Assembly (NCBI GenBank): GCA_026991575.1
Contig: JALXBF010000014.1
Span: 11,467 to 75,466, forward strand
Direction: 5' to 3'
Source: Planctomycetota bacterium
Lineage (GTDB): Bacteria; Planctomycetota; Planctomycetia; JALXBF01
Length of the DNA: 64,000 bases
Part shown: in pieces, positions 1-64,000 of the stretch
Layout: each line of letters starts with the position of its first letter
Position numbering within the stretch: the first letter of the stretch is position 1
The notes under the pieces: model-generated
What the model was told of the DNA's origin: nothing
Seen by the model: only the letters and a program-made list of their open reading frames with translations
Database searches by the model: none
Program-made: the position numbers and the translations under genes

Positions 1-565
1 GGCGAAGGAGTTTGGTATGCCGATGGGGCCGATTTTGCTGCACGATGTCGTGGGGCTGGACGTGGCGTTGTATGCCAGCCGGGTGCTAGTGGCAGCGTAC
101 GGTGACCGGCTGCATGTGCCGAAGGTTCTGGAGGCGATGGTCCAGGCGGGGCGACTGGGCCAGAAAAACAACCTGGGCTTCTATCGTTACCGGCCAGGCA
201 GGACGAAGGGCCAGCATGATCCGGAGGTGGATCGGCTGCTGGCGGAGCTGCGTGGGGGGGATGCCGCGGCGTCACTGTCAGACCACGTCATCGAGGATCG
301 ACTGTTCCTGGCGATGTTGGCCGAGGCGGTGCGTTGTCTGGAAGAGCAGATCGTCGACGACGCCGAGCACCTGGACATGGCCCTGCTGCTCGGCATCGGA
401 TTCCCGGCATTCCGAGGCGGGCTCCTGCGGTGGGCTGACCAGCTAGGAGCGGCAACGGTCGTTGCTAAGCTGCGTGAATACGAACCGCTTGGCCCGCGGT
501 TCCGGCCTCCAAAGCTGCTGGAGGAGCTGGCAGCCGGCAACGGCCGGTTCTATCCGGAAGGGTAG
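1..565 (+). CDS. 3-hydroxyacyl-CoA dehydrogenase, C-terminal (3HCDH_C) portion; gene is truncated at its 5' end by the window edge
   Basis: The frame is open from position 2 (..AKEFGMPMGPILLHDVVGLDVALY..). The GMPMGP..VGLDV and C-terminal GIGFPAFRGG motifs are typical of FadB/FadJ-type 3-hydroxyacyl-CoA dehydrogenase C-terminal domains. Confidence 0.7.
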   Translation, partial: AKEFGMPMGPILLHDVVGLDVALYASRVLVAAYGDRLHVPKVLEAMVQAGRLGQKNNLGFYRYRPGRTKGQHDPEVDRLLAELRGGDAAASLSDHVIEDRLFLAMLAEAVRCLEEQIVDDAEHLDMALLLGIGFPAFRGGLLRWADQLGAATVVAKLREYEPLGPRFRPPKLLEELAAGNGRFYPEG

Positions 566-616
566 GGGGGCTTTGGGGGCAGCGTGTCCGACGGTCATCG
601 CTTTCGGCCGCGGGCA

Positions 617-1498
617 CTATTCGATCACCTTGTTCAGCGGGAACTCAACGATTCCCTGCGCGCCGGCAGCCTTTAGCTTCGGGATGATGTCGCGCACGAT
701 GTGCTCGTCGACCACTGTCATGACGTCAACCCAACCCGGCTCGGCCAACGACGAGACAGTCGGTCGCTGGAGCGCGGGCAGCACGGCGAGCACATCATCG
801 AGCCGATCGCGCGGCACGTTCATCATGAGCCCGACCTTGCTTTCCGCAGCGATGGCTGCACGCAGCAGCAGGGCAATGTCCTCGATCTTGCGCCGCTTCC
901 ACTCATCCTGCCATGCTTCCCGATTGGCGATCAACCGCGGCGTGCTGACCAGAACCGTGTCTACGATGCGCAGTTTGTTGGCGCGGAGCGAGCTACCCGT
1001 TTCAGTGACCTCGACGATCGCGTCAGCCAGCTCCGGAGGTTTCACTTCGGTCGCCCCCCAGGAAAACTCCACGTGGGCCTCGACGCCGTGTCTGGCCAGG
1101 TACTGGCGGGTCAGGTTGACCGCCTCGGTCGCGATCCGCTTGCCCTGAAGGTCATGTACGGACTGCACGGGGGAGTCCTCCGGTACGGCAAGCACCCACC
1201 GCACCGGCCGGCGGCTGACCTTGGAATAGACCAGCTCGCACACTTCGATCACGTCCGCGCCGTTCTCGACGATCCAGTCGTAGCCGGTCAGCCCGGCGTC
1301 GATCGCCCCCTGCTCGACGTAGCGGGCCATTTCCTGGGCGCGGATCAGGACGCAGGACAGTTCCGGATCGTCGATGTGCGGATAGTATGAGCGGCTCTGG
1401 AACGTAATGTTGAACCCCGCGCGGCGAAACAGTTGCGCGGTCGACTCCTGCAGGCTGCCTGCGGGTAGGCCAAGTTTCAGTCGCCGGCTCTGGCTCAT
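617..1498 (-). CDS. hisG: ATP phosphoribosyltransferase, long form with C-terminal regulatory domain
   Basis: 293 aa. Family-typical HisG sequence ([14 protein letters not shown]..., [29 protein letters not shown]) and length of the long-form enzyme. It overlaps the upstream hisI by 4 bp. Confidence 0.85.
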
Positions 1499-1875
1499 TT
1501 CTTCCCGTACACTCGCTGCGGATCGAACACGCGTTCGCCCACGGTCACCAACCGGCCCTGGTCATACTTCCGGAAAAAGCAGCTGCGATAACCTTCGTGG
1601 CACGCGGCCCCCCCAACCTGGTGCACGCGAAGCAGGACCGTGTCGCCATCGCAATCAACGTAGATTGCACGGACCTCCTGCACATGGCCACTTTCTTCGC
1701 CTTTGCGCCACAGCTTTCCGCGGCTGCGCGAGTAGTAGCACGCCCGGCCCGTGCGCACCGTCTCCTCAAACGCTTCCTCGTTCATGTACGCTACCATCAG
1801 CACCTCGCCTGTCTCGTCCTCCTGGACGACCACCGGCACTAGCCCCCCTTGCTTGGCAAAATCTGGCTTCCACAT
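1495..1875 (-). CDS. hisI: phosphoribosyl-AMP cyclohydrolase
   Basis: Conserved HisI core ([67 protein letters not shown]). The ORF track starts at a TTG at 1971; the ATG at 1875 (MWKPDF..) fits HisI N-termini better. It is co-oriented with hisG and overlaps it by 4 bp. Confidence 0.75.
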
Positions 1876-1954
1876 GGCGTTCTCCGCAGCATCACCCAGC
1901 CGACCGGCCGCAGCACCGACCGCCGCGGCCGTCCGGACACATCGATCGGGAATC

Positions 1955-3010
1955 TTATCCGGGGCGGCCAACGCAAGCGAAATGCTCCGTTAGCAACTCC
2001 TGGTACGCAAACATGGCCACCTGGCCACCCGTGTGCCAGAACAGGATCTGCTCCCCGGAGCCGTACTCGGTTACTTCGCCGATCAACGCAGCGAACGCCT
2101 TCGCCGTGTAGACCGGATCCAGCAACAACGCATCGTGCCGCGCCGCCAGCCGGATCGCCTCCAAAGCTGCTTCTGATGGCACCCCATACCCCGGTTCCAC
2201 GTACCGCGTGTCCACATCGAAATCGTTGGCCGTCCACTCCGCAGGCAGGCCTAGCCGCTGGAAGGCAAGGTTGGCAAGCTGGGCGCTGTGATGGTCCATG
2301 GCCCAGGGCCAGATAATCGGGGCGATGATCCGCACGCGGCCCTGGAAGCCGAGGTATCGCAGGCCAGCAACAAGACCGGCCCCGGTTGGTCCTGAGGACG
2401 CAACGTAGATGGCTGAGAACTCCAGGCCATAAGTGCGGATCTGCTCGAGCAGCTCCGCGGCAGCCGCCACGTAACTGACCGTTGCCAGCTCGTTGACCAC
2501 AGGCTGATGCAGAGCGAACACTCGCTCCCCCCGCGCCTCGAACTCCGCCGCCACCTCCGCCAGGACCTTCATGAACCGCGGCCCGAGCGGCACGTCCACG
2601 AACTCCACGGTTGCTCCCAACAGATAGTCAACCAGCAGGTTGCCGGTGGCCGGCCGGATGCGGCACTCCGAGCCGGCCGGGTCGTGCGCGGTGGTGAGCA
2701 CCAGGTGGACGGGCAGGCCCAGTCGGGCGCAGGTCGCCGCGGTCTGGCGGCAGTTGTTGGACTGCACCGTCGCCCCCCAGACCACGTAGGTCGTCCCTCG
2801 CCGCTGGGCCTCGGCAAAGATGAACTCGTTGTGCCGGGTCTTGTTTCCTCCGAAAGCCAACCCCGTGCAGTCATCCCGTTTCACCCAGATGGTCGGCCCA
2901 CCCAGAGCACGGCTCAGCCGCGGCAGCGGCTCCAGCGGCGTCGGGAAGTGCCCCAGCTGTAAACGGGGCAAGTTCGCAACTGCTGCTTTCAACCGAGACA
3001 CTCGATCCAT
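1955..3010 (-). CDS. PLP-dependent enzyme, ACC deaminase/D-cysteine desulfhydrase family
   Basis: 351 aa. The N-terminal region ([27 protein letters not shown]) carries the PLP-lysine motif of the fold-type-II ACC deaminase/D-cysteine desulfhydrase family. Confidence 0.7.
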
Positions 3011-3073
3011 CGTCGCTCCGCTGCTACCGCGTTGACCAGGCGGGGGTGGAACAATTAGCTGAGGGCACGAGGT

Positions 3074-4090
3074 ATGGATCTACATCAGACGCTTAGCAAG
3101 CTGAAGCCCGCACCGGTGTTCCTGGCCGGCCCCACCGGCTCGGGCAAAACGGCCGTTGGCATCGAACTGGCCGAACGACTCGGGGCGGAAATCATCTCCA
3201 TGGACTCCATGGCCGTGTACCGGCACATGGTCATCGGCACGGCCAAACCGACCATTGAGCAACGCGCCCGGGTGCGGCACCATCTGATCGACGTCGTCGA
3301 CCCGTGGCAGGAGTTCTCGGTGCACCACTATCTGACCTTGGCAGCAGAGGCCGTAGCGGACATCACGGCCCGCAGCCGGCGGGTGCTGTTTGTCGGGGGA
3401 ACTCCATTGTATCTGAAGGCTCTGCTGCACGGTCTGGAGTCGGGTCCCCCGCCGGACCGACGGCTCCGGCGCGAGATGGCGGAGCTAGCAGAACGGGCCG
3501 GTCCCAAAGCAGTGCACCGGATCCTCGCCGAGGTGGATCCGGCCGCTGCTGCGCGGCTCCACCCGAATGACCTCAAACGCGTCGTGCGGGCACTGGAGTT
3601 CTACCGTGCGACGGGCCGCAGCATCCTGGCGCATCAGCAGCACTTCCACGCCCCGGCCGCTCGCTGGGCACTGGCCTTCTATCTGGACTGGCCCCGGCCG
3701 CTGCTGTACGAGCGGATTAACCGACGCACCCGTGAGATGTTCGCGGCGGGATGGATCGATGAGGTACGCAAGCTTCAGGCACTGCCAAAGCCACTGAGCC
3801 GAACCGCTCTTCAGGCGCACGGCTACCGGCCCATCCTTGCGTACCTTAGCGGACAGATGACCCTGGAGGAGGCCATCGAACGAACGGCCCGCCAGACCCG
3901 CCAGTACGCCAAACGCCAGTTGACGTGGTTGAGGCACATGCCCGAGTGTGAGCCGGTACCGATGGCGCCCGAACGGACGGCCGCTGAGGTGGCCGATGAG
4001 ATCGTGCGTCGGATCGAGGCCCGCGAGCAGCTCAACGCGGCGACTACCGACTCCGGCCAGGAACCTGGCCGGAGCGAGCAGACAGTCTAA
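3074..4090 (+). CDS. miaA: tRNA dimethylallyltransferase
   Basis: P-loop GPTGSGKT near the N-terminus, followed by the conserved MiaA regions (ISMDSMAVYRHMVIGTAKP, HHLIDV, GGTPLY). Confidence 0.85.
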   Translation: MDLHQTLSKLKPAPVFLAGPTGSGKTAVGIELAERLGAEIISMDSMAVYRHMVIGTAKPTIEQRARVRHHLIDVVDPWQEFSVHHYLTLAAEAVADITARSRRVLFVGGTPLYLKALLHGLESGPPPDRRLRREMAELAERAGPKAVHRILAEVDPAAAARLHPNDLKRVVRALEFYRATGRSILAHQQHFHAPAARWALAFYLDWPRPLLYERINRRTREMFAAGWIDEVRKLQALPKPLSRTALQAHGYRPILAYLSGQMTLEEAIERTARQTRQYAKRQLTWLRHMPECEPVPMAPERTAAEVADEIVRRIEAREQLNAATTDSGQEPGRSEQTV

Positions 4091-6111
4091 CCGGCCTTTT
4101 GCTCGATCGGTCCGACATGCGCTGCGATGGGTGGCAGGGGGAGGCGGAGGACGGCTGCGATGGCGCGGACGGCTTCTGCTTCAGGTATCGTGATCCGCCC
4201 GTCGTACGCCACGCACTCCAGTGCGGCTTTCAACGCCAGCTCACGCGCCTTGGTTGTGCCGTAGCGAAGCCGCTTCAGCGCGCGGTCCAGCCCGCGCAGC
4301 GTGCACCGCTCCTTGGGCGGCAGTTCGCGATGCTCGGCCAGCCAGGCGGCCGGAAAGGTCGTGCTCATTGCCTTCTGGTATGCCCGGGCCGCATCGCTCG
4401 GTGAGCGGTGTCCCAGCCGGGCTAGCGTTCCGACGACGATGGCTACGTCCGGTACGGCATAGCGCGGTAGCAATCGCGTCTTGCGGAACCGCTCCTCGCC
4501 GAAGCGGAGATCCAGCGGTGCGAGGACCGCTTGAGAAAGGCAGTATTCGAACAGGCTCAGCTTTGCATCGGCCAGCACGAGCCTGGAAACGTTCCGTTTG
4601 AATCGTTCATACTCCTGCTTACTCAGCGACCCGAGGGCTGCGACCGCAAGCTGGGCCAGCGGCAGCCAGCTCTCGCGGCCCACCAGGCGCAGCAGGGCGT
4701 GAATGCGTTCGGTCTCCTCGGCCAGCCCTGCGGCAGCGTGCTGGCGGAGCAGCTCCAGTTGCCGTTGCCGAACGTTCTCGTCCGCGTCCAGAAGTAGCGC
4801 GAAGATGAGTGCCCGTGCCGAGTATGGATCGCGCGTCGCTTCGATCAAGGCCTGTGGCCAGGAAGCTTTCAAGCCGCGGGCGTACTGCAGGTCTTTCTCC
4901 GTCGGGTTCCCGACGCTCTCGTAAAGCTCCTGCGTATGGACCGAGTATTCCGAATCCAGTCCGGCAACGGCTTCGTGCTGCCAGCGCTGCCGGATCCGGT
5001 CGCGGACGCGTTCCACTGGGGCGGGTTCCAGTTCGACAACGGCCACCGGCTCGACCACAGGGAACTTGCCGTCGAAGGTGGGGTCGAGCCGACGGATGCG
5101 TTCTGTCAGCGGCGGATGGGTGGAGAAGAGGTCCAGCCAGCTGAGGCGGATGTCGGCGAAGAACATATGAGCCAGCTCGCTAGCCCGCGGGTTTCGCACT
5201 CTGCCGTGCTCGACCAGGCCGCCGATTTTCTTCAGCGCCCCCGCGATCCCCTCTGGGTTCCTGGTGTACTGCACGGCGCTGGCGTCAGCCAGGTACTCGC
5301 GCTGCCGGCTGATGGCCGCTTGAATGATCCAGCCTGCAATGACACCGAACCAACCGAGGATCCACAGGATCAGGCCCAGCACGAACAGCGCAACGCGCCA
5401 GCCTTCGTCGCTGCTGCGCCGCGACCGTGCGGCCAACCAGTGGCGATGATAGCGCCGGCCGCCGTGGAAGGCGAGCGCCATCAGGATGCGACCGATCATG
5501 GCGAAGACGAACAGGCCGGCGATCAGCGCTGCCAGGCGGCAGTTGATCCTCATGTCGCCGTGGGCGATGTGGCTGAACTCGTGGGCAATGACTCCCTGGA
5601 GTTCATCGCGCGTCAGGTAGTTCAACGCCCCCTTGGTCACGGCGATGGCCGCATTATCCGGCGTCCAACCGGCCGCGAACGCATTGATCCCTTCTTCGTC
5701 CAGCACGAACAGATCCGGATGCGGGCAACCCGAAGCAATCGACATCTCCTCGACGACGTTCTTCAACTGGACCAGGCGCACGTCCCGGAAGCCGAGCCGC
5801 TCGACAGGCGTGGCTCCGAGGCTGAATGCGACCGTAGCTCCCCCTTGTCTCATCTGAGCAAGCTTCACCAGGGATGCGATACCGAGGATGCCCGCGACGA
5901 TGCCAAGAGTTGGGAAGAACAGTTCGGGCACGAAGAACCAATAGGGCTCCGCCATGAACTGGGCCTTCTCGGGAGCGGGCAGCTCCTCGAGCCAGACAAT
6001 CAGGATGAGGGCGTAGAGTGCAAGCGTGATGAGCAGGACGACCGCGGCGAAGAGCGACACGAGCAAGACGGTGCGCTTGCGCGCCTGCTCCTGAGCCTCG
6101 AAAAAATTCAT
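4087..6111 (-). CDS. M48-family zinc metallopeptidase (HtpX-like) with a long C-terminal extension
   Basis: 674 aa. N-terminal TM helices and an HEFSH zinc-binding motif (VIAHEFSHIAHGD). The C-terminal third shows no clear match to any family I recognise. It lies directly downstream of a LemA gene, a classic pairing. Confidence 0.7.
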   Translation of the reverse strand: MNFFEAQEQARKRTVLLVSLFAAVVLLITLALYALILIVWLEELPAPEKAQFMAEPYWFFVPELFFPTLGIVAGILGIASLVKLAQMRQGGATVAFSLGATPVERLGFRDVRLVQLKNVVEEMSIASGCPHPDLFVLDEEGINAFAAGWTPDNAAIAVTKGALNYLTRDELQGVIAHEFSHIAHGDMRINCRLAALIAGLFVFAMIGRILMALAFHGGRRYHRHWLAARSRRSSDEGWRVALFVLGLILWILGWFGVIAGWIIQAAISRQREYLADASAVQYTRNPEGIAGALKKIGGLVEHGRVRNPRASELAHMFFADIRLSWLDLFSTHPPLTERIRRLDPTFDGKFPVVEPVAVVELEPAPVERVRDRIRQRWQHEAVAGLDSEYSVHTQELYESVGNPTEKDLQYARGLKASWPQALIEATRDPYSARALIFALLLDADENVRQRQLELLRQHAAAGLAEETERIHALLRLVGRESWLPLAQLAVAALGSLSKQEYERFKRNVSRLVLADAKLSLFEYCLSQAVLAPLDLRFGEERFRKTRLLPRYAVPDVAIVVGTLARLGHRSPSDAARAYQKAMSTTFPAAWLAEHRELPPKERCTLRGLDRALKRLRYGTTKARELALKAALECVAYDGRITIPEAEAVRAIAAVLRLPLPPIAAHVGPIEQKAG

Positions 6112-6146
6112 CGCCGCCTAGCTATCCCCTGACGATGGTCACCCGA

Positions 6147-6737
6147 CTAGAAGGATACCTTCGGTGCCTCGCGCTGTGCCTCGTCCTGAATCTCGTACAG
6201 CGGTGCCGCCTGGAAGCCGAAGCTGTTGGCCACGAGCACAGCCGGGAATTTCTGGCGGTAGATGTTGTACTGGGTCGCCGCGTCGTTGTATGCCTGGCGT
6301 GCGAAGGCGATGCGATTCTCGGTGGAGGTGAGTTCCTCCTGGAGTGCGGCGACGCGCTGGTCCGCCTTCAGCTCCGGGTAGGCTTCCATCACGACCAGCA
6401 GCCGGCCCAGCGCACCGCTCAGGGCAGCATCGGCTGCGAACATCTCCTGCACAGCCGCCGGGTCACGCAGGTTTGCTGCCGCCCGCTGCTCAGCCTGCAC
6501 CGCTCGCCCCCGTGCCGCGATGACCGCCTCCAGCGTGTCGCGCTCGTGCTTCAGATAACCCTTCACCGTCTCGACCAGATTGGGGATCAGGTCGTAGCGA
6601 CGCTTGAGCTGCACGTCGATTTGGCTGAGCGCGTTCAACATCCGCTCACGCAGCGTGACCAATCGGTTGTACACGCCCATCGCCCACAGCAGTATCAGAA
6701 CAGCGATCACGATCGCCACAATGACCGGCACAGACAT
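6147..6737 (-). CDS. lemA: LemA family protein
   Basis: 196 aa with an N-terminal TM helix and the LemA signature (YNRLVTLRERM..QIDVQLKRRYDLIPNLVETVKGY..E..TL..V..AR). Confidence 0.8.
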   Translation of the reverse strand: MSVPVIVAIVIAVLILLWAMGVYNRLVTLRERMLNALSQIDVQLKRRYDLIPNLVETVKGYLKHERDTLEAVIAARGRAVQAEQRAAANLRDPAAVQEMFAADAALSGALGRLLVVMEAYPELKADQRVAALQEELTSTENRIAFARQAYNDAATQYNIYRQKFPAVLVANSFGFQAAPLYEIQDEAQREAPKVSF

Positions 6738-6782
6738 TGCTTCTTCTCCCGTTGGCCTCTGGCACGATTCGTCTCACCGCGC

Positions 6783-7751
6783 CTATTCGCTCTGATCGCC
6801 GGGTTTCTTGCCCAGTAAGTGCTCGTCAAACCAGTCGGCGAAGACGTTCAGATCATCGGTGAGCCTAGGCCAACCGTGACCGGCTCCGTGTTTGACGATC
6901 AGCTTACATGGCACGCCCGTCTGCTTCAGCCGCTCGATGAGCAGTTCGGCCTGCTGCAGCGGCACCAACCGGTCCGCGTCGCCGTGGATGATCAGCACCG
7001 GCGCATCGTCCGGCGACACATGGTAGATGGGTGAGACCTGCCGCTGTAGCCTGAGCTGCTCCTCGGTGGAGACCCGCTCAAACCGCCCGGTCCGTTCGTC
7101 GAACCGCCGGAAGTCGAACGCGGCGAAGACGAACTTCAGGTGAGCCAGTTCCAGCGCGTTCTGGCCTGGCTTGCCCCAGTTCAGGAAATCGGTCGGTGGG
7201 AAAAAGCAGGCCACGGCGCCAACCTTCGCCGGCTGCCGCTGGACCGGATCGTCCGCTGTGGCATCTCCTGGCTCGGGGGCCAGGCCAAGCATCAGCGCAA
7301 GATGCCCGCCGGCCGAGCCGCCGGTGACACCAAGCTTTTCCGGGTCCACACCGAATTCGCTTGCGTGCGCGCGAATGTACCGCACGGCCCGCTGCACGTG
7401 ATCGAGGATCTCCGGGATTGTGTACTTCGGCTGGCTGCCATGCACGACCTCAAAGACCACGTAGCCGCGCTCGGTGAACGGCTGAGCGAACGCTGGATTG
7501 ATCGATTCGGGCGACGAGAACCAGCCACCGCTGACCATGACCACCACCCCGGCGCCGTTGCGCGGTCCCGACGGGTAGAAGACATCCATCGTCAGCGCGG
7601 TGCCATACGACCGGCCATAGATCACGTCCCGGTCGCGGCGTGGGTTGTCCCGGTCGGATCGACTGGCCGCTCCACCGAACCGCTCGCCGGCCACCACGGC
7701 CAGCAGCCCGACGCCGGCAACGATCGCGACGATTGCACGCCGAATGGTCAT
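6783..7751 (-). CDS. secreted alpha/beta hydrolase (esterase/lipase-type)
   Basis: Signal peptide, nucleophile-elbow GGSAGG motif, and a C-terminal HGDAD..L.... HGW region typical of esterase/prolyl-oligopeptidase-like hydrolases. Confidence 0.7.
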   Translation of the reverse strand: MTIRRAIVAIVAGVGLLAVVAGERFGGAASRSDRDNPRRDRDVIYGRSYGTALTMDVFYPSGPRNGAGVVVMVSGGWFSSPESINPAFAQPFTERGYVVFEVVHGSQPKYTIPEILDHVQRAVRYIRAHASEFGVDPEKLGVTGGSAGGHLALMLGLAPEPGDATADDPVQRQPAKVGAVACFFPPTDFLNWGKPGQNALELAHLKFVFAAFDFRRFDERTGRFERVSTEEQLRLQRQVSPIYHVSPDDAPVLIIHGDADRLVPLQQAELLIERLKQTGVPCKLIVKHGAGHGWPRLTDDLNVFADWFDEHLLGKKPGDQSE

Positions 7752-7887
7752 GGCTAGCTTCTCCGCAATAGGCGCCTGTCCGCCAGCCCCTTGGCCGGCG
7801 CGCGGTTAATTATCCTAAGAGCTGACCCATACGCAGGTCCGCTCAGATGAGCGGCCGCTGGTGTCTGACGACCCGAAGGGTGGTGCC

Positions 7888-8241
7888 ATGGTCTTGATGG
7901 ATTTCAGCATCTTCCCCGTGGGCAAGGGCGAGAGTCTCAGTCCGTACGTGGCTCGGGTGGTGCGGATCGTGGACGAGTCGGGCTTACCTTACCGACTGCA
8001 CGCGATGGGGACGACGGTGGAAGGTGAGCTTGATCAGCTGTTGGATCTGCTTCGTCGCTGCTTTGCCGAGCTGCGCCGGGACTGCAACCGGATCGTGTGC
8101 CGAGTGTACTTCGATGACCGCAAGGGGCGGTCAGGAGCCCTGGATGAGAAGGTACTGAGTGTGGAGCGTCAACTGGGCAGGCACCTGGCAGGGGCCATCC
8201 ATGCGCCGAGCGCTCACACGAGCGAGTCGCCCGAGCAATAG
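7888..8241 (+). CDS. MTH1187/YkoF family (DUF77) thiamine-binding-like protein
   Basis: Starting at the ATG at 7888 (MVLMDFSIFPVGKGESLSPYVARVV..ESGL.Y.L..MGT..EG) gives the typical ~100-aa MTH1187 fold pattern. A GGTGG Shine-Dalgarno lies upstream. The ORF track's GTG at 7861 is probably too early. Confidence 0.6.
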   Translation: MVLMDFSIFPVGKGESLSPYVARVVRIVDESGLPYRLHAMGTTVEGELDQLLDLLRRCFAELRRDCNRIVCRVYFDDRKGRSGALDEKVLSVERQLGRHLAGAIHAPSAHTSESPEQ

Positions 8242-9533
8242 AGGCTTAGCGCCCGGTTGACCTGCTGGGGCAGGGCAGCGAAGTTGATGTGTACGATCGA
8301 TGCCAGGCAGTTCTTGCGGCGGAGTACGAGCGGCTGGCCGTTGCCGCGTGCTCGGGCCAGGACGTCAACGTCCTCCAGTTCGTCAAACCGCCACTGTCGT
8401 GAGCGGTAACCGCGATAGGGTGTGCCGGCCTCAAAGATCCAGCAATCGCCGGTGGGCTCAAACTCCACGCGTGTCAGTCCCGGCTCCGGTTCGTGCTGCA
8501 CCAGCGTGGCGGGCAGGATGCCGGTCATGGGCCAGGAGGAGCCATCGCTCAGGCGAACGTGTTGGCAGAGCAGTGCCGCGCCGGCGCCTTCGGCATACAG
8601 CGGCTTTCCCTGACGCACGTGCGCGCGCAGCGCTGACTGGATGCAGACGTTGTCGGCAAAGCGGCGGAGGTATTCGGGCGTCAGTTCGCCGGCACCGATC
8701 AGGATGACGTCGGCATCGGGGGGCAAAGTCTCGCACGACGCCGGGGCGAAATCCGTCACACAGGCACCTGCAGCTTCGAGCTCATCGAGTGCATCGGGCA
8801 GGTAACGGCAGAAGGCGTCGTCCCACGCGACCGCCACCGTCGGCCTTCGGCAGCTGAATCTCGGTTCGGGCGCAGGTGGCGGCATAGCGAACGGTCGGCT
8901 CTCGGCCAGGCGCACGAGCTGATCGATGCTGCTGAACGCAAGGAAGCTTTCTGACAGAAGCATGGCCAGGTTGTGGAGGCGGCGGCCGGAGTCGGGGTGG
9001 GTTCCATCGGGCTTGAGGGAGTTTGAGTCGATGCCGCCGAGCAGTGGACAGCAGCACCGTTCCAGCGCTGCCCGCTCCAGCTCAGCCAGCTTTTCCTGCT
9101 CGATGCCATCGATGAGGAGCCCGTCCACAGTCTGGCCTGGCGGCAGCGCAAGCGGCACGCGTGGGTCGACCACATCGTCGGCGGTTACGACGCCGAGCAC
9201 GGGGCAGTCAAGCGTGCGGGCAAGCTGCCAGACGCACTGCGGATCGGGCGCGTCCGGACAGGCCTCCACCAGGGCGATGTCTACCAGCGTCGCGGTGCGG
9301 GCGAAAACTTCGCGGCAGCGCTGGGGTCCGAGGATCCACAGATCGAGATGGCGGGTGGCCAGGCCGAAGAGCGGTCGCATGCAGTCGGAAGCTTCGGCAA
9401 AGGAGATGGTGCGGTAGAGCTGGGGCTGATAGCCGCTGCGCCCGAGTGCGGCCGCCAGGGCCAGGGTCATGGATCGGACATCAGCGTAGTCCGTCAAGGC
9501 GGCCAGCATCAGTCGGGGAATCGTATCCGTCAT
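8214..9533 (-). CDS. CobB/CbiA-like (cobyrinic acid a,c-diamide synthase homolog) with degenerate active sites
   Basis: 439 aa. Collinear similarity to CbiA/CobB in the middle (ARTLDCPVLGVV) and in the GATase region (DVILIGAGELTPEY..LRAHVRQGKPLYAEGAGAALL). However the P-loop GxGxGKT, the catalytic Cys of the ECGG motif (here EGAG) and the HEFH His are all substituted. Confidence 0.55.
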   Translation of the reverse strand: MTDTIPRLMLAALTDYADVRSMTLALAAALGRSGYQPQLYRTISFAEASDCMRPLFGLATRHLDLWILGPQRCREVFARTATLVDIALVEACPDAPDPQCVWQLARTLDCPVLGVVTADDVVDPRVPLALPPGQTVDGLLIDGIEQEKLAELERAALERCCCPLLGGIDSNSLKPDGTHPDSGRRLHNLAMLLSESFLAFSSIDQLVRLAESRPFAMPPPAPEPRFSCRRPTVAVAWDDAFCRYLPDALDELEAAGACVTDFAPASCETLPPDADVILIGAGELTPEYLRRFADNVCIQSALRAHVRQGKPLYAEGAGAALLCQHVRLSDGSSWPMTGILPATLVQHEPEPGLTRVEFEPTGDCWIFEAGTPYRGYRSRQWRFDELEDVDVLARARGNGQPLVLRRKNCLASIVHINFAALPQQVNRALSLYCSGDSLV

Positions 9534-10031
9534 CGCGGAGCCGACCTCCGCACGCGGCCCACGAGCGGGTTGTTTGGATCAGGGCAAGTGCCGCACGTCG
9601 CCGGACCCGCCCGCTGGTTGCCCGCCGCCAGCATGGACCCGCTCGCTCTGGCAGTAGCCGATCGCCTGGCCTGGTGTCTGGGGCGGGACGCCGTGCGGCG
9701 GACCGGTCCCTGGCCTGTGCAGCACGGCCTGCCGTTCTCACAAGCATCATATGCCACGCCACCCTACCGTCAAGCGAACGGGGAATCTCTTGACGCGGCG
9801 CGCAGCGTCACGTTAGGCTAGAACCGCTGTGATTGTCGACGGGCCGGTCGCTGTGCTGCTAAGATTCTCTGTGCCAGGCTATTCTCTCCGGGGTGCGCAC
9901 GGGTCCAACGGAGTCGTCTGCTATAGTTACTCTAGTGACAGCGCCGCCGCGCCCGTCGGTCGGCATGGCCTTCTGGTACCAGCATGAAAGGCGGAAACGC
10001 ACTTCGGTGTGCGAATCCTCGAGAGGTGGGA

Positions 10032-11687
10032 ATGGCGCTAGATCAGGATCGCAACGGGCACTGGCGACTTCTCTGGCTGGCCGCTGCGCTGGCCGTGCTG
10101 GTCGCGGCCCCGGCGCGGGCATCCGAACCAGGACTGCACGTACGGGAGCTGGCCGCGCTCCTGCTCCAGCAAGCCCAGCAAGGCACGGCCACAGACGACC
10201 AGAAAGCGGCGGATCAGCCCAAGCAGCCTGCCGATTCCTCGACCGACCAACAGCAGCAGGCCGACCAACAGTCGGGCGAGCGGGCCGAGGCCGAAGACGA
10301 TGAGGACGATGAAGAAGAACTGGATCCCATTGCCAAGCAAGGCATCCCAAAAGAGCCTTTACCTTCTTTTCGTCTTTTGGAGGCCGCGCCGCCGCTGGTG
10401 ACCGAACGGCCGAAGTTGGACGAGATGCGGCAGGTGCAGCTCATCCTGCGCCGCGGCCCGAACAACGACACTGAACGGCAGCTGCTGCGCAAGGTCGTCA
10501 GCTACCAGGTACTGCGGCTTAGTGAACCGCGGGAGTTCTCGCGGCAGCGCCGCAACCTGGAAGACATCGGCCGCATGCTCCAGCTCGCACGGCGCAACCC
10601 GAACACCTATGCCATCGTGCGCGACACGATCATTGAGTGTACTGCCAAGATGTTCCAGCACCATATCGTCTCCAGGGTCGCTGCTGGCATCGTACTTGGC
10701 ATGCTCGCCGACGAAGCTGCCCTGCCGTTGTTGGTCGAACAGCTCAACGATCCGAAGCAACACGAGTCGGTAAAGATCTGGTGCATCAAAGCGGTACGGA
10801 CCATCGCACTGGCCCAACCGGAGCTGAGGATCCGCAATAAGCAGTACGAAGAAGCGGTGCTCCGCGCGTTGCTGGCCATTCTGCGTCAGGAGCCTGCTCC
10901 GCACCTCTGGACTCAGCGTGAAATCATTCTGGCTCTAGGCGCCATCGGACGCCCGACCGAGGATCTGCTTGCTGGCGATGCGAACGTCGCCCGCGAGCTG
11001 GTGCTTATGCTCCGCGGCACGGGGCTGCGATCACGCGAAGGAACCGTGCCGGAAGGGCCGGGCCGTGCCGTTCGAGTGGCCGCAACCCGGTCGCTATCCA
11101 TGCTCATCATCCCCCCGACGCTGGACTACAACTTCCAGATTGTCGGCGCGGAAATCGCTCGTTTTGCGGTCGAGGCCACCTATGCCGCACTTCGCGACCC
11201 GCTCATCGATCGCCTCAAGAGCGACCTGTATGTCCGCCGCTGCTACTACGCGCTGGTGGTGTTGGCCGGTGATCCGCAGGCGACGACCACGGCGGCGCGC
11301 GAGGGGCTGGTTGCCCGTCATCCGCTGGCCACTCAGCGGTCCGACCCGCAGTACCTGCGGCAGTTGCGCGACATGGTCGGCGAGCTGAACCAGGCAATGC
11401 TCAGGGTCTATCGGCCATCCCCCGCCGAGGTGAACCCGAAGGACATACCTAAGGAACTGGTAAAGCGGGCAGCCTGGGTGCGAAACCGGCTGAAGGAGCT
11501 CCAGGTCGAAGCGATTGCCACGAGACTGGCACGCTTCCTGGAGCAAAACCCGCCGCGTGATGATGGCAAGCTGACGCCGGCCACCGCCCCCCTGCCCCCT
11601 CCCCCGCAGCTGAAACCGCCCACGGCCGAAGCGGTAGCAAGCGAGACCGACGACAAAGGGACTACGGACGGAGTGTCGAACCCGTAG
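10032..11687 (+). CDS. hypothetical secreted protein with an acidic/Gln-rich low-complexity linker and a HEAT/ARM-like helical repeat region
   Basis: ATG at 10032 with a GAGGTGGG Shine-Dalgarno upstream. Signal peptide (LLWLAAALAVLVAAPARA). D/E/Q-rich stretch, then repetitive helical segments. No recognisable catalytic motif. Confidence 0.5.
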   Translation: MALDQDRNGHWRLLWLAAALAVLVAAPARASEPGLHVRELAALLLQQAQQGTATDDQKAADQPKQPADSSTDQQQQADQQSGERAEAEDDEDDEEELDPIAKQGIPKEPLPSFRLLEAAPPLVTERPKLDEMRQVQLILRRGPNNDTERQLLRKVVSYQVLRLSEPREFSRQRRNLEDIGRMLQLARRNPNTYAIVRDTIIECTAKMFQHHIVSRVAAGIVLGMLADEAALPLLVEQLNDPKQHESVKIWCIKAVRTIALAQPELRIRNKQYEEAVLRALLAILRQEPAPHLWTQREIILALGAIGRPTEDLLAGDANVARELVLMLRGTGLRSREGTVPEGPGRAVRVAATRSLSMLIIPPTLDYNFQIVGAEIARFAVEATYAALRDPLIDRLKSDLYVRRCYYALVVLAGDPQATTTAAREGLVARHPLATQRSDPQYLRQLRDMVGELNQAMLRVYRPSPAEVNPKDIPKELVKRAAWVRNRLKELQVEAIATRLARFLEQNPPRDDGKLTPATAPLPPPPQLKPPTAEAVASETDDKGTTDGVSNP

Positions 11688-11693
11688 GACACC

Positions 11694-12347
11694 ATGAGCA
11701 AACCGCGGCCGGATCGCTCGGCGCTGGACGACGAGCTGTTGATGGCATCCGTCGAGGACGACGCGGTGCGTTTGCTCTTGGGCCGCTATGACGTACCCGC
11801 GTACGTGCGTCGCGGTCTTCGAGTCGAAGCGGCCATACGGGATTTCTTCGCGGATGCCACCCGGCTCTATCGCGAACTGCTCGAGCCTGTCCTCGCCTGT
11901 GCCCGAGCCCTCGCCCGCCAGCTGCCTGGGCCCGATGCCCTGGCATGTCACTTTCCCGAGCCAGGAGAACAGCATTTGATCCAGTCGCTTTACAGGACCC
12001 TCCTGCCCACCGCTCCGTGGCGCGGGTCCTCGGCCACGCACGCCCACCGCAGCGCGCACGCGGCGGCCGAACGGCTGAGAGCTGCTCTGGTACGTTTCAA
12101 CCGTCGGTGGCAGGCCCAAGTCGCTGAACTGGACTACGCGGCGGTGAACCGGGAAATCGACGGGTACAACCGGTACTACCTGATCGAGAAGGAGTGTGCG
12201 CTGCGGTCACGTAAGCTGGCGGCGCGCGGTTTTCGCCCACTGGAGCGGATCACGCCGGCAACCGTGCTTGAGCGGCTACCGATCCTGGAACCGGGTACGG
12301 CGGTCCCCGAAGACCTGGCTGAAAGCGACCGTTCTACGGGCCAGTGA
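11694..12347 (+). CDS. hypothetical protein, likely co-transcribed with the upstream gene
   Basis: 217 aa, beginning 7 bp after the upstream stop on the same strand. No family recognised. A larger antisense ORF (11094..12119) overlaps it and is judged spurious. Confidence 0.4.
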   Translation: MSKPRPDRSALDDELLMASVEDDAVRLLLGRYDVPAYVRRGLRVEAAIRDFFADATRLYRELLEPVLACARALARQLPGPDALACHFPEPGEQHLIQSLYRTLLPTAPWRGSSATHAHRSAHAAAERLRAALVRFNRRWQAQVAELDYAAVNREIDGYNRYYLIEKECALRSRKLAARGFRPLERITPATVLERLPILEPGTAVPEDLAESDRSTGQ

Positions 12348-12517
12348 ACAACGCCACCGGTGTGGGGCAAGCTCATGATCGGGCTAGCGCCCTGCCCTGT
12401 CCGGCAGCGAGTCACGGGTCGTGAAGATTTGGTCAGCCTGAGCGGGTGTCGCGGTCGTAGAAAGAAATAGAGGTGCCTGCCCAGGCCGAAGCAGCTAGCC
12501 GCTGAGGGGAGCGTCTG

Positions 12518-13573
12518 ATGACCGCTGAACGTGACTTGCTGCAGAGGGTTCTCCGGGAATACTCGCCGATCTATGAGTTGCGGGACGCGGTACTGCTGGG
12601 CAACGCCGGCGGCTTCAGCGGGGCGTGCCTGTGGCGGGTGACGACCGCAGCGGGAGTGTTTGCGTTGCGTCGCTGGCCGCGGGGAACGATCACTGCCGAC
12701 CAGCTACGGCAGTTACACGGCGTGCTGGAGAAGGTCGTGCTGGAGGGCATCAACTACGTGCCCCTGCCGGCGCGTACCGCAGACGGTCGTACGTTCGTTG
12801 AGGCCGAAGGGCATCTCTGGCAGCTGGAACCATGGCTGCCCGGCCAGGCCGACTTCTGGCAGCATCCCACGGCGGGCAAGCTCCAGGCTGCCATGCAGGC
12901 GCTGGCGCGCTTCCATCTGACGGCGTCGCTTGTCGGTGAAATGGCCGGCTTTGGCGTTAGTCCGGCGTTCGAGGCGCGCCAGCGTGAGTTGCGAGCGATG
13001 TTGGGGCCGGAGCTTGAGCGGCTCGAGCGGGCGGTCCCGGCAGGCCACTGGCCTGAGATGGACGAACTGGCCGATCAGCTCCTGGCACGCGTGCGACGCG
13101 TGCGAATCTGGGCTCAACAGCTGCTGGACTGCCGGCTGCCGCAGGTGCCGCTGCAACCGGTCATTCGCGATGTCTGGCACGACCATGTCCTGTTCGAAGG
13201 CGAGCGTGTGACAGGCCTGGTCGATTTCGGCTGCCTCGGTATTGACAGCGTGGCGGTTGACATCGGGCGGTTGGCAGGGAGTCTGATCGGTGAGAACCAG
13301 GCGCGCTGGCGTGAAGCGCTGGCGTATTATGAAAAGGTCCGACCGCTTTCGCCCGCAGAGCGCTGGCTGGCCGCGTGGGGCCGTGTCACCGGCACGATCG
13401 GTGGCGGGCTGGTCTGGCTAAAGCGTCATTACCTCAAAGGAGCCACCTGGGATCGACGCCCCGGTATCCTCCAGCGGCTCCGTCACTTCATCGAACGGCT
13501 AGACCAGCTCCGTGCCAGCGGCTTGACGTCACGGCCGGGCGGAGCGTTGGACGCCCGGCCCAACGTGGCCTGA
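12518..13573 (+). CDS. phosphotransferase (APH/choline-kinase-like kinase) family protein
   Basis: 351 aa. Brenner-type motif region (VWHDHVLFEG..GLVDFG) and the overall pattern of the aminoglycoside/homoserine-kinase-II-type phosphotransferase family. Confidence 0.6.
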   Translation: MTAERDLLQRVLREYSPIYELRDAVLLGNAGGFSGACLWRVTTAAGVFALRRWPRGTITADQLRQLHGVLEKVVLEGINYVPLPARTADGRTFVEAEGHLWQLEPWLPGQADFWQHPTAGKLQAAMQALARFHLTASLVGEMAGFGVSPAFEARQRELRAMLGPELERLERAVPAGHWPEMDELADQLLARVRRVRIWAQQLLDCRLPQVPLQPVIRDVWHDHVLFEGERVTGLVDFGCLGIDSVAVDIGRLAGSLIGENQARWREALAYYEKVRPLSPAERWLAAWGRVTGTIGGGLVWLKRHYLKGATWDRRPGILQRLRHFIERLDQLRASGLTSRPGGALDARPNVA

Positions 13574-13630
13574 TGCCGCAGCGGCCGGAGTGTGCCCGCA
13601 GAGGTGTTCCGGTAGCAGAGGTGCTCCCCC

Positions 13631-14596
13631 GTGCAATCCCCCTACGGTGAGCTGAAGGTCTTTGCAGGCAGCGCCAACCGCCAGTTCGCGCGCAAGGTTG
13701 TGGAGTGCCTGGGTACGAAGCTGGGTGAGGGCGAGGCGGTCATCTACCCGGAAGGCAACACCTTCGTACGCATTCTTGAGAACGTACGCGGCCGGGACGT
13801 GTACATCATCCAGGGCGTCTCCTACCCGGTCAACGATAACCTGGTTGAACTACTCTTTTGGCTGGACGCCTTCAAACTTGCGTCCGCCGCTCAGGTCACG
13901 GCAGTGATCCCGTTTTTCAGCTACGCCAAGGGTGACAAGAAAGACGAACCGCGTGTCTCGATCCGGGCACGCGTCTGTGCCGACTGCATCGAAGCAGCCG
14001 GTGCCGATCGCGTGCTGACCATGGACCTGCACAGTCCTCAGATTCAGGGATTCTTCCGTCGCCCTGTCGATCATCTCTACGCCATGCCGATCATTTGCGA
14101 CTACATCCGCTCCAAGCAGATCCCTGACCTCGTGGTCGCCTCCCCGGACGTCGGCTTTGGGAAACAGGCGGTCAAGTACGCGGAGCTCCTCGGGGCCCCG
14201 GTGGCCATCGGCAGCAAGGAGCGAACCTCGGAGGCGAACGTACGGATCTGGACCGTCATTGGTGACGTTAAGGACAAGAACGTGCTCATCGTCGATGACA
14301 TCGCGTTCACGGGTAAGAGCCTCATCGAAATGGCTCGTGCCGTGCTGGAGAAGGGCGCGCGCGAGGTGTACGCGGCCGTCACGCACGGTGTGCTTACCCC
14401 CGGCGCCGCCGAGGCGCTTGCCAACAGCCCGATCCGTGAACTGGTAATCACCGACACGGTCGAGTACCGCTTCGAGCCGCTGCCGCCGAACGTGACGGTC
14501 GTCTCGGTCGCCCCCCTGTTTGCCGAAGCGATCCGATCAATCCACGAGCGTACCAGTATCAGTCGATTGTTCCCCGCGCGGATCACTCGTGCGTAA
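13631..14596 (+). CDS. prs: ribose-phosphate pyrophosphokinase (PRPP synthetase)
   Basis: Conserved Prs blocks (KVFAGSAN..LA.KV, DVYIIQ, PRPP-binding loop VLIVDDIAFTGKSL). GTG start. Confidence 0.85.
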   Translation: MQSPYGELKVFAGSANRQFARKVVECLGTKLGEGEAVIYPEGNTFVRILENVRGRDVYIIQGVSYPVNDNLVELLFWLDAFKLASAAQVTAVIPFFSYAKGDKKDEPRVSIRARVCADCIEAAGADRVLTMDLHSPQIQGFFRRPVDHLYAMPIICDYIRSKQIPDLVVASPDVGFGKQAVKYAELLGAPVAIGSKERTSEANVRIWTVIGDVKDKNVLIVDDIAFTGKSLIEMARAVLEKGAREVYAAVTHGVLTPGAAEALANSPIRELVITDTVEYRFEPLPPNVTVVSVAPLFAEAIRSIHERTSISRLFPARITRA

Positions 14597-14611
14597 CGTT
14601 GAGCATGCCGC

Positions 14612-15997
14612 ATGGTCGTCCTGATCCTGCTGGTCGGCCTAGCCTGCGTCCTGGGCGGGATCCTCTGGCTCCGCTTGCATCCATTCCTCGCCCTGGTACT
14701 GGCCGCGGTCGCAGTTGAACTGCTCAACGACGCACTGCTTGGCAGAGCTCACGAGCTTCCTGCGGCAGCTCGTGTAACCGAGGCTTTTGGCGCCACTGCC
14801 GGCCGGCTCGCGCTTCTGATCGCGATGGCCTCGCTCATCGGACGCTGTCTCCTGAAGAGCGGGGGGGCGGACCGAATCGTACGCCGCGTCGTGCGGCTCG
14901 TCGGTCCAAGGCGTGTGCCGCTGGCACTGATGAGCAGCAGCTTTCTGCTGGGCATCCCCGTCTTCTTCGACACCGTCTTCTACCTCATGATCCCGCTGGC
15001 CAAGGCGCTCCGCATCCGGACTGGCCGCCATTACCTGCTGTACGTCCTCGCGCTCACCGCCGGCGCAACCATGGCCCACTCGCTGGTCCCGCCCACCCCT
15101 GGCCCGCTGTTCGCCGCTGAGGAGCTGGGCATCGAGCTGGGCAAGATGATGCTCGTCGGCGCGGTCATCGGCCTGGCGACGCTGCCGCCCGGCTACCTCT
15201 ACGCCCGCTGGGCAAACGCGCGCTGGGACCTACCGCTGCGCGACACACCGGAGCTGAGCCTGGCTGAGCTCGATGAGCTGGCCAACCGCAAGGAGGAAAC
15301 GCTTCCGCGGCTGATCCCGTCGCTGCTGCCCGTGCTGTTGCCCGTGGTGCTTATCGGGGGGGCCACGCTGTGGCCGCTGGTCAGCGGTACCGACCAGGCA
15401 CCCGGCCCGATCGCTGGGGTGATTGCCGCATTGGGTGAAAAGAACACGGCGCTGCTGATCGCTGCCGGCTGCGCCGTGCTGCTCTACGTTCGATCGGTTC
15501 GCCCCGGTGCAGCGCAGCTGGGCCGAGACCTGAACCCCGCCCTGACCGGAGCCGCGGCCATCATCATGATCACTGCCGCAGGCGGCGCTTTCGGCACGGC
15601 GCTGAGGGCAACGGGGATCGGTGAGTTGATTGGCGATCTGGTGGCAGGGTACCAGACCGCCCTGTTACCTCTGGCCTTTCTCGTCACGGCCGCCGTGCGT
15701 ACTGCTCAGGGCAGCGCCACCGTGGCCATGATCACCGCCGTAGGCCTGCTGAAACCGATCGTTGCTGCTGCCGAGCTGTCCTACGACCCGGTCTACCTGG
15801 CGGTCGCCGTCGGCTGCGGCAGCAAGCCGCTGGCCTGGATGAACGACAGCGGTTTCTGGGTGATCTGTCGCATGAGCGGACTGACGGAGGCAGAGACCCT
15901 GCGCGCCGTGACCCCCATGACCGCGCTGATGGGGATCACGGGCCTGGCCTGTACGATGGCGGCTGCCGTGCTGGTGCCCTGGCCCCTGGGCCGCTAG
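14612..15997 (+). CDS. GntP-family permease (gluconate/organic-acid:H+ symporter family)
   Basis: 461 aa, polytopic, with a GntP-like LVPPTPGP segment and the characteristic two-domain hydrophobic layout. It begins 15 bp after prs. Confidence 0.65.
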   Translation: MVVLILLVGLACVLGGILWLRLHPFLALVLAAVAVELLNDALLGRAHELPAAARVTEAFGATAGRLALLIAMASLIGRCLLKSGGADRIVRRVVRLVGPRRVPLALMSSSFLLGIPVFFDTVFYLMIPLAKALRIRTGRHYLLYVLALTAGATMAHSLVPPTPGPLFAAEELGIELGKMMLVGAVIGLATLPPGYLYARWANARWDLPLRDTPELSLAELDELANRKEETLPRLIPSLLPVLLPVVLIGGATLWPLVSGTDQAPGPIAGVIAALGEKNTALLIAAGCAVLLYVRSVRPGAAQLGRDLNPALTGAAAIIMITAAGGAFGTALRATGIGELIGDLVAGYQTALLPLAFLVTAAVRTAQGSATVAMITAVGLLKPIVAAAELSYDPVYLAVAVGCGSKPLAWMNDSGFWVICRMSGLTEAETLRAVTPMTALMGITGLACTMAAAVLVPWPLGR

Positions 15998-18900
15998 GTC
16001 AGCAGCAGTTCGAGATCCTCGGCGGTCAGGTTCTTCAGGAAGCTGTTTTCGCTCGTGATGATCGACGCAGCCAGGTCCTTCTTCCAACTCTGAAGCTGCA
16101 GGATTTTCTCCTCGACCGTGTTCTTCGAGATCAGCTTGTAAGCGAACACCTTGCGGGTCTGTCCAATGCGGTGAGCCCGGTCGATTGCCTGTGCCTCAAC
16201 CGCCGGGTTCCACCACGGGTCGACCAGAAAGACGTACTCGGCAGCGGTCAGGTTTAGCCCGACGCCACCGGCTTTGAGGCTGATCAAGAAGATCTTGCAG
16301 TCTTCGTCGGTCTGGAACCGCTCGACCCGAGCCTGCCGGTCGCGTGTCTGGCCATCCAGGTACTCGTACACCAGGCCGCGTTGGTCAAGCCGCTCGCGGA
16401 TCAGGCCCAACAGCGACGTGAACTGCGAGAAGACCAGCGCCTTGTGTCCTTCCTGACAGACGGCGTCGAGCTGCTCGAGGAGTAGCTCGAGTTTGCCGCC
16501 GTCGCAGTCGCGGTACTTTTCGCTGATCAAACCCGGATGGCAGGCAGCCTGCCGCAAGCGCAACAGGGCCTCCAGCACGTGCATGGTCGAGCGGGCAATG
16601 CCCTGTTCGCGGATGCGGCCCAGCAGGGTAGCGCGGTAGTGTTCGCGGAGCTCGTCGTAGAGGCGCTGCTGCTCGGCGGACATCTCGCAGACGACCGTCT
16701 GCTCGACCCGTTCCGGGAGGTCTTTGGCCACCTGCTGTTTGGTGCGTCGCAGAATGAACGGTCTCAATGCCCGAGCAAGCACCTTGCGCGAATCCTCGTC
16801 GATGACTTTGCCCGGACCGACCCGATCGCGGAAGACTCGCGCGCTGCCGAGCATGCCCGGGTTCAGGAACTCGAAGAGGCTCCACAGTTCGCCGAGGTGG
16901 TTTTCGATCGGCGTGCCGCTGAGGGCCAGGCGGTACGTGCCCTGCAGGAGCCGCACCGCCTTGGAAGTCTCGCTGTGCGCGTTCTTGATGGCCTGGGCCT
17001 CGTCAAGGACGATGTAATCGAACTTGTAGTCTTTCAGCATCACGATGTCGCGACGCAATGTACCGTACGTTGTGAGGATGACGTCGTACTGGTTGAAGCA
17101 GTCCGTGCTCCGCGCGCGGTCGACGCCAGTCTGGTCCAGCACGCGCATCTGAGGTGCGAACCGGGCAATTTCCGCCTTCCAGTTGAACACCAGCGAACGG
17201 GGCACGACGACCAACGACGGAGGCACCGCGGCAGGCTGCTCCTCCGACCGCTGACGCTTCCTCTTCGTGCTCTTGCGGCCGCCTTTCTTCGAAGACTGAT
17301 TGGTCGCCGAAGCGTGTCGCATCAGCCGGCGTTCTTCTAGCAAAGCGATCACCTGAACGGTCTTGCCCAGGCCCATGTCATCAGCCAGGCAACCGCCGAA
17401 GCCAAACTGCTGCAGGAAGTGGAACCAGCCAAGGCCGTCTCGCTGGTACTGACGCAACGAGCCGCGGAACGATGGCGGCGGATCAGCCGGCTTGACCCCA
17501 TCAAAGTGCTTCAGCCTGTCGCGCAGCCGGGTGAACTCCTCGTCGACCTTCACGTCCGGCCGGGCGGCGAGCAGCGCATCGAGTAGCCCCACCTGAGAGC
17601 GGTGGTAGCAGACGGTCTTGTCCTTGGTGGTCGCAACGGCTGCAAGCAACGCGAACTGCTCGCGCCACTCCTGCGGAATGTACGCCCGGCTGCCGTCCTT
17701 GAGGGCGATGGTCTCCTGGCTCCGTCTGAGCGCGGCAAGCAGCTCCGGGATGCTGACCGTCTGGTCGCCAAACCGCACCTCGCCCCGCAACTCGAACCAG
17801 TCGATGTTTGAGTGGATCTCGAAGCGGATCGAGCCGTTGGTGCGTACGCGGCGACCGGCCAGCTCCACGTACCAGCCCTCCTTGAGCATGCGTCGAATGG
17901 CACGCTGTACCAGCTTGGGACTGATCTGGTACCGTTCCGTTTCGGCGGGGCCACGGATTGAGCTGAGCGCATAGCCCTGGCGAAAGCCCATCGCATTGAG
18001 CTGAGTCTTGATCTGCTGCTCGAATTGCCAGTCGCGTGGCATGTACGCGCGGGCGTCCAGGTCGGCAACGTACGGCCGCTTGTCCAGCGCACCGACCGGA
18101 ACACCGCCATAGTCAAATGCCAGGAGGGCATGGGCGCGAGCGCGGCCCTCGGCATTCTTGCCAGTACGAGTTTGGATCCGAACGATCGGCGTCGGCTTGA
18201 CGCGTTTCTCCTTCAGTTTGAGCTCACGGGGCCACTTCAGGCGCGGCAGAGCTGGCATCCGGTAGATGGCCTCAACCAGCTCCTCCACCTGATCGTCCGG
18301 AACCACCAGTTCGCCGTTGCGGCGCAGCACGGCCAGCCAGGGGAAGTCGTAGCCATCGGCCAGGCGAGCCACACAGTTGCCGTAGAAGACCATGCCACCG
18401 CTCAACAACAGTAGCGGTTCGTCCAGCCGCATGCGGCGCGACCGTCGTTTCAGGTAACCGCGCAGAACCCAGGCATCCCCGCGCTCGGCCCGCACAAGCT
18501 GGAACTCTGGCTCCCAGTCCGGACCTTCGTCCCAGCAAAGCGGCTCCAGCTCCCCGTCCGCTGTCTTGCGCACGAAGCAGCGGTCGGTGCGTGCCACCAG
18601 CGGCACGAGCACGTCGCGGAGCCCGGGCTCGAGCAGGAACTGGGAGCGGGCATCGTTGAAGTTGTCCGGAACGAACACCAGCTCCGACTGAGGCCCTGCT
18701 AGGCACTGCAGGATCCAGGAGTCCGGGGGACAGTGCATACCGTCGGCCAGGAGCCGTGCTGGACTCCGCGGCACAGCCGCCCCCCAGCTGCCATCGGGTC
18801 GTCGCCGCCGCTCCAGCACCTGCAGCACCAGGTGCTCGTTGCGGAACGTGGCCGGTATGTCGAAGACGTACCAGATTTCGTACACCGGCCGCTGCGACGG

Positions 18901-19446
18901 TGGCAGTTGCCCGGCGAGCTGATCAGCCATGGCCCCGATCTGCTCGACTAGATCGCGCCAGGCACCGGTCTGGTTCTCCCGCCTCAGCCGCCGCCGCTTC
19001 AGACCAGGATCCTCCATCGGATCGCGGCCGTTGCCGGGAGCGTTCACCCGCTGGGCGTCCCAAGCCACCGACCGCCACTGCGTATCCCAGACCAGCGCGC
19101 AGTTGCCCGGCAGCGCAGGCCCGTTCAGGTAGCCTTCTGCCTCAGCGGCCAGCAACACGGCCCAGACGTGCTTGCACGCCGTTCCCTCCGCTTCGAAGTG
19201 GTCGCAGGTACAGCCGACGACGAGCCGCCCCTCGGCCAACCTGAGCCGCACCCGCTGTTCCGGATCGTCGTAAATCGTGGCCACGACCTCTTCGGGACTG
19301 GCCGAGGTGATCACGACCCGACCCGCGCGAAACGTCAGCTGTCCCCAGTGGCGGTTACGAGCCGAGAAGTATCCGCTGATGCTTTCCGAAACAGCAGACA
19401 CGTCTGCCTCCCTGCTGTTCCACCAAACCTGGCTCAGTCTCGTCAC
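15994..19446 (-). CDS. SNF2-family helicase with an N-terminal SWIM zinc finger
   Basis: 1150 aa. SWIM CxCx10CxH (GCTCDHFEAEGTACKHVW). SNF2 motifs (LADDMGLGKTVQ, DEAQAIKN, SGTPIENHLGELWSLFEFLNP). Helicase-C motifs (QTRDRQ, DPWWNPA). Confidence 0.85.
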   Translation of the reverse strand: MTRLSQVWWNSREADVSAVSESISGYFSARNRHWGQLTFRAGRVVITSASPEEVVATIYDDPEQRVRLRLAEGRLVVGCTCDHFEAEGTACKHVWAVLLAAEAEGYLNGPALPGNCALVWDTQWRSVAWDAQRVNAPGNGRDPMEDPGLKRRRLRRENQTGAWRDLVEQIGAMADQLAGQLPPSQRPVYEIWYVFDIPATFRNEHLVLQVLERRRRPDGSWGAAVPRSPARLLADGMHCPPDSWILQCLAGPQSELVFVPDNFNDARSQFLLEPGLRDVLVPLVARTDRCFVRKTADGELEPLCWDEGPDWEPEFQLVRAERGDAWVLRGYLKRRSRRMRLDEPLLLLSGGMVFYGNCVARLADGYDFPWLAVLRRNGELVVPDDQVEELVEAIYRMPALPRLKWPRELKLKEKRVKPTPIVRIQTRTGKNAEGRARAHALLAFDYGGVPVGALDKRPYVADLDARAYMPRDWQFEQQIKTQLNAMGFRQGYALSSIRGPAETERYQISPKLVQRAIRRMLKEGWYVELAGRRVRTNGSIRFEIHSNIDWFELRGEVRFGDQTVSIPELLAALRRSQETIALKDGSRAYIPQEWREQFALLAAVATTKDKTVCYHRSQVGLLDALLAARPDVKVDEEFTRLRDRLKHFDGVKPADPPPSFRGSLRQYQRDGLGWFHFLQQFGFGGCLADDMGLGKTVQVIALLEERRLMRHASATNQSSKKGGRKSTKRKRQRSEEQPAAVPPSLVVVPRSLVFNWKAEIARFAPQMRVLDQTGVDRARSTDCFNQYDVILTTYGTLRRDIVMLKDYKFDYIVLDEAQAIKNAHSETSKAVRLLQGTYRLALSGTPIENHLGELWSLFEFLNPGMLGSARVFRDRVGPGKVIDEDSRKVLARALRPFILRRTKQQVAKDLPERVEQTVVCEMSAEQQRLYDELREHYRATLLGRIREQGIARSTMHVLEALLRLRQAACHPGLISEKYRDCDGGKLELLLEQLDAVCQEGHKALVFSQFTSLLGLIRERLDQRGLVYEYLDGQTRDRQARVERFQTDEDCKIFLISLKAGGVGLNLTAAEYVFLVDPWWNPAVEAQAIDRAHRIGQTRKVFAYKLISKNTVEEKILQLQSWKKDLAASIITSENSFLKNLTAEDLELLLT

Positions 19447-19755
19447 GCTCTGCTTCTGGCTCCGTTCGGCCAGAGCCGATCATTCTAGGCTCCATAAGAA
19501 GAACATTTTTCGCGCACGAAGGCAAGCCCTATGCCGGCTGCCGTTGTGGTCGCTGGCGATCCGGGCTGGACATCACGGCGGCAGCCCATCGGCTATGGTT
19601 GCCGCCTGTCCCGTGGCTCAGTCACCCGATGCCTCTTGCCAGATGGTCCGCTGTGTCCCCCCGAGGGCGTCGGCAGCATGGCCCTGTCACTGGCACAGGG
19701 CGGCGGTTAACATGGGGGTAAGCGTATGGTGGGAAGTGCAGCAAGAGGTAGCCTC

Positions 19756-20973
19756 ATGGAGCGCACGCGTAGAGACTTCCTGGCAGCGGCCGCGGCAACG
19801 GGCATCTATGCAAGCAGTGCCGCGTGGCGTCGAGCGTTTTTTGCCGCGAATAGCATCCCCGGCAAGAAGTTGCGGATCGCCGTCGTCGGCGGCCGTTTCG
19901 GAGCCGCTTTCTACTGGCACGAGCACCCCAACTGCGAGGTAACCGCGGTGACGGACCTGAGGCCCGAGCGGCGTGAGCGGCTGCGGCGGGTGTATCGTTG
20001 CGACAACGTGTTCGATTCGATGGAGATCATGCTCAAGGAGGCGCCGGAGCTCTTCGATGCTGTGGCAATCTTTACTGAGGCCCCGAACCACGTGCCGCAC
20101 ACGATCGCGTGCTTGAAGGCGGGCAAGCACGTGGTCTGCGCCGTACCGGCTGCCATGACGCTGGAAGAATGCGCCGCGTTGCGCGACATGGTACGGCGAA
20201 CCGGGCTAACCTACATGATGGCCGAGACCAGCTACTGGCAGCAGCACACGATCTCGGCCCGGAAGTTTTACCAAGAAGGTGCGTTTGGGCGGATCTACGC
20301 CGCCTACTCGATGTACCGCCACGCCGGGTTGGAGGCGCTGTTCTTTGAGAACGGCAAGCCCACCTGGCGGCATGGCTTCCCGCCCATGCATTACCCGACC
20401 CACTGCACCGCCCATCTGATTGGCGTCACCGGCGAACGGCTCGTCGAGGTCTACTGCGTTGGCTATGCCGAGGATGTTCCTTTCTTCCGCAACAACCCGT
20501 ACAAGAACCCGTTCCTGAATGAGACGGCACTGTTCCGGACGGACCGTGGCACGAGCTTTCAGGTGGAGGTCTGGTGGTACGGGGCGCACCGCGGCTGTGA
20601 GCGGGCGGAGTGGTACGGGACGAAGATGAGCTTCATTACGGCGACGCCCTACGGCCAGCCGCCTCTGGTCGTGCGCAGCTCCCCGTCCCAGGAGCTGGAC
20701 AGTGGCGGCTTTGTCCGCGCTGCGCCGCAGGTGACGCGATATAAGCAGCCGCACTGGTGGGCCACGGACATGCTGCCAGAACCGCTGCGGCACGACAGCG
20801 GGCACCATGGGTCGCACACGTTCATCACGCACGAATTCGTGGACGCGGTGCTTCGAGGCCGTAAGCCCGCGGTCGATGTGCACGAGGCACTCGCGTACAC
20901 GGCTCCGGGCATCGTGGCACACCAGTCGGCCCTTCGAGACGGCGAGCTGCTGAAGATCCCGAGCTTCGATTGA
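19756..20973 (+). CDS. Gfo/Idh/MocA-family oxidoreductase with a Tat signal
   Basis: Twin-arginine motif RRDFLAAAAATG right after the ATG at 19756. Rossmann segment (LRIAVVGG), then the Gfo/Idh/MocA pattern (EKP..T..EC). Confidence 0.8.
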   Translation: MERTRRDFLAAAAATGIYASSAAWRRAFFAANSIPGKKLRIAVVGGRFGAAFYWHEHPNCEVTAVTDLRPERRERLRRVYRCDNVFDSMEIMLKEAPELFDAVAIFTEAPNHVPHTIACLKAGKHVVCAVPAAMTLEECAALRDMVRRTGLTYMMAETSYWQQHTISARKFYQEGAFGRIYAAYSMYRHAGLEALFFENGKPTWRHGFPPMHYPTHCTAHLIGVTGERLVEVYCVGYAEDVPFFRNNPYKNPFLNETALFRTDRGTSFQVEVWWYGAHRGCERAEWYGTKMSFITATPYGQPPLVVRSSPSQELDSGGFVRAAPQVTRYKQPHWWATDMLPEPLRHDSGHHGSHTFITHEFVDAVLRGRKPAVDVHEALAYTAPGIVAHQSALRDGELLKIPSFD

Positions 20974-21213
20974 CGCACACCGCCTGTGAACAGCGGCCGT
21001 AAGCGACCGCCGAGCCGTTCCGGGCCGGCAGGCTGAGCGGATAGGCAAGCTTTGCCGGTCGCGCGGTTTCGGGCCGTCCGTCACGCAATGACGCCGGAAC
21101 GGGACTGCTCCGGTGAGCGTGTACCTTTGGACGGCAGCTTAGCCATGCGCATCGCGCAGTGACTCGGCAAACCGTCACCGTTCACCTCCTGCTCGTATGG
21201 CAAAGGGGCAAGC

Positions 21214-23055
21214 ATGAATTCGCTGGCATGCAAACGGACAGGCATGGGGTCTTGCCTTCGGGCACTGGCACGCGCAGCGGCGTCAGTCCTGGTCGTCGCC
21301 GCTCTCGGTTGCCTGACCGCCGGACCGGTGTGTGCCGCGGTGCTGGTGCTGTCCAACCGCACGGACACCACCGTGCGGCTCACGGTGGGCACACGCGCGG
21401 CGTGGCTGGCCAGCTACGAGCTGCGGCCGACTGAGACGATCGCCGTGTACGTGCCGCTGAATGAGCTGCGCGTGTTGCTGCACGATGCGGAGCCATCGCG
21501 CGAAACCGTCTTTGCCTGCGACCCGAACACCGCCTGCTTCGTGTACCGCGATCCGCAGCGGGATGTGCTTGAGCTGGCGACGATCGGACTGGTGAACCGG
21601 CGTCGCCCGTTGCGTGAGCTGCAAGCGCTTCTGCGGCCCATGGTAGCCCTGCCCCAGCCGACGCTGCCAGAGGCCAGGCCCCTGACGCTGAAACTGAAGC
21701 TAGCCGTGGACGATGAGGAACGGACCACGACAGCCGTCTGGCAGCGACGGCTTCGCGAACGGGTCCGGCGCGCCTCGGCTGCGCTGGAGCGGCAGCTCGG
21801 GGTGAAGTTAGAGATCGTCGAGATGACCACCTGGGAATCGGACGATCGCACGGAGGACTTTGAATTCGCGCTGGCGGAGTTCTCATGGGAAGTGCCTGCC
21901 GAACCGGCGCACCTCGCCATCGGCTTCACCAGCCAGTTCGCGGGCATTCCCCCCGAGTCCGGCCATCACCTGGGCATCTCGCACGGGCCACTGCAACAGC
22001 ACATCCTCATCCGTGAAGGCACCCCGGGGCTGACCGAGATGGACTATGTTGAGGTCCTGGTACACGAGATCGGGCACTACCTCGGTGCGGCACACAGTCC
22101 GGAGCCGGATTCCGCCATGCGCCCTCTTCTTGGCGACAACAAGGCGGTGGTCCGCAGCTTCATCATCCAGTACGACCCGCTTAACTGCCTGGCCGCTGCG
22201 ACCGTGGTCGAGCAACTCCGGCAGGCGACCGGCCCGGTCAAGGGCCTTGGCGGACTCAGCCCCGAACGCCGCTATCTGCTCAGCCGCATCTATGCCACCC
22301 TCCTGAAAGCCATCCCGGACGACGAAAGTGCGCGCCGGTACCTGACGATTGTCGCCCCGGAGTTTGGCGTCGAACCTACCGGGTTTGCCGGCCGCGTGCG
22401 CCAGGTGGTCGAGGCGATCGTCGCGGAAGCACGCCGCACCGCGGCAGAGGACGCTTCCGGCGATGTGCTGACCGAACGGTACGTCCGCGCCGCGGCCCGG
22501 GCAGCGCTGGCGCTGCCGGAGAACGACCGGGGCAAAGCGTTCTTACTCGGGCTGGCAATCGGACTAGACCGCGAGGGCGTCTTCGCGCGCACACCGCTTT
22601 TGAGCACGATTTACAAGGCTGTAGAGCCCGAGCATGCGCGTAACGAGCGGCTCCGGCTGCTCGGCCGACCCACGGTACATGGCCGCACCGACCTGCTGGC
22701 CCACTTCACCGTGTCCGCTGCGCTGTGCGCGTTGGTCGGCAAGATGCTCGCCTGGGAGGCTGGGCTCATGAAGGAGTTCAACGATGCGGGCAGCGGCAGC
22801 GGTTTCAGCTTCGCTGACCTAGCCGCCGATCTCGCCGGCCTCAAATTCGCTTCGCGTGCACTGGGCAGCGACGAATTCCTTGAAGAGGTGGCCGAGTCAT
22901 TTCGCGTCGAGGATTACATCCCCAGTCCCGAAGGACTGCCCGAGGGGCTCAGCATCCAGGCGTTTCGCCAGCGGTACGGCGGCCGGCAGGACGAGCGGTT
23001 CAAGTCGGCGGTCGAGGCCCTGCAGGCGCTGGTCGAACAGCTGCCTGGCTACTAG
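21214..23055 (+). CDS. secreted putative zinc metalloprotease (metzincin-like HExxHxxGxxH + Met-turn) with a large C-terminal non-catalytic region
   Basis: Signal peptide. Motif VLVHEIGHYLGAAHSPEPDSAMRP = HEXXHXXGXXH followed by SAM (Met-turn). The rest has no recognised family. Confidence 0.5.
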   Translation: MNSLACKRTGMGSCLRALARAAASVLVVAALGCLTAGPVCAAVLVLSNRTDTTVRLTVGTRAAWLASYELRPTETIAVYVPLNELRVLLHDAEPSRETVFACDPNTACFVYRDPQRDVLELATIGLVNRRRPLRELQALLRPMVALPQPTLPEARPLTLKLKLAVDDEERTTTAVWQRRLRERVRRASAALERQLGVKLEIVEMTTWESDDRTEDFEFALAEFSWEVPAEPAHLAIGFTSQFAGIPPESGHHLGISHGPLQQHILIREGTPGLTEMDYVEVLVHEIGHYLGAAHSPEPDSAMRPLLGDNKAVVRSFIIQYDPLNCLAAATVVEQLRQATGPVKGLGGLSPERRYLLSRIYATLLKAIPDDESARRYLTIVAPEFGVEPTGFAGRVRQVVEAIVAEARRTAAEDASGDVLTERYVRAAARAALALPENDRGKAFLLGLAIGLDREGVFARTPLLSTIYKAVEPEHARNERLRLLGRPTVHGRTDLLAHFTVSAALCALVGKMLAWEAGLMKEFNDAGSGSGFSFADLAADLAGLKFASRALGSDEFLEEVAESFRVEDYIPSPEGLPEGLSIQAFRQRYGGRQDERFKSAVEALQALVEQLPGY

Positions 23056-23220
23056 TGGCCACCGCGGCACAGCTCCTCAGGCGTCGCGTGCAGATCATCC
23101 CGGCGTGATCCGCCCCCGGGCCCCCTTGCTTCGATCCCCGTCGCAGTACAATCACATGCCACCCCTGTCGGCTGTACGTATTCCGGTCTGAGCCGATCCG
23201 TCTCGGAGTCCAACCAGGCA

Positions 23221-26200
23221 ATGGTATTGCTAGGTAGGTGCAGGCTGGCGGGTCGCTTGCTCATCGCGCTGATGGTTACCCTCCATTGGGGAGCCAGCTC
23301 GGTGTTCTCAGGAGGCAACCGGTGGAAGCCCGTCATTCACGACGCCCCGCCCGAAGTTGCTGCCACCGCTCGCCGCATCAGTCACCCGCCTGGCACAACC
23401 GTGACGCTGGTCGCCGCCGAACCGGCCCTGGCCAATCCGGTGGCGTTCTGCTTCGATGAGCGTGGCCGGATCTACGTGGCAGAGACCTTTCGACTGGGCG
23501 AAGGAGCCACGGACAACCGCGCGCACATGTACTGGCTCAAGGATGAGCTGGCAGCCGTCACCGTGGCAGATCGGGTCCGTCTGTTCGAGCGGTATCTCGC
23601 CCCGGAGGTGCTGCACCGGTTCCGCACCGCTGAGGACCGGGTGCGACTGCTGGTCGACCGAGACGGCGACGGCTGGTTTGAGACGAGTCGGGTGTTCGCC
23701 GGCGGCTTCCATCGATTGGCCGAAGGCATCGGTGCAGGGGTTCTTGCTCGGCAGGGCCAGGTATGGTACGCATGCGTTCCACGTCTCTGGCTGCTGCGCG
23801 ACGCGGACGGAGATGGCACGGCGGACAGTCGCCGGGCACTGTTCTCGGGATTCGGCGTACACGTCGCGTTCATCGGGCACGACCTCCACGGCCTCTGCCT
23901 CGGTCCCGACGGCCGGCTGTACTTTTCCATAGGCGATCGCGGGTTCAACGTCACCACACCGGACGGTCGGCATCTGTTCTATCCGCACACCGGCGCGGTA
24001 CTTCGGTGTGAGCTGGACGGTAGCAATCTCGAGGTGGTGCACATCGGCCTGCGCAACCCACAGGAACTGGCGTTCAATCACCTCGGCGACCTGTTCACCG
24101 GAGACAACAACTCCGATGGCGGCGACCAGGCTCGCATCGTCCGTATCGTGTGGGGCGGCGACAGCGGCTGGACCATCGGCTTCCAATACGCACCGGAGCC
24201 TGTGCCGCGGGGAATGTGGAACTTCGAGAAACTGTGGTATCCAGCGGAAGAGAACACCGGGCGTCATCTCATCCCCCCGATCGCAAACCTGGGCAACGGT
24301 CCGTCCGGGCTGGCCTACAACCCCGGCCTCACTGCCTTGCCGGCCGGGTTCGAGGACTACTTCTTCCTGTGCGATTTCCGAGGGCAGATCCCCATCAGCG
24401 GCATCTACTCGTTCCGCCTCGAGCCGGACGGCGCTGGCTACCGGCTGGCCGACGTCACCCGCTTCGCTTGGAATGTCTGCGCCACCGACTGCACCTTCGG
24501 TTGGGACGGTGCCTTCTACGTGCTGGACTGGGTTGAAGGCTGGACCATGCCAGGTCGCGGGCGGATCTACCGCATCGCAGTCCCCCGCTTGCTAAAAGAC
24601 CCGGTCGTACAGCGCACGGCCCGACTGGCTGCCGAAGGGTTCGACCGGCGTTCGACGGCCGATCTGGTGCAACTGCTCGGGTATCCGGATCAACGGATCC
24701 GAATCGAGATTTCGATTGAGCTGGCCAACCGCGGCGAGCAAGGTCGCCGTGCACTGGCACGGGTGGCCGAGGATCCGACCGCGTCACGGCTTGCCCGGCT
24801 CCATGCGATCTGGGGATTGGGCATGCTTGCCCGCAGAGGCGATGCCCGCGCCGCGCGGCATCTGGCCACGCTGATCGGCTCGGACGATGCCGAAGTGCGT
24901 GCTCAGGCTGCGAAGACGCTTGGCGACTCGAACCGCCCGGAGCTAGCTGCGGCACTCGCCCCGGCAGTGCTCGACGCGGCCCCCCGCGTCCGCTTCTTCG
25001 CGACCGTAGCCGCGGCCCGGTTGGGTTACGCCGACGTGCGCGATCGGGTGCTGGAGCTGGTGACCGCCGACGCCGAACGTGACCCCTACCTGCGCCACGC
25101 CGCTGTCGTCTACCTGGCTTCGATCTGCAGCTCCGACGAACTCGCCAAATGGGCCGACCATCCTCAGCGCTCTGTGCGACTGGCATCCGTGCTGGCCCTC
25201 CGCAGGCAGCGCTCGCCGGCAATCGCCGCGTTCCTGCACGACGCGGAGCGTGAGATCGTCACCGAGGCGGTTCGCGGCATCTATGATGAGCCTATCGAGG
25301 GGGCGCTGAAGGAGCTGTTGGCGCTGGACCCTGCCAGCCTGTCCGAGTATGCGCAATTGCGAGTGCTCCTGGCGCATCGTCGCGCCGCATCCAGCCGGGG
25401 GGCGGAAACGCTCGCGGCCGTCGCCGCTGACGCTGGCTTTAGTAGCACGGTGCGACGGTTCGCGCTGAGGCTGCTGGCGGGCTGGGCTGACGACGAGTGG
25501 CAGGATCCGATCCTAGGACTGTACCGACCAATCCCGGCGGGCAAAGAGCACGACGCCCGTCGGGCACTCCTGAGTCGCATGAACCAACTGCTTGCCGACT
25601 CCGATGAGCAGATTGCCATCGACGCCATCCGGGCCATCGTAGCCTGCCACGGCCGACAGGCCGGCAGCGTCTTGCGCGCGCTGATCCGCCAGGAAGACCG
25701 CCCCCCTGTCGTGCGGGCCGAAGCGCTCCGAGCCCTGGGCAAGCTCGGCGCGACCGAGGGTCAGCCTGAAGCGATCGCCGCGCTGTATGCGGATTCGCCG
25801 ATCGTGCGCGCCGCCGCAATTGAAGCGCTTGCGTCGCTGGCGCCGGACATGGCCGTTGAGGCGATCGACCGCTTGATCCACAGCGAGCGCGCATCCTTCG
25901 AGGAGAAGCAGGCCGCGCTCACCGCGCTGGCTACGATCGACTCCCCGGAAGCCGACCGCATCGTCCGACGCTGTATGAATCGGATCCTTCGAGGGGAAGT
26001 ACCCATCGAATTGCAGCTGGAACTGCTGGAGGTGGCAGAGCAGCGTGCGAAACGCGACGCAGAAATCCAGAAGCTGCTGAAAAGGTATCAAGACCTGGCA
26101 GCAAAGCTGGAACCGATCGAACGGTACGCCTTCGCATTACGCGGCGGCAACGCCGAGCGTGGCCGTGAGGTGTTCTTCGGAAACACAGCGGTCTCGTGCC

Positions 26201-26565
26201 TGCGCTGCCACAAGGTCCATGGCGTCGGCGGCGACGTCGGCCCCGATCTTACCGGCATCGGCGCCAGACGCGATCGCCTGTCCCTCTTGCGCTCCATCGT
26301 GGATCCGAACGCCGAAATCTCGGAAGGCTACGAAAGCGTCGTGCTCCTCCTGGACGACGGCCGGGTCGTGACCGGAGTACTCCGCCGTGAAGACGCTCGA
26401 CAGCTTGAGCTGGTCACAGCCGAGGGTAGCAAGCTGGTGATCGAGAAGAGCCGCATTGAGGCCAGGCGGCGCGGGCCGTCGGCAATGCCGTCCGATCTGG
26501 TCGAAAAGCTCTCGCCTAGAGAGCTACGTGATCTCATCGAGTTTCTCAGCAGCCTGACCGACTGA
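23221..26565 (+). CDS. PVC-type membrane-bound dehydrogenase-domain / HEAT-repeat / c-type cytochrome (CxxCH) protein
   Basis: 1114 aa. N-terminal domain (LVAAEPALANPVAFCFDERGRIYVAETF) typical of Planctomycete/Verrucomicrobial putative membrane-bound dehydrogenases. Central HEAT-like repeats. C-terminal heme-binding site CLRCHKVHG. Confidence 0.75.
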   Translation: MVLLGRCRLAGRLLIALMVTLHWGASSVFSGGNRWKPVIHDAPPEVAATARRISHPPGTTVTLVAAEPALANPVAFCFDERGRIYVAETFRLGEGATDNRAHMYWLKDELAAVTVADRVRLFERYLAPEVLHRFRTAEDRVRLLVDRDGDGWFETSRVFAGGFHRLAEGIGAGVLARQGQVWYACVPRLWLLRDADGDGTADSRRALFSGFGVHVAFIGHDLHGLCLGPDGRLYFSIGDRGFNVTTPDGRHLFYPHTGAVLRCELDGSNLEVVHIGLRNPQELAFNHLGDLFTGDNNSDGGDQARIVRIVWGGDSGWTIGFQYAPEPVPRGMWNFEKLWYPAEENTGRHLIPPIANLGNGPSGLAYNPGLTALPAGFEDYFFLCDFRGQIPISGIYSFRLEPDGAGYRLADVTRFAWNVCATDCTFGWDGAFYVLDWVEGWTMPGRGRIYRIAVPRLLKDPVVQRTARLAAEGFDRRSTADLVQLLGYPDQRIRIEISIELANRGEQGRRALARVAEDPTASRLARLHAIWGLGMLARRGDARAARHLATLIGSDDAEVRAQAAKTLGDSNRPELAAALAPAVLDAAPRVRFFATVAAARLGYADVRDRVLELVTADAERDPYLRHAAVVYLASICSSDELAKWADHPQRSVRLASVLALRRQRSPAIAAFLHDAEREIVTEAVRGIYDEPIEGALKELLALDPASLSEYAQLRVLLAHRRAASSRGAETLAAVAADAGFSSTVRRFALRLLAGWADDEWQDPILGLYRPIPAGKEHDARRALLSRMNQLLADSDEQIAIDAIRAIVACHGRQAGSVLRALIRQEDRPPVVRAEALRALGKLGATEGQPEAIAALYADSPIVRAAAIEALASLAPDMAVEAIDRLIHSERASFEEKQAALTALATIDSPEADRIVRRCMNRILRGEVPIELQLELLEVAEQRAKRDAEIQKLLKRYQDLAAKLEPIERYAFALRGGNAERGREVFFGNTAVSCLRCHKVHGVGGDVGPDLTGIGARRDRLSLLRSIVDPNAEISEGYESVVLLLDDGRVVTGVLRREDARQLELVTAEGSKLVIEKSRIEARRRGPSAMPSDLVEKLSPRELRDLIEFLSSLTD

Positions 26566-27252
26566 CGCAACCACGGCCGCCGGCCCGGAAGTCGGCGCCA
26601 GCGTCCGCTTGGCACTGGGCTCTTGACCATTCTCATCCCCTGTGCCGCTCGGGCCGACGCGTTCCGAGCGTGTGACCGACAGGAAAAAGCTTCCCAACAG
26701 GACTGCCAGACTGGCCAGAGTCGAACTCCTGTAGAGCAACGTCCACGCATGCTCGCCGAGGCCCTTCTCCAAGTCCGGAAACGTGATCCGGAGTAACGCA
26801 CAGGCCACCAGCAGCAGAATGACGAAAGCGGTGCTGAAGACGTTCCCCGCAACGATCCACCGCAGTCGCACCGATGCCGGCCCCCACAGGCTGCTCGCAC
26901 ACCAGTACTCGATCAAGCACGACACGTACAACATCAAAGGGAGCCAGACGAGCAACGTGGCCGGAGCCGTCAGGAACGTACCGATCAGCGGGCAAGCCAG
27001 CACCGTGCCCACCAGGGCGCTGATGAAGTTAGCTCGCAGGGACGTGACCAGGGCTCGCCGTTTGATACCGGCCTTCGAGAAGAATGGACGCTCCAGAAGC
27101 GCTACCAGGACGGTTGCCTGTAGCGTCAGAACCCCCCCGCCGGCACCCGGCAGCACGCTGAGGTACAAGAGGGGCACAATGGAATTGGCCCGGGCCTCGC
27201 CGGCAATCAGTAGGACGATCCCCAGGGACACTGCTACGACGCGCCGCCGCAC
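26524..27252 (-). CDS. hypothetical polytopic membrane protein
   Basis: 242 aa with 5-6 clear hydrophobic helices. Its 3' end overlaps the convergent upstream gene by 42 bp. No family recognised. Confidence 0.45.
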   Translation of the reverse strand: MRRRVVAVSLGIVLLIAGEARANSIVPLLYLSVLPGAGGGVLTLQATVLVALLERPFFSKAGIKRRALVTSLRANFISALVGTVLACPLIGTFLTAPATLLVWLPLMLYVSCLIEYWCASSLWGPASVRLRWIVAGNVFSTAFVILLLVACALLRITFPDLEKGLGEHAWTLLYRSSTLASLAVLLGSFFLSVTRSERVGPSGTGDENGQEPSAKRTLAPTSGPAAVVASVGQAAEKLDEIT

Positions 27253-27764
27253 ACGATAACTCCGAATTACCGAAAGCTAACCGGCTGCCCCGTGCGCATG
27301 CACCAGGCCTGTCGTCCGTGGACCAGTGTAGGACACAACCGTTTGCCGTGCAAGCACCTGTGCTGAAAACTGCGGGTCGCACAGCGCGCTCGGGAAGCAA
27401 CGCGGATATGGCGGGCGGTTCGCTTAGCTGTCCGGAAGGCCGCCTTGCAGACGCGCCACTGCGGCGACGCGCTGCCGGGGTTTGAGCCGGAGACGCTCTG
27501 CGGCCGTCGATGGTGGCCGAATGGGGCGAAGCTGTTGGCTACCGAACCAGGCTGACCCCGGTGACGCAAGGGCGCCGATGGGTTAGGATAGCGCGCAGTC
27601 GCGGGCCCCGCGGCGTGCGTTTGTGTCGTACGCGTTACCGCAGCCGCTCGGTGCGCCCCGGTGGTGAGGAACACGCGGGCCGGGTCCAAGCCATCGTGGT
27701 CGGCACGACGCCGCCGGGGGCCCGAGTACTCATCTGTTCGCCCCCCCACCCCAGGAGCGCCGCT

Positions 27765-29564
27765 ATGTTGAGCCCGTGCCTGACCCCGGCGCCGCGCGCC
27801 GTTACGCTCGGGAAACTATCAATCGCCTGTATCACGTTGCTGGCCGCTGCCCAACTGCTCGCTGGCGAACCGCGCACCGCGGAGCGACTGGACCGAGGCA
27901 TCGTCGCCGTGCGAACGCCCGAAGGATTCTTCATCGGGTGGCGGCTTCTGGCGACAGATCCACCGGACATCGCGTTCCACGTGTACCGTCAGCACGGCAA
28001 CCAGGAACCGGTAAGGTTGACCTCCGCCCCCCTACGTCAAGCCACCTGCTTCCTGGACCGCGATCGAGACGCGTGCAGCGAGTGCCGCTGGTCCGTCGCT
28101 GCCGTCGCCGATGGCCGCGAGCGGTCGTGCGGCAAGCCAGTGACCGCTTGGCCTAAGCCATATCGCGCTATTCGGCTTCGCGGCCGATACACGTTCCAGA
28201 AGGTGGGCCTGGCCGATCTGGACGGCAACGGGCGTCTGGACTTCGTCATCAAGCAGCCGGACACCAACGTTGATCCGTACGTGCGCTACTGGAAGCCTAG
28301 CCCTGGCACCTACCGTCTCGAAGCGTATGCCGACGACGGCCGGTTCCTCTGGCAGGTGGACCTGGGTTGGGCCATCGAGCAGGGTATCTGGTACTCGCCC
28401 TACGTGGTCTACGATCTGGATGGCGACGGGCGGGCCGAGGTGGCGGTCAAGACCGGCGAAGGTGACCCGCGGGACAGGGACGGCCGCGTGCAGCGTGGAC
28501 CGGAGTATCTGACTATCCTGGACGGCATGAGCGGCACCCCCGTTGAACGAATCGCCTGGCCAGATCGCCGTCCGTTCTACGAGATCCACGGCAGGGAGCG
28601 GGGCTACAACTACGCCTCACGCAATCAACTCGGCATCGCCTACCTGGACGGCACGCACCCGCACCTGATCGTCGAACGCGGGACGTACGGGTACATCGTT
28701 GTGATCGCGTACCGGTTCGACGGAAAAAGACTGCGCACAGTCTGGCGGTGGGACAACCGATCTCTGCCACGCAACTGCTGGGGTCAGGGGGCGCACTGGA
28801 TGCACGGCGCAGACGTCGACGAGGACGGGCGCGACGAGGTCATCATCGGGTCCCTCGTCATCGACGACAACGGCACGACGCTGTGGACCACAGGCCGTGG
28901 ACATCCGGATCATGTGTACGTTGGCGACATCGATCCGCTCCGTGCCGGCCTGGAGATCTACTACGGTCTGGAGACCAGACAGCGGCGCGGCGGTATGTGT
29001 CTGGTTGACGCCGCCACTGGCAGGATGCTCTGGGGCTACGACGGTCCGACGCGCCATGTGCACGGCCGCGGTATGTGTTCGGATATCGACCCAGCGTACC
29101 CCGGCTCGGAATGCTACAGCGCCGACACGGACGCACGGAAACGGTACGCATGGTCGCGGCTCTGGTCAGCCCAGGGAAAGGTCATCGGCACCGAGAACCT
29201 TGGCGGATTCGGCCCGCTTACCGCGTACTGGGACGGAGACCCGCAGCGTGAGCTGCTGCTGGGCAGAACGATCCGCAAGTACCGCGGCGGCATCATCGGT
29301 GCGATCGAAGGCAAAGTCGTCGCTGTTGCCGACATCGTCGGGGACTGGCGCGAAGAGCTCATCGTGACCGCGCCGGGCGAACTGCGCATCTACACGACAA
29401 CGCTACCCACCCCGTTTCGCCACACGACGCTCCTGCAGGATCCGATATACCGCATCGATGTCGCACACGCATCCATGGGCTATCACCAGGTGCCGATGCT
29501 CAGCTTCGATCTGGCAAGCCGCATCGGCGCGGCCACGGCTGTGGACCGGGACCGAACCCGCTAG
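27765..29564 (+). CDS. rhamnogalacturonan lyase, polysaccharide lyase family 11 (YesW/YesX-like)
   Basis: ATG at 27765 with an AGGAG Shine-Dalgarno 8 nt upstream. Signal peptide. N-terminal LDRGIVAV..GFFIGWRLLATDP..AFHVYR matches PL11 lyases. Repeated DLDGDG propeller blades. Confidence 0.7.
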   Translation: MLSPCLTPAPRAVTLGKLSIACITLLAAAQLLAGEPRTAERLDRGIVAVRTPEGFFIGWRLLATDPPDIAFHVYRQHGNQEPVRLTSAPLRQATCFLDRDRDACSECRWSVAAVADGRERSCGKPVTAWPKPYRAIRLRGRYTFQKVGLADLDGNGRLDFVIKQPDTNVDPYVRYWKPSPGTYRLEAYADDGRFLWQVDLGWAIEQGIWYSPYVVYDLDGDGRAEVAVKTGEGDPRDRDGRVQRGPEYLTILDGMSGTPVERIAWPDRRPFYEIHGRERGYNYASRNQLGIAYLDGTHPHLIVERGTYGYIVVIAYRFDGKRLRTVWRWDNRSLPRNCWGQGAHWMHGADVDEDGRDEVIIGSLVIDDNGTTLWTTGRGHPDHVYVGDIDPLRAGLEIYYGLETRQRRGGMCLVDAATGRMLWGYDGPTRHVHGRGMCSDIDPAYPGSECYSADTDARKRYAWSRLWSAQGKVIGTENLGGFGPLTAYWDGDPQRELLLGRTIRKYRGGIIGAIEGKVVAVADIVGDWREELIVTAPGELRIYTTTLPTPFRHTTLLQDPIYRIDVAHASMGYHQVPMLSFDLASRIGAATAVDRDRTR

Positions 29565-29687
29565 CCGCACCACCGCACGGCGTCGGCCGATCCCCCCGGG
29601 ATCAACCGATCGCGTGATCGAGGGGCATCGAGAGCGGTCACGTGTGCTGGCACAGAGCGGCGGACAGTCTTACCCAGCGAATGGGCC

Positions 29688-30944
29688 ATGAACCAGACGA
29701 TCGAGCTCCCGTGGGGCAAATGGACTCACGAAAGCTCCCTGAAGCTGGCGGTGCCGGTCGACTGGCACGTTGAGCTCATCGACCCGGACAGCTCGCCGGC
29801 CGGTCCGTGCATCGAGCGCGCGCTGGCCGAACCAGTCGGCTCACCACCGCTGCGCGAGCTTGCGCGCGGAGCGGAGCGCGTCTGTGTGGTCGTCGAAGAT
29901 CCGGCTCGACCGACCCGCCTCGGGCCGATCCTTACTGCCGTGATGCACGAACTGTCCCGGGCAGGAGTGCCCACCGGCTCTGTGACCGTGCTCGTTGCCA
30001 CAGGTGCACATCGATGGGAAACCGACCGGATCATCTTCGAGAAACTTGGGCTGCCGGCCAACCGAACCAACAGCCCCGCGGTTGTCATCCATTCCCCGCA
30101 GGACTGCGAAAACACCGATATCGTTCTGGACAAGACCGCCGTCCGTCTGAACGGCCACTTTCTCCACGCCGACCTGCGCATCCTGATCGGATCGGTGATC
30201 CCCCATCCGTTTGCCGCCTACAGCGGCGGAGCCAAGATCGTGCTGCCCGGCATCGCAGACCTGGACAGCACTACCCACATCCACAAGATGGCGCAGCTGG
30301 GCGTCGGAATCACCAGCGACCCGGACACGAATCGGTTCCGCGGCAAGATCGAGGCAGCTGTGCTACGGCTCGGCGGTCTTTTCTGCATCTGCTGCGTGCC
30401 AACGATGTCGGGAGAAGTAGTTGGCTGCTGGGCCGGCGACCTGGTTGCTGCTCATCGTGCCGCGGTGGCCGTTGCAGCGCGCCGTTCCATGAGGCCGTTG
30501 GCGGAACCGGCCGATGTGCTGATCTTGAACGCGTATCCGAAGGATGTGGATCTGGTGCAGAGTCGCGCCGCGCTGGCTTGTCTGCCGAGAGCGGTCCACT
30601 CCGTGATCCGGCCAGACGGGATCGTTGTGCTCGTGACGGCTGCACCGTTCCAGGCACGCGGCCATGAGCTGTTCTCGCCCGGTGGTCGCCTGCACGGTGA
30701 GCCGCGGCTGGAGCAGAGACTCGCCGGCCACGAGCTCTGGTTGCTCACGCCGGCAGCTGAGGAAGAAGTGCGTGCCGTCTTCGGGCCGGGCTGTCGGGTG
30801 TTCAAAACTCCAGGGTCGCTCATCGAAGGGCTAGCCGGCCGGCTGCGGAATCGTGCACGGGTTGCGGTCCTGCGCTCCGCCCCTCTGCTCCGCCTTACCA
30901 GCCAACGTGCAGCAGCGACAGGGAACGAGCGTCGAGCCGGGTAA
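29688..30944 (+). CDS. LarA-like (lactate racemase N-terminal domain, DUF2088) family protein
   Basis: 418 aa. N-terminal domain pattern (VVVEDPARPT..LVATGAHR) and overall length match the LarA/DUF2088 family. The specific substrate is unknown. Confidence 0.45.
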   Translation: MNQTIELPWGKWTHESSLKLAVPVDWHVELIDPDSSPAGPCIERALAEPVGSPPLRELARGAERVCVVVEDPARPTRLGPILTAVMHELSRAGVPTGSVTVLVATGAHRWETDRIIFEKLGLPANRTNSPAVVIHSPQDCENTDIVLDKTAVRLNGHFLHADLRILIGSVIPHPFAAYSGGAKIVLPGIADLDSTTHIHKMAQLGVGITSDPDTNRFRGKIEAAVLRLGGLFCICCVPTMSGEVVGCWAGDLVAAHRAAVAVAARRSMRPLAEPADVLILNAYPKDVDLVQSRAALACLPRAVHSVIRPDGIVVLVTAAPFQARGHELFSPGGRLHGEPRLEQRLAGHELWLLTPAAEEEVRAVFGPGCRVFKTPGSLIEGLAGRLRNRARVAVLRSAPLLRLTSQRAAATGNERRAG

Positions 30945-31863
30945 GGCCGGCATCGAGCGCCGCTTCGATCGCCTGTTCGAACTCCTTGCGTGTGATCGTC
31001 CGATTCAGCAGCTCGTAGCGGGGTGCGCGGCCTTCTGGCCGGTACTGGGCCATGATGTTGACGTAGGTGTTCGGCGAGATCTCCTCTGCCAGGAATTTCA
31101 TGATCTCGCGCGTGCCGGCCAGGTTGTTGGGCATGACCAGGTGGCGGACCAGCAGACCACGGCGCGCGATGCCATCCGGGCCGATCTGCAGATCCCCCAC
31201 CTGCCGGTGCATCTCCTTGATGGCACGTCGTGCCACTTCCGGATAGTCGGCCGCTTTCACGGCCCACTTGGCCACGTCGGGATCCCAGAACTTGAAATCC
31301 GGCATGTAGATGTCGACGACGCCGTCCATCAGCCGCAAGCTTTCCAGACAGTCGTAGGCGCTGGTGTTGTACACGATCGGGAGCTGCAGACCACGTTGTA
31401 CGGCGTAGTACACGCCTTCCAGCACCTGGGGCACGACGTGTTCCGGGGTGACGAAGTTGATGTTGTGGCAGCCGCGGTCTTGCAGCTCCAGCATCATGTC
31501 CGCCAGTCGATCTGGTGGCGTTTCCCGCCCGATGCCTTCCCAACTTATGTCGAAGTTCTGGCAGAAGACGCAGCGCAGGTTGCACCAGGAGAAAAAGATC
31601 GTGCCGGATCCATTCCAGCCGCGCAGGCAATCTTCCTCGCCGAAGTGCGGGAAGTAGCTGGCCACGCGTGCGTACCGCCCAGTGCGGCACACGGCCCGTC
31701 GGATGTCGTTGTGCAGTCGATCCGCGTGGCAGTTGCGCGGGCAGCAGGTGCAATCCTCCAGTCGCGCGACCGCCACCGCGACGCGCCGCTGCAGCTCACC
31801 GCTGCGATACAGCTCCAGGTAGGCCGGATACGTGCCGGGCTGCTTGCGCCGGGGTTCGCTCAT
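30895..31863 (-). CDS. radical SAM protein, PflX-like (COG1313, pyruvate-formate-lyase-activase homolog)
   Basis: CNLRCVFCQN CX3CX2C cluster motif plus the family-typical HNINFVTPEH and Cys-rich N-terminus (CTCCPRNCHADR). Confidence 0.7.
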   Translation of the reverse strand: MSEPRRKQPGTYPAYLELYRSGELQRRVAVAVARLEDCTCCPRNCHADRLHNDIRRAVCRTGRYARVASYFPHFGEEDCLRGWNGSGTIFFSWCNLRCVFCQNFDISWEGIGRETPPDRLADMMLELQDRGCHNINFVTPEHVVPQVLEGVYYAVQRGLQLPIVYNTSAYDCLESLRLMDGVVDIYMPDFKFWDPDVAKWAVKAADYPEVARRAIKEMHRQVGDLQIGPDGIARRGLLVRHLVMPNNLAGTREIMKFLAEEISPNTYVNIMAQYRPEGRAPRYELLNRTITRKEFEQAIEAALDAGLTRLDARSLSLLHVGW

Positions 31864-31889
31864 CGCCTGTGCCCCCCTGCGTCGTCAGC

Positions 31890-33161
31890 TCAGAACCGGG
31901 CCAATGCCGCGTGAAATACGCCGTGAGCATAGCGGTCCGGCCGAAGTGGCGAGAGGTCCAGTTCCGGAACCCCCCGCACAATCCACTCGGCCAACAGCAT
32001 TCCAGTCGCCGGCCCCTGGGTAAGCCCCAGCATGCCATGGCCGGCAGCAATCCAGAGGTTCTCTACCCATGGCACCGGCCCCACATACGGCAGGCCATCG
32101 GCGCTCATCGGTCGCATGTGGCACCAGACGTCGACCACTTCTGTACCGCTCAGGTCGAACGCGCGGCCCGCCGCCTGCTCGATCAACGCCACGCGACGCG
32201 TGTCGATTTTGCGGTTGAACCCGCTGAATTCCATCGTGCCCGCAAACCGACAACGTGTGCCCAGCGGTGTGACGAAGACCCGGTCCTTGACCAGCACGAC
32301 CGGTCGGTCGGGCAACCCGGGCGCCTCGCGGTAATCGACATGGTAGCCCTTGCCGGGCAAGATCGGGAGATCCAGGCCCACCGGCTGTACCAACTCCGGC
32401 GTCCATGCTCCGGTGGCCAACACGTAGTGGTCCGCCTGGAAGTCGCCCTGATCGGTCACCACCGCGCGCACCCGCTCGTGTGCCACCTCCACATGCCGGA
32501 CCGGCGTGCCGGTGCGGATGGTCACTCCCTGTTGTTCGGCGAGCTCTGCGACCGCCTGCACGAAGGCTGCCGGGTCGCAGTAGCCCGAGTCCGGGTAGTA
32601 GACCGCACCGCAGGCCGGCACCTGCAACTGAGGTAGCCACCGGCGCAGGGCTGAGCCGTCAAGCGTCTCGTAGCGAAAGCCGTAGCGGCTCAGAATCATC
32701 GCCTCATGCTTGGCTCCCGCCAGCGTTTCCTCATCGACGCAAACCTCCAGCCGGCCGTCAACCCGGAAGCCGAAGTCCTTCTGCCGCGCCAGCTCGTGGA
32801 ACAGTCGAAAGCTCAACCGTCCCAGCCGGCACAGTACCCCGGTCGCCTGTGCCATGTGTCGATGGGTGCAGGCGCGGGAAAACTGCATGAACCAGCTCAT
32901 GTGCTCGGCCAAGAACGACGGCTTGATGTACAGCGGGCTGTCGGGACGAAGCAGCCAGCGGAGGTTGCGCCACATGGTGCCCGGCTGGGGCAGCGGCAAA
33001 TGACCTGGCGTGATCTGGCCCGCATTGCCCTGAGAACAGCCCGCGCCGATTTCGCCTTGCTCCAGCAGCGTCACTTCGGCCCCCTCGCGGGCCAGGTAGT
33101 ACGCCGCGCTCACACCGATAGCGCCGCCGCCGATAACGATTACTCGTGGCTCTCGTGCCAT
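31890..33161 (-). CDS. FAD-dependent oxidoreductase (D-amino-acid dehydrogenase/DAO-like)
   Basis: GxGxxG FAD fold (VIVIGGGAIGVSAAYYLA..G..V.LLE) and the DadA-like C-terminal region. Confidence 0.75.
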   Translation of the reverse strand: MAREPRVIVIGGGAIGVSAAYYLAREGAEVTLLEQGEIGAGCSQGNAGQITPGHLPLPQPGTMWRNLRWLLRPDSPLYIKPSFLAEHMSWFMQFSRACTHRHMAQATGVLCRLGRLSFRLFHELARQKDFGFRVDGRLEVCVDEETLAGAKHEAMILSRYGFRYETLDGSALRRWLPQLQVPACGAVYYPDSGYCDPAAFVQAVAELAEQQGVTIRTGTPVRHVEVAHERVRAVVTDQGDFQADHYVLATGAWTPELVQPVGLDLPILPGKGYHVDYREAPGLPDRPVVLVKDRVFVTPLGTRCRFAGTMEFSGFNRKIDTRRVALIEQAAGRAFDLSGTEVVDVWCHMRPMSADGLPYVGPVPWVENLWIAAGHGMLGLTQGPATGMLLAEWIVRGVPELDLSPLRPDRYAHGVFHAALARF

Positions 33162-33230
33162 TCAACCGACGCTCCGCTAAGGACAGCGTTCCGAGGCCGA
33201 CTCCGATGTAATTGTTCGGCACCGGGCGAG

Positions 33231-33857
33231 TCACAGTCCTTCGGGCGTCGGCTGACTGGGCGGCGGCACGTTTGGATCACCCTGGCGGCGGCGCTGCTCG
33301 TAACGCGGATCCTCCAGGCCGTAAGCCGACGCCACCCGGTTGAAGAACGCAAACAACGCCGTGACGTAGACAGCCTCCGCGATCTGTTCGTCGCTCCAGC
33401 CCGTATCGCGCAGCCCGGCAATGTCGTCTTGGGAAATGTCCCCTGGCCGTAGCGTCAGTTTTCGGACAAAGCTCATCAGCGCCGCCTCCGGACCCGCCGC
33501 GGCCTGGTCCGCACGGCCCTCCCGGCATGCTGCCACCTCCGCCGCATCGGCTCCCTGCAACTGCAGGAAGTACGCGTGGGCACCGGTTCAGTACTCGCAG
33601 CGATTCAACGCGGAAACATACGTGGCAATCGCCTCCTTGAGCCGCCGCGACAGATGGCCGTCCTGGAAATGGACCGGATAGGTAAGCGCGATCATGTGGC
33701 GTAGAAGCTCAGGCCGCATGCTCAACGCCTTCAGAATCTCAGGCATGCGCTCCCGGCCGGGATTGGCCCGCTTCCACGCGGCATAGATCTCCGCCACCTC
33801 GCCGTCAGCCTCGTCATCATCAACCCACTTGATCCACGGCATCGGCTCGCTCTCCAT
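33231..33857 (-). CDS. AhpD-like / peroxidase-related enzyme (carboxymuconolactone decarboxylase family), putative selenoprotein with an in-frame TGA (Sec) at 33588..33590
   Basis: Two adjacent same-frame ORFs (33588..33857 and 33231..33560) are separated only by a TGA. Read through, the motif is NRCEY-U-TGAH = CxxUxxxH, replacing the second Cys of the family's CxxCxxxH. Both halves match the family: N-terminal WIKWV..EA.GE..EIY, C-terminal ISQDDIAGLRDTGWSDEQIAEAV..ALFAFFNRVA. Confidence 0.6.
33551..33572 (-). promoter_or_regulatory. candidate SECIS-like stem-loop 19-36 nt downstream of the in-frame UGA
   Basis: The mRNA 5'-ACUUCCUGC-AGUU-GCAGGGAG-3' can form an ~8-bp stem (one G.U pair) with an AGUU apical loop, at the position where bacterial SECIS elements sit. 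Confidence 0.3.
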
Positions 33858-33957
33858 TCACGCTGTCGACACCGCCGCAACAACAGCCCTCAAGGACCGT
33901 CCGGTTCGTTGCCGGTCGGTCTGCGGCAACCGCTGCCGAAAACTATACTTGGGTGCC

Positions 33958-34995
33958 ATGACCAAGAGGATATACGAAATCGAACACCGGGAATGCTCGG
34001 CAGACCTGCTGCCGGAGCTGCGCGACGTCTACGCCCGGGCACGGCAGGTGACGCTTCCGATCGAACGATTTCGGTGGTTCTACCTGGAGAACCCGTCGGG
34101 CCGAGCCCATCTTCTGCTGGCACGCGATCGGTCGGGCCAACCGGTGGGTATGTCGGTCGCTATTCCCCACCGTTGTCAAAAGAACGGCCGATACACGATG
34201 GCGTGGAACACGGTCGATTTCTGCGTTGTGCCCGAGCACCGGACGCTGGGCCTGGCCGTCCAGCTGCGCCGCGCGGTGCTTGAAGCGGCAGCCGAACGAG
34301 CCGTCGAGGTGGTGTTCTCCCACCCCGCCCCGGAAACCCTGCCCGTCCACCAGCGCTCGGGCATGACCTGCACCGTGGCCAATCGCCGCTTCGTGCTGCC
34401 GGTGAGCATCCGCGCGCTGGCCGAAGCTCGCTACAACAGCAGCTCACCAGCACGAATCGTCGCTGCTGCCGTCGGCGCGCTGGCCGACGGCTTCGCGCGC
34501 GGCCCCGGCATTGGCCGCGCGCGAGCCCGTCGGGTCGGTTGGTCAGAAGCTGCCGCACTGCTGAGCCGGCTGCCGCGGCCCTACCGCCAACGAGCGCTGA
34601 GCTTCGTCGTCGACCGCGACTTTCTGATCTGGCGCTTCGCGCGCTGTCCGCGGTATGAGTGCCAAGCCTATGCGTGCTGGCTGGATGACCAGCCGCTGGC
34701 TGTAGCAGTCGTCGGCCTCCTGCAACAGACCGCCTGGCTTAAGCTGCTGGAGCCGATGAACGCACCGTGCCTGGCCATCCGCGCCCTGACGGCAACCATG
34801 GTGCAAAGTCTGCGTCGTCACGGCATCAGGACGATCTCTGCAGTCCTGCCCGCCGGGCACGCGTTGGAAGCGGTGCTGACACGCAGCGGCTTCTGGCCAC
34901 AGTCGGATCCATCGCTGACGCTGTGGCACAGCCCCGCAAACAGCCAGGGGTCTCCAGCCACCTGGAACCGCCTGGTCTGCGACCGCGATCTGTGA
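33958..34995 (+). CDS. GNAT-family N-acetyltransferase (FemAB/BioF2-like architecture)
   Basis: ATG at 33958. Acetyltransferase core pattern (FCVVPEHRTLGLAVQLRRAVLEAAAERAVEVVFSHP). It is divergent from the AhpD-like gene. Confidence 0.5.
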   Translation: MTKRIYEIEHRECSADLLPELRDVYARARQVTLPIERFRWFYLENPSGRAHLLLARDRSGQPVGMSVAIPHRCQKNGRYTMAWNTVDFCVVPEHRTLGLAVQLRRAVLEAAAERAVEVVFSHPAPETLPVHQRSGMTCTVANRRFVLPVSIRALAEARYNSSSPARIVAAAVGALADGFARGPGIGRARARRVGWSEAAALLSRLPRPYRQRALSFVVDRDFLIWRFARCPRYECQAYACWLDDQPLAVAVVGLLQQTAWLKLLEPMNAPCLAIRALTATMVQSLRRHGIRTISAVLPAGHALEAVLTRSGFWPQSDPSLTLWHSPANSQGSPATWNRLVCDRDL

Positions 34996-35120
34996 GCAGT
35001 CCTCTGGCTAGCTGCCGAGCCAGTCCATCTGATCGGCTCCTGGCCCCCCGGCCGGGCTTCGTACGTGCACCAGGGGGGGCCGGAGCCGAACGGGCACGGC
35101 GGCCACTCCCCGATTGCCTT

Positions 35121-35468
35121 CTACGGAATCAGGCAGCCACCGTAGACGCCAAAGCCGATGCCGCCATACGGAGGCAGCACGTAGCGCGGTGGATAGCCAT
35201 AGTAGCCATAGGCCCGATAGCGGTAGCGGTAGTAGTAGAACCGCCCGTAGGGGTAGTGGGGCAGATGGTGCCCGTGGTGGAAGTAATCGTGATGGTGGTG
35301 ATGCCGATAGTGGTGATGCCCGTGGTGACCGTGCCCGATACCCAGGCCAAAGCCGGGCGTTCCGATGAACAACCGGAAGTCATCCGCCCTGGCTTCCGAC
35401 GCGCTTGCCCCAAAGACGAGCGGAACGACCAGCGCGGCGACAGAACCGTAGATGATTCGCCTCAACAT
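35121..35468 (-). CDS. secreted His/Tyr/Gly-rich small protein
   Basis: 115 aa. Signal peptide, then GHGHHGHHHYRHHHHHDYFHHGHH and YYYRYRYRAYGYYGY tracts. Strong GGAGGT Shine-Dalgarno upstream of the ATG. Confidence 0.5.
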   Translation of the reverse strand: MLRRIIYGSVAALVVPLVFGASASEARADDFRLFIGTPGFGLGIGHGHHGHHHYRHHHHHDYFHHGHHLPHYPYGRFYYYRYRYRAYGYYGYPPRYVLPPYGGIGFGVYGGCLIP

Positions 35469-35632
35469 GGCTCTACCTCCACCCTATGAAACACCTGCCG
35501 CTCACATTGCACTCGCGTCATCTACCGTCTTGCGGCCATCCTGGCCGTGCCGCCCATCCTGGTGCCCAGCTCACCTGCCCTACGTGCCCTGGTGCCCTCC
35601 GGCCCGAGAGCCGACGCGGCGCCGCGTGCCGT

Positions 35633-36037
35633 CTAGTGTCCCCAGTAGCCCCAGACCGAGAAGCCGACACCGTGGTGGCCGTAACGGTGATGCGGGACGA
35701 CGAACCCGTGGTGTGGGCTACGATGAAGCCGGTGATGGTAACGGGGCACGTGGAAAATTCGCCTGCCGTGGTGCCCTAGCTCATGCTGACCGTGATGGCC
35801 GAGGCGATACGCGCCGCCCGGGTACAACGGCTGTCGGTGCCAGCCCCTGCCGTGGCGCCACCAAGAATGCCCACCATGGACGGCGCCATGATGCGCGCGG
35901 ATACGGTGGCCCCAGTAGATCGGGCCGAATTCGTCACCACGGGCCGTGGCGGCTGAGCCGCCGGCGGTGAGCCCCCCCAAGGTGGCCGCCGAAGCCAGAA
36001 CGACCGCCAGCTTGCGTCTGAGCCACTGGACTCGCAT
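35633..36037 (-). CDS. secreted His/Gly/Trp-rich small protein (compositionally related to the neighbour)
   Basis: ATG at 36037 (MRVQWLRRKLAVVLASAATLGG = signal peptide), followed by HHG/HGG/HR-rich repeats. Confidence 0.5.
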   Translation of the reverse strand: MRVQWLRRKLAVVLASAATLGGLTAGGSAATARGDEFGPIYWGHRIRAHHGAVHGGHSWWRHGRGWHRQPLYPGGAYRLGHHGQHELGHHGRRIFHVPRYHHRLHRSPHHGFVVPHHRYGHHGVGFSVWGYWGH

Positions 36038-36419
36038 GGTCAGCCTCCCCGCGCAGTCGCGCGTGCGGATTCGCCACACCGGGCGGTGGTTCCCAGCGAC
36101 CACCGGGTTTCCCGGACGCTTGCCCCCAACGTGGGTGCGAACTGCGTTCCAGACGGTCTCTGGCGCAGCAGGGCGCGCCGTTACCTACTATGCAGAAAGG
36201 CGTTAGAAACAACCGACCGTCGCACGACGGGCCGCTACCGCGTTGTCATCGTTGCACCATGCGCAGTCAAATCGACACCCAATCGGCGCTGCGGATCGCA
36301 AGCTGAACGACTGCTACCGGATCGCCGAGCCACTACGGGCCCATGATCGGCAATGGGCGACGTGCCGACCGAATTGCAAGAGCTGCCATGGGATCCGGCG
36401 ACAACGCCTGGCACACGGG

Positions 36420-37844
36420 CTACCAGTACGTCTCGAGCAGAATCTCCATGGTCAGCGTCTGGGCCACGCTCAGCCAGACCATCGTGCGCCAGAGGTACTG
36501 GGAGTGTTCGCCTGGCAGACGTGCCAGCAGCTCCGCCACGCAGGCGACGACCGGGACGAGCAGGAACAGCCAGATGCGTTCAACCTCCAGCGTGTAGACT
36601 GGCGCCGCGGCCGCGATCAGGATCGTCCCCGCGGTTGCCAACCACAGAGGCCGTTGGTGGCCGGTGCGCTCGGCCAGTCCCCACAGCCAGCAACCGGCAA
36701 CGGCCAGGCCGCAGCCGATGGCAAAGGCCGAGAGGTTGCCGAGCGCGAGTCCTGCCCACCGTAGCGGCTCGTCGTGAGCCGTGCCCGCCATGATGCGATG
36801 GTGCGCGGAGAGGCAGGCCAGGAACGTGTCCACCGGTCGATAGCCGACGGTCGCCAGCAGCATCGTGGGGGTGAGGAATGCGACGGCGAAGCTCAGTAGC
36901 AGCCTGACGGCAGGCCAATCGAACCGTTTCCGCTCCAGCAGCACGTAGAGTGCGAACCAGAGCCCGACCCAAACAGCACTGTAGGTCATCAGCAGTCCCA
37001 GCCCGGCGCTGAAGCCGGCGGCCGCTGCAGCACGGGCGCCTTGCGATCGGCAAAGAATCGCCGGCGCGAATGCTCCGCCCAGGAAAACAGCGAAGACGCC
37101 ATCCATGGAGGTCGCGCTGAAGAGCACGGCGGATGGCAACACGGTGAACAGCACGGCGGCTAGCCGCGCGGTCAGCTCCTGGCCGCAAGCTGCGGCGCGC
37201 GCTGCCGCGTAGGCAAGCGGAGCGGTGCCGGCGGCGACGGCCACCGTGAACCACGCCAGCCGTTCGGGCCCGCCGCCAGTTAGCCGAGCCACGGCCCAGA
37301 GCAGCAGCACCGCGACGGGCGGATGGTTCTGAGCGTGCATGGGCAACGTGTGGGCGATCTCGGGAAAGCGGGCAACGAACCGGACGGGATCGCCGACCAA
37401 GGGCACGGCTCCGGCGTATTCGAGATCCAAGCGGGTGTACGGAGCCGCCACCCGCTCGGGCCCGCCGTCGAGGATCGCAACGGTGGCGGCCGTCATCAGC
37501 GAGCAGCCGTACAGAGCGGGCACGAAACGTCTGACGGGCCATCGGCTCAAGAAACCGCTTCGGCGAAGCAGGACTGCGTACAGAGCAAGCCATGCAAGCG
37601 GTACGAAGAGCCAGCCTTTCAGGTGGGGCCGGACATAAGCATACAGCGGCGCGACGGTCTCGCTGACAGCGCCGAACTTGAGCCCTGCGTGGGCGATAGC
37701 GTAGCGCAAGGCCGCGTGGCAGAGGCCGACGACCACGATGACGGCTGTCGTGTACGCGAGCCAGCGGCGCAGCGGTAACGGCCTGGCGCGCGAGGCTGGT
37801 GTGTTCTGGGCTGAGAGGATGTCCTGATGCAGAGCGACGTCCAT
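36420..37844 (-). CDS. hypothetical polytopic integral membrane protein (at least 10 TM helices)
   Basis: Long hydrophobic protein. ATG at 37844 (MDVALHQD); an alternative earlier start lies at 37928. No catalytic motif recognised. Confidence 0.5.
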   Translation of the reverse strand: MDVALHQDILSAQNTPASRARPLPLRRWLAYTTAVIVVVGLCHAALRYAIAHAGLKFGAVSETVAPLYAYVRPHLKGWLFVPLAWLALYAVLLRRSGFLSRWPVRRFVPALYGCSLMTAATVAILDGGPERVAAPYTRLDLEYAGAVPLVGDPVRFVARFPEIAHTLPMHAQNHPPVAVLLLWAVARLTGGGPERLAWFTVAVAAGTAPLAYAAARAAACGQELTARLAAVLFTVLPSAVLFSATSMDGVFAVFLGGAFAPAILCRSQGARAAAAAGFSAGLGLLMTYSAVWVGLWFALYVLLERKRFDWPAVRLLLSFAVAFLTPTMLLATVGYRPVDTFLACLSAHHRIMAGTAHDEPLRWAGLALGNLSAFAIGCGLAVAGCWLWGLAERTGHQRPLWLATAGTILIAAAAPVYTLEVERIWLFLLVPVVACVAELLARLPGEHSQYLWRTMVWLSVAQTLTMEILLETYW

Positions 37845-38235
37845 GTCCGAAGCCTCCGAGGGCGACGCCCCCAGTATCGCGACCAGCCCACCCGGCAACA
37901 ACCGCAATCGGCCCTCGCCTCCTTGCAAACCCAGTCCTGCTCGCTGCTGCCCCGAGTCACGCCGCCGCTTCCCGCCGTGCCGGTCATCCAGGAGATCCGT
38001 TGCCCGGATCGTCTCGATTGCGGGAGACTCGCTACCGCCGATCGTCCCTGATCAGGCGAATCGGCCGACCAGGACGATCGGGCGCACGAGCGTGCGGGGG
38101 GGTATGGCCGATCCTGGAGGCCAGGGGGGCACGGCAACGGAGCGGTCTTCTGCCCGCTTGCGGCACCATGCCATGGCCCCGGGCGAGCGAGGCGTGCGTG
38201 CCAGGGTAGACCGACCAACCGGTCATCGCCGTCCT

Positions 38236-38859
38236 CTACGGTAGCTCCAGTGCCTGGCACAACGACAGCGGGCGGAAGTTGAACAGGTTCAGTGCCGCGA
38301 CATCCCCGTAGAGCTGCACCACCGTCAGGGATCCTGTGCTGACGACCAGTTTCCAGTAGTTTCTCGGGTTCAGGTCCAACAAGCGGCACAGGATGATCTG
38401 AATTGGGGTCTGATGGGTCACAAGCAGGATCTTGTCGCCGTCGAACGAGTGCACGGCGTCCAGCACCCGATCGATTCGATCGGCCAACTGCAACAGTGTT
38501 TCGCCGCCAGGGGGCGCGTGCTCGAACGGGTTGCGCATCCACAGCGACCAGTTGGCCCGGTCGGCGGTGCGCACCTCGGCCAACGTGCGCCCCTCCCACT
38601 GCCCGAAGTGCAACTCGCGCAGCTCCGGCAGCGTCTGCACCTCGGCGCCGGGTACCAGCAGGCGAGCGGTCTCACGCGCCCGGGACAGATCGCTGGCAAC
38701 GACCGCATCGAAGCTCTGTCGTTCCAGCCATCTGGCCAGTTCCTCGGCCTCCTGCTTGCCTGCCTGGCTCAAGCCGATGTCCGTTTGTCCCTGAATGCGC
38801 CCGTCTTCGTTCCATGTTGTCTGGCCATGCCGCACCAGATAGAGTGTTCGTGGCATCAA
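38236..38859 (-). CDS. histidine phosphatase (phosphoglycerate-mutase-like) family protein
   Basis: N-terminal LVRHGQTTWN (RHG motif). Later conserved ELHFGQWEG and the C-terminal His region. Confidence 0.8.
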   Translation of the reverse strand: MMPRTLYLVRHGQTTWNEDGRIQGQTDIGLSQAGKQEAEELARWLERQSFDAVVASDLSRARETARLLVPGAEVQTLPELRELHFGQWEGRTLAEVRTADRANWSLWMRNPFEHAPPGGETLLQLADRIDRVLDAVHSFDGDKILLVTHQTPIQIILCRLLDLNPRNYWKLVVSTGSLTVVQLYGDVAALNLFNFRPLSLCQALELP

Positions 38860-38877
38860 CTCCTGGCCGTCCCTTTC

Positions 38878-41871
38878 TCACTTGCAACTCACCCAGATCG
38901 GGCTGGACCAGGCCAGCGCCCGGTTCGCCTGCTGGATGCGTACATAGTACATGTAATGCCTGCCCGCTTTGGCGTCCGTGTCGCGCCAGCGCAGATCGAC
39001 CGTAGGCTGATCGGGTTCGAAGCTGTACGCGTAGTGCGGCTGGCCGTCGTCGACCCGCCGGACGATATCGATCCGCACGATCGGACAGGTGCCGTGAGCA
39101 ATGATCCGCAGCTCCGGTTTACCTCGCACCTGCGTGACGTCACCCATGATCGCATTGCCGCAGCGGACGTCGAGCACGATGTTGTCTTGTGCTGCGTAGC
39201 AGTGGCGGCGTCGGAAGGCGTCGAGCACACCCTGGCGGCTCCGCTCCTCAGCCAGCACCACCGCATAGCTGATGTGCGTGCTCACGTGGTCACTGGAAGA
39301 CTGGAACCCGAGCCGGTAGCCTTTGGCGAGCGCGTTCCAGACGAAACCGTCCGGATGATACCCCTGGATCGCATCGTCCGGTCCTCGTGGTGCCATCGGT
39401 GCGTTGGGCTCCTCGTAGTTCTGGCGGTGCCCTTGGAAGATCTCCACGACCGGCTCGACCTCCGGGTCGTTATCGCGCCAGTCGGTGCCCATGTTGGTCG
39501 CACTGGTGTGCACGGCACAGATGCCGCCGAAGTGTTTCAGATAGCGGTATAGGTTCTGGACGTCCGGTGAGCCGGTTTCGGGTGTGCCGAACAGGTTGGC
39601 ACGCCCCAGCAGCCGCGGCAGGGTACGGATACCACGTTCGGCAAACATCACGTTGCGATGGCCGCTGGGGTAGACCACGCTCCGCTCGTACGTGAACATT
39701 GGCACAAAGCTCGGCGGGTTGTGGTACATGTCAATCTGTTTCTGGGTAAACCACCAGTTGTATTCCCGCTGCATCGCGTACGGGTAGTCATGGTCGCCGG
39801 GTCCAATCCAGTCCATGGCAGCCGCATCGTAGGCGTACCGCCACAGCTCCTCGAAGGGACCATCCCAGTCGCGGTGCGCGGACAGCTCTGTGTGGCGGTG
39901 AAACTCGCCCCGAAGCAACCGGTACTCCTTGCCCCCCACGCGCACCCGGTACTGGCGCATCCGCGCAACGTCGGCGGCTTCGTTCGGATGCACCGGTTCC
40001 ACTGCCGGGCCAGCGTGCGGGTCCACCGCGCGGAGCCCACCGGCAGCAGGAAGTTCCGGGACGTCGAGGAAACTGATGGCAAGATCGTTGTCCGCTGTTC
40101 CCGGTGCCGGACCACGATGATCGCTGGCGTAGACCAGCAGCATGCGATCGGCCACCGGCGCGACCGCTGGCCGGCGATCCAGCGTGTTGGCGCTGGCCGG
40201 CACGGTTCGCTCCTCAGACCAACGATCCCCGCCGTAGATCGACACGTAGCTGAACCATACCTCGCGTGACCCGCTGCGCAGCGGGTGCCGGCGGTAAAAA
40301 AGCCAAAGGCGGCCACCCGCATCCACGTGAAGCTCCGGGATGCTGATGCGGTGATCCAGTCGGGGTTTGATGCGGGGATCGTCAAAGAACGTAAACACCG
40401 GCTCGGAGCGGACGTCTTCGGCCGTTTGGTAGACCTTGCCGTCCACCACGCAGCGTACCAGGATGTTCCGCGTCCAGTAGAAAGGAACGCCCTTCGTGCC
40501 AGGCCATCGATCGCCGTAGTCCTTGGCCCAGTTCGGATCGCTGTCTTCAAACGCCACCCAGACGCGGCCCTGACGATCGACGGCTACGGAGGGCCGAGCT
40601 TCGTAACGGGCCGAAGCAGCAACCGGGACGATCTCCCCTAGCTTGCTGCCTGCCAGCGCACGGACGAACACGTCATAGTTGCCCGCGGCGTAGCTGTCCC
40701 ACGCAATCCAGAGCTTGCCGTCCGGCGCGGCGGCCAGGTCGGGGTACCAGTCGTTGGCAGGGGAGTCCGAGACGACGTACACGTTGCCCCCCTTGGGATC
40801 CGACACCGATGCCAGGAAAACGTCGAACTGCCCGTTGACGAAGCCCTGCCAGGCAGCCCACACGGAACCGTCCGTGCCACGGGTCGCAACCGCGACGTTA
40901 ATGTCCGAGCCGGGGTTGCTTGAGATCCGTTTCCGCGCACCCCAACGGCCTGTGCTCGGGTCGTAGGCTCGTGCGTAGATGTCCCAGTTGCCGTCGACGT
41001 TCTCGGACCAGACAACCCACACGCGGCCTTGGCCATCGACGGCCACCTGTGGCTTCCAGACATCCAGTCCGCCCTTCGTCACAGGCGGTACCTCACGCCA
41101 GAGGTCGTCGCGATAGAAGGCCAGCCGGATCTGATCGCCGTTGCCGCGGGTCACGAGCGATTCGAACTGGCCGCGCCGCACAGCGTCAAAATCGATCGGA
41201 TTACCGTGTTGGTACGCTACGTAGCAGACCCAGACGGTCCCGTCCTGGCCGACGGCGGCCGATGGGTAGTCCTCTTCGTCGCTTTGGTCGGCCACCCAGG
41301 CGTACAGGGGCAGGCGTCGTACGAGGGCGCTTCCGGCCAGGAACTGTCGTTCGGCTCCGACGCGCCCCACATCGCTCGGAGCAAACTCAAAGTCGCCCTG
41401 GGCCGTGCGGACGCGGACGCGAGCTGCTGCGGGGCGGTCGATGAGCAGCTCAAGCACGACGGGACGCGTCTGGCGCCGCCCCTTTTTCTTCCGCACCGTG
41501 GCCCGTCCAGTCCAGGCGTTTCCGTCCAGCTTGACGTTCGCCGACACGGGACGGATGCGCACGAGCTCACCGCTGGAGACCGTCACCGAGCCGGACCAAT
41601 CCTGAGCGGCATCCGGCACACGGCGGCCAAGGACCAGCCGCAGGCGAGCCATCTCGGGGTGGATCCTGAGCTCCCCGCCGGGCGGCTCACTCTGGTAAAG
41701 AGCATCAGCGGCTCGCTCGCTCCAGCGTGCCGCCAGGGTCACGACCAACAGTATGCCGACCGAGCCAACCACCAAACCAAGGTAGCGTTTCACGTTTTCC
41801 ACTCCGACAGCTCTCGCGGAGGTGCACACAAAGCCAGGGGAAAGAAAGAACGCCCCCCGGGCCAGTCGCAC
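38878..41871 (-). CDS. large membrane-anchored protein: N-terminal BNR/beta-propeller-like repeats plus a C-terminal PHP/DUF3604-like metal-dependent hydrolase-like region
   Basis: 997 aa. N-terminal TM anchor. Repeated W..W/DG blades (VWVVWSENVDGNWDIYARAY, WIAWDSYAAGNYDVFVRAL). C-terminal His-rich motifs (GEFHRHTELSAHRD, ICAVHTS, SSSDHVSTH) reminiscent of PHP-type metallohydrolases. Confidence 0.4.
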   Translation of the reverse strand: MRLARGAFFLSPGFVCTSARAVGVENVKRYLGLVVGSVGILLVVTLAARWSERAADALYQSEPPGGELRIHPEMARLRLVLGRRVPDAAQDWSGSVTVSSGELVRIRPVSANVKLDGNAWTGRATVRKKKGRRQTRPVVLELLIDRPAAARVRVRTAQGDFEFAPSDVGRVGAERQFLAGSALVRRLPLYAWVADQSDEEDYPSAAVGQDGTVWVCYVAYQHGNPIDFDAVRRGQFESLVTRGNGDQIRLAFYRDDLWREVPPVTKGGLDVWKPQVAVDGQGRVWVVWSENVDGNWDIYARAYDPSTGRWGARKRISSNPGSDINVAVATRGTDGSVWAAWQGFVNGQFDVFLASVSDPKGGNVYVVSDSPANDWYPDLAAAPDGKLWIAWDSYAAGNYDVFVRALAGSKLGEIVPVAASARYEARPSVAVDRQGRVWVAFEDSDPNWAKDYGDRWPGTKGVPFYWTRNILVRCVVDGKVYQTAEDVRSEPVFTFFDDPRIKPRLDHRISIPELHVDAGGRLWLFYRRHPLRSGSREVWFSYVSIYGGDRWSEERTVPASANTLDRRPAVAPVADRMLLVYASDHRGPAPGTADNDLAISFLDVPELPAAGGLRAVDPHAGPAVEPVHPNEAADVARMRQYRVRVGGKEYRLLRGEFHRHTELSAHRDWDGPFEELWRYAYDAAAMDWIGPGDHDYPYAMQREYNWWFTQKQIDMYHNPPSFVPMFTYERSVVYPSGHRNVMFAERGIRTLPRLLGRANLFGTPETGSPDVQNLYRYLKHFGGICAVHTSATNMGTDWRDNDPEVEPVVEIFQGHRQNYEEPNAPMAPRGPDDAIQGYHPDGFVWNALAKGYRLGFQSSSDHVSTHISYAVVLAEERSRQGVLDAFRRRHCYAAQDNIVLDVRCGNAIMGDVTQVRGKPELRIIAHGTCPIVRIDIVRRVDDGQPHYAYSFEPDQPTVDLRWRDTDAKAGRHYMYYVRIQQANRALAWSSPIWVSCK

Positions 41872-41900
41872 GCAGGACAGCCGCGTGGGGGGAACCGTAG

Positions 41901-42953
41901 CTACACGTCGAAGCCGTGCTGGCGTCGGTGGTAGGGGCCGTCGAACGCCTTGGTGGACTTAAACAGCTCGTGGCGGCCGTCGGTTGCCTCGTTGCGAACG
42001 CGGGCACGGAGAGCCTGCTTCTCGTCGAGGCTCATCGGCTTGAAGTTGCGGGCGATCTTGATGTCCTGCTCCAGGTCACGCATCGAGACGATGCCACAGA
42101 CGAGCGAGGAGATTGGCAAGCTCAGGGCGTAGCGGATGCATTCCTCGGCCGTTGCCACACCCCGCTCCACAAGACGGCCTTTCGGGTAGCCGCCTCCGAG
42201 CGACTTCATGCCGATGACACCAATGCCGCGCTGCAGGCAAATGGGCACGATCTCGTTCTGGAAACTGCGGTAATGGTAGTCCATGATGTTGATCGGCATC
42301 TGAGAGGTGTGCCAGTCGAAGTCCTTGGCCTGTTTGACGAGCTCCAGCATGCGGAGGTGGATACGGGGGTCCTTGTGGCCGGTGAATCCCACGTAGCGGA
42401 CCTTGCCCTCCTTGAGCGCCTCCATCGCAGCCCGGAAGCCACCTTTCTCAAAAATCCAATCCGGGTCGTTGTCGTAAACCAGCTCGTGGAACTGCCAGAG
42501 GTCAATGTAGTCGGTGCGGAAACGTCGCAGGCTATCTTCCAGACACTTCTTGGACCCGCGGTAGTCGCGGTTGCAATTCTTGGTCATGAGGAAAACTTTG
42601 TCGCGCCGTCCCTGAAGCGCCTTGCCCATCACCTCCTCGGAATAGCCCATCTGGTAATCCCAGCAGTTATCCCAGAAGGTGATACCCTCGTCCAGGGCGC
42701 GGTGCATGATCCGGATCGCCTCACGCTCCCCATGCACCTGGGCGCAGCGTCCGATGTGCCAGCCGCCCAGGCAAATGATGGAGACGCGCTCGCCCGTGCG
42801 GCCAAGCGGCCGGGTGGGGATGCCCGTTGCGGCACCGTCGTCCTGAGCCAGCAGGATGGCATCGGCAGCGGAAAGGGACGCCGCGGCCGCAGCCGCAGCC
42901 GTTCCGGTGGCCAGTCGCAAGAAGTCTCGCCGGTTGGCTTTTTGCCTGAGCAT
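41901..42953 (-). CDS. aldo/keto reductase with a Tat signal
   Basis: ATG at 42953 followed by NRRDFLRLATGTAAAAAA (twin-arginine). AKR core (GTWHIG..., ITFWDNC, KVRYVGFTGHKDP). Confidence 0.8.
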   Translation of the reverse strand: MLRQKANRRDFLRLATGTAAAAAAASLSAADAILLAQDDGAATGIPTRPLGRTGERVSIICLGGWHIGRCAQVHGEREAIRIMHRALDEGITFWDNCWDYQMGYSEEVMGKALQGRRDKVFLMTKNCNRDYRGSKKCLEDSLRRFRTDYIDLWQFHELVYDNDPDWIFEKGGFRAAMEALKEGKVRYVGFTGHKDPRIHLRMLELVKQAKDFDWHTSQMPINIMDYHYRSFQNEIVPICLQRGIGVIGMKSLGGGYPKGRLVERGVATAEECIRYALSLPISSLVCGIVSMRDLEQDIKIARNFKPMSLDEKQALRARVRNEATDGRHELFKSTKAFDGPYHRRQHGFDV

Positions 42954-43273
42954 GGTTGTGTGCCTCCGCAGGGCGTACTCCAGGCTCCGGTTGTCGATTC
43001 TCGCGCCTGCTACCGGCCATGTCAAGTACGTGCCGCACGCCGCGTCGGGGGCAGCCGTTGCGTCGGGCGCGTGGGACCAGTTCGCAAGCGGCGACGATAA
43101 CCCCTCGCTTGCAGGCGACCGGGGTCAAAGCCCACCCGCGCGATCCGGATGCTCACCCGCAGCCCCGACCGTACGGCAAAACACAGTACTCGCGGTCGTC
43201 CGCGATCACGCGGCTCGGCCGAGGGAGACAATCCGGCGTGCAACGTAGCGGGACGAGCGGGAGCAGCAGCATG

Positions 43274-43306
43274 CAACACGGCCGATCGGGACGATCGGCC
43301 GTGTTG
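43274..43306. terminator. perfect 14-bp inverted repeat with a 5-nt loop (caacacggccgatc-gggac-gatcggccgtgttg)
   Basis: Seen directly in the sequence. It sits ~75 nt downstream of the korB stop (minus strand) and ~320 nt upstream of the AKR gene start. No U-tract follows. Confidence 0.3.
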
Positions 43307-43378
43307 AGTGGCGGCAAGGGCTGTGTACGGGCCCAGGTGCCCGCGGCCAGTCTCGGATTGGGGGGGACACGTGACGGC

Positions 43379-44269
43379 TTACAGGAACGAGTCGATCAGA
43401 CGCTGTAGACGCTCGTTGTCATCCAGCCCATCGGCCCGCATCTTGTCGATCCGCTCCTGAAGCAGTTCCTCATACGTGGGCCGCTCGTTACGGTAGAAGA
43501 CGCCGAGCCAGATGGTGGACGTGTCCAGCGCGCGGGCAAAGGCGGCCTGACGATCGGTCGGGTCGTGGTCATCGGGTAGCTGGCGCACTTGCTTCGACCA
43601 GATCTTGTACGTGTTGTAGAACGTCGTGCACGGCGACATGGCCTGGACGACGGCAAAGCCGGGATGACTGAGGGCCTGCTTGATGATCTGAGTGGTCGTC
43701 TTGGGACTGCCGGCGTAGACGCGGGCGATGAAGCTGACGTTGTAGGCGACGAGCATGGCGATCGGATTGAGCGGTTCTTCGACGGCCGGCCACTGAGGCG
43801 TACTCTTGCCGGCGAGCCCCTGGGGCGAGGTCGGCGAGACCTGGCCCTTGGTCAGGCCGTAGATCTCGTTGTCGAAGATGATGTAGGTCATGTTCGGGTT
43901 GCGGCGAGCAGCGTGTGGGATGTGGCCGCCGCCGATGCTGAAGCCGTCACCGTCACCCCCCATCACGATGACGTTCAGCTCGGGGTTTGCCTCCTTGACG
44001 CCCAGGGCCGTTGGCAGCGCACGGCCGTGCACGCCATGAAAGCCGTACACTCCCAGGTAGGCTGCCACGCGCCCCGAGCAGCCGATGCCCGAGACGATCA
44101 CGGTGTTGTGCCGCTGGATATGGGGAGATTCTTTCAGGGCGATGCGGATTGCGTTCAGCAACGCATAGTCGCCACAACCCGGGCACCATACTGGTTCGAT
44201 CGCGCCACGAAAATCGAACCGCTCTTCGGGCTGCTCGAGTTTTTCGGGCCGAGTCACCGTCGCGGCCAT
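43379..44269 (-). CDS. korB: 2-oxoacid:ferredoxin oxidoreductase, beta (TPP-binding) subunit
   Basis: CPGCGD Cys motif, TPP-binding GDG region (MGGDGDGFSIGGGH) and the family-typical C-terminus. Confidence 0.85.
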   Translation of the reverse strand: MAATVTRPEKLEQPEERFDFRGAIEPVWCPGCGDYALLNAIRIALKESPHIQRHNTVIVSGIGCSGRVAAYLGVYGFHGVHGRALPTALGVKEANPELNVIVMGGDGDGFSIGGGHIPHAARRNPNMTYIIFDNEIYGLTKGQVSPTSPQGLAGKSTPQWPAVEEPLNPIAMLVAYNVSFIARVYAGSPKTTTQIIKQALSHPGFAVVQAMSPCTTFYNTYKIWSKQVRQLPDDHDPTDRQAAFARALDTSTIWLGVFYRNERPTYEELLQERIDKMRADGLDDNERLQRLIDSFL

Positions 44270-44322
44270 TGCTGATCACCTCACCATTGGTTGCCATCGA
44301 TTGCCGCTGTGGACCTACTAGG

Positions 44323-46098
44323 TTATCGCACCGCGTCCTTGATACCGTCGAGGATTTCTTGCGGTGTGAACGGCGTACCGCTCACTTTGGTCAGTCGCAC
44401 CGGCTCAACGCCTAGCCGTGCCTGCAGCAACTGGGCAAACTGGCCCGTGAAGTTGATCTCCGGCACGAGCACCCGCCTGACGCCGCTGATGAACTGGGCG
44501 AGCTCCTTTTCGGGCAGTGGGCTGAGCACGCGGGTGTGCGCGAAGGCGACCTTCAGTCCGGCAGCCTGAGCCTGGGCGACCGCTTCACGGATCACCCCCT
44601 CGGTCGACCCCCAGCTGATGACGCCCACGTCTGCGCCGTCCGGGTCGCCGTAGATCGACACCCAGTCGTCGCCCTTGAACTTGGCGTAGGCGCTCTCCAG
44701 CTTTCGGAACCGCTTGTGAGACATCGCCGTGTGCACTTCGGGCGTGTAGTTCGGGGCACCGTATTCGTCGTGCTCCAGGCCGGTGGCCACAAAGTAGGTG
44801 CCCTTCATGCCAGGAATGGCCGTCGGAGAGATCCCGCTCATGGTGATCTGGTAACGGGGGAAGAGCTTGCGGCCGTTGCCGTTCTCGGGTGCTTCCTCAG
44901 CGACTAAGCGGTTCACAACCGGCAGTGCTGTAGGATCCGGTCGCGCCACGGTTGCCTTGCGGTTCGAAAGGTTCGCGTCACTGAGGATGATGCATGGCCC
45001 CTGCGTATATTCGGCCAGGTTGAAGGCACGGATGGTGGTGTAGAACGCATCACGCACGCTGGACGGTGCGACCACAACCCGCGGCGCATCACCGTGACCA
45101 CCGTAGAGCGCCAGATTCAGATCGCTCTGTTCGGTCTTTGTCGGCATGCCGGTCGAGGGGCCGGCCCGCTGGATGTCCGCAATGACCACGGGCACTTCGG
45201 TCATGACCGCCAGTCCGATCAGCTCGATCATCAGCGACAGGCCAGGCCCGCTGCTGGCAGTCATCGCCTTGACACCGGCCACCGAGGCTCCGATGCAGGA
45301 AGCCAGCGCAGCAATCTCATCTTCCATCTGCAGGACGCGGCCACCGAACTTCGGTAGCTCACGCATCATGAACTCCAGAATCGTCGACGCCGGCGTGATC
45401 GGGTAGCCAGCGAAGAAGCGGCAGCCGGCGGCGATCGCGCCCAGACTGATCGCTTCGTTGCCGTTGAGCACCATGCGTTCCGGCTTGCCGATGGTCTTCA
45501 GCCGGGCGACGGGCTGCATCTTCAGCTCATCGAGCACGTACTGGGCCCCAAACTGAACGCAGGCGAAGTTCTTCTGGACGATCTCCTCGCTCTTGGCCGC
45601 GTACTTTTGCTGGATCATGGCCCGGATAACGTCCAGGTCCATCTCCAGCAGGGCGGCCACGGCCCCAAGCCCGACCATGTTCTTGGCCAGCGGGAAGCGG
45701 ACCCGTTCGCGTGCGATGCTGGTCATGGGCACGGGCACCAGCGTCAGCTGGCGAGACGGCTGGGGTTCGTAGCTGTCTGCGTCAAAGACGACGACGCCGT
45801 GATCAACCAGCAGCTTCTCGTTCTTGTCGAAGCCTTCCGCGTCGAACGCCAGCAGGATGCTGACGTTGTTGCCCTGGCTGAGCAGTTCGCCGTCGGCGAC
45901 GCGGAGCTGATACCAGGCCTGGCCCCCCTTGATCTCGGCCGGGTTGGTCTGGAACGTGTAGATGTCGTAGCCGATGCGTGAGGCGGCCAGCGTGAGCATT
46001 TCGCCCGTGGTCATGATGCCGGGCGTGGTGCCCGTGTCGCCTGCCACGCCCACAACGACATCCACCGTGTAGCTGAGTACTTCGGTTGCGACGGCCAT
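44323..46098 (-). CDS. korA: 2-oxoacid:ferredoxin oxidoreductase, alpha subunit
   Basis: 591 aa with the KorA/PorA-like pattern (GYPITPAS, MEDEIAALA..IGAS.AG..AMTASSGPG). It is immediately upstream of korB on the same strand. Confidence 0.85.
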   Translation of the reverse strand: MAVATEVLSYTVDVVVGVAGDTGTTPGIMTTGEMLTLAASRIGYDIYTFQTNPAEIKGGQAWYQLRVADGELLSQGNNVSILLAFDAEGFDKNEKLLVDHGVVVFDADSYEPQPSRQLTLVPVPMTSIARERVRFPLAKNMVGLGAVAALLEMDLDVIRAMIQQKYAAKSEEIVQKNFACVQFGAQYVLDELKMQPVARLKTIGKPERMVLNGNEAISLGAIAAGCRFFAGYPITPASTILEFMMRELPKFGGRVLQMEDEIAALASCIGASVAGVKAMTASSGPGLSLMIELIGLAVMTEVPVVIADIQRAGPSTGMPTKTEQSDLNLALYGGHGDAPRVVVAPSSVRDAFYTTIRAFNLAEYTQGPCIILSDANLSNRKATVARPDPTALPVVNRLVAEEAPENGNGRKLFPRYQITMSGISPTAIPGMKGTYFVATGLEHDEYGAPNYTPEVHTAMSHKRFRKLESAYAKFKGDDWVSIYGDPDGADVGVISWGSTEGVIREAVAQAQAAGLKVAFAHTRVLSPLPEKELAQFISGVRRVLVPEINFTGQFAQLLQARLGVEPVRLTKVSGTPFTPQEILDGIKDAVR

Positions 46099-46539
46099 GG
46101 TCTCTCTCCAACGCTTGCTGCCTCGTTGCGGTCCGGACGCCGCGGTGAGGCAACACGGTCAGGCGGGAACCAGCAGCAGTTGGGACACGGACCTGACGCG
46201 GTGGTAGGCAAACCTCTTCCTGTCCGGGTTTCTGTTCCTCTATGCAAATGTTATGCCTAATTCGGCAGCGTGCGCGGAGGCGTGCGGGTTGGTGGTGGCG
46301 CTGAGCTGGGCCAGGTGCGCTATCCGCTGTTTTTGGAACACGTTGCGCCAGAGCCGGCGGCCCTTCGGCCCAGCGTTCGCCGCCACACGCCACGACCGCG
46401 CCGCAATGTTCGGGCCAGCATCCGGCCTGGCAGAGTGCGGCGCATGCGCTGCAGAGCGGCGCTTGTGTTGCATGGACGACCGTGCCAGCGTCCGCCGCAG
46501 ACATGTTACAGCCGCGCGGCAGCGGTGCCCCCGGCCCGC

Positions 46540-48450
46540 TCACAGCACGCGCGCCAGCCACCACGTCAGCCACACCAGGAACCCAACCAGCAGCCACGCA
46601 AACGCAAAACCACCGACGTCCAGCACCGTGAACCGCGGGATCTGCAGCCCGTAACGACTCACCAACAGCGGCTGCGGCGGCTCCGGATCTTCAGGCAACG
46701 CACACGGGCCCGGCACCCGCTCACCGGCACGCACCGGCGTCCGCAGCAGCAGGAAGAACCGCTCCAGCTTCTCAGTCGCCACCGGCCGCGTCAGCAGGCT
46801 CGTCACCAGCCCCGACACCAACCCGGCCGTCATGTACAGGAACATCTGCCACTTGTCGGCGATCTTCGTCGGACTCGTGAACATGAACTCCGGCAGGAAC
46901 CACCAGCGCTCCGGGAAGTAAACCAATCCAGCCCACACAGCGATCGTCGTGAAGGTCGAAACCCAGACGGCCGCCGGCGTCCAGCGTTTCCAGACCACGC
47001 CGACCCACCAGCTGATGCCGATGGCTGCCGGCCACTTCAGCACGACCTTCAGCGCATCGATCACGTCGCTGAAGGTCGCTTGCAGCGCCAGCGCCAGCAG
47101 CACGATGACCAGCCCTGCGATGCGTCCGACCCACAAGTAGTGCCTCTGCGAACGGCCTGGTACCAGGAATCGCCGGTAGATGTTCTCGGTGAACAGCCCG
47201 CTGGCGGTGATCATCTGAGCGTCGCAGGTGCTCATGACCGCCGCCAGTAACGAAGCCAGCAGCAGCCCGACCAGGCCCGGACCGATCGTCGGCAACAGCT
47301 CGTAGGCGGCTCGGCCAAAGAGCTCATCGGCAAACGCCCGATCGAACCGCTCATCGAACGGGACCTTTCCCGGCTCGGCACCGGGGACGTCCGGCGTCAG
47401 TCGCTGGCGGACGTCGTCCGGCAGGGGGGACAGTTCCGGATGCAGGTACCAGACAATGCATGCCAGCGCGGTAAAGGTCCACGCGATCGTGCAGAAGCGC
47501 TTCAGGAAGTTGCCGTAGCAGAAGCCGACACGACCGTCCAGCTCGGTCCGGCCCGACCCGCACACCCCCATGATGTGCGGCTGGACGACGATCCCGGCCA
47601 GGGCGGTAACCGAGAGCATGAACACGTAGAAGGCGTCGAGCGGTTCGCGGCCCAGCCGACGTGCGATTTCCCCGGAGGCGAACAGGTTGAACATGTCCTC
47701 CTTGCCGGGGATCTCGTACGTGTGCAGCGCGCCGAAGCCGCCGATCTGCTGGAACACGAATGGCAACAGGAGGAATGAGAAAACGATCGTCAGGATGCCC
47801 TGGATCAGATCGGTCAGAATGGCCGCCCCCAGGCCCCCGGCCATGCCGTAGAGCACAAACAGCACGGTCATGGCCAGGATCGCGAACTCATAGCCCTGCA
47901 TCGTGCGCCACCCGGTCACCACCCGCTGCTCGTGCGGGTCCCAGTGGAACTCGGGTACCTGGATGTTCAGCTCTTCGGCAAGACGCTGCAGCTGGCCTCC
48001 GGTGAGCGCGTTGACCATCTTGCCACTGCCGTACAGGCCGCTGGCGATGATGGTGATCGAGATCGTGATCCCGAAGATGGAGTAGAGCGTGGCGGTGGAC
48101 GTGTCGAAGCGGGCCTCGAAGAAGTCGCTGGTCGTGATCGCTCGCATTCTCCGGATGATCGGCGCGACCATCCAGTAGAAGGGGGTGGACCAGAGCCAGA
48201 GGAACTGCCACCAGATACCCGGCAGCCCGGCGCGCCACGTGCCGGCCACGACACTGATGGCCTGGTCGCTGCTGGTGCCGGCCCCGAAGGCGAAGAAGAT
48301 CAGGAACGCCTTGCCGAAGCGGCGCCCGCCCATGAAGTAATCGACCATGTTCTTCACCCGCCGGTGGCTCCAGACACCCAGCGCGGTGACGCCGATCAGG
48401 TAGGCCAGTAGCAGCAACCAATCAGCCCAGTGCAGACCAAGCCAGCTCAT
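46540..48450 (-). CDS. sodium:solute symporter family (SSF) transporter
   Basis: 636 aa, at least 13 TM helices. SSF-like N-terminal region (YFMGGRRFGK..FAFGAGTSS). Confidence 0.8.
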   Translation of the reverse strand: MSWLGLHWADWLLLLAYLIGVTALGVWSHRRVKNMVDYFMGGRRFGKAFLIFFAFGAGTSSDQAISVVAGTWRAGLPGIWWQFLWLWSTPFYWMVAPIIRRMRAITTSDFFEARFDTSTATLYSIFGITISITIIASGLYGSGKMVNALTGGQLQRLAEELNIQVPEFHWDPHEQRVVTGWRTMQGYEFAILAMTVLFVLYGMAGGLGAAILTDLIQGILTIVFSFLLLPFVFQQIGGFGALHTYEIPGKEDMFNLFASGEIARRLGREPLDAFYVFMLSVTALAGIVVQPHIMGVCGSGRTELDGRVGFCYGNFLKRFCTIAWTFTALACIVWYLHPELSPLPDDVRQRLTPDVPGAEPGKVPFDERFDRAFADELFGRAAYELLPTIGPGLVGLLLASLLAAVMSTCDAQMITASGLFTENIYRRFLVPGRSQRHYLWVGRIAGLVIVLLALALQATFSDVIDALKVVLKWPAAIGISWWVGVVWKRWTPAAVWVSTFTTIAVWAGLVYFPERWWFLPEFMFTSPTKIADKWQMFLYMTAGLVSGLVTSLLTRPVATEKLERFFLLLRTPVRAGERVPGPCALPEDPEPPQPLLVSRYGLQIPRFTVLDVGGFAFAWLLVGFLVWLTWWLARVL

Positions 48451-48481
48451 CGCGAAGCCTTTGCTCCCGGGGTGAAACTCC

Positions 48482-49441
48482 TCAACGTCGTTGTGCGTGC
48501 CACTCGCGCACGAAGCGGGCGTTCATTCCCACCTGGTCTTCAAACTCCTGGAACATGCCCACGATCATCGCGTCGGTCGGTTTGATCGCATCAAGCGTCT
48601 GGTGGAGTGTACGGCGGACGCTGTCGGGCGTGAGGCTGACGCGGCCAGCCGCCAGCACTTTGTAGACCAGGCAAGGCTTGCCGACGGCGCGCACGGTCTG
48701 GAGTGCTCGCTGCCGATCGCTTGGCAGGTAGACCTCACCAAGCGGCACCTCGCCGAGCCGCCTGCGCAGTTCGTCACGCGGCCGGGTCAGGTAGTAGAGC
48801 GCGACCATGTAGTAGTCCACATCCCAGTCTTCCTCTTCGGCCTGGGCAACAAGGGTCGGGTCATGGGCGCTGAGACCGACCAGCACGCCCGTATCGCGGA
48901 TCCGCTTTAGCAGGTCACGCAGTCGGGTCAGTTGCCCGCGGCGACGTAGCCGTTCGGCCAGCGCCCCGTGGGGCGCGATGCCGATCGGGCCCTCGGCCGC
49001 CGCCCGCTCGATGAGTTCCGGCCGCCGGTCCCAGTCCGGCTTGCCCAGCAAAAGCCAGTGGAACCGCAGCCCGGCTTCCCGGCAGCGACGGACGTCCTGC
49101 ACGGTGCGTTCCGCGTAGCTGTTTTGCCAGCAGTTGATGCCGCAGTGGACGGCATGCCGCACCAGTGCCAGCACGCGGTCCGGCGTATGGTACTCGCGCA
49201 GGTGTTGGCTGTAGAGCCGATTGAAGTGCGAGTAGCCGTAGATCGGGTTGCCGCCGAGGATCAGTCGGCTGATACGATGGGGTCCCAGAGCGATGGTCGG
49301 CAAGGAGTCGGGGGTTTGTCTGGAGTCGGCCAGAGTAGGCTGATGGACCGTTGCGCCGGCCAGGACGACAGCCGCGGATGATGCGGACGAGACGCCGGCT
49401 GCCAGGAACTTGCGTCGTGTCGGTCGTTGCCGGTTGCTCAT
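48482..49441 (-). CDS. hypothetical Tat-signal protein (possible TIM-barrel enzyme)
   Basis: N-terminal RRKFLAAGVSSASSAAV twin-arginine signal. No confident family assignment. Confidence 0.45.
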   Translation of the reverse strand: MSNRQRPTRRKFLAAGVSSASSAAVVLAGATVHQPTLADSRQTPDSLPTIALGPHRISRLILGGNPIYGYSHFNRLYSQHLREYHTPDRVLALVRHAVHCGINCWQNSYAERTVQDVRRCREAGLRFHWLLLGKPDWDRRPELIERAAAEGPIGIAPHGALAERLRRRGQLTRLRDLLKRIRDTGVLVGLSAHDPTLVAQAEEEDWDVDYYMVALYYLTRPRDELRRRLGEVPLGEVYLPSDRQRALQTVRAVGKPCLVYKVLAAGRVSLTPDSVRRTLHQTLDAIKPTDAMIVGMFQEFEDQVGMNARFVREWHAQRR

Positions 49442-49616
49442 GGGTTTGCCTCGGCGGTTCGAGGATTGTCCGTCGTACGGCCGATGGCTCCTGAGTCGTG
49501 GAGCGGCATGCGGCTGCCAACCGGCGTGCGCGACGCGGTCGGCAGCAGCAGCAGCACGCGTTTGTGCGCGAGTCGTTCGGGCGGGACGTTAACAGCATAG
49601 CGGAGGAGCTGGTGAA

Positions 49617-50723
49617 ATGGCAGGGCATGAGTTCCTGGCTCGAATCAGTCGGGGCAAGGTGGAGCTACGTGAGCTTACGGGGCAGGAGTCGGTGGTTGAG
49701 CTGATCGAACATGCGTTTCAGGCATACAACGCGGCTCGGCTCCGTGAACTGTGCCGCGTGTTCGTGGAGAAGATCTTGGAGCCGGATGTGTTGGTGGGGG
49801 TGGCCGTGAGCGGTGCGTTGACGCCGGGCGGTTACGGCACGAGCTGCTTGGTGCCGCTGATTCGGGCCGGCTTCATTGACTGGATCGTCAGTACGGGGGC
49901 GAACCTGTATCACGATGCTCATTTCGTGTTGGGACACGAGCTCCACCAGGTTGGTCCGTGCTGGGATGATGAGCGGTTGCGGCGGGAGCGGTTGATCCGG
50001 ATTTATGACATCGTGTTTCCGTATGAGACGTTGCTGGAGACGGATCGGTTGTTTCGCGAGTTGGCTCAGGCCAGTTGGTCGGGGGGCCGGGTATCGACGG
50101 CGGAGTTGCATTATGTGTTGGGCAAGGCATTGGCAGAACGGGAGCGGGCGGCGGGTCGGGAGCCCCGTTCGTTGTTGGCGGTAGCGGCGGAGTGTGAGGT
50201 GCCGGTGTACACGTCGAGTCCCGGGGACAGTTCGATCGGGATGAATCTGGCGGCGTTGCGGTTGGAGGGGGTGGAGGTGGTTTTGGATCCGTTGTTGGAT
50301 GTGAATGAGACGGCGGCGCTGGTCTATGGTGCGAAGAGTTCTGGGGGGAGGAGTGGGGTATTGATCCTTGGGGGTGGATCGCCGAAGAACTTCGTGTTGC
50401 AGACGGAGCCGCATATCCAGGAAGTGTTGGGGCTTGACGAGCGGGGCCATGATTACTTCTTGCAGATCACGGATGCTCGTCCGGACACGGGGGGTTTATC
50501 GGGTGCAACGCCGTCGGAGGCGATGACATGGGGGAAGGTGGATCCGGACCGGCTACCGGACGCGGTCACGTGCTACTGTGACACGACGATCGCCCTTCCG
50601 CTGTTAACCGCGTATGCACTGGCGAAACGGCCGCCCCGTCCCCACCGCCGCCTGTACAGCCAACGCCGCACGCTACTGCAGCGCCTCACCACCGCGTACG
50701 CGACGGCCAGGGTGCGTCGGTGA
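49617..50723 (+). CDS. deoxyhypusine synthase-like (DHS/homospermidine-synthase-like) family protein
   Basis: Conserved DHS-family blocks ([37 protein letters not shown]). Codon usage is unusual for this window (see findings). Confidence 0.7.
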
Positions 50724-50818
50724 CTGGCCCACCGCTCGACCGCGCAAAGAACTACCGCGCCGGGCGGAAGGAACCCGGCGCGGTAGCCAGATGCTGCACG
50801 GGTTGGTTGTTGGTCGTG

Positions 50819-52147
50819 CTACTGGCTCAGGGCATCCTCGTCCAGCGGCGTCTGGAACACGGGCCAGCACTCGTTCATGGCCTTGCTGCCGCCGGCGGGG
50901 GTCATCAGCTTGGCGAAGACCTCACCGTCGATGGAGGTGCTGATCTTCCGGGCCGAGCCATCGCACATGACGATGTTGATGACGCCCGGATGGTTTGAGA
51001 TCAGGTACGGCCAGCCTTCGTCAGCGAAGACCGCGCCGTTGATATTCTCGGGCCAGCCTGCTGGATTCTGGCGGGCGTCTTCGCGGTTGACGCGTCCGAA
51101 GTCTGCGCGCCTGCCCGAGCAGGTCAAGCCTGGTCGGTTGATGTTGAACGGCTTACCGGTCTGGCAATTGCCGCCCTCGGCGCAGAAGTCGTCGCTCATC
51201 CAGAAGCCGACGCGGAACGGGTCAGGCGCAGCCCACGTTCCTTCGTACAGGCCGCTGCCCGGGGCGCCTGGGTGGCTGCTATTCCACCACGCACCTGCCT
51301 GATCCACGTACCCGGCCTTGATGCGTTCGCTCAAGAGGATCGTCGTGGAGGCACCGTCGCGGATACTGGACGGGGTTCTCCGGAGGTCGAAGGGGGTGTT
51401 GCCACGGAGGGTGCCGATGCTGGTCAGGGTCATGTTCTTGGCGGCGATGAGATCCTGGACTGGGGTTGCCCCGGAGAGGTTGAGGGGGTTACCGCTGTTG
51501 TTCACGGGGCTGAACCACAGGGTGGTGAATCCGCCGTTGATCACGTACGTTAGGTTCCCCCGTCCTTGGGTGACGGTGTCATCGTTGGGGCAGACGAGGA
51601 CGTTGAGGTGGCGTTGGCCGAGGGAGTAGTGGCTTTCTTCGGGTCCTTGGGTCGTGAAGTTGCCGGAGCTATCGGGTTCGTCGAACAGAGCGTACCGCCA
51701 GCCTCGGCCCGAGCCTGAGTTGACTTTACTGGTTGCCTGCCATTGTTCGTAGAGGGCCTGTTGTTCGATGAAGGGCAGGATGTCGACGACCCAGCTATGC
51801 AGGGGGAACTGCCAGACGATTTCGTTGACTTTGGTGAGGTCTGGCCAGGTGGCGTTGAAGCCTGGGTGGGCTGCCAGCGGGAGGCCCTGGGTGCCGGTTT
51901 GGTTGAGGCCGTTGCCGGCGGGGTCGTCGTTTTCGGAGGCGAAGGTTCCGAGGTTCGGGTAGCGTCCTTTTTGGGTGACGAAGTTCTGGATGGCCAGGCC
52001 GAGCTGGCGCATGTTGCTCATGCATTGGGTTTGTCGTGCGGCCTCGCGGGCCATCTGGACCGCGGGCAGGATGAGCGATGCGAGGATTGCGATGATGGCG
52101 ATGACGACGAGGAGCTCGATGAGCGTGAATGCTCTACGTTTGGTCAT
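50819..52147 (-). CDS. DUF1559-family protein with a prepilin-type N-terminal cleavage/methylation domain (H-X9-DG family)
   Basis: N-terminal [29 protein letters not shown]-terminal [18 protein letters not shown] = H-X9-DG. This family is hugely expanded in Planctomycetes. Confidence 0.8.
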
Positions 52148-52599
52148 GTTCCACCTCCACCCGGCAGGGCAGCTTGGTTGCTATGGTGTGTCTATTGTAC
52201 GGTTAAGTGCAAAGCCGTTCTGACGATCTGACGGGCCCGCGGGCCCGGGAGGAACCGTCCACCCTGCCGCGGCGGCCACCTCCCGCAACCGTAGCCAGGC
52301 GTCCGGGCACTGAGAGCTTGTCTAGACGGCATTCCGCGCCACATAGTGTCGTCGCGGAGCCCCTTTGTGACACTTCCCGTTCTGTCGTGTCCGTCTTGTG
52401 GAGACGGGTGCCGGCGGGCCGTATCCGTAACGACCCTCGAGCAGCGCATGCCGACGTCGTTCGTCGAGCCCGTCAGCTCACCACCGCGAACCGATGCGCC
52501 AATGCATACACGGCCTCTGCGGCCTCTATCGCAGTATGAACTGCAACGCCGGCTTTGCTTGGTCACAACACCTAGCCCCCGCACCGCACAAACTGCGCA

Positions 52600-55500
52600 C
52601 TACTCGATTATCTCCGAGTAAATCACCACCTTGCGCAGAATCTGTAGGAGCTCTTCTCGGGTCTGTGGTGGTCCGGCCCACCCGTCAGCTCTGCTTCGAT
52701 CAACGACAAAGAACGCCCTGTGACGCACAGGCACTCCCGCATCGGTGCCAATTTCATCGCCCACCATTGGCAAGGCCTCGTCCGCCTCGTCGATCTGGCC
52801 GTCCAAGTCGTTATCGCGTCCATCGAATAATCTCGCGCCTCGAGAGAACAGCGGCACGTATACCACGTCGGTACCCCTGTCGACGGTGTCGTCACGGTTG
52901 TTGTCTAAACCGTCGCCGTCCAAAGAGAGTTCGTCTTCCTCGTCAACCTCTCCGTCACCGTCGTTGTCCACTCCATCCAAGCGCGCAGCTGGGAACCTTG
53001 GCTCTGCGACTTCGAAGAATCCAACCGTGATCCAAACGGCGAACACGCTACTTCTGGTCGTGATAACGTTCCCCAGCCGACGCAAAGGATCGAACAGGTG
53101 ATACGGGTAGCTGTACCGGTTGGGAATGGTGTTCGTGGCTCCGGGCACCAGCCCCTGCCGGTCACCGTTGCTCAGCCCGGGCGGAGCCACAGGTCTCCGG
53201 TCCAAGAGCAGTTGGCCAGCGGGACCGGCTAGTGCGAGAATGGTGTTCGCGATCGGGGCAGAAAAGCTTCGGATCGGCCCCTGCTGACGGAGCTGGTTTA
53301 GGGACATCCATAGTGCGGACTGCTCCGGCGAAGTTATCCCGGCGATTTGCCCGTTACCTGTCTGGACCAGCGCTGCCGGATGATTATTGAGCAACGCTAA
53401 AAGAACCTCCGGATCCGTTACCGTGTTGATGTTGACTTTTCCGGGCACACGCCAGCGACGGCGATCGCCCCCCCCGCCGTCGGAATCTCGGGAACCGTTC
53501 ATCGGGCTTGGGACTTCAACGAGCTCGAGTAAACGATGATAGGTAGGGGCGCGATGCGTTGGGGAGGGCTGTTGCAGGAAGTTCCACATATAGCCGTACA
53601 TGACGTGAGCCACGGGGCCATTTCCATCGAACCCCCAGAACGGCGCCGCGACCCCTGCACCCTGGTTCCCACCCGCGCCAGAGTCGAGCTGCTCCCACTT
53701 CCCGATTTCCACTAGCACATTTGCTGGGGTCGGTAAGGGCACAAAGAAGTCGATCTGTTGGGCACCCTGGTCCGCTTCACTAAGAGCTCGGAACACCGTT
53801 GTCAGCAGCGGCGGAGAAATCGCCGGTACAAGGAAGAGGTCAATTGGGCTGTAGACGGGATGATCGAAAAACACCAGTGGGGTTTCAACCTGGCGACGGT
53901 TCGCATTGGGTGCCCCGAGGGTATGCGGGCGCGCATTCTGCCCGGCGCCTCCCGGGTGCGGTTCGTGGCGGGCGGAGTACGTTTCCACTCGCTCCATGCT
54001 CACGATCCTGTTCTGGTTGTTCTGGCCAGCGTCAGCGAGCCATACCTTGGCACGAAGCACATCCACGGTGATGTATGGATTGGACTGCGCGTCGTGCGGG
54101 TGGCCCGGATGGGCTAGTCTCTGCAGGTAGACGTACATTTCGCGCGTGTTCGGATCCAGCTGCAGCTGCACGCTCTGCGGCAACAGGTCGAGCTCGTAGT
54201 CGACGCGGTCAATGGGAACAGCAGCGCCCTGGGGCGGCGGCCCGAGCACCAGGTACTGGCCAGGACGCAGTACCGGCGGGGGAGTAGGAGCGTTGTCGAA
54301 GGTCACGGTGTACGCCGCCTGTGCGACTTCCCCGGTGATCTCATCCGTGCTAGGTTCCGTGGCCAGGACCAACCGATATACGCCAACGCGCGGTTCGCCG
54401 GCGCGATTGGGCAGGTACTTGTCGAGGGCAATCTCCTGGTCCGAAGCGTTGAACAGCTCGATCCACAGACGGTATTGCGTGGTCTGATTCTGGTTGTTAC
54501 CTCCTTGGTTGCCAATGGATTCCTCGTAAGCCAGCGTCTCGGATATAACAACCTTGGGCTTCTCCACGCCCCACACCACCATCCGATGGACCCCCTCGTT
54601 AGTGGAAAGATTCCCATCCACGTCCCAGCCGTCCAAGGGCCACAGATCAAACTCAAAACCGGTCATAACATCGTCGGGGTCGACGAAGTCTACGAAGTTG
54701 ACCGCATACTGAGCCATTCTTCGCACAAAGTCTTTCGCCGGACCGTCGCTGGTGACGTTGCCCTTCGTCCAGGTCTGCAGCACGTCATCAGGTACGATTG
54801 AAAGCCAAAGCGCAAGATACAGGTCCCGCGCCATGGCCCGAGGGTCGTAGGACGGATCGGGACGGTTTGGGGCAGGTGAGATCGCTGTGCTGGCCCAATA
54901 GGGGAGCTGGTCCCTTGCAGCCGGAGGCATGATCAGCGGGCGATGGAGGTTGAGTCGGCGCCCGCTAGCCAGTTCCATCGGGATCTGGACGTCATCGCTG
55001 CCGGCGCTGCCCAGCTCGGCGGCTTCGTCTACTTGGCCGTTGGTATTGTCATCGTGGAGCGCACGTCCGGGAAGCAGGTCGGCACCTGGATGCCAGACTA
55101 AGCCGTAATCGCCCGGGTCCATTCCGCCGTTTGCCGCCTGCCATTGCTCGCCGATCGGGAGAATCCCGGTCAAGTGTGTTCGCGTGTGCGCCGGCGGTCG
55201 GTTCGCTCCCGCTCGGAATCGCAGTTGCGAAAGTCCAGCAGCACCATCGGAGTTAATTCCGATGGGTGGCAAGCTTGGAACAATGACGTCCCAGCTTTCG
55301 GTCGTCAGCATCCAACGTCGCCGAAGGGCAACCTCAGGAAGATATGGGTCGAAGAGGGAAGGAGCGAGTCGGCTCAGGCGAGCCCGATCCAACAGCCCCC
55401 GCGTCCCGATATCCCCGTAACGGTACAGCAATGCCAGCTCCGAAACTGTGAAGGGCCGGTCTGGACCGGCCAGGTCGGTCCGGTAGACGTTAACTTCGTT

Positions 55501-57153
55501 GGCCTCGTCAAGGTTCTCGTAGGTTTCCTCGCCCAAGCTCGCATCCCAGCCTAGCGCAACGCCGCCCGAGCCAAATCTGGGTAGTGTACTCGGCAGGGTA
55601 ACCCAAGGCCCGTACAACAGGCGGCCTCGCTGGTCAACCCACACGGCCCCGTCCCCGTCCAGGTCCATTGGGGTTCCCGCTGTGAACCAATGTGGCGTAA
55701 CTGTGGTCGCATCCTCCCATGTCAGTCCCGTTTGATTTGAGCCCGGCGAGTATACGAGGGCCCTATAGGGCCGCCACCGCATACCAAGCAGCAGATCGCC
55801 TGACTGGAAACGCAGCATAGCCGGATCGGCGACGTCTGCTGCTTGGGGATACGGGCTAGCACCGTAGCCGACGTCGTCATCCATCGACCCGACTCCTGGA
55901 GGATCAAAGTAGCCGCCCCACCGGCCCGGAACGACTTGCCCGGTCGTAGGATCGAAGAATCCCCGTATAATCCGTGCGTATTCGTAGAGCGAATACCCGC
56001 CTGTGGCGTAGACCTGACGGAAAAACAGCGGATCTGGCGAAAAGACGTTCTGAAGATTCACCTCCGTCGGTGAGGCTCCCTGTCCCGCCGACACTAGACC
56101 CGGAGCAGACACTCGCTGGAGTGCCTCAGCCAGCGTTGTCTGCCGTGCGGGGCTCGCGTCAGGCGGAACCAACAGATGGTCTAGGTGACTGTCGACTAGA
56201 TCTCGATGTTGCTGTCCCTGCCTCTCAGCAGGGTCATCGGCCCGTCCGGGAACGCTGTCCTCGTTGAGCTGCCCATGCACATTCAGGTTCAGTTTGCTGT
56301 CAAGGTCCACAATGAGCACTGCCACCAACGGTTTGTAGAGCTTGCCATCTTGGGTACGAAGGAACGGCAGCCCAGCGTCGATCCAGAAACTGTCTCGGAC
56401 CCCGTCAAGGTCATTGTCGACTTCCAAGACCGGCCCATTTGGGTAGGCACTGACTGGGAATAGGCCAGGGGGGTAAAGTACCCGAGCCAAGACATCTGCT
56501 CCTGATCCACTCAGAGCCGGCCGATGGTAGCTAGGTATCACCGTCGTGTTTAGCGTATTGGTCGTCCGGTCGACGCTACGTGTGATCAAGGCAAGGAACA
56601 TGTTGCTGAGGTCGGGAGCATCGTAGTCTTCGTCGTGTTGTGTGTCCTGGCTCGGGTGATCCGGAGGCAGCGTCGTGAACCGTACACCCGGGGTTCTTCC
56701 ATTTAGTACGTAGTTCACCCTCGCATCGCGGGCACCTAGCCCATTGAACGCTCTCTGATACCGCTCGAACCACTGAATCTTCCCGTCCGGAATGGGGCGG
56801 CCCCGCTCGTCGAACAGGTCGTTATCCGAGCCGTACATGTCGCGCAGGAGTGAGTGGCCGCGTAGCGCAGAAGTTGCGTTATCGGTATCGGCCACGATTT
56901 GACCGAGCACTGCTTCGAAGAGTTCAGCTGGCTCAAGATCGGCAATCGTCCGGCGCACTAGATTCCCGTATTGCTCTGAGGCCGATTGCTCGGCACCCGA
57001 GAGAGCAACGAAAGTGACTGCTAAGACGGAGACGATGGCCAGCAGTGCCAGAACGACGATCAGGGCAATACCCCGTCGTCGGTGCGCTGCCATGCTGCGA
57101 CCCCCGTGTCGACTCCGCAAGAGAAGACTATCTGCGGCGTCAGCACGGCTCAT
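52600..57153 (-). CDS. giant (1517 aa) GspK-like pseudopilin-cluster terminal protein with C-terminal Asp-rich Ca-binding-like repeats
   Basis: The N-terminal RRGIALIVVLALLAIVSVLAVTFVALSGAEQ resembles GspK/PulK N-termini. The C-terminus carries repeated DxDxDG-type loops (DGVDNDGDGEVDEED, DGDGLDNNRDD, DGRDNDLDGQIDEADE). Its start overlaps the upstream gene's stop by 4 bp. Confidence 0.5.
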   Translation of the reverse strand: MSRADAADSLLLRSRHGGRSMAAHRRRGIALIVVLALLAIVSVLAVTFVALSGAEQSASEQYGNLVRRTIADLEPAELFEAVLGQIVADTDNATSALRGHSLLRDMYGSDNDLFDERGRPIPDGKIQWFERYQRAFNGLGARDARVNYVLNGRTPGVRFTTLPPDHPSQDTQHDEDYDAPDLSNMFLALITRSVDRTTNTLNTTVIPSYHRPALSGSGADVLARVLYPPGLFPVSAYPNGPVLEVDNDLDGVRDSFWIDAGLPFLRTQDGKLYKPLVAVLIVDLDSKLNLNVHGQLNEDSVPGRADDPAERQGQQHRDLVDSHLDHLLVPPDASPARQTTLAEALQRVSAPGLVSAGQGASPTEVNLQNVFSPDPLFFRQVYATGGYSLYEYARIIRGFFDPTTGQVVPGRWGGYFDPPGVGSMDDDVGYGASPYPQAADVADPAMLRFQSGDLLLGMRWRPYRALVYSPGSNQTGLTWEDATTVTPHWFTAGTPMDLDGDGAVWVDQRGRLLYGPWVTLPSTLPRFGSGGVALGWDASLGEETYENLDEANEVNVYRTDLAGPDRPFTVSELALLYRYGDIGTRGLLDRARLSRLAPSLFDPYLPEVALRRRWMLTTESWDVIVPSLPPIGINSDGAAGLSQLRFRAGANRPPAHTRTHLTGILPIGEQWQAANGGMDPGDYGLVWHPGADLLPGRALHDDNTNGQVDEAAELGSAGSDDVQIPMELASGRRLNLHRPLIMPPAARDQLPYWASTAISPAPNRPDPSYDPRAMARDLYLALWLSIVPDDVLQTWTKGNVTSDGPAKDFVRRMAQYAVNFVDFVDPDDVMTGFEFDLWPLDGWDVDGNLSTNEGVHRMVVWGVEKPKVVISETLAYEESIGNQGGNNQNQTTQYRLWIELFNASDQEIALDKYLPNRAGEPRVGVYRLVLATEPSTDEITGEVAQAAYTVTFDNAPTPPPVLRPGQYLVLGPPPQGAAVPIDRVDYELDLLPQSVQLQLDPNTREMYVYLQRLAHPGHPHDAQSNPYITVDVLRAKVWLADAGQNNQNRIVSMERVETYSARHEPHPGGAGQNARPHTLGAPNANRRQVETPLVFFDHPVYSPIDLFLVPAISPPLLTTVFRALSEADQGAQQIDFFVPLPTPANVLVEIGKWEQLDSGAGGNQGAGVAAPFWGFDGNGPVAHVMYGYMWNFLQQPSPTHRAPTYHRLLELVEVPSPMNGSRDSDGGGGDRRRWRVPGKVNINTVTDPEVLLALLNNHPAALVQTGNGQIAGITSPEQSALWMSLNQLRQQGPIRSFSAPIANTILALAGPAGQLLLDRRPVAPPGLSNGDRQGLVPGATNTIPNRYSYPYHLFDPLRRLGNVITTRSSVFAVWITVGFFEVAEPRFPAARLDGVDNDGDGEVDEEDELSLDGDGLDNNRDDTVDRGTDVVYVPLFSRGARLFDGRDNDLDGQIDEADEALPMVGDEIGTDAGVPVRHRAFFVVDRSRADGWAGPPQTREELLQILRKVVIYSEIIE

Positions 57154-59228
57154 TGCAACTCCTCCACGATAGTGATCTGCCTTGTTTCTCCGGTCGCCTC
57201 GTCGATGAACCGGATCGTTATTTGGATTGCCTTGAGGGGCAGCGGGTAGGGCATGGCGTAGGCTGTGCCACCTGCCCCGGGCTCAGTGGCCGGCAGACTA
57301 TAGACTGAGCACCACGTGTCATACGTTTGCCACAAGGACTGCGGCGGGGGTAAAAGCGTTGGGACGAATGCATCGGTGTAGGGGCTCTGCGCGTTCCTCC
57401 TGACGTATAGGCCCTGGAAGCCAAGCCACGGATACCCGAACCCTGGCCCACCGATCTCAACGGGCGATCCATTGGTCGATCCATTGCGAAGGCGGACCAC
57501 ATGACGAGGCAGGGGAGGCCACAGCCGATTCCGGTACGCCACGTGCGGTTCTTGCGGTGGAGGCGCGATTGTGTCCGCCGACAAGAGGGCGTCTGGCTGG
57601 ATGACCAACGGGTCCAGGGGCCATGGGGATAGAGCGATCATGGCCGTGTTCCATTCGAGGACGCGGTCGTTGAGGTTGCTTTCGCCAACCCAGCCGGCGC
57701 CGGGCAGTGGCCCAGGTGGGGGCCCGTTCGCCCCATAGGGATCCAGTGCTTGATATCCCAGGTCAACGAACGCGCCAGGGCCATAAGCACCTTGTTGCTG
57801 CGCCCCCAGGCTGGGGGCGCCGCCTGTCGGATCCCACACTTTGACATCGAAAGACACAACGTTTTGCAAGAGAACATCCTCTGCGGCCCGCAGGGGATCG
57901 GTTGCGGCCCCGGCGTTGCCAGGAGCCCATGGATCGAAGCGTCTTAGCCCACCGGGGAGGCGCAGCGCCGTTGTGATGCTCGGCGTCCATCGGCCTCCGG
58001 CGAACTGGTTCGGATAGTCCCAACCAGGCGCCGATGACTCGCGCAACGTCGGACGCCCCCACCAAATCTCCTCCGTGGCAGCAACGGGACTGCCTCCCCC
58101 TGGATACGGAACCCCAGCGCCACTGGTCGCATTTTCCCACGATCGGTCCCGAGTCGCTGCAGAATGGTCTAGGGTGTCATGGCAGCCATTCGGCAGCACT
58201 CTATCGTCGAATGACAATCCGACATCGCCTGTGGGCGTCGGACCGAACGGAAAGTTCGGGTCAGCGGGGCTGTCAGCAGCAAGGCCCGAAAGTAGGTAGC
58301 CAGCGGGTGCGGTCATGCCGTACCTTGTACTGCGGTATGTCAGGTCGCCTAGCGTGTTGACAACGGGAACGGTGCCGCCGACAGATGGGGGACGGGCTGA
58401 AATATCGTACTGCGCATACCAAGAAATCGCGGGGTTGTAGAAGGCGGCAGAGGGTTGAGGAGTGTCTACCAGTAGGACCCGCCGGTACAGCGTGCCCTGG
58501 CGGACAAAATAGATCACTTCGGCATAAGGCGAGCTGGTCAGTCCATCGTCTGGCGGAGGCAACGCTCGGTCAGGCTCACTGCCGGGCACACAGCGGCCTA
58601 TGTAGCCGGCCCACGGTTCTGGAGAGCGGCTCCCCGTGGCGGAGAGGCTCACTGTGAAGGCAAGTACGTCGTCGCCATCCTCGCCTTGCTCGTCGGCTGG
58701 GGAATTCTCCTCGATCATGAAGTACCCCGCGTTCTCCCGGGGATCTACCCCCACCGGCACATAGTACTCGATGTACACGTCGTCACTGCCTGGCGCGCCA
58801 AGCTCGTCTCGGTCGATGATAAACACTGTGCTCTGCCCGGGGCCCGCCTCGGGTATGAAATCTCGGTATCCGTCACCGTCGTCGTCGACTCCTGCTCTAC
58901 CGGGTCGCGAGTCCGGACCCGGAAGCCACCGGCCTACCTTGACCGCTCGTGGAGAGACCGACCGGATGGTACGGTGGCGGAGGTCGAAACGAAGGGTGGA
59001 CTCGACAAAACGGATGCGTTCCAGCAGCACGTGACTAGCGCGCAGCTGGCGTGCTGCATCTGACGCCATGCCGACGACCTGGCCGACGATGGCCATCATC
59101 AGCATTAGGAGCGCCACAGCGACGAGCATCTCGACGAGCGTCAGCGCTCGTCGGCTCCGCAGCGCCCCTCCGCTCGGCCACCACCTCCCAGAACCGACAA
59201 CATGTGTAATGGTCGGCGGATTCTTCAT
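57150..59228 (-). CDS. enlarged pseudopilin-like protein (~693 aa) with a class-III signal peptide
   Basis: ATG at 59228 in an ATGA overlap with the upstream stop. RSRRALTLVEMLVAVALLMLMMAIV prepilin-type motif. Internal GRAGVDDDGDGYRDF Ca-loop-like motif. Confidence 0.6.
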   Translation of the reverse strand: MKNPPTITHVVGSGRWWPSGGALRSRRALTLVEMLVAVALLMLMMAIVGQVVGMASDAARQLRASHVLLERIRFVESTLRFDLRHRTIRSVSPRAVKVGRWLPGPDSRPGRAGVDDDGDGYRDFIPEAGPGQSTVFIIDRDELGAPGSDDVYIEYYVPVGVDPRENAGYFMIEENSPADEQGEDGDDVLAFTVSLSATGSRSPEPWAGYIGRCVPGSEPDRALPPPDDGLTSSPYAEVIYFVRQGTLYRRVLLVDTPQPSAAFYNPAISWYAQYDISARPPSVGGTVPVVNTLGDLTYRSTRYGMTAPAGYLLSGLAADSPADPNFPFGPTPTGDVGLSFDDRVLPNGCHDTLDHSAATRDRSWENATSGAGVPYPGGGSPVAATEEIWWGRPTLRESSAPGWDYPNQFAGGRWTPSITTALRLPGGLRRFDPWAPGNAGAATDPLRAAEDVLLQNVVSFDVKVWDPTGGAPSLGAQQQGAYGPGAFVDLGYQALDPYGANGPPPGPLPGAGWVGESNLNDRVLEWNTAMIALSPWPLDPLVIQPDALLSADTIAPPPQEPHVAYRNRLWPPLPRHVVRLRNGSTNGSPVEIGGPGFGYPWLGFQGLYVRRNAQSPYTDAFVPTLLPPPQSLWQTYDTWCSVYSLPATEPGAGGTAYAMPYPLPLKAIQITIRFIDEATGETRQITIVEELQ

Positions 59229-60751
59229 CGGCCACCCACAATGGTTTGATACGCCATGACCGCACGGGGTAACAACACCAGTGCCCCAAGACCACCGCGC
59301 CCTTGAGTGGCTGCCCAGGGGCCTGCCCAGAGAGCCTCCGCGTCGCCCTCGATCACCACCCATAGGACTGGCCCCAAGTTTGGATCGGAAACTCTCACCG
59401 TTTCAGCCACGCGGTACACATACGCGTGCCTCGGAGCGGCCGCCCTCGAGTAGTCCCTGGGCGGCTCCTGACGGCCACCAAGATTCACGTACGTAGCATC
59501 CAGAACATACGAACCCTTCGGTATACGGAGCCCCTCGTTGGTGGCACGCGGTTGGAACGCACCATGGTTCCCAATAGGAATGCGCAGGACGTTAGCCGGC
59601 GCGTCGTCACTGCCGGGCCAACCCAGCTCCGCCCAATCAATAAGTCCCCGATCAATACGCCCGCTCCTGACGCGCGGCTTAAACACAAAGTCTGTGATGC
59701 CGTTGCCGTCGTCATCGACGCCGGCTCTGCCTGGGGCGCCGTCCGGGCCGACTGGAAAGACAAACGGCACGGTGACGGGCGGCTCTTGGAAATCCCGCTC
59801 TCGAAAGGCCACGATGGTTACTCGGAATGGGCCCACCGGAATGTCCGTTTCAAGCCCAGGTAGAAGTCCGGTGAGCTGATCGGGAGGTTCCTGCTGCGGG
59901 GCGGGCCCGTACTCACCGTCACTACCGGGCAAGTGCCATTCCTCGCCTGCGTCGCTGTCGGAATCGTTGCTCACGCGGTCATAATAAGCCGGCGCGAACG
60001 TCTGGCTGGTTTTTTGAATGATCGCGAACCATGTGTATCGGAGCTTCCTCGGCAATGTTCCCGGGGCATACAGAGGCCCCGACGTCGGCCTGAGGAATGC
60101 CCTGCTGCCGTAGGCAACCAGTTCGGCAGGTTGCGAAAGTCTGGCCTGGAATGGCAGATAGGGATAGTTCGGGTGCCAGTACAACCGATCGGGAGCCGAG
60201 AACATGCTCCGTGCCAGCACTCGGGCGGCGGCTAAACCGCTTTGGGCCTGCGCCCTCTGAATGGCGTATCCGCGATACCTTGGAAGACCGTGGTAGAGTA
60301 CTTGTCCTTGCGAGTCCTGCAATCTGCCTAGCCTTGTTTCATCCGGACATGGATATTCCGGAAGGGTGGCTAACGTGCTGTTCTCGAGAATTCCCAGCGG
60401 ATCAATCACCACCGGAATTCCCGGCCGTGCTCCCTCCACTAAGACCCACTCCACCTGCTGAACCGGGTCTCGCACCGTTCCGTCCGGCTGCACGGGGTCC
60501 GCGATGTAAGCATTCGCAATCGCCCCCCAAGGCGGGGCATACAGCGGCCCGGCGATCGAGATCGCTCGGGCAGTTCTGGCAAGAACCGCGCCTCTCGTGT
60601 CGTCTGTGGCCCGGCCCAGGCGTGCGAGCCCTACCGGGAACAGGGCCGCTAGCGAGATCAGTCCAACCGCCAGCAAGAACATGGCGATCAGTATCTCTAT
60701 GAGGGACAAGCCCCCTCGCTTTGTCCGGCAACTAAACGTTCGACCTTCCAC
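59225..60751 (-). CDS. enlarged pseudopilin-like protein (508 aa) with a class-III signal peptide
   Basis: GTG start. KRGGLSLIEILIAMFLLAVGLISLAAL prepilin motif (canonical Gly at -1). Internal GRAGVDDDGNGITDF motif shared with the downstream paralog. Confidence 0.6.
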   Translation of the reverse strand: MEGRTFSCRTKRGGLSLIEILIAMFLLAVGLISLAALFPVGLARLGRATDDTRGAVLARTARAISIAGPLYAPPWGAIANAYIADPVQPDGTVRDPVQQVEWVLVEGARPGIPVVIDPLGILENSTLATLPEYPCPDETRLGRLQDSQGQVLYHGLPRYRGYAIQRAQAQSGLAAARVLARSMFSAPDRLYWHPNYPYLPFQARLSQPAELVAYGSRAFLRPTSGPLYAPGTLPRKLRYTWFAIIQKTSQTFAPAYYDRVSNDSDSDAGEEWHLPGSDGEYGPAPQQEPPDQLTGLLPGLETDIPVGPFRVTIVAFRERDFQEPPVTVPFVFPVGPDGAPGRAGVDDDGNGITDFVFKPRVRSGRIDRGLIDWAELGWPGSDDAPANVLRIPIGNHGAFQPRATNEGLRIPKGSYVLDATYVNLGGRQEPPRDYSRAAAPRHAYVYRVAETVRVSDPNLGPVLWVVIEGDAEALWAGPWAATQGRGGLGALVLLPRAVMAYQTIVGGR

Positions 60752-60765
60752 AGATTCCCGCCTCG

Positions 60766-61767
60766 CTACGGTACAAGTAGACCTGGGACAATGGAGCTTG
60801 TTAGTGCTCTATCCACCGCCCTGTGGGCCGCGTCCGGATCAGCCAATCCTGGCTGAAACACCGACACTGTGCCAGTTCGTGCGCTAAGAGCTACAACACG
60901 ATAATCTGCGTTCTCATCGCTGTTCCTTCGCTCGGTCGTGATCCAGAACTTGATATACGACCGCAGGGCAGCCTCTCCCACGATCTGACCAGTGGGGGCG
61001 AAGAGGATATCCATAGGGCGCCCGCTACTCGGGTCCTGGTTCGGTATTCCGCGGCTCAACTGGGGGTTAAGCCCGACGTCGATGTATGTACCAACGGGCA
61101 GAGACAATGCGGGAACAGTGTCCAGCCGCGGTGGGTTGAAGATCTGGTAGGACCGTGCCTGAGTTGTTTCGTGGGGCAACGGCGTGCCCGGGAAGGTCCG
61201 TATGCGCATGTACAACCCTTGGGTGTCCCGACCCACCTCCTCTACCAAGTACAACGGTCCTGCGTAATCAAACCGTATCCAAGCCTGACCGACCACGACC
61301 CGCGGAACGTCGTCGTCGGCGCTGTTCGGGTCAGGGCCCGGGTCGACGTAATCCCAGAGCGGATCGCCCCCCACTGGCCGAACCTCTGCCTGCGTCGTCG
61401 TCACCCTACGCACGAAAACATGCCCCTCGCTGAAAGGATCTGGGGTAGCCACAAATTGGAGGATGCGTACACTGTTGGGCCGTCCTTCCTCTCGTACGAG
61501 GCGCACGCCATAGATCCTGCCCGTGGCCATGGCCCTCTCACGTGCCATTCGCAGGCCTTGTACCACCAGCCGTGTCGCAGCAGGAACACCGGTAGCGTCC
61601 GACCACACAACGAACAACACGCTGATCGCAACAACCGAGAAGGCCAACAGGAGGACGACGACAACAAGGAACTCGACGAGCGTCAGCGCTCGCCGAAGGT
61701 TCCCCGAGCGCGGCGCTGCTTCAAGCCGATCCATCCGTTTGGTTGGCCGAGCTACTGCGCTTCCCAT
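60766..61767 (-). CDS. enlarged pseudopilin-like protein (322-333 aa) with a class-III signal peptide
   Basis: LRRALTLVEFLVVVVLLLAFSVVAISVL prepilin motif. Two possible ATG starts, at 61767 and 61734. Confidence 0.6.
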   Translation of the reverse strand: MGSAVARPTKRMDRLEAAPRSGNLRRALTLVEFLVVVVLLLAFSVVAISVLFVVWSDATGVPAATRLVVQGLRMARERAMATGRIYGVRLVREEGRPNSVRILQFVATPDPFSEGHVFVRRVTTTQAEVRPVGGDPLWDYVDPGPDPNSADDDVPRVVVGQAWIRFDYAGPLYLVEEVGRDTQGLYMRIRTFPGTPLPHETTQARSYQIFNPPRLDTVPALSLPVGTYIDVGLNPQLSRGIPNQDPSSGRPMDILFAPTGQIVGEAALRSYIKFWITTERRNSDENADYRVVALSARTGTVSVFQPGLADPDAAHRAVDRALTSSIVPGLLVP

Positions 61768-62879
61768 AGCGTGCTCGCTGTGTGGTTGTCCAGGTTGTCC
61801 GCGTCAGCCCCGACTTCGCTGGAAGTACCAGGCGAAGGCAAATCGCGAAGGCGGGTGGCTGAGCGGTCGAAGTAAGACGGATCGTTAGGATCGCGCATCA
61901 GCCCGAAAAGTCCATCCGGACCCGCTGACACGATGAGCGGATACAACCGATAGGCAAAAGGGCGTTGCCTATTGGGCCAAAGTGTGATCGGAAAGAGCGC
62001 CTCATCGACAACCTGCCAGCCTCCCGGCCCCCGAGTAATGTACACGGGGTCGGTGACAAGCCCGGCAGGGTCCAGCAAGCTACCACTGACCGTGGGAACC
62101 GGAGGCTTTCCCTTCGCCGGCTGAAGAGACGACCTGTAGCCGTATGGGCAAAGGAAGAACAGTATCGGGTTGTCCCAGGCATCCACGATTTCCAGCAGCC
62201 CGTCGCCGTCGGAATCTCGGAGATTGCTATCCGGAATCCCAGGGACCGTTCCTGTTTCAGGGTCGTCCGCTACGATCACGTACAGACATTCCGCACGGGC
62301 AGTTTCCGGCTGATGATTGGCTAATGTTCCGTTAGTCGCTGCCCGCTCCAGGATCGCGATAAATCGTTGTGCCCCAGGGGGCAGCTCTGCCCGACTCTGA
62401 GCCCGCCGACACATGGGATCGCTGAGTGCGCTGCCCGGATCAAGGGGCGCGAAGTCCCCATTGACCCAGACGCTACCCAACTGGAGCGGGCTGTGGTACC
62501 GGTACTGCTGATTGCCAATCAGGAATAGCTCCGGTAGCTCCTGTCGCACCGTCCTCAATCGTGCTACAACCGTGGCCCGACGCCGAGCGGACTCGCTGTA
62601 GCTGCAATCGCTTCGATCTAGTGAAAGGGACATGTCGACCGGCAGGACACGGGCACGACTCCCCCTGCTCGCCTGCTGAAACTTCTGGTAGACTAGCTGG
62701 TCCAACACACTGATGATTCGCTGTGTCGCGCGTATCTTCGCACGCTCGGCCAATTGTGTTACCCCCCCAAAGCGCAGCACAAACGCCGCGACGATTGCAA
62801 TAAGCGCCATCACCACGAGTATCTCTACCAGCGTCACAGCTTGGCGCGCCTTTGGCGAGGGCTGGCGCAAGAGTGCCAT
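61752..62879 (-). CDS. enlarged GspG-like pseudopilin (375 aa)
   Basis: N-terminal RQAVTLVEILVVMALIAIVAAFV. C-terminal SAGPDG...GADADNLDN resembles the GspG Ca-binding GxDGxxG...DADI tail. Its start overlaps the upstream stop by 1 nt (TAATG). Confidence 0.6.
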   Translation of the reverse strand: MALLRQPSPKARQAVTLVEILVVMALIAIVAAFVLRFGGVTQLAERAKIRATQRIISVLDQLVYQKFQQASRGSRARVLPVDMSLSLDRSDCSYSESARRRATVVARLRTVRQELPELFLIGNQQYRYHSPLQLGSVWVNGDFAPLDPGSALSDPMCRRAQSRAELPPGAQRFIAILERAATNGTLANHQPETARAECLYVIVADDPETGTVPGIPDSNLRDSDGDGLLEIVDAWDNPILFFLCPYGYRSSLQPAKGKPPVPTVSGSLLDPAGLVTDPVYITRGPGGWQVVDEALFPITLWPNRQRPFAYRLYPLIVSAGPDGLFGLMRDPNDPSYFDRSATRLRDLPSPGTSSEVGADADNLDNHTASTLWEAQ

Positions 62880-64000
62880 TAGAGATCTCCAAGCGAACGG
62901 TCTGCGAAGTTAGTCAGGTTATCTTCTTCAACAGCCCGACTCTCGCCCAGCGTACAGGCCGATGGCAGGCCGTTCGTCCGCGACCAGGCACCGCCGCACC
63001 CAAATAATCCGTCTACGCCTGGCGAAATGATCTGGAACGACTTTCCGCGCCAGTAGAGGGGATGCCGTAGTAGGGCCTGATTGCCAGTGTGATAGGGCCT
63101 TCCCTGCGTGTATGGGTTGGGTCCCGGGCTGACATTCAGGACCACCTGCCCTTCCAGGCGCTGAAAGGCACTGGGATAGTCTGTCATGTCCCACTTCACC
63201 CGGAAAGCTTCCCGTGTCTCGTCCGCCAGGTTCCAGTCATCGGGCCGATATCCGGCTCCTTCGTACGCGGAGAAGTAGGCATAGCCCCGATTACCGTCCC
63301 TCCGTACTGGCAGGTACTCCCAGAACCCGTTAGGCGCGGTCCCCGCACCGCCGTCAATGAGGCGGGAAGTATCGAACTCGAAGAATGGACCGACTCGCTC
63401 GTATGGAGTCCCGTCCGCCGGGTTCACGAGTCGCGTTGGGTCGCCGGGAAACACGCTGAATCCCTGCACCCCGGGCGGCACAGCCTCCTTGCCCGGGTTG
63501 GTCGGAGACGGAGGTTCGCGCAGGCCTAACCCCCCCGGGTAGTCACCGATCGGGATACCACCCAGGAAGAAAACCAAACATTCATCCCCGCTAAGGGCGA
63601 ACGCTGTAGGGGCACCAGGCGGGTTCCCGTCGCCGTTCCAGTCGTAAAAGTCCAGCGGTGAGTTCCTAGGGTTGCCATCACCGTCCAGATCCAACGGCGG
63701 CGGTCCCGTCTCGCTGATCATAAGCTCCGGCCAAATGCGTCTCAAATAGTAGACACTCAGCGACCGGCTGAACACGGCATCCCTCGTAATCAAGTACTCA
63801 CCGTCCGCGCCAATAGCATCGGGAATAACGTTATCCTCAAAGAGCCGCCGCCAGTTGTCTGGTGAATAGTCACCGTTCTCAATAAGAACGATCTGGCTCG
63901 GAGGATAGACACCAAATTCCGCCTGAAACTGGTGGAGCGATATTTCCAGCAGCCTGACTTCTGAACGCTCCTGGGCTTCCCGTACGTTCCTGTAGGCGCC
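62879..64000 (-). CDS. hypothetical protein, first gene of the pseudopilin operon as seen; N-terminus lies beyond the window
   Basis: The reading frame stays open upstream of the listed TTG at 63793, to the window end. Contains DLDGDGN/WNGDGN Ca-loop-like motifs. It is translationally coupled to the next gene. Confidence 0.45.
   Translation of the reverse strand, partial: GAYRNVREAQERSEVRLLEISLHQFQAEFGVYPPSQIVLIENGDYSPDNWRRLFEDNVIPDAIGADGEYLITRDAVFSRSLSVYYLRRIWPELMISETGPPPLDLDGDGNPRNSPLDFYDWNGDGNPPGAPTAFALSGDECLVFFLGGIPIGDYPGGLGLREPPSPTNPGKEAVPPGVQGFSVFPGDPTRLVNPADGTPYERVGPFFEFDTSRLIDGGAGTAPNGFWEYLPVRRDGNRGYAYFSAYEGAGYRPDDWNLADETREAFRVKWDMTDYPSAFQRLEGQVVLNVSPGPNPYTQGRPYHTGNQALLRHPLYWRGKSFQIISPGVDGLFGCGGAWSRTNGLPSACTLGESRAVEEDNLTNFADRSLGDL

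What the first reader, a model, noticed from the sequence alone, without database searches (positions are those of the whole stretch)
52600..57153. 1517-aa GspK-like terminal protein with thrombospondin-type-3-like DxDxDG calcium loops
The last gene of the operon has a GspK-like, probably uncleaved, N-terminal anchor and then ~1450 residues of unassigned sequence. Its C-terminal ~120 residues hold at least three Asp-rich loops (DGVDNDGDGEVDEED, DGDGLDNNRDDTVD, DGRDNDLDGQIDEADE) matching the DxDxDGxxDxxD calcium-binding consensus. A giant tip protein is reminiscent of PilY1-class adhesins in T4P systems, but here it is fused to a K-type pseudopilin N-terminus. This is a candidate tip adhesin or cap.
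Basis: partly seen in the sequence, partly recalled or inferred. Interest (0 to 1): 0.6.

Follow-up and report, generated by a model that had tools for sequence, protein, structure and literature searches.

The report
Giant GspK-type pilus tip protein
This 1517-residue protein of a planctomycete is most likely an oversized version of the cap subunit (GspK/PilX class) that sits at the tip of type IV pilus-like filaments. Its three C-terminal aspartate-rich "calcium loops" are a recent, lineage-specific duplication, not a defining feature.

Summary
The ORF (52600-57153, minus strand, 1517 aa) and its Asp-rich loops are real. DxDxDG occurs 4 times against 0.10 expected.

The protein belongs to a very large, unannotated, Planctomycetota-restricted family: about 4000 clusters at 50% identity, typically 1500-2100 aa, with no Pfam or NCBIfam model.

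Profile-profile comparison links the family to GspK, collinear over GspK 4-284. Probability is 93.5% with a natural 635-aa member and 95-97% with conserved blocks. The two top Foldseek PDB hits for that member are GspK structures, but neither is significant.

Further support:
- It is the only one of seven pilin-like genes in the locus that lacks Glu+5.
- It follows G/H/I/J-like genes, downstream of two PilB/GspE-like ATPases, a PilT-like ATPase and a PilC/GspF-like platform protein.
- It ends in a strongly conserved C-terminal strand.

It is not the last gene: a DUF1559 prepilin gene follows.

The C-terminal loops sit in the hairpin between the last two core strands. They resemble EF-hand loops, not TSP3. 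Only 4 of 196 relatives have any, the target alone has several, and a 50-nt DNA repeat marks the duplication. AlphaFold2 gives them low confidence.

A different DxDxDG motif (aa 246-257) is conserved in 79% of the family.

Verdict: a new variant of a known kind, of moderate interest.

The parts
52600..57153 (-). Whole ORF, 1517 aa: giant K-type (GspK/PilX class) minor pilin
57070..57153 (-). Leader peptide, aa 1-28, ending RRRG. It is the putative prepilin-peptidase site (G28|I29). An alternative start at M21 would give an 8-aa leader.
   Evidence: (G28 >=90% conserved)
56998..57069 (-). Hydrophobic alpha1-N helix, aa 29-52 (IALIVVLALLAIVSVLAVTFVALS). Position +5 is Val, not Glu.
   Evidence: aligns to GspK 4-44; +5 is V/L/I/F in 126/126 relatives
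56377..56424 (-). Family-conserved DxDxDG motif, aa 244-259 (EVDNDLDGVRDSFWID): the best candidate for a conserved Ca site
   Evidence: present in 100 of 126 full-length relatives
56272..56307 (-). aa 283-294, DLDSKLNLNVHG. Aligns with the GspK motif D-x-q-x-cFNLNaL (GspK 98-109).
55633..55665 (-). Second DxDxDG, aa 497-507 (DLDGDGAVWVD). PxDxDG is partly conserved in the family.
54988..55071 (-). Degenerate copy, aa 695-722 (GRALHDDNTNGQVDEAAELGSAGSDD), of the G-x-A-G-V-D-D-D-G-D-G...E-L-G-x-P-G-S-D-D module also found in the I- and J-like neighbours
54655..54720 (-). aa 812-833, RMAQYAVNFVDFVDPDDVMTGF. Aligns with GspK 140-158 (iaDwiDxD motif of the alpha-domain).
54034..54660 (-). Inserted Ig-like beta-sandwich, about aa 832-1040, resembling the lamin tail domain
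   Evidence: Pfam LTD, E 0.031, below cut-off; strands, pLDDT mostly 78-91; 3umn_B, prob 0.96, E 0.013
53803..53874 (-). aa 1094-1117, VFFDHPVYSPIDLFLVPAISPPLL. Aligns with GspK 176-196 (n-x-p-l-x-s-x-x-EL-x-x-V-x-G).
53380..53445 (-). aa 1237-1258, PGKVNINTVTDPEVLLALLNNH. Aligns with the GspK iNvNTA helix-hairpin motif (GspK ~208-230). G1238, N1241 and N1243 are invariant.
53008..53061 (-). Core beta-strands, aa 1365-1382 (TTRSSVFAVWITVGFFEV): the most conserved block of the family. Aligns with GspK S-x-yF-x-l strand (~274-284).
   Evidence: (strand, pLDDT ~76)
52930..52977 (-). Asp loop 1, aa 1393-1408 (DGVDNDGDGEVDEEDE): the ancestral copy, shared with P0002, P0003 and P0241
52879..52920 (-). 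Asp loop 2, aa 1412-1425 (DGDGLDNNRDDTVD): degenerate, unique to this protein
   Evidence: 14-nt repeat D3
52777..52824 (-). Asp loop 3, aa 1444-1459 (DGRDNDLDGQIDEADE): a duplicate of loop 1
   Evidence: (50-nt direct repeat, 72% identity, 153 nt = 51 codons apart)
52693..52728 (-). Core beta-strand, aa 1476-1487 (VRHRAFFVVDRS); R1477, D1485 and R1486 are invariant
52603..52632 (-). Extreme C-terminal strand, aa 1508-1517 (KVVIYSEIIE-COOH): candidate in-cis 'C-beta' strand that completes the pilin sheet
   Evidence: searches (strand at model 711-716, pLDDT 81-83; I at -2 in 188/218, E at -1 in 177/218; kept at the very end even when an extra domain is inserted before it), PMC13533445
57150..59228 (-). 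J-like minor pilin (692 aa as called; the ORF extends to 59363). Class III signal RRA|LTLVE, with a GVDDDGDG module.
59225..60751 (-). I/PilV-like minor pilin, 508 aa. Signal G|LSLIE, with a GVDDDGNG...ELGWPGSDD module.
60766..61767 (-). H-like minor pilin, 333 aa, signal A|LTLVE
61752..62879 (-). Pilin-like protein, 375 aa, signal A|VTLVE, with DSDGDG and a GspG-like GPDGLFG motif
62879..64000 (-). G-like pilin gene, 427 aa in full, cut by the window end; signal A|FTLVE lies outside the window
50819..52147 (-). DUF1559/SBP_bac_10 prepilin, 442 aa, signal RRA|FTLIE, directly downstream of the target
   Evidence: same arrangement and locus L007

Best explanation
The gene encodes the K-type (GspK / PilX / PilK class) minor pilin of a planctomycetal type IV filament machine.

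Proposed mechanism:
1. (Inferred) The protein inserts into the inner membrane through its class III signal. Prepilin peptidase probably cleaves it after Gly28.
2. (Shown: no Glu+5. Inferred: position.) Because it lacks Glu+5, it would take the most apical position in the filament.
3. (Inferred) Its own conserved C-terminal strand (...VVIYSEIIE) completes its pilin beta-sheet in cis. The I- and J-like minor pilins (508 and 692 aa) then dock, followed by the H-like one. This forms the initiation and tip complex on which the major pilin polymerises.
4. (Shown: gene content. Inferred: role.) Assembly is driven by the two PilB/GspE-like ATPases encoded upstream, and the fibre is retracted by the PilT-like one.
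5. (Inferred; ligand unknown) Relative to a ~325-aa GspK, about 1000-1200 extra residues are inserted at several points around the GspK alpha-domain. They include an Ig-like beta-sandwich at aa ~832-1040. These domains would be displayed at the fibre tip as a cap and ligand-binding head.

Calcium loops:
- DxDxDG-type loops are a general trait of the pilin-like proteins in this locus, and calcium binding is already known in GspK/XcpX.
- The family-conserved site is at aa 246-257.
- The three C-terminal loops are an EF-hand-loop-like insertion in the last core hairpin. It arose in a small clade and was duplicated in this lineage. It probably rigidifies that surface loop with Ca2+ and is not part of the core mechanism.
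For: Homology to GspK:
- A profile centred on P0084, a natural 635-aa family member, matched a profile of 45 GspK sequences with no editing. P0084 342-589 aligned to GspK 103-286 at Prob 93.5%, P 2.2e-7. The N-terminus (1-69 to 1-70) aligned at Prob 74.6%.
- The conserved blocks of the family, concatenated, aligned collinearly to GspK 4-284 at Prob 97.2%, E 3.3e-11.
- Without the N-terminal helix the result held: Prob 95.5%, P 1.4e-8. The reversed control gave P 0.17. Permuted block orders scored 29-54 against 69.
- With the unedited target-centred profile, five of the six best local matches fall in GspK order: aa 24-95, 281-292, 815-833, 1097-1117 and 1238-1377.
- For the AlphaFold2 model of P0084, the two best of 350,542 PDB chains are ETEC GspK (3ci0_K, E 0.087, 310 columns) and XcpX/GspK (9a1f_T, E 0.44).

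Class III signal:
- The leader RRG|(V/I)xLxVVL was recognisable in 126 full-length relatives. None has Glu at +5 (V 83, L 23, I 19, F 1).
- The other six pilin-like genes of the locus all have Glu+5.
- K-type pilins 'invariably lack Glu at +5' (PMC13533445).

Locus:
- The gene order is E(MshEN+T2SSE), PilT-like (373 aa), E, F, G427, 375, H333, I508, J692, K1517, DUF1559.
- The same order occurs in Paludisphaera borealis and in the P0084 locus.
- T2SSF and prepilin genes lie upstream on the same strand in many of 49 genome loci.

C-terminal strand:
- It is modelled as a strand with pLDDT 81-83.
- Ile at -2 occurs in 188/218 relatives and Glu at -1 in 177/218. The strand is kept at the extreme end even in the 21 members with a 115-240-aa domain inserted before it.
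- This matches the in-cis C-beta model for GspK, CpaL and ComZ (PMC13533445).

Calcium:
- GspK/XcpX bind Ca2+ at two canonical sites and one extra site (PMC6211770).
- DxDxDG is enriched: 4 found against 0.10 expected. It is also present in the G-, 375-aa, I- and J-like proteins.
- The motif at aa 246-257 occurs in 100/126 relatives.
Against: - No Pfam T2SSK/T2SSK_1st hit for the target, its C-terminal third, or five relatives, even at permissive thresholds.
- No GspK hit when the family HMM was searched against PDB sequences.
- The Foldseek matches to GspK are not significant (prob 0.16, TM <0.2). The target's own C-terminal model (aa 800-1517) gave no GspK match at all.
- I picked the blocks for the strongest HH result from the family conservation profile, but with GspK motifs in mind. 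The unedited P0084 test is the cleaner one.
- No secretin, prepilin peptidase or PilMNOP genes were seen in the window or in the 8.7 kb upstream.
- Cleavage, tip location, ligand binding and Ca binding are all untested.
- If translation starts at M1, the leader is 28 aa, which is long for a type IVa-like prepilin.
Confidence: 0.78

Rival explanations
1. The protein caps a short periplasmic type II secretion pseudopilus (a piston) rather than an extended, retractile surface pilus. It would then act as a plug or substrate-pushing head, not an adhesin.
For: The conserved motifs are those of the GspK alpha-domain (iaDwiDxD, ELxxVxG, iNvNTA), which T4aP PilX proteins lack (PMC7248040). The G-like genes carry GspG-like S/G-x-D-G-x-x-G motifs. 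The E proteins are GspE/MshE-like.
Against: A 373-aa PilT-like ATPase (T2SSE domain only) sits between the two E genes. A comparable third T2SSE-only ATPase (516 aa) is in the P0084 locus, and retraction ATPases are absent from T2SS (PMC7248040). No GspC/D/L/M genes are adjacent. A ~160-kDa head seems ill-suited to a periplasmic piston (inference).
Confidence: 0.15
2. The protein is an uncleaved bitopic inner-membrane protein, or a Sec-exported surface protein. It is only co-located with pilin genes, and its similarity to GspK is limited to a generic hydrophobic N-terminus.
For: All library HMMs hit only the N-terminal helix: PilX_N E 0.067, and TIGR02600 aa 28-73. There are no significant structural matches.
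Against: HH similarity persists without the helix: Prob 95.5% with blocks, and 93.5% for P0084 342-589. Gly(-1) is >=90% conserved. The hydrophobic stretch is 23 residues, and AlphaFold2 models residues 2-46 of P0084 as one continuous helix with pLDDT 80-96 over the first 30 residues; this is longer than a Sec h-region. Synteny is conserved in distant genera.
Confidence: 0.07
3. The protein is a PilY1/PilC-class non-pilin tip adhesin.
For: It is large, has Ca-type loops near the C-terminus and has a conserved C-terminal strand. PilY1 has an EF-hand-like Ca site (Orans et al. 2010, cited in PMC13533445).
Against: No PilY1/Neisseria_PilC beta-propeller or vWA hit. It has a class III-type signal and GspK motifs instead.
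Confidence: 0.03
4. A sub-claim about the tract only: the C-terminal Asp-rich tract (aa 1391-1459) is a disordered acidic surface loop with no specific calcium coordination.
For: pLDDT is <50 over model residues 616-660, with no regular structure. The tract is absent from 192 of 196 relatives. There is no Pfam repeat hit apart from Cu-binding_MopE at E 1.5. PDB matches are not significant.
Against: Loops 1 and 3 match the 12-residue EF-hand/dockerin-type pattern. They have D at positions 1, 3, 5, 9 and 12, G at 6 and V/I at 8. One copy is conserved in the nearest relatives at 40-42% overall identity. The duplicate has kept the motif although its DNA has diverged to 72% identity, which suggests selection.
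Confidence: 0.35

Closest known systems
GspK / XcpX (T2SS minor pseudopilin K; Pfam PF21687 + PF03934; PDB 3CI0 chain K)
   Same: - Class III signal with Gly(-1) and a hydrophobic +5.
- Collinear motifs: NLN, D-x-i-D-x-D, EL-x-x-V-x-G, iNvNT, and the terminal S-x-x-F strand.
- Gene position after G, H, I and J.
- C-terminal strand supplied in cis.
- Calcium binding is known in GspK/XcpX (PMC6211770).
   Different: - It is 4.7 times longer, with about 1000-1200 residues inserted at several points, including an Ig-like sandwich.
- It does not reach any Pfam or NCBIfam GspK model.
- It sits in a locus with a PilT-like ATPase and without GspC/D/L/M.
K-type minor pilins with inserted adhesin or ligand domains and an in-cis C-beta strand: CpaL (Tad, ~600 aa) and ComZ (Thermus) (PMC13533445, PMC8179133)
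   Same: - A pilin module carries a large extra domain.
- There is no PilY1 in the locus.
- The extreme C-terminal strand is conserved.
- A subset of the family (21 of 218) even has a domain inserted between the sheet and the last strand, as in CpaL.
   Different: - Here most of the extra mass is placed in or around the GspK-type alpha-domain in the middle of the sheet, not before the last strand.
- The size is 2.5-4 times larger.
- No sequence similarity to CpaL or ComZ was tested.
Verru_Chthon cassette protein A (TIGR02600), with cassette proteins B, C and D
   Same: It is a giant (~1300 aa) protein following three prepilin-type genes in PVC-superphylum bacteria. The weak N-terminal hits of the target and its neighbours are to cassette proteins A, D, B and C respectively. 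UniRef uses this name for the P. borealis homolog.
   Different: The score is 20.8 bits against a cut-off of 332.3, and covers only the first 47 model positions. Six homologs give no hit at all.
PilY1 / PilC tip adhesins
   Same: A large tip-associated protein with an EF-hand-like Ca site and a C-terminal strand that completes the K-pilin sheet.
   Different: PilY1 is not a pilin and has a beta-propeller. The target has a pilin-type N-terminus and no propeller hit.
DxDxDG calcium loops of EF-hand proteins, dockerins, subtilases and thrombospondin type 3 repeats
   Same: The pattern D-x-D-x-D-G-x-(I/V)-D-x-x-(D/E) is present in loops 1 and 3. The neighbours' GRAGVDDDGNG module resembles a GRKGVDDDSNG stretch in a subtilisin structure (8coy_A, E 1.1). 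That this stretch is a Ca loop is my own recall, not checked.
   Different: There are no flanking EF helices, no TSP3 cysteines and no Pfam hit. All the matches are at motif level only and are not significant.

Membership tests
GspK / T2SSK (K-type minor pseudopilin) | Class III signal: Gly at -1, hydrophobic alpha1-N, and no Glu at +5 | tested here: met
   RRRG|IALIV, with Val at +5. G28 is >=90% conserved. +5 is V/L/I/F in 126/126 relatives. All six other pilin-like genes of the locus have Glu+5.
GspK / T2SSK (K-type minor pseudopilin) | Match to Pfam PF03934/PF21687 or an NCBIfam GspK model above cut-off | tested here: not met
   No hit at E<=0.1 to 10 for the target, its C-terminal third, or relatives.
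GspK / T2SSK (K-type minor pseudopilin) | Detectable homology of the globular part (alpha-domain plus sheet) to GspK | tested here: met
   hhalign gave Prob 93.5% (P 2.2e-7) for the unedited P0084-centred profile, Prob 95.5% for blocks without the helix, and 97.2% with it. Reversed and permuted controls scored lower.
GspK / T2SSK (K-type minor pseudopilin) | Pilin fold with an inserted alpha-domain, as in PDB 3CI0_K | tested here: inconclusive
GspK / T2SSK (K-type minor pseudopilin) | Encoded after G, H, I and J pseudopilin genes, next to the E and F genes | tested here: met
   the same. The H/I/J assignments rest on gene order and on weak N-terminal NCBIfam hits only.
GspK / T2SSK (K-type minor pseudopilin) | C-terminal beta-strand supplied in cis (PMC13533445) | tested here: inconclusive
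   A strand is predicted at aa 1510-1515 with pLDDT 81-83, and the terminus is strongly conserved. Its pairing with the sheet and with the J-like protein was not modelled.
GspK / T2SSK (K-type minor pseudopilin) | Processing by prepilin peptidase and incorporation at the filament tip | not testable with these tools
   Needs N-terminal mass spectrometry and immuno-EM.
Thrombospondin type 3 repeat (PF02412) | Pfam TSP_3 match; DxDxDGxxDxxD with paired cysteines | tested here: not met
   No TSP_3 hit at E<=10 on the C-terminal 323 aa. The tract has no Cys.
EF-hand | Helix-loop-helix with a 12-residue loop; Pfam EF-hand models | tested here: not met
   The loop pattern is present in loops 1 and 3. 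But there is no Pfam hit, no flanking helices and pLDDT <50. Centrin and calcineurin B matches are E 0.45-1.7.
Generic DxDxDG calcium-binding loop | D-x-[DN]-x-[DN]-G with an acidic residue at position 9 (and 12), more often than chance | tested here: met
   4 strict sites against 0.10 expected, and 2 full 12-residue matches against 0.00 expected. Actual Ca binding was not tested.
Verru_Chthon cassette protein A (TIGR02600) | NCBIfam model score >= 332.3 bits | tested here: not met
   20.8 bits, model positions 1-47 only. No hit for six homologs.
PilY1 / PilC | C-terminal beta-propeller (PF05567); no pilin signal | tested here: not met
   No Pfam hit. A class III-type signal is present.
Lamin tail domain (PF00932) Ig-like fold, for the insert at aa ~832-1040 | Pfam LTD above 34.3 bits, or a fold match | tested here: inconclusive
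   Pfam gave 15.1 bits, E 0.031. Foldseek gave 3umn_B, prob 0.96, E 0.013. The beta-sandwich is modelled with pLDDT mostly 78-91.

The most novel reading that the evidence does not exclude
These giant K-type pilins, one or more per genome across Planctomycetota, are the tip heads of the pili-like fibres that emerge from planctomycetal crateriform structures. Those fibres were seen to bind dextran (PMC5394234), and a 2025 review still describes the mechanisms and players of uptake as unknown (PMC12673574). In this reading, the >1000-residue inserted domains are the ligand-capturing module of a PilB/PilT-driven 'fishing' system that pulls macromolecules into the enlarged periplasm, and the DxDxDG loops give the tip complex calcium-dependent rigidity.
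Probability: 0.15. Interest if true: 0.8.

Novelty: new variant of a known kind. Interest (0 to 1): 0.5.

Why it matters
K-type minor pilins cap and prime every well-studied type IV filament, and recent work shows that they, or PilY1, license assembly through a C-terminal strand.

This analysis adds an unannotated, phylum-wide family with no Pfam or NCBIfam model. It has about 4000 clusters at 50% identity and at least 542 loci among species-representative genomes. In it, the cap subunit has grown to 1500-2600 residues while keeping the GspK motifs and the terminal strand.

The family gives a concrete gene to delete or label when asking what planctomycetal fibres are made of and how these bacteria capture macromolecules. 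It would also extend the known size range of 'modular' pilins: the most extreme case cited in the InterPro survey of PMC8179133 is 860 residues.

The calcium-loop feature that prompted the finding matters less. It is a lineage-specific duplication.

Tried and rejected
- Pfam and NCBIfam scans of the target, its C-terminal third and relatives gave nothing above cut-off. The hits were PilX_N, LTD, TIGR02600 and Cu-binding_MopE, all weak.
- The family HMM against PDB sequences gave only a chance F17-G lectin match at E 0.31.
- Foldseek of the target's aa 800-1517 model against PDB gave no GspK match, only Ig-like folds.
- One large alignment call failed.
- A word-indexed search with the C-terminal profile returned mostly fragments, but it yielded P0084, the 635-aa natural 'mini' member.
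- TSP3, EF-hand domain, PilY1 propeller and vWA were considered and rejected for lack of any hit.
- Regions aa 300-800 and 880-1090 show no HH similarity to GspK and are treated as insertions.
- I first thought the downstream DUF1559 gene was universally syntenic. tblastn found it directly downstream in only 2 of 64 genome loci, although it is present in the three loci with gene calls.
- No tandem repeats explain the Asp tract. A dispersed 50-nt direct repeat does.
- A literature search for 'Verru_Chthon cassette' found nothing. Korotkov & Hol 2008 is not held. I therefore could not check whether the family's VDFxDxDD motif corresponds to the canonical GspK calcium site.


Full report
THE OBSERVATION

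The ORF is real. It runs from 52600 to 57153 on the minus strand and encodes 1517 aa. Its ATG is preceded by GGAGGA and overlaps the stop of the upstream gene as ATGA. An identical protein is called on three public metagenome contigs.

The N-terminus reads MSRADAADSLLLRSRHGGRSMAAHRRRG|IALIVVLALLAIVSVLAVTFVALSGAEQ.

The C-terminal tract holds three Asp-rich loops:
- loop 1, DGVDNDGDGEVDEEDE (aa 1393-1408);
- loop 2, DGDGLDNNRDDTVD (aa 1412-1425);
- loop 3, DGRDNDLDGQIDEADE (aa 1444-1459).

DxDxDG occurs four times in the protein against 0.10 expected from shuffles. The full 12-residue pattern occurs twice against 0.00 expected. The motif observation is therefore far beyond chance.

Two details of the observation are wrong:
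- The gene is not the last of the operon. A DUF1559/SBP_bac_10 prepilin gene (50819-52147, MTKRRA|FTLIELL) follows 453 nt downstream on the same strand. No terminator-like site was found in between.
- The body of the protein is not featureless (see below).

THE LOCUS

The window ends inside the first pilin gene. The public contig shows the whole cluster, in this order:
- a 572-aa ATPase (MshEN + T2SSE domains);
- a 373-aa ATPase with the T2SSE domain only (PilT-like);
- a 573-aa MshEN + T2SSE ATPase;
- a 413-aa T2SSF platform protein;
- five pilin-like genes of 427, 375, 333, 508 and 692 aa;
- the 1517-aa target;
- the DUF1559 prepilin.

All six other pilin-like proteins have a class III signal with Glu at +5: A|FTLVE, A|VTLVE, A|LTLVE, G|LSLIE, A|LTLVE and A|FTLIE. 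Only the target has a hydrophobic +5 (G|IALIV).

NCBIfam gives weak, N-terminal-only hits. These are GspH / Verru_Chthon D for the 333-aa protein, PilV / cassette B for the 508-aa protein, cassette C / XpsI for the next, and cassette A for the target.

The same gene order is found around the homolog in Paludisphaera borealis and around P0084, a 635-aa homolog. Prepilin and T2SSF genes lie upstream on the same strand in many of 49 genome loci.

The rest of the window is housekeeping and typical planctomycete genes. There is no secretin, prepilin peptidase or PilMNOP.

THE FAMILY

The first search found 65 relatives of 1240-2605 aa. All that carry names are from Planctomycetota, and none has a Pfam domain on record.

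A profile of the C-terminal 323 aa found 3977 clusters at 50% identity with E<=1e-3, and 2041 with E<=1e-30, among 1.84 billion representatives. A single peptide pattern found at least 542 confirmed loci among GTDB species genomes. Of the 80 kept, nearly all are Pirellulales, Planctomycetaceae, Gemmataceae, Thermoguttaceae or Mariniblastus. Median length is about 1790 aa and the smallest complete member is 635 aa.

Conserved blocks in the target:
- aa 21-112;
- aa 240-300;
- aa 540-620;
- aa 720-740;
- aa 800-880;
- aa 1000-1040;
- aa 1086-1125;
- aa 1196-1262;
- aa 1281-1312;
- aa 1350-1386;
- aa 1460-1517.

IS IT GspK-LIKE BEYOND THE ANCHOR?

Library HMMs say nothing. There is no T2SSK hit, and the family HMM finds no GspK among PDB sequences.

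Profile-profile comparison does show a link. I built a 45-sequence GspK alignment from a search seeded with E. coli K-12 GspK and ran hhalign locally.
- The cleanest test used the alignment centred on the natural 635-aa member P0084, with no editing. P0084 342-589 aligned to GspK 103-286 at Prob 93.5%, P 2.2e-7. The N-terminus (1-69 to 1-70) aligned at Prob 74.6%.
- The family's conserved blocks, concatenated, aligned collinearly with GspK 4-284 at Prob 97.2%, E 3.3e-11.
- Without the N-terminal helix the result held at Prob 95.5%, P 1.4e-8. The reversed control gave P 0.17, and 20 permuted block orders scored 29-54 against 69.
- With the unedited target-centred profile, five of the six best local matches fall in GspK order: aa 24-95, 281-292, 815-833, 1097-1117 and 1238-1377.

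The matched motifs are the hallmarks of GspK:

| Target family | GspK |
|---|---|
| DLDxrLNLN | DxqxcFNLNaL |
| AQxAVNxVDFxDxDD | laxxiaDwiDxD |
| DRPxxSPxELxxVP | anxplxsvsELrxvxG |
| PGKiNlNT | iNvNTA |
| TTRSnvFAVWvTV | vxSxyFxl |

Structure prediction gave weaker support.
- The AlphaFold2 model of P0084 (pLDDT 60, pTM 0.65) has GspK chains as its two best Foldseek hits among 350,542 PDB chains. These are 3ci0_K (E 0.087) and 9a1f_T (E 0.44). This is the right family, but the matches are not significant.
- The model of target aa 800-1517 (pLDDT 65) gave no GspK hit. It showed a confident Ig-like sandwich at aa ~832-1040 resembling the lamin tail domain (3umn_B, prob 0.96). It also showed the C-terminal strands at pLDDT 70-83.

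I conclude that the protein is a true but very divergent GspK-class homolog. About 1000-1200 residues are inserted, mainly at aa 112-240, 300-800 and 880-1086. These regions show no similarity to GspK.

THE ENDS OF THE PROTEIN

Gly at -1 is >=90% conserved. In 126 full-length relatives with a recognisable leader, the +5 residue is V, L, I or F and never Glu. PMC13533445 states that K-type pilins 'invariably lack Glu at +5', which implicates them as the most apical subunit.

The extreme C-terminus is also conserved...(I/V)(L/R)(L/Y)(R/K)R(F/R)IE-COOH. Ile occurs at -2 in 188/218 relatives and Glu at -1 in 177/218. In the 21 members that carry an extra 115-240-aa domain after the last core strand, the strand is still at the very end.

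This fits the published model. Where there is no PilC/PilY1, the K homolog (GspK, CpaL, ComZ-type) donates its own C-terminal strand to complete its sheet and license tip-complex assembly. Large domains may be inserted upstream of that strand (PMC13533445).

'Probably uncleaved' is therefore not the likelier reading. The site looks like the GspK site, but cleavage cannot be tested here.

THE ASP-RICH LOOPS

The loops lie in the hairpin between the two most conserved C-terminal strands...FAVWITVGFFEV and RHRAFFVVDRS. That hairpin is 31-63 residues long in relatives (median 32) but about 100 in the target.

Among 196 relatives in which both strands were located, only four have a DxDxDG loop there. 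These are the target and its nearest relatives P0002, P0003 and P0241, which have one copy each. P0004 has a partial copy.

A 50-nt direct repeat of 72% identity, spaced 153 nt (51 codons), links loops 1 and 3. A 14-nt repeat links loops 1 and 2. The three loops therefore arose by local duplication of one ancestral loop.

AlphaFold2 gives the tract pLDDT <50. Pfam finds no TSP_3 or EF-hand domain. The only hit is the C-terminal half of the MopE 'putative metal-binding motif', at E 1.5. The closest solved sequences are EF-hand loops of calcineurin B, caltractin and centrin, and those matches are not significant.

At motif level, loops 1 and 3 have D at positions 1, 3, 5, 9 and 12, G at 6 and V/I at 8. 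This is the EF-hand/dockerin type, not TSP3, and there are no cysteines. No geometry is predicted and the loops are not conserved across the family, but they are conserved in the nearest orthologues.

CALCIUM-TYPE LOOPS ELSEWHERE IN THE LOCUS

Calcium-type loops are nevertheless a theme of the locus.
- The motif at aa 246-257 (VDNDLDGVRDSFW) is present in 100 of 126 full-length relatives.
- PxDxDG at aa ~497 is partly conserved.
- The G-like, 375-aa, I-like and J-like proteins each carry a DxDxDG.
- The I- and J-like proteins share a module, GRAGVDDDG(D/N)G...ELGxPGSDD. A degenerate copy lies at aa 695-722 of the target, and one or two copies occur in P0002 and P0003. Its first half resembles a GRKGVDDDSNG stretch in a subtilisin structure (8coy_A, E 1.1, not significant).

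GspK and XcpX are known to bind calcium at two canonical sites and one extra site (PMC6211770). Calcium binding by a K-type pilin is therefore expected rather than novel.

MECHANISM AND COMPARISON WITH KNOWN SYSTEMS

Best-supported reading, confidence about 0.78: this is the K-type cap and initiator subunit of a PilB/PilT-type type IV filament machine. It assembles with the I-, J- and H-like neighbours through an in-cis C-terminal strand. It displays about 1000 or more residues of inserted domains at the fibre tip.
- Shown: homology at the profile level, the signal type, the gene order and the conservation patterns.
- Inferred: cleavage, tip location, ligand binding and Ca binding.

It works like GspK, CpaL and ComZ. 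It fails the formal Pfam and NCBIfam membership tests for GspK and for Verru_Chthon cassette protein A (20.8 against 332.3 bits). I therefore file it as a new, giant variant of the K-type minor pilin class, not as a member of the curated GspK family.

The main rival is a periplasmic T2SS pseudopilus cap (0.15). The PilT-like ATPase and the absence of GspC/D/L/M argue against it.

The most novel reading not excluded is that these proteins head the dextran-binding fibres of planctomycetal crateriform structures, whose components are still unknown (PMC5394234, PMC12673574). I put this at about 0.15.

VERDICT

The TSP3 label, the 'uncleaved' guess and the weight put on the C-terminal loops are not supported. 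Interest is moderate (0.5). The value lies in the unannotated phylum-wide family, not in the loops.

Noticed in passing
window 59225-60751 (aa ~340-390 of the 508-aa protein), 57150-59363 (aa ~155-200 in 737-aa ORF numbering) and 54988-55071 (target aa 695-722): A shared module, G-R-A-G-V-D-D-D-G-(D/N)-G-x-x-D ... E-L-G-x-P-G-S-D-D, recurs in the I-like, J-like and K-type proteins. It also occurs once or twice in homologs P0002 and P0003. Its first half resembles a GRKGVDDDSNG stretch in a subtilisin structure (8coy_A, E 1.1, not significant). It looks like a mobile Ca-loop cassette shared among the tip pilins.
   Followed up: partly
L006 2294-7134 (same contig, beyond the window end at 64000): The locus encodes two MshEN+T2SSE ATPases with a 373-aa T2SSE-only (PilT-like) ATPase between them. 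The same triple is found in the P0084 locus (L005 689-6098). This suggests a retractile filament rather than a T2SS.
   Followed up: partly
window 50819-52147: A DUF1559/SBP_bac_10 prepilin gene lies directly downstream of the K-type gene. The same is seen in P. borealis (L004), the P0084 locus (L005) and L007, but by tblastn in only 2 of 64 genome loci. It could be the major pilin of this system in some lineages.
   Followed up: partly
window 52192-52584 (minus strand): A 130-aa GTG ORF fills most of the 453-nt gap between the target and the DUF1559 gene. It has no Pfam hit and is not called on the public contigs. It is probably not a gene.
   Followed up: partly
window 62879-64000: The listed 304-aa TTG ORF is really the 3' part of a 427-aa G-like pilin gene that runs off the window. 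The frame is open to base 64000, and the N-terminus (TA|FTLVEML) lies outside.
   Followed up: yes
Family members P0022, P0033, P0046, P0048, P0050, P0052, P0054-P0057, P0060, P0063, P0064, P0074-P0076, P0078, P0080: A sub-family has an extra 115-240-aa domain inserted between the last core strand (..DR) and the terminal strand (..VVPYFxIID/E or ..VVPFWxRLR). This matches the CpaL/ComZ-type insertion position.
   Followed up: partly
L029 and L063 (both on CAVVPN010000011.1, Gemmataceae MAG): One genome carries two loci of the family about 1.2 Mb apart, so paralogous K-type giants exist within one organism.
   Followed up: no
L041, L052, L084: Family hits occur on short contigs of MAGs labelled Alcaligenaceae, Sporichthyaceae and Candidatus Nealsonbacteria. 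These are most likely binning contamination by planctomycete contigs rather than a real wider distribution.
   Followed up: no
window 27510-29564 and 23221-26565: The window also holds a rhamnogalacturonan lyase family 11 gene and a 1114-aa DUF7133-HEAT-cytochrome c protein. Both are typical of polysaccharide-degrading Planctomycetota. The remainder is housekeeping (HisG, PRPP synthetase, 2-oxoacid:ferredoxin oxidoreductase, deoxyhypusine synthase).
   Followed up: no
P0019 (Paludisphaera borealis homolog): UniRef names this protein 'Verru_Chthon cassette protein A', but the current NCBIfam TIGR02600 model gives no hit at E<=0.1. The name is not reproducible with the present model.
   Followed up: yes
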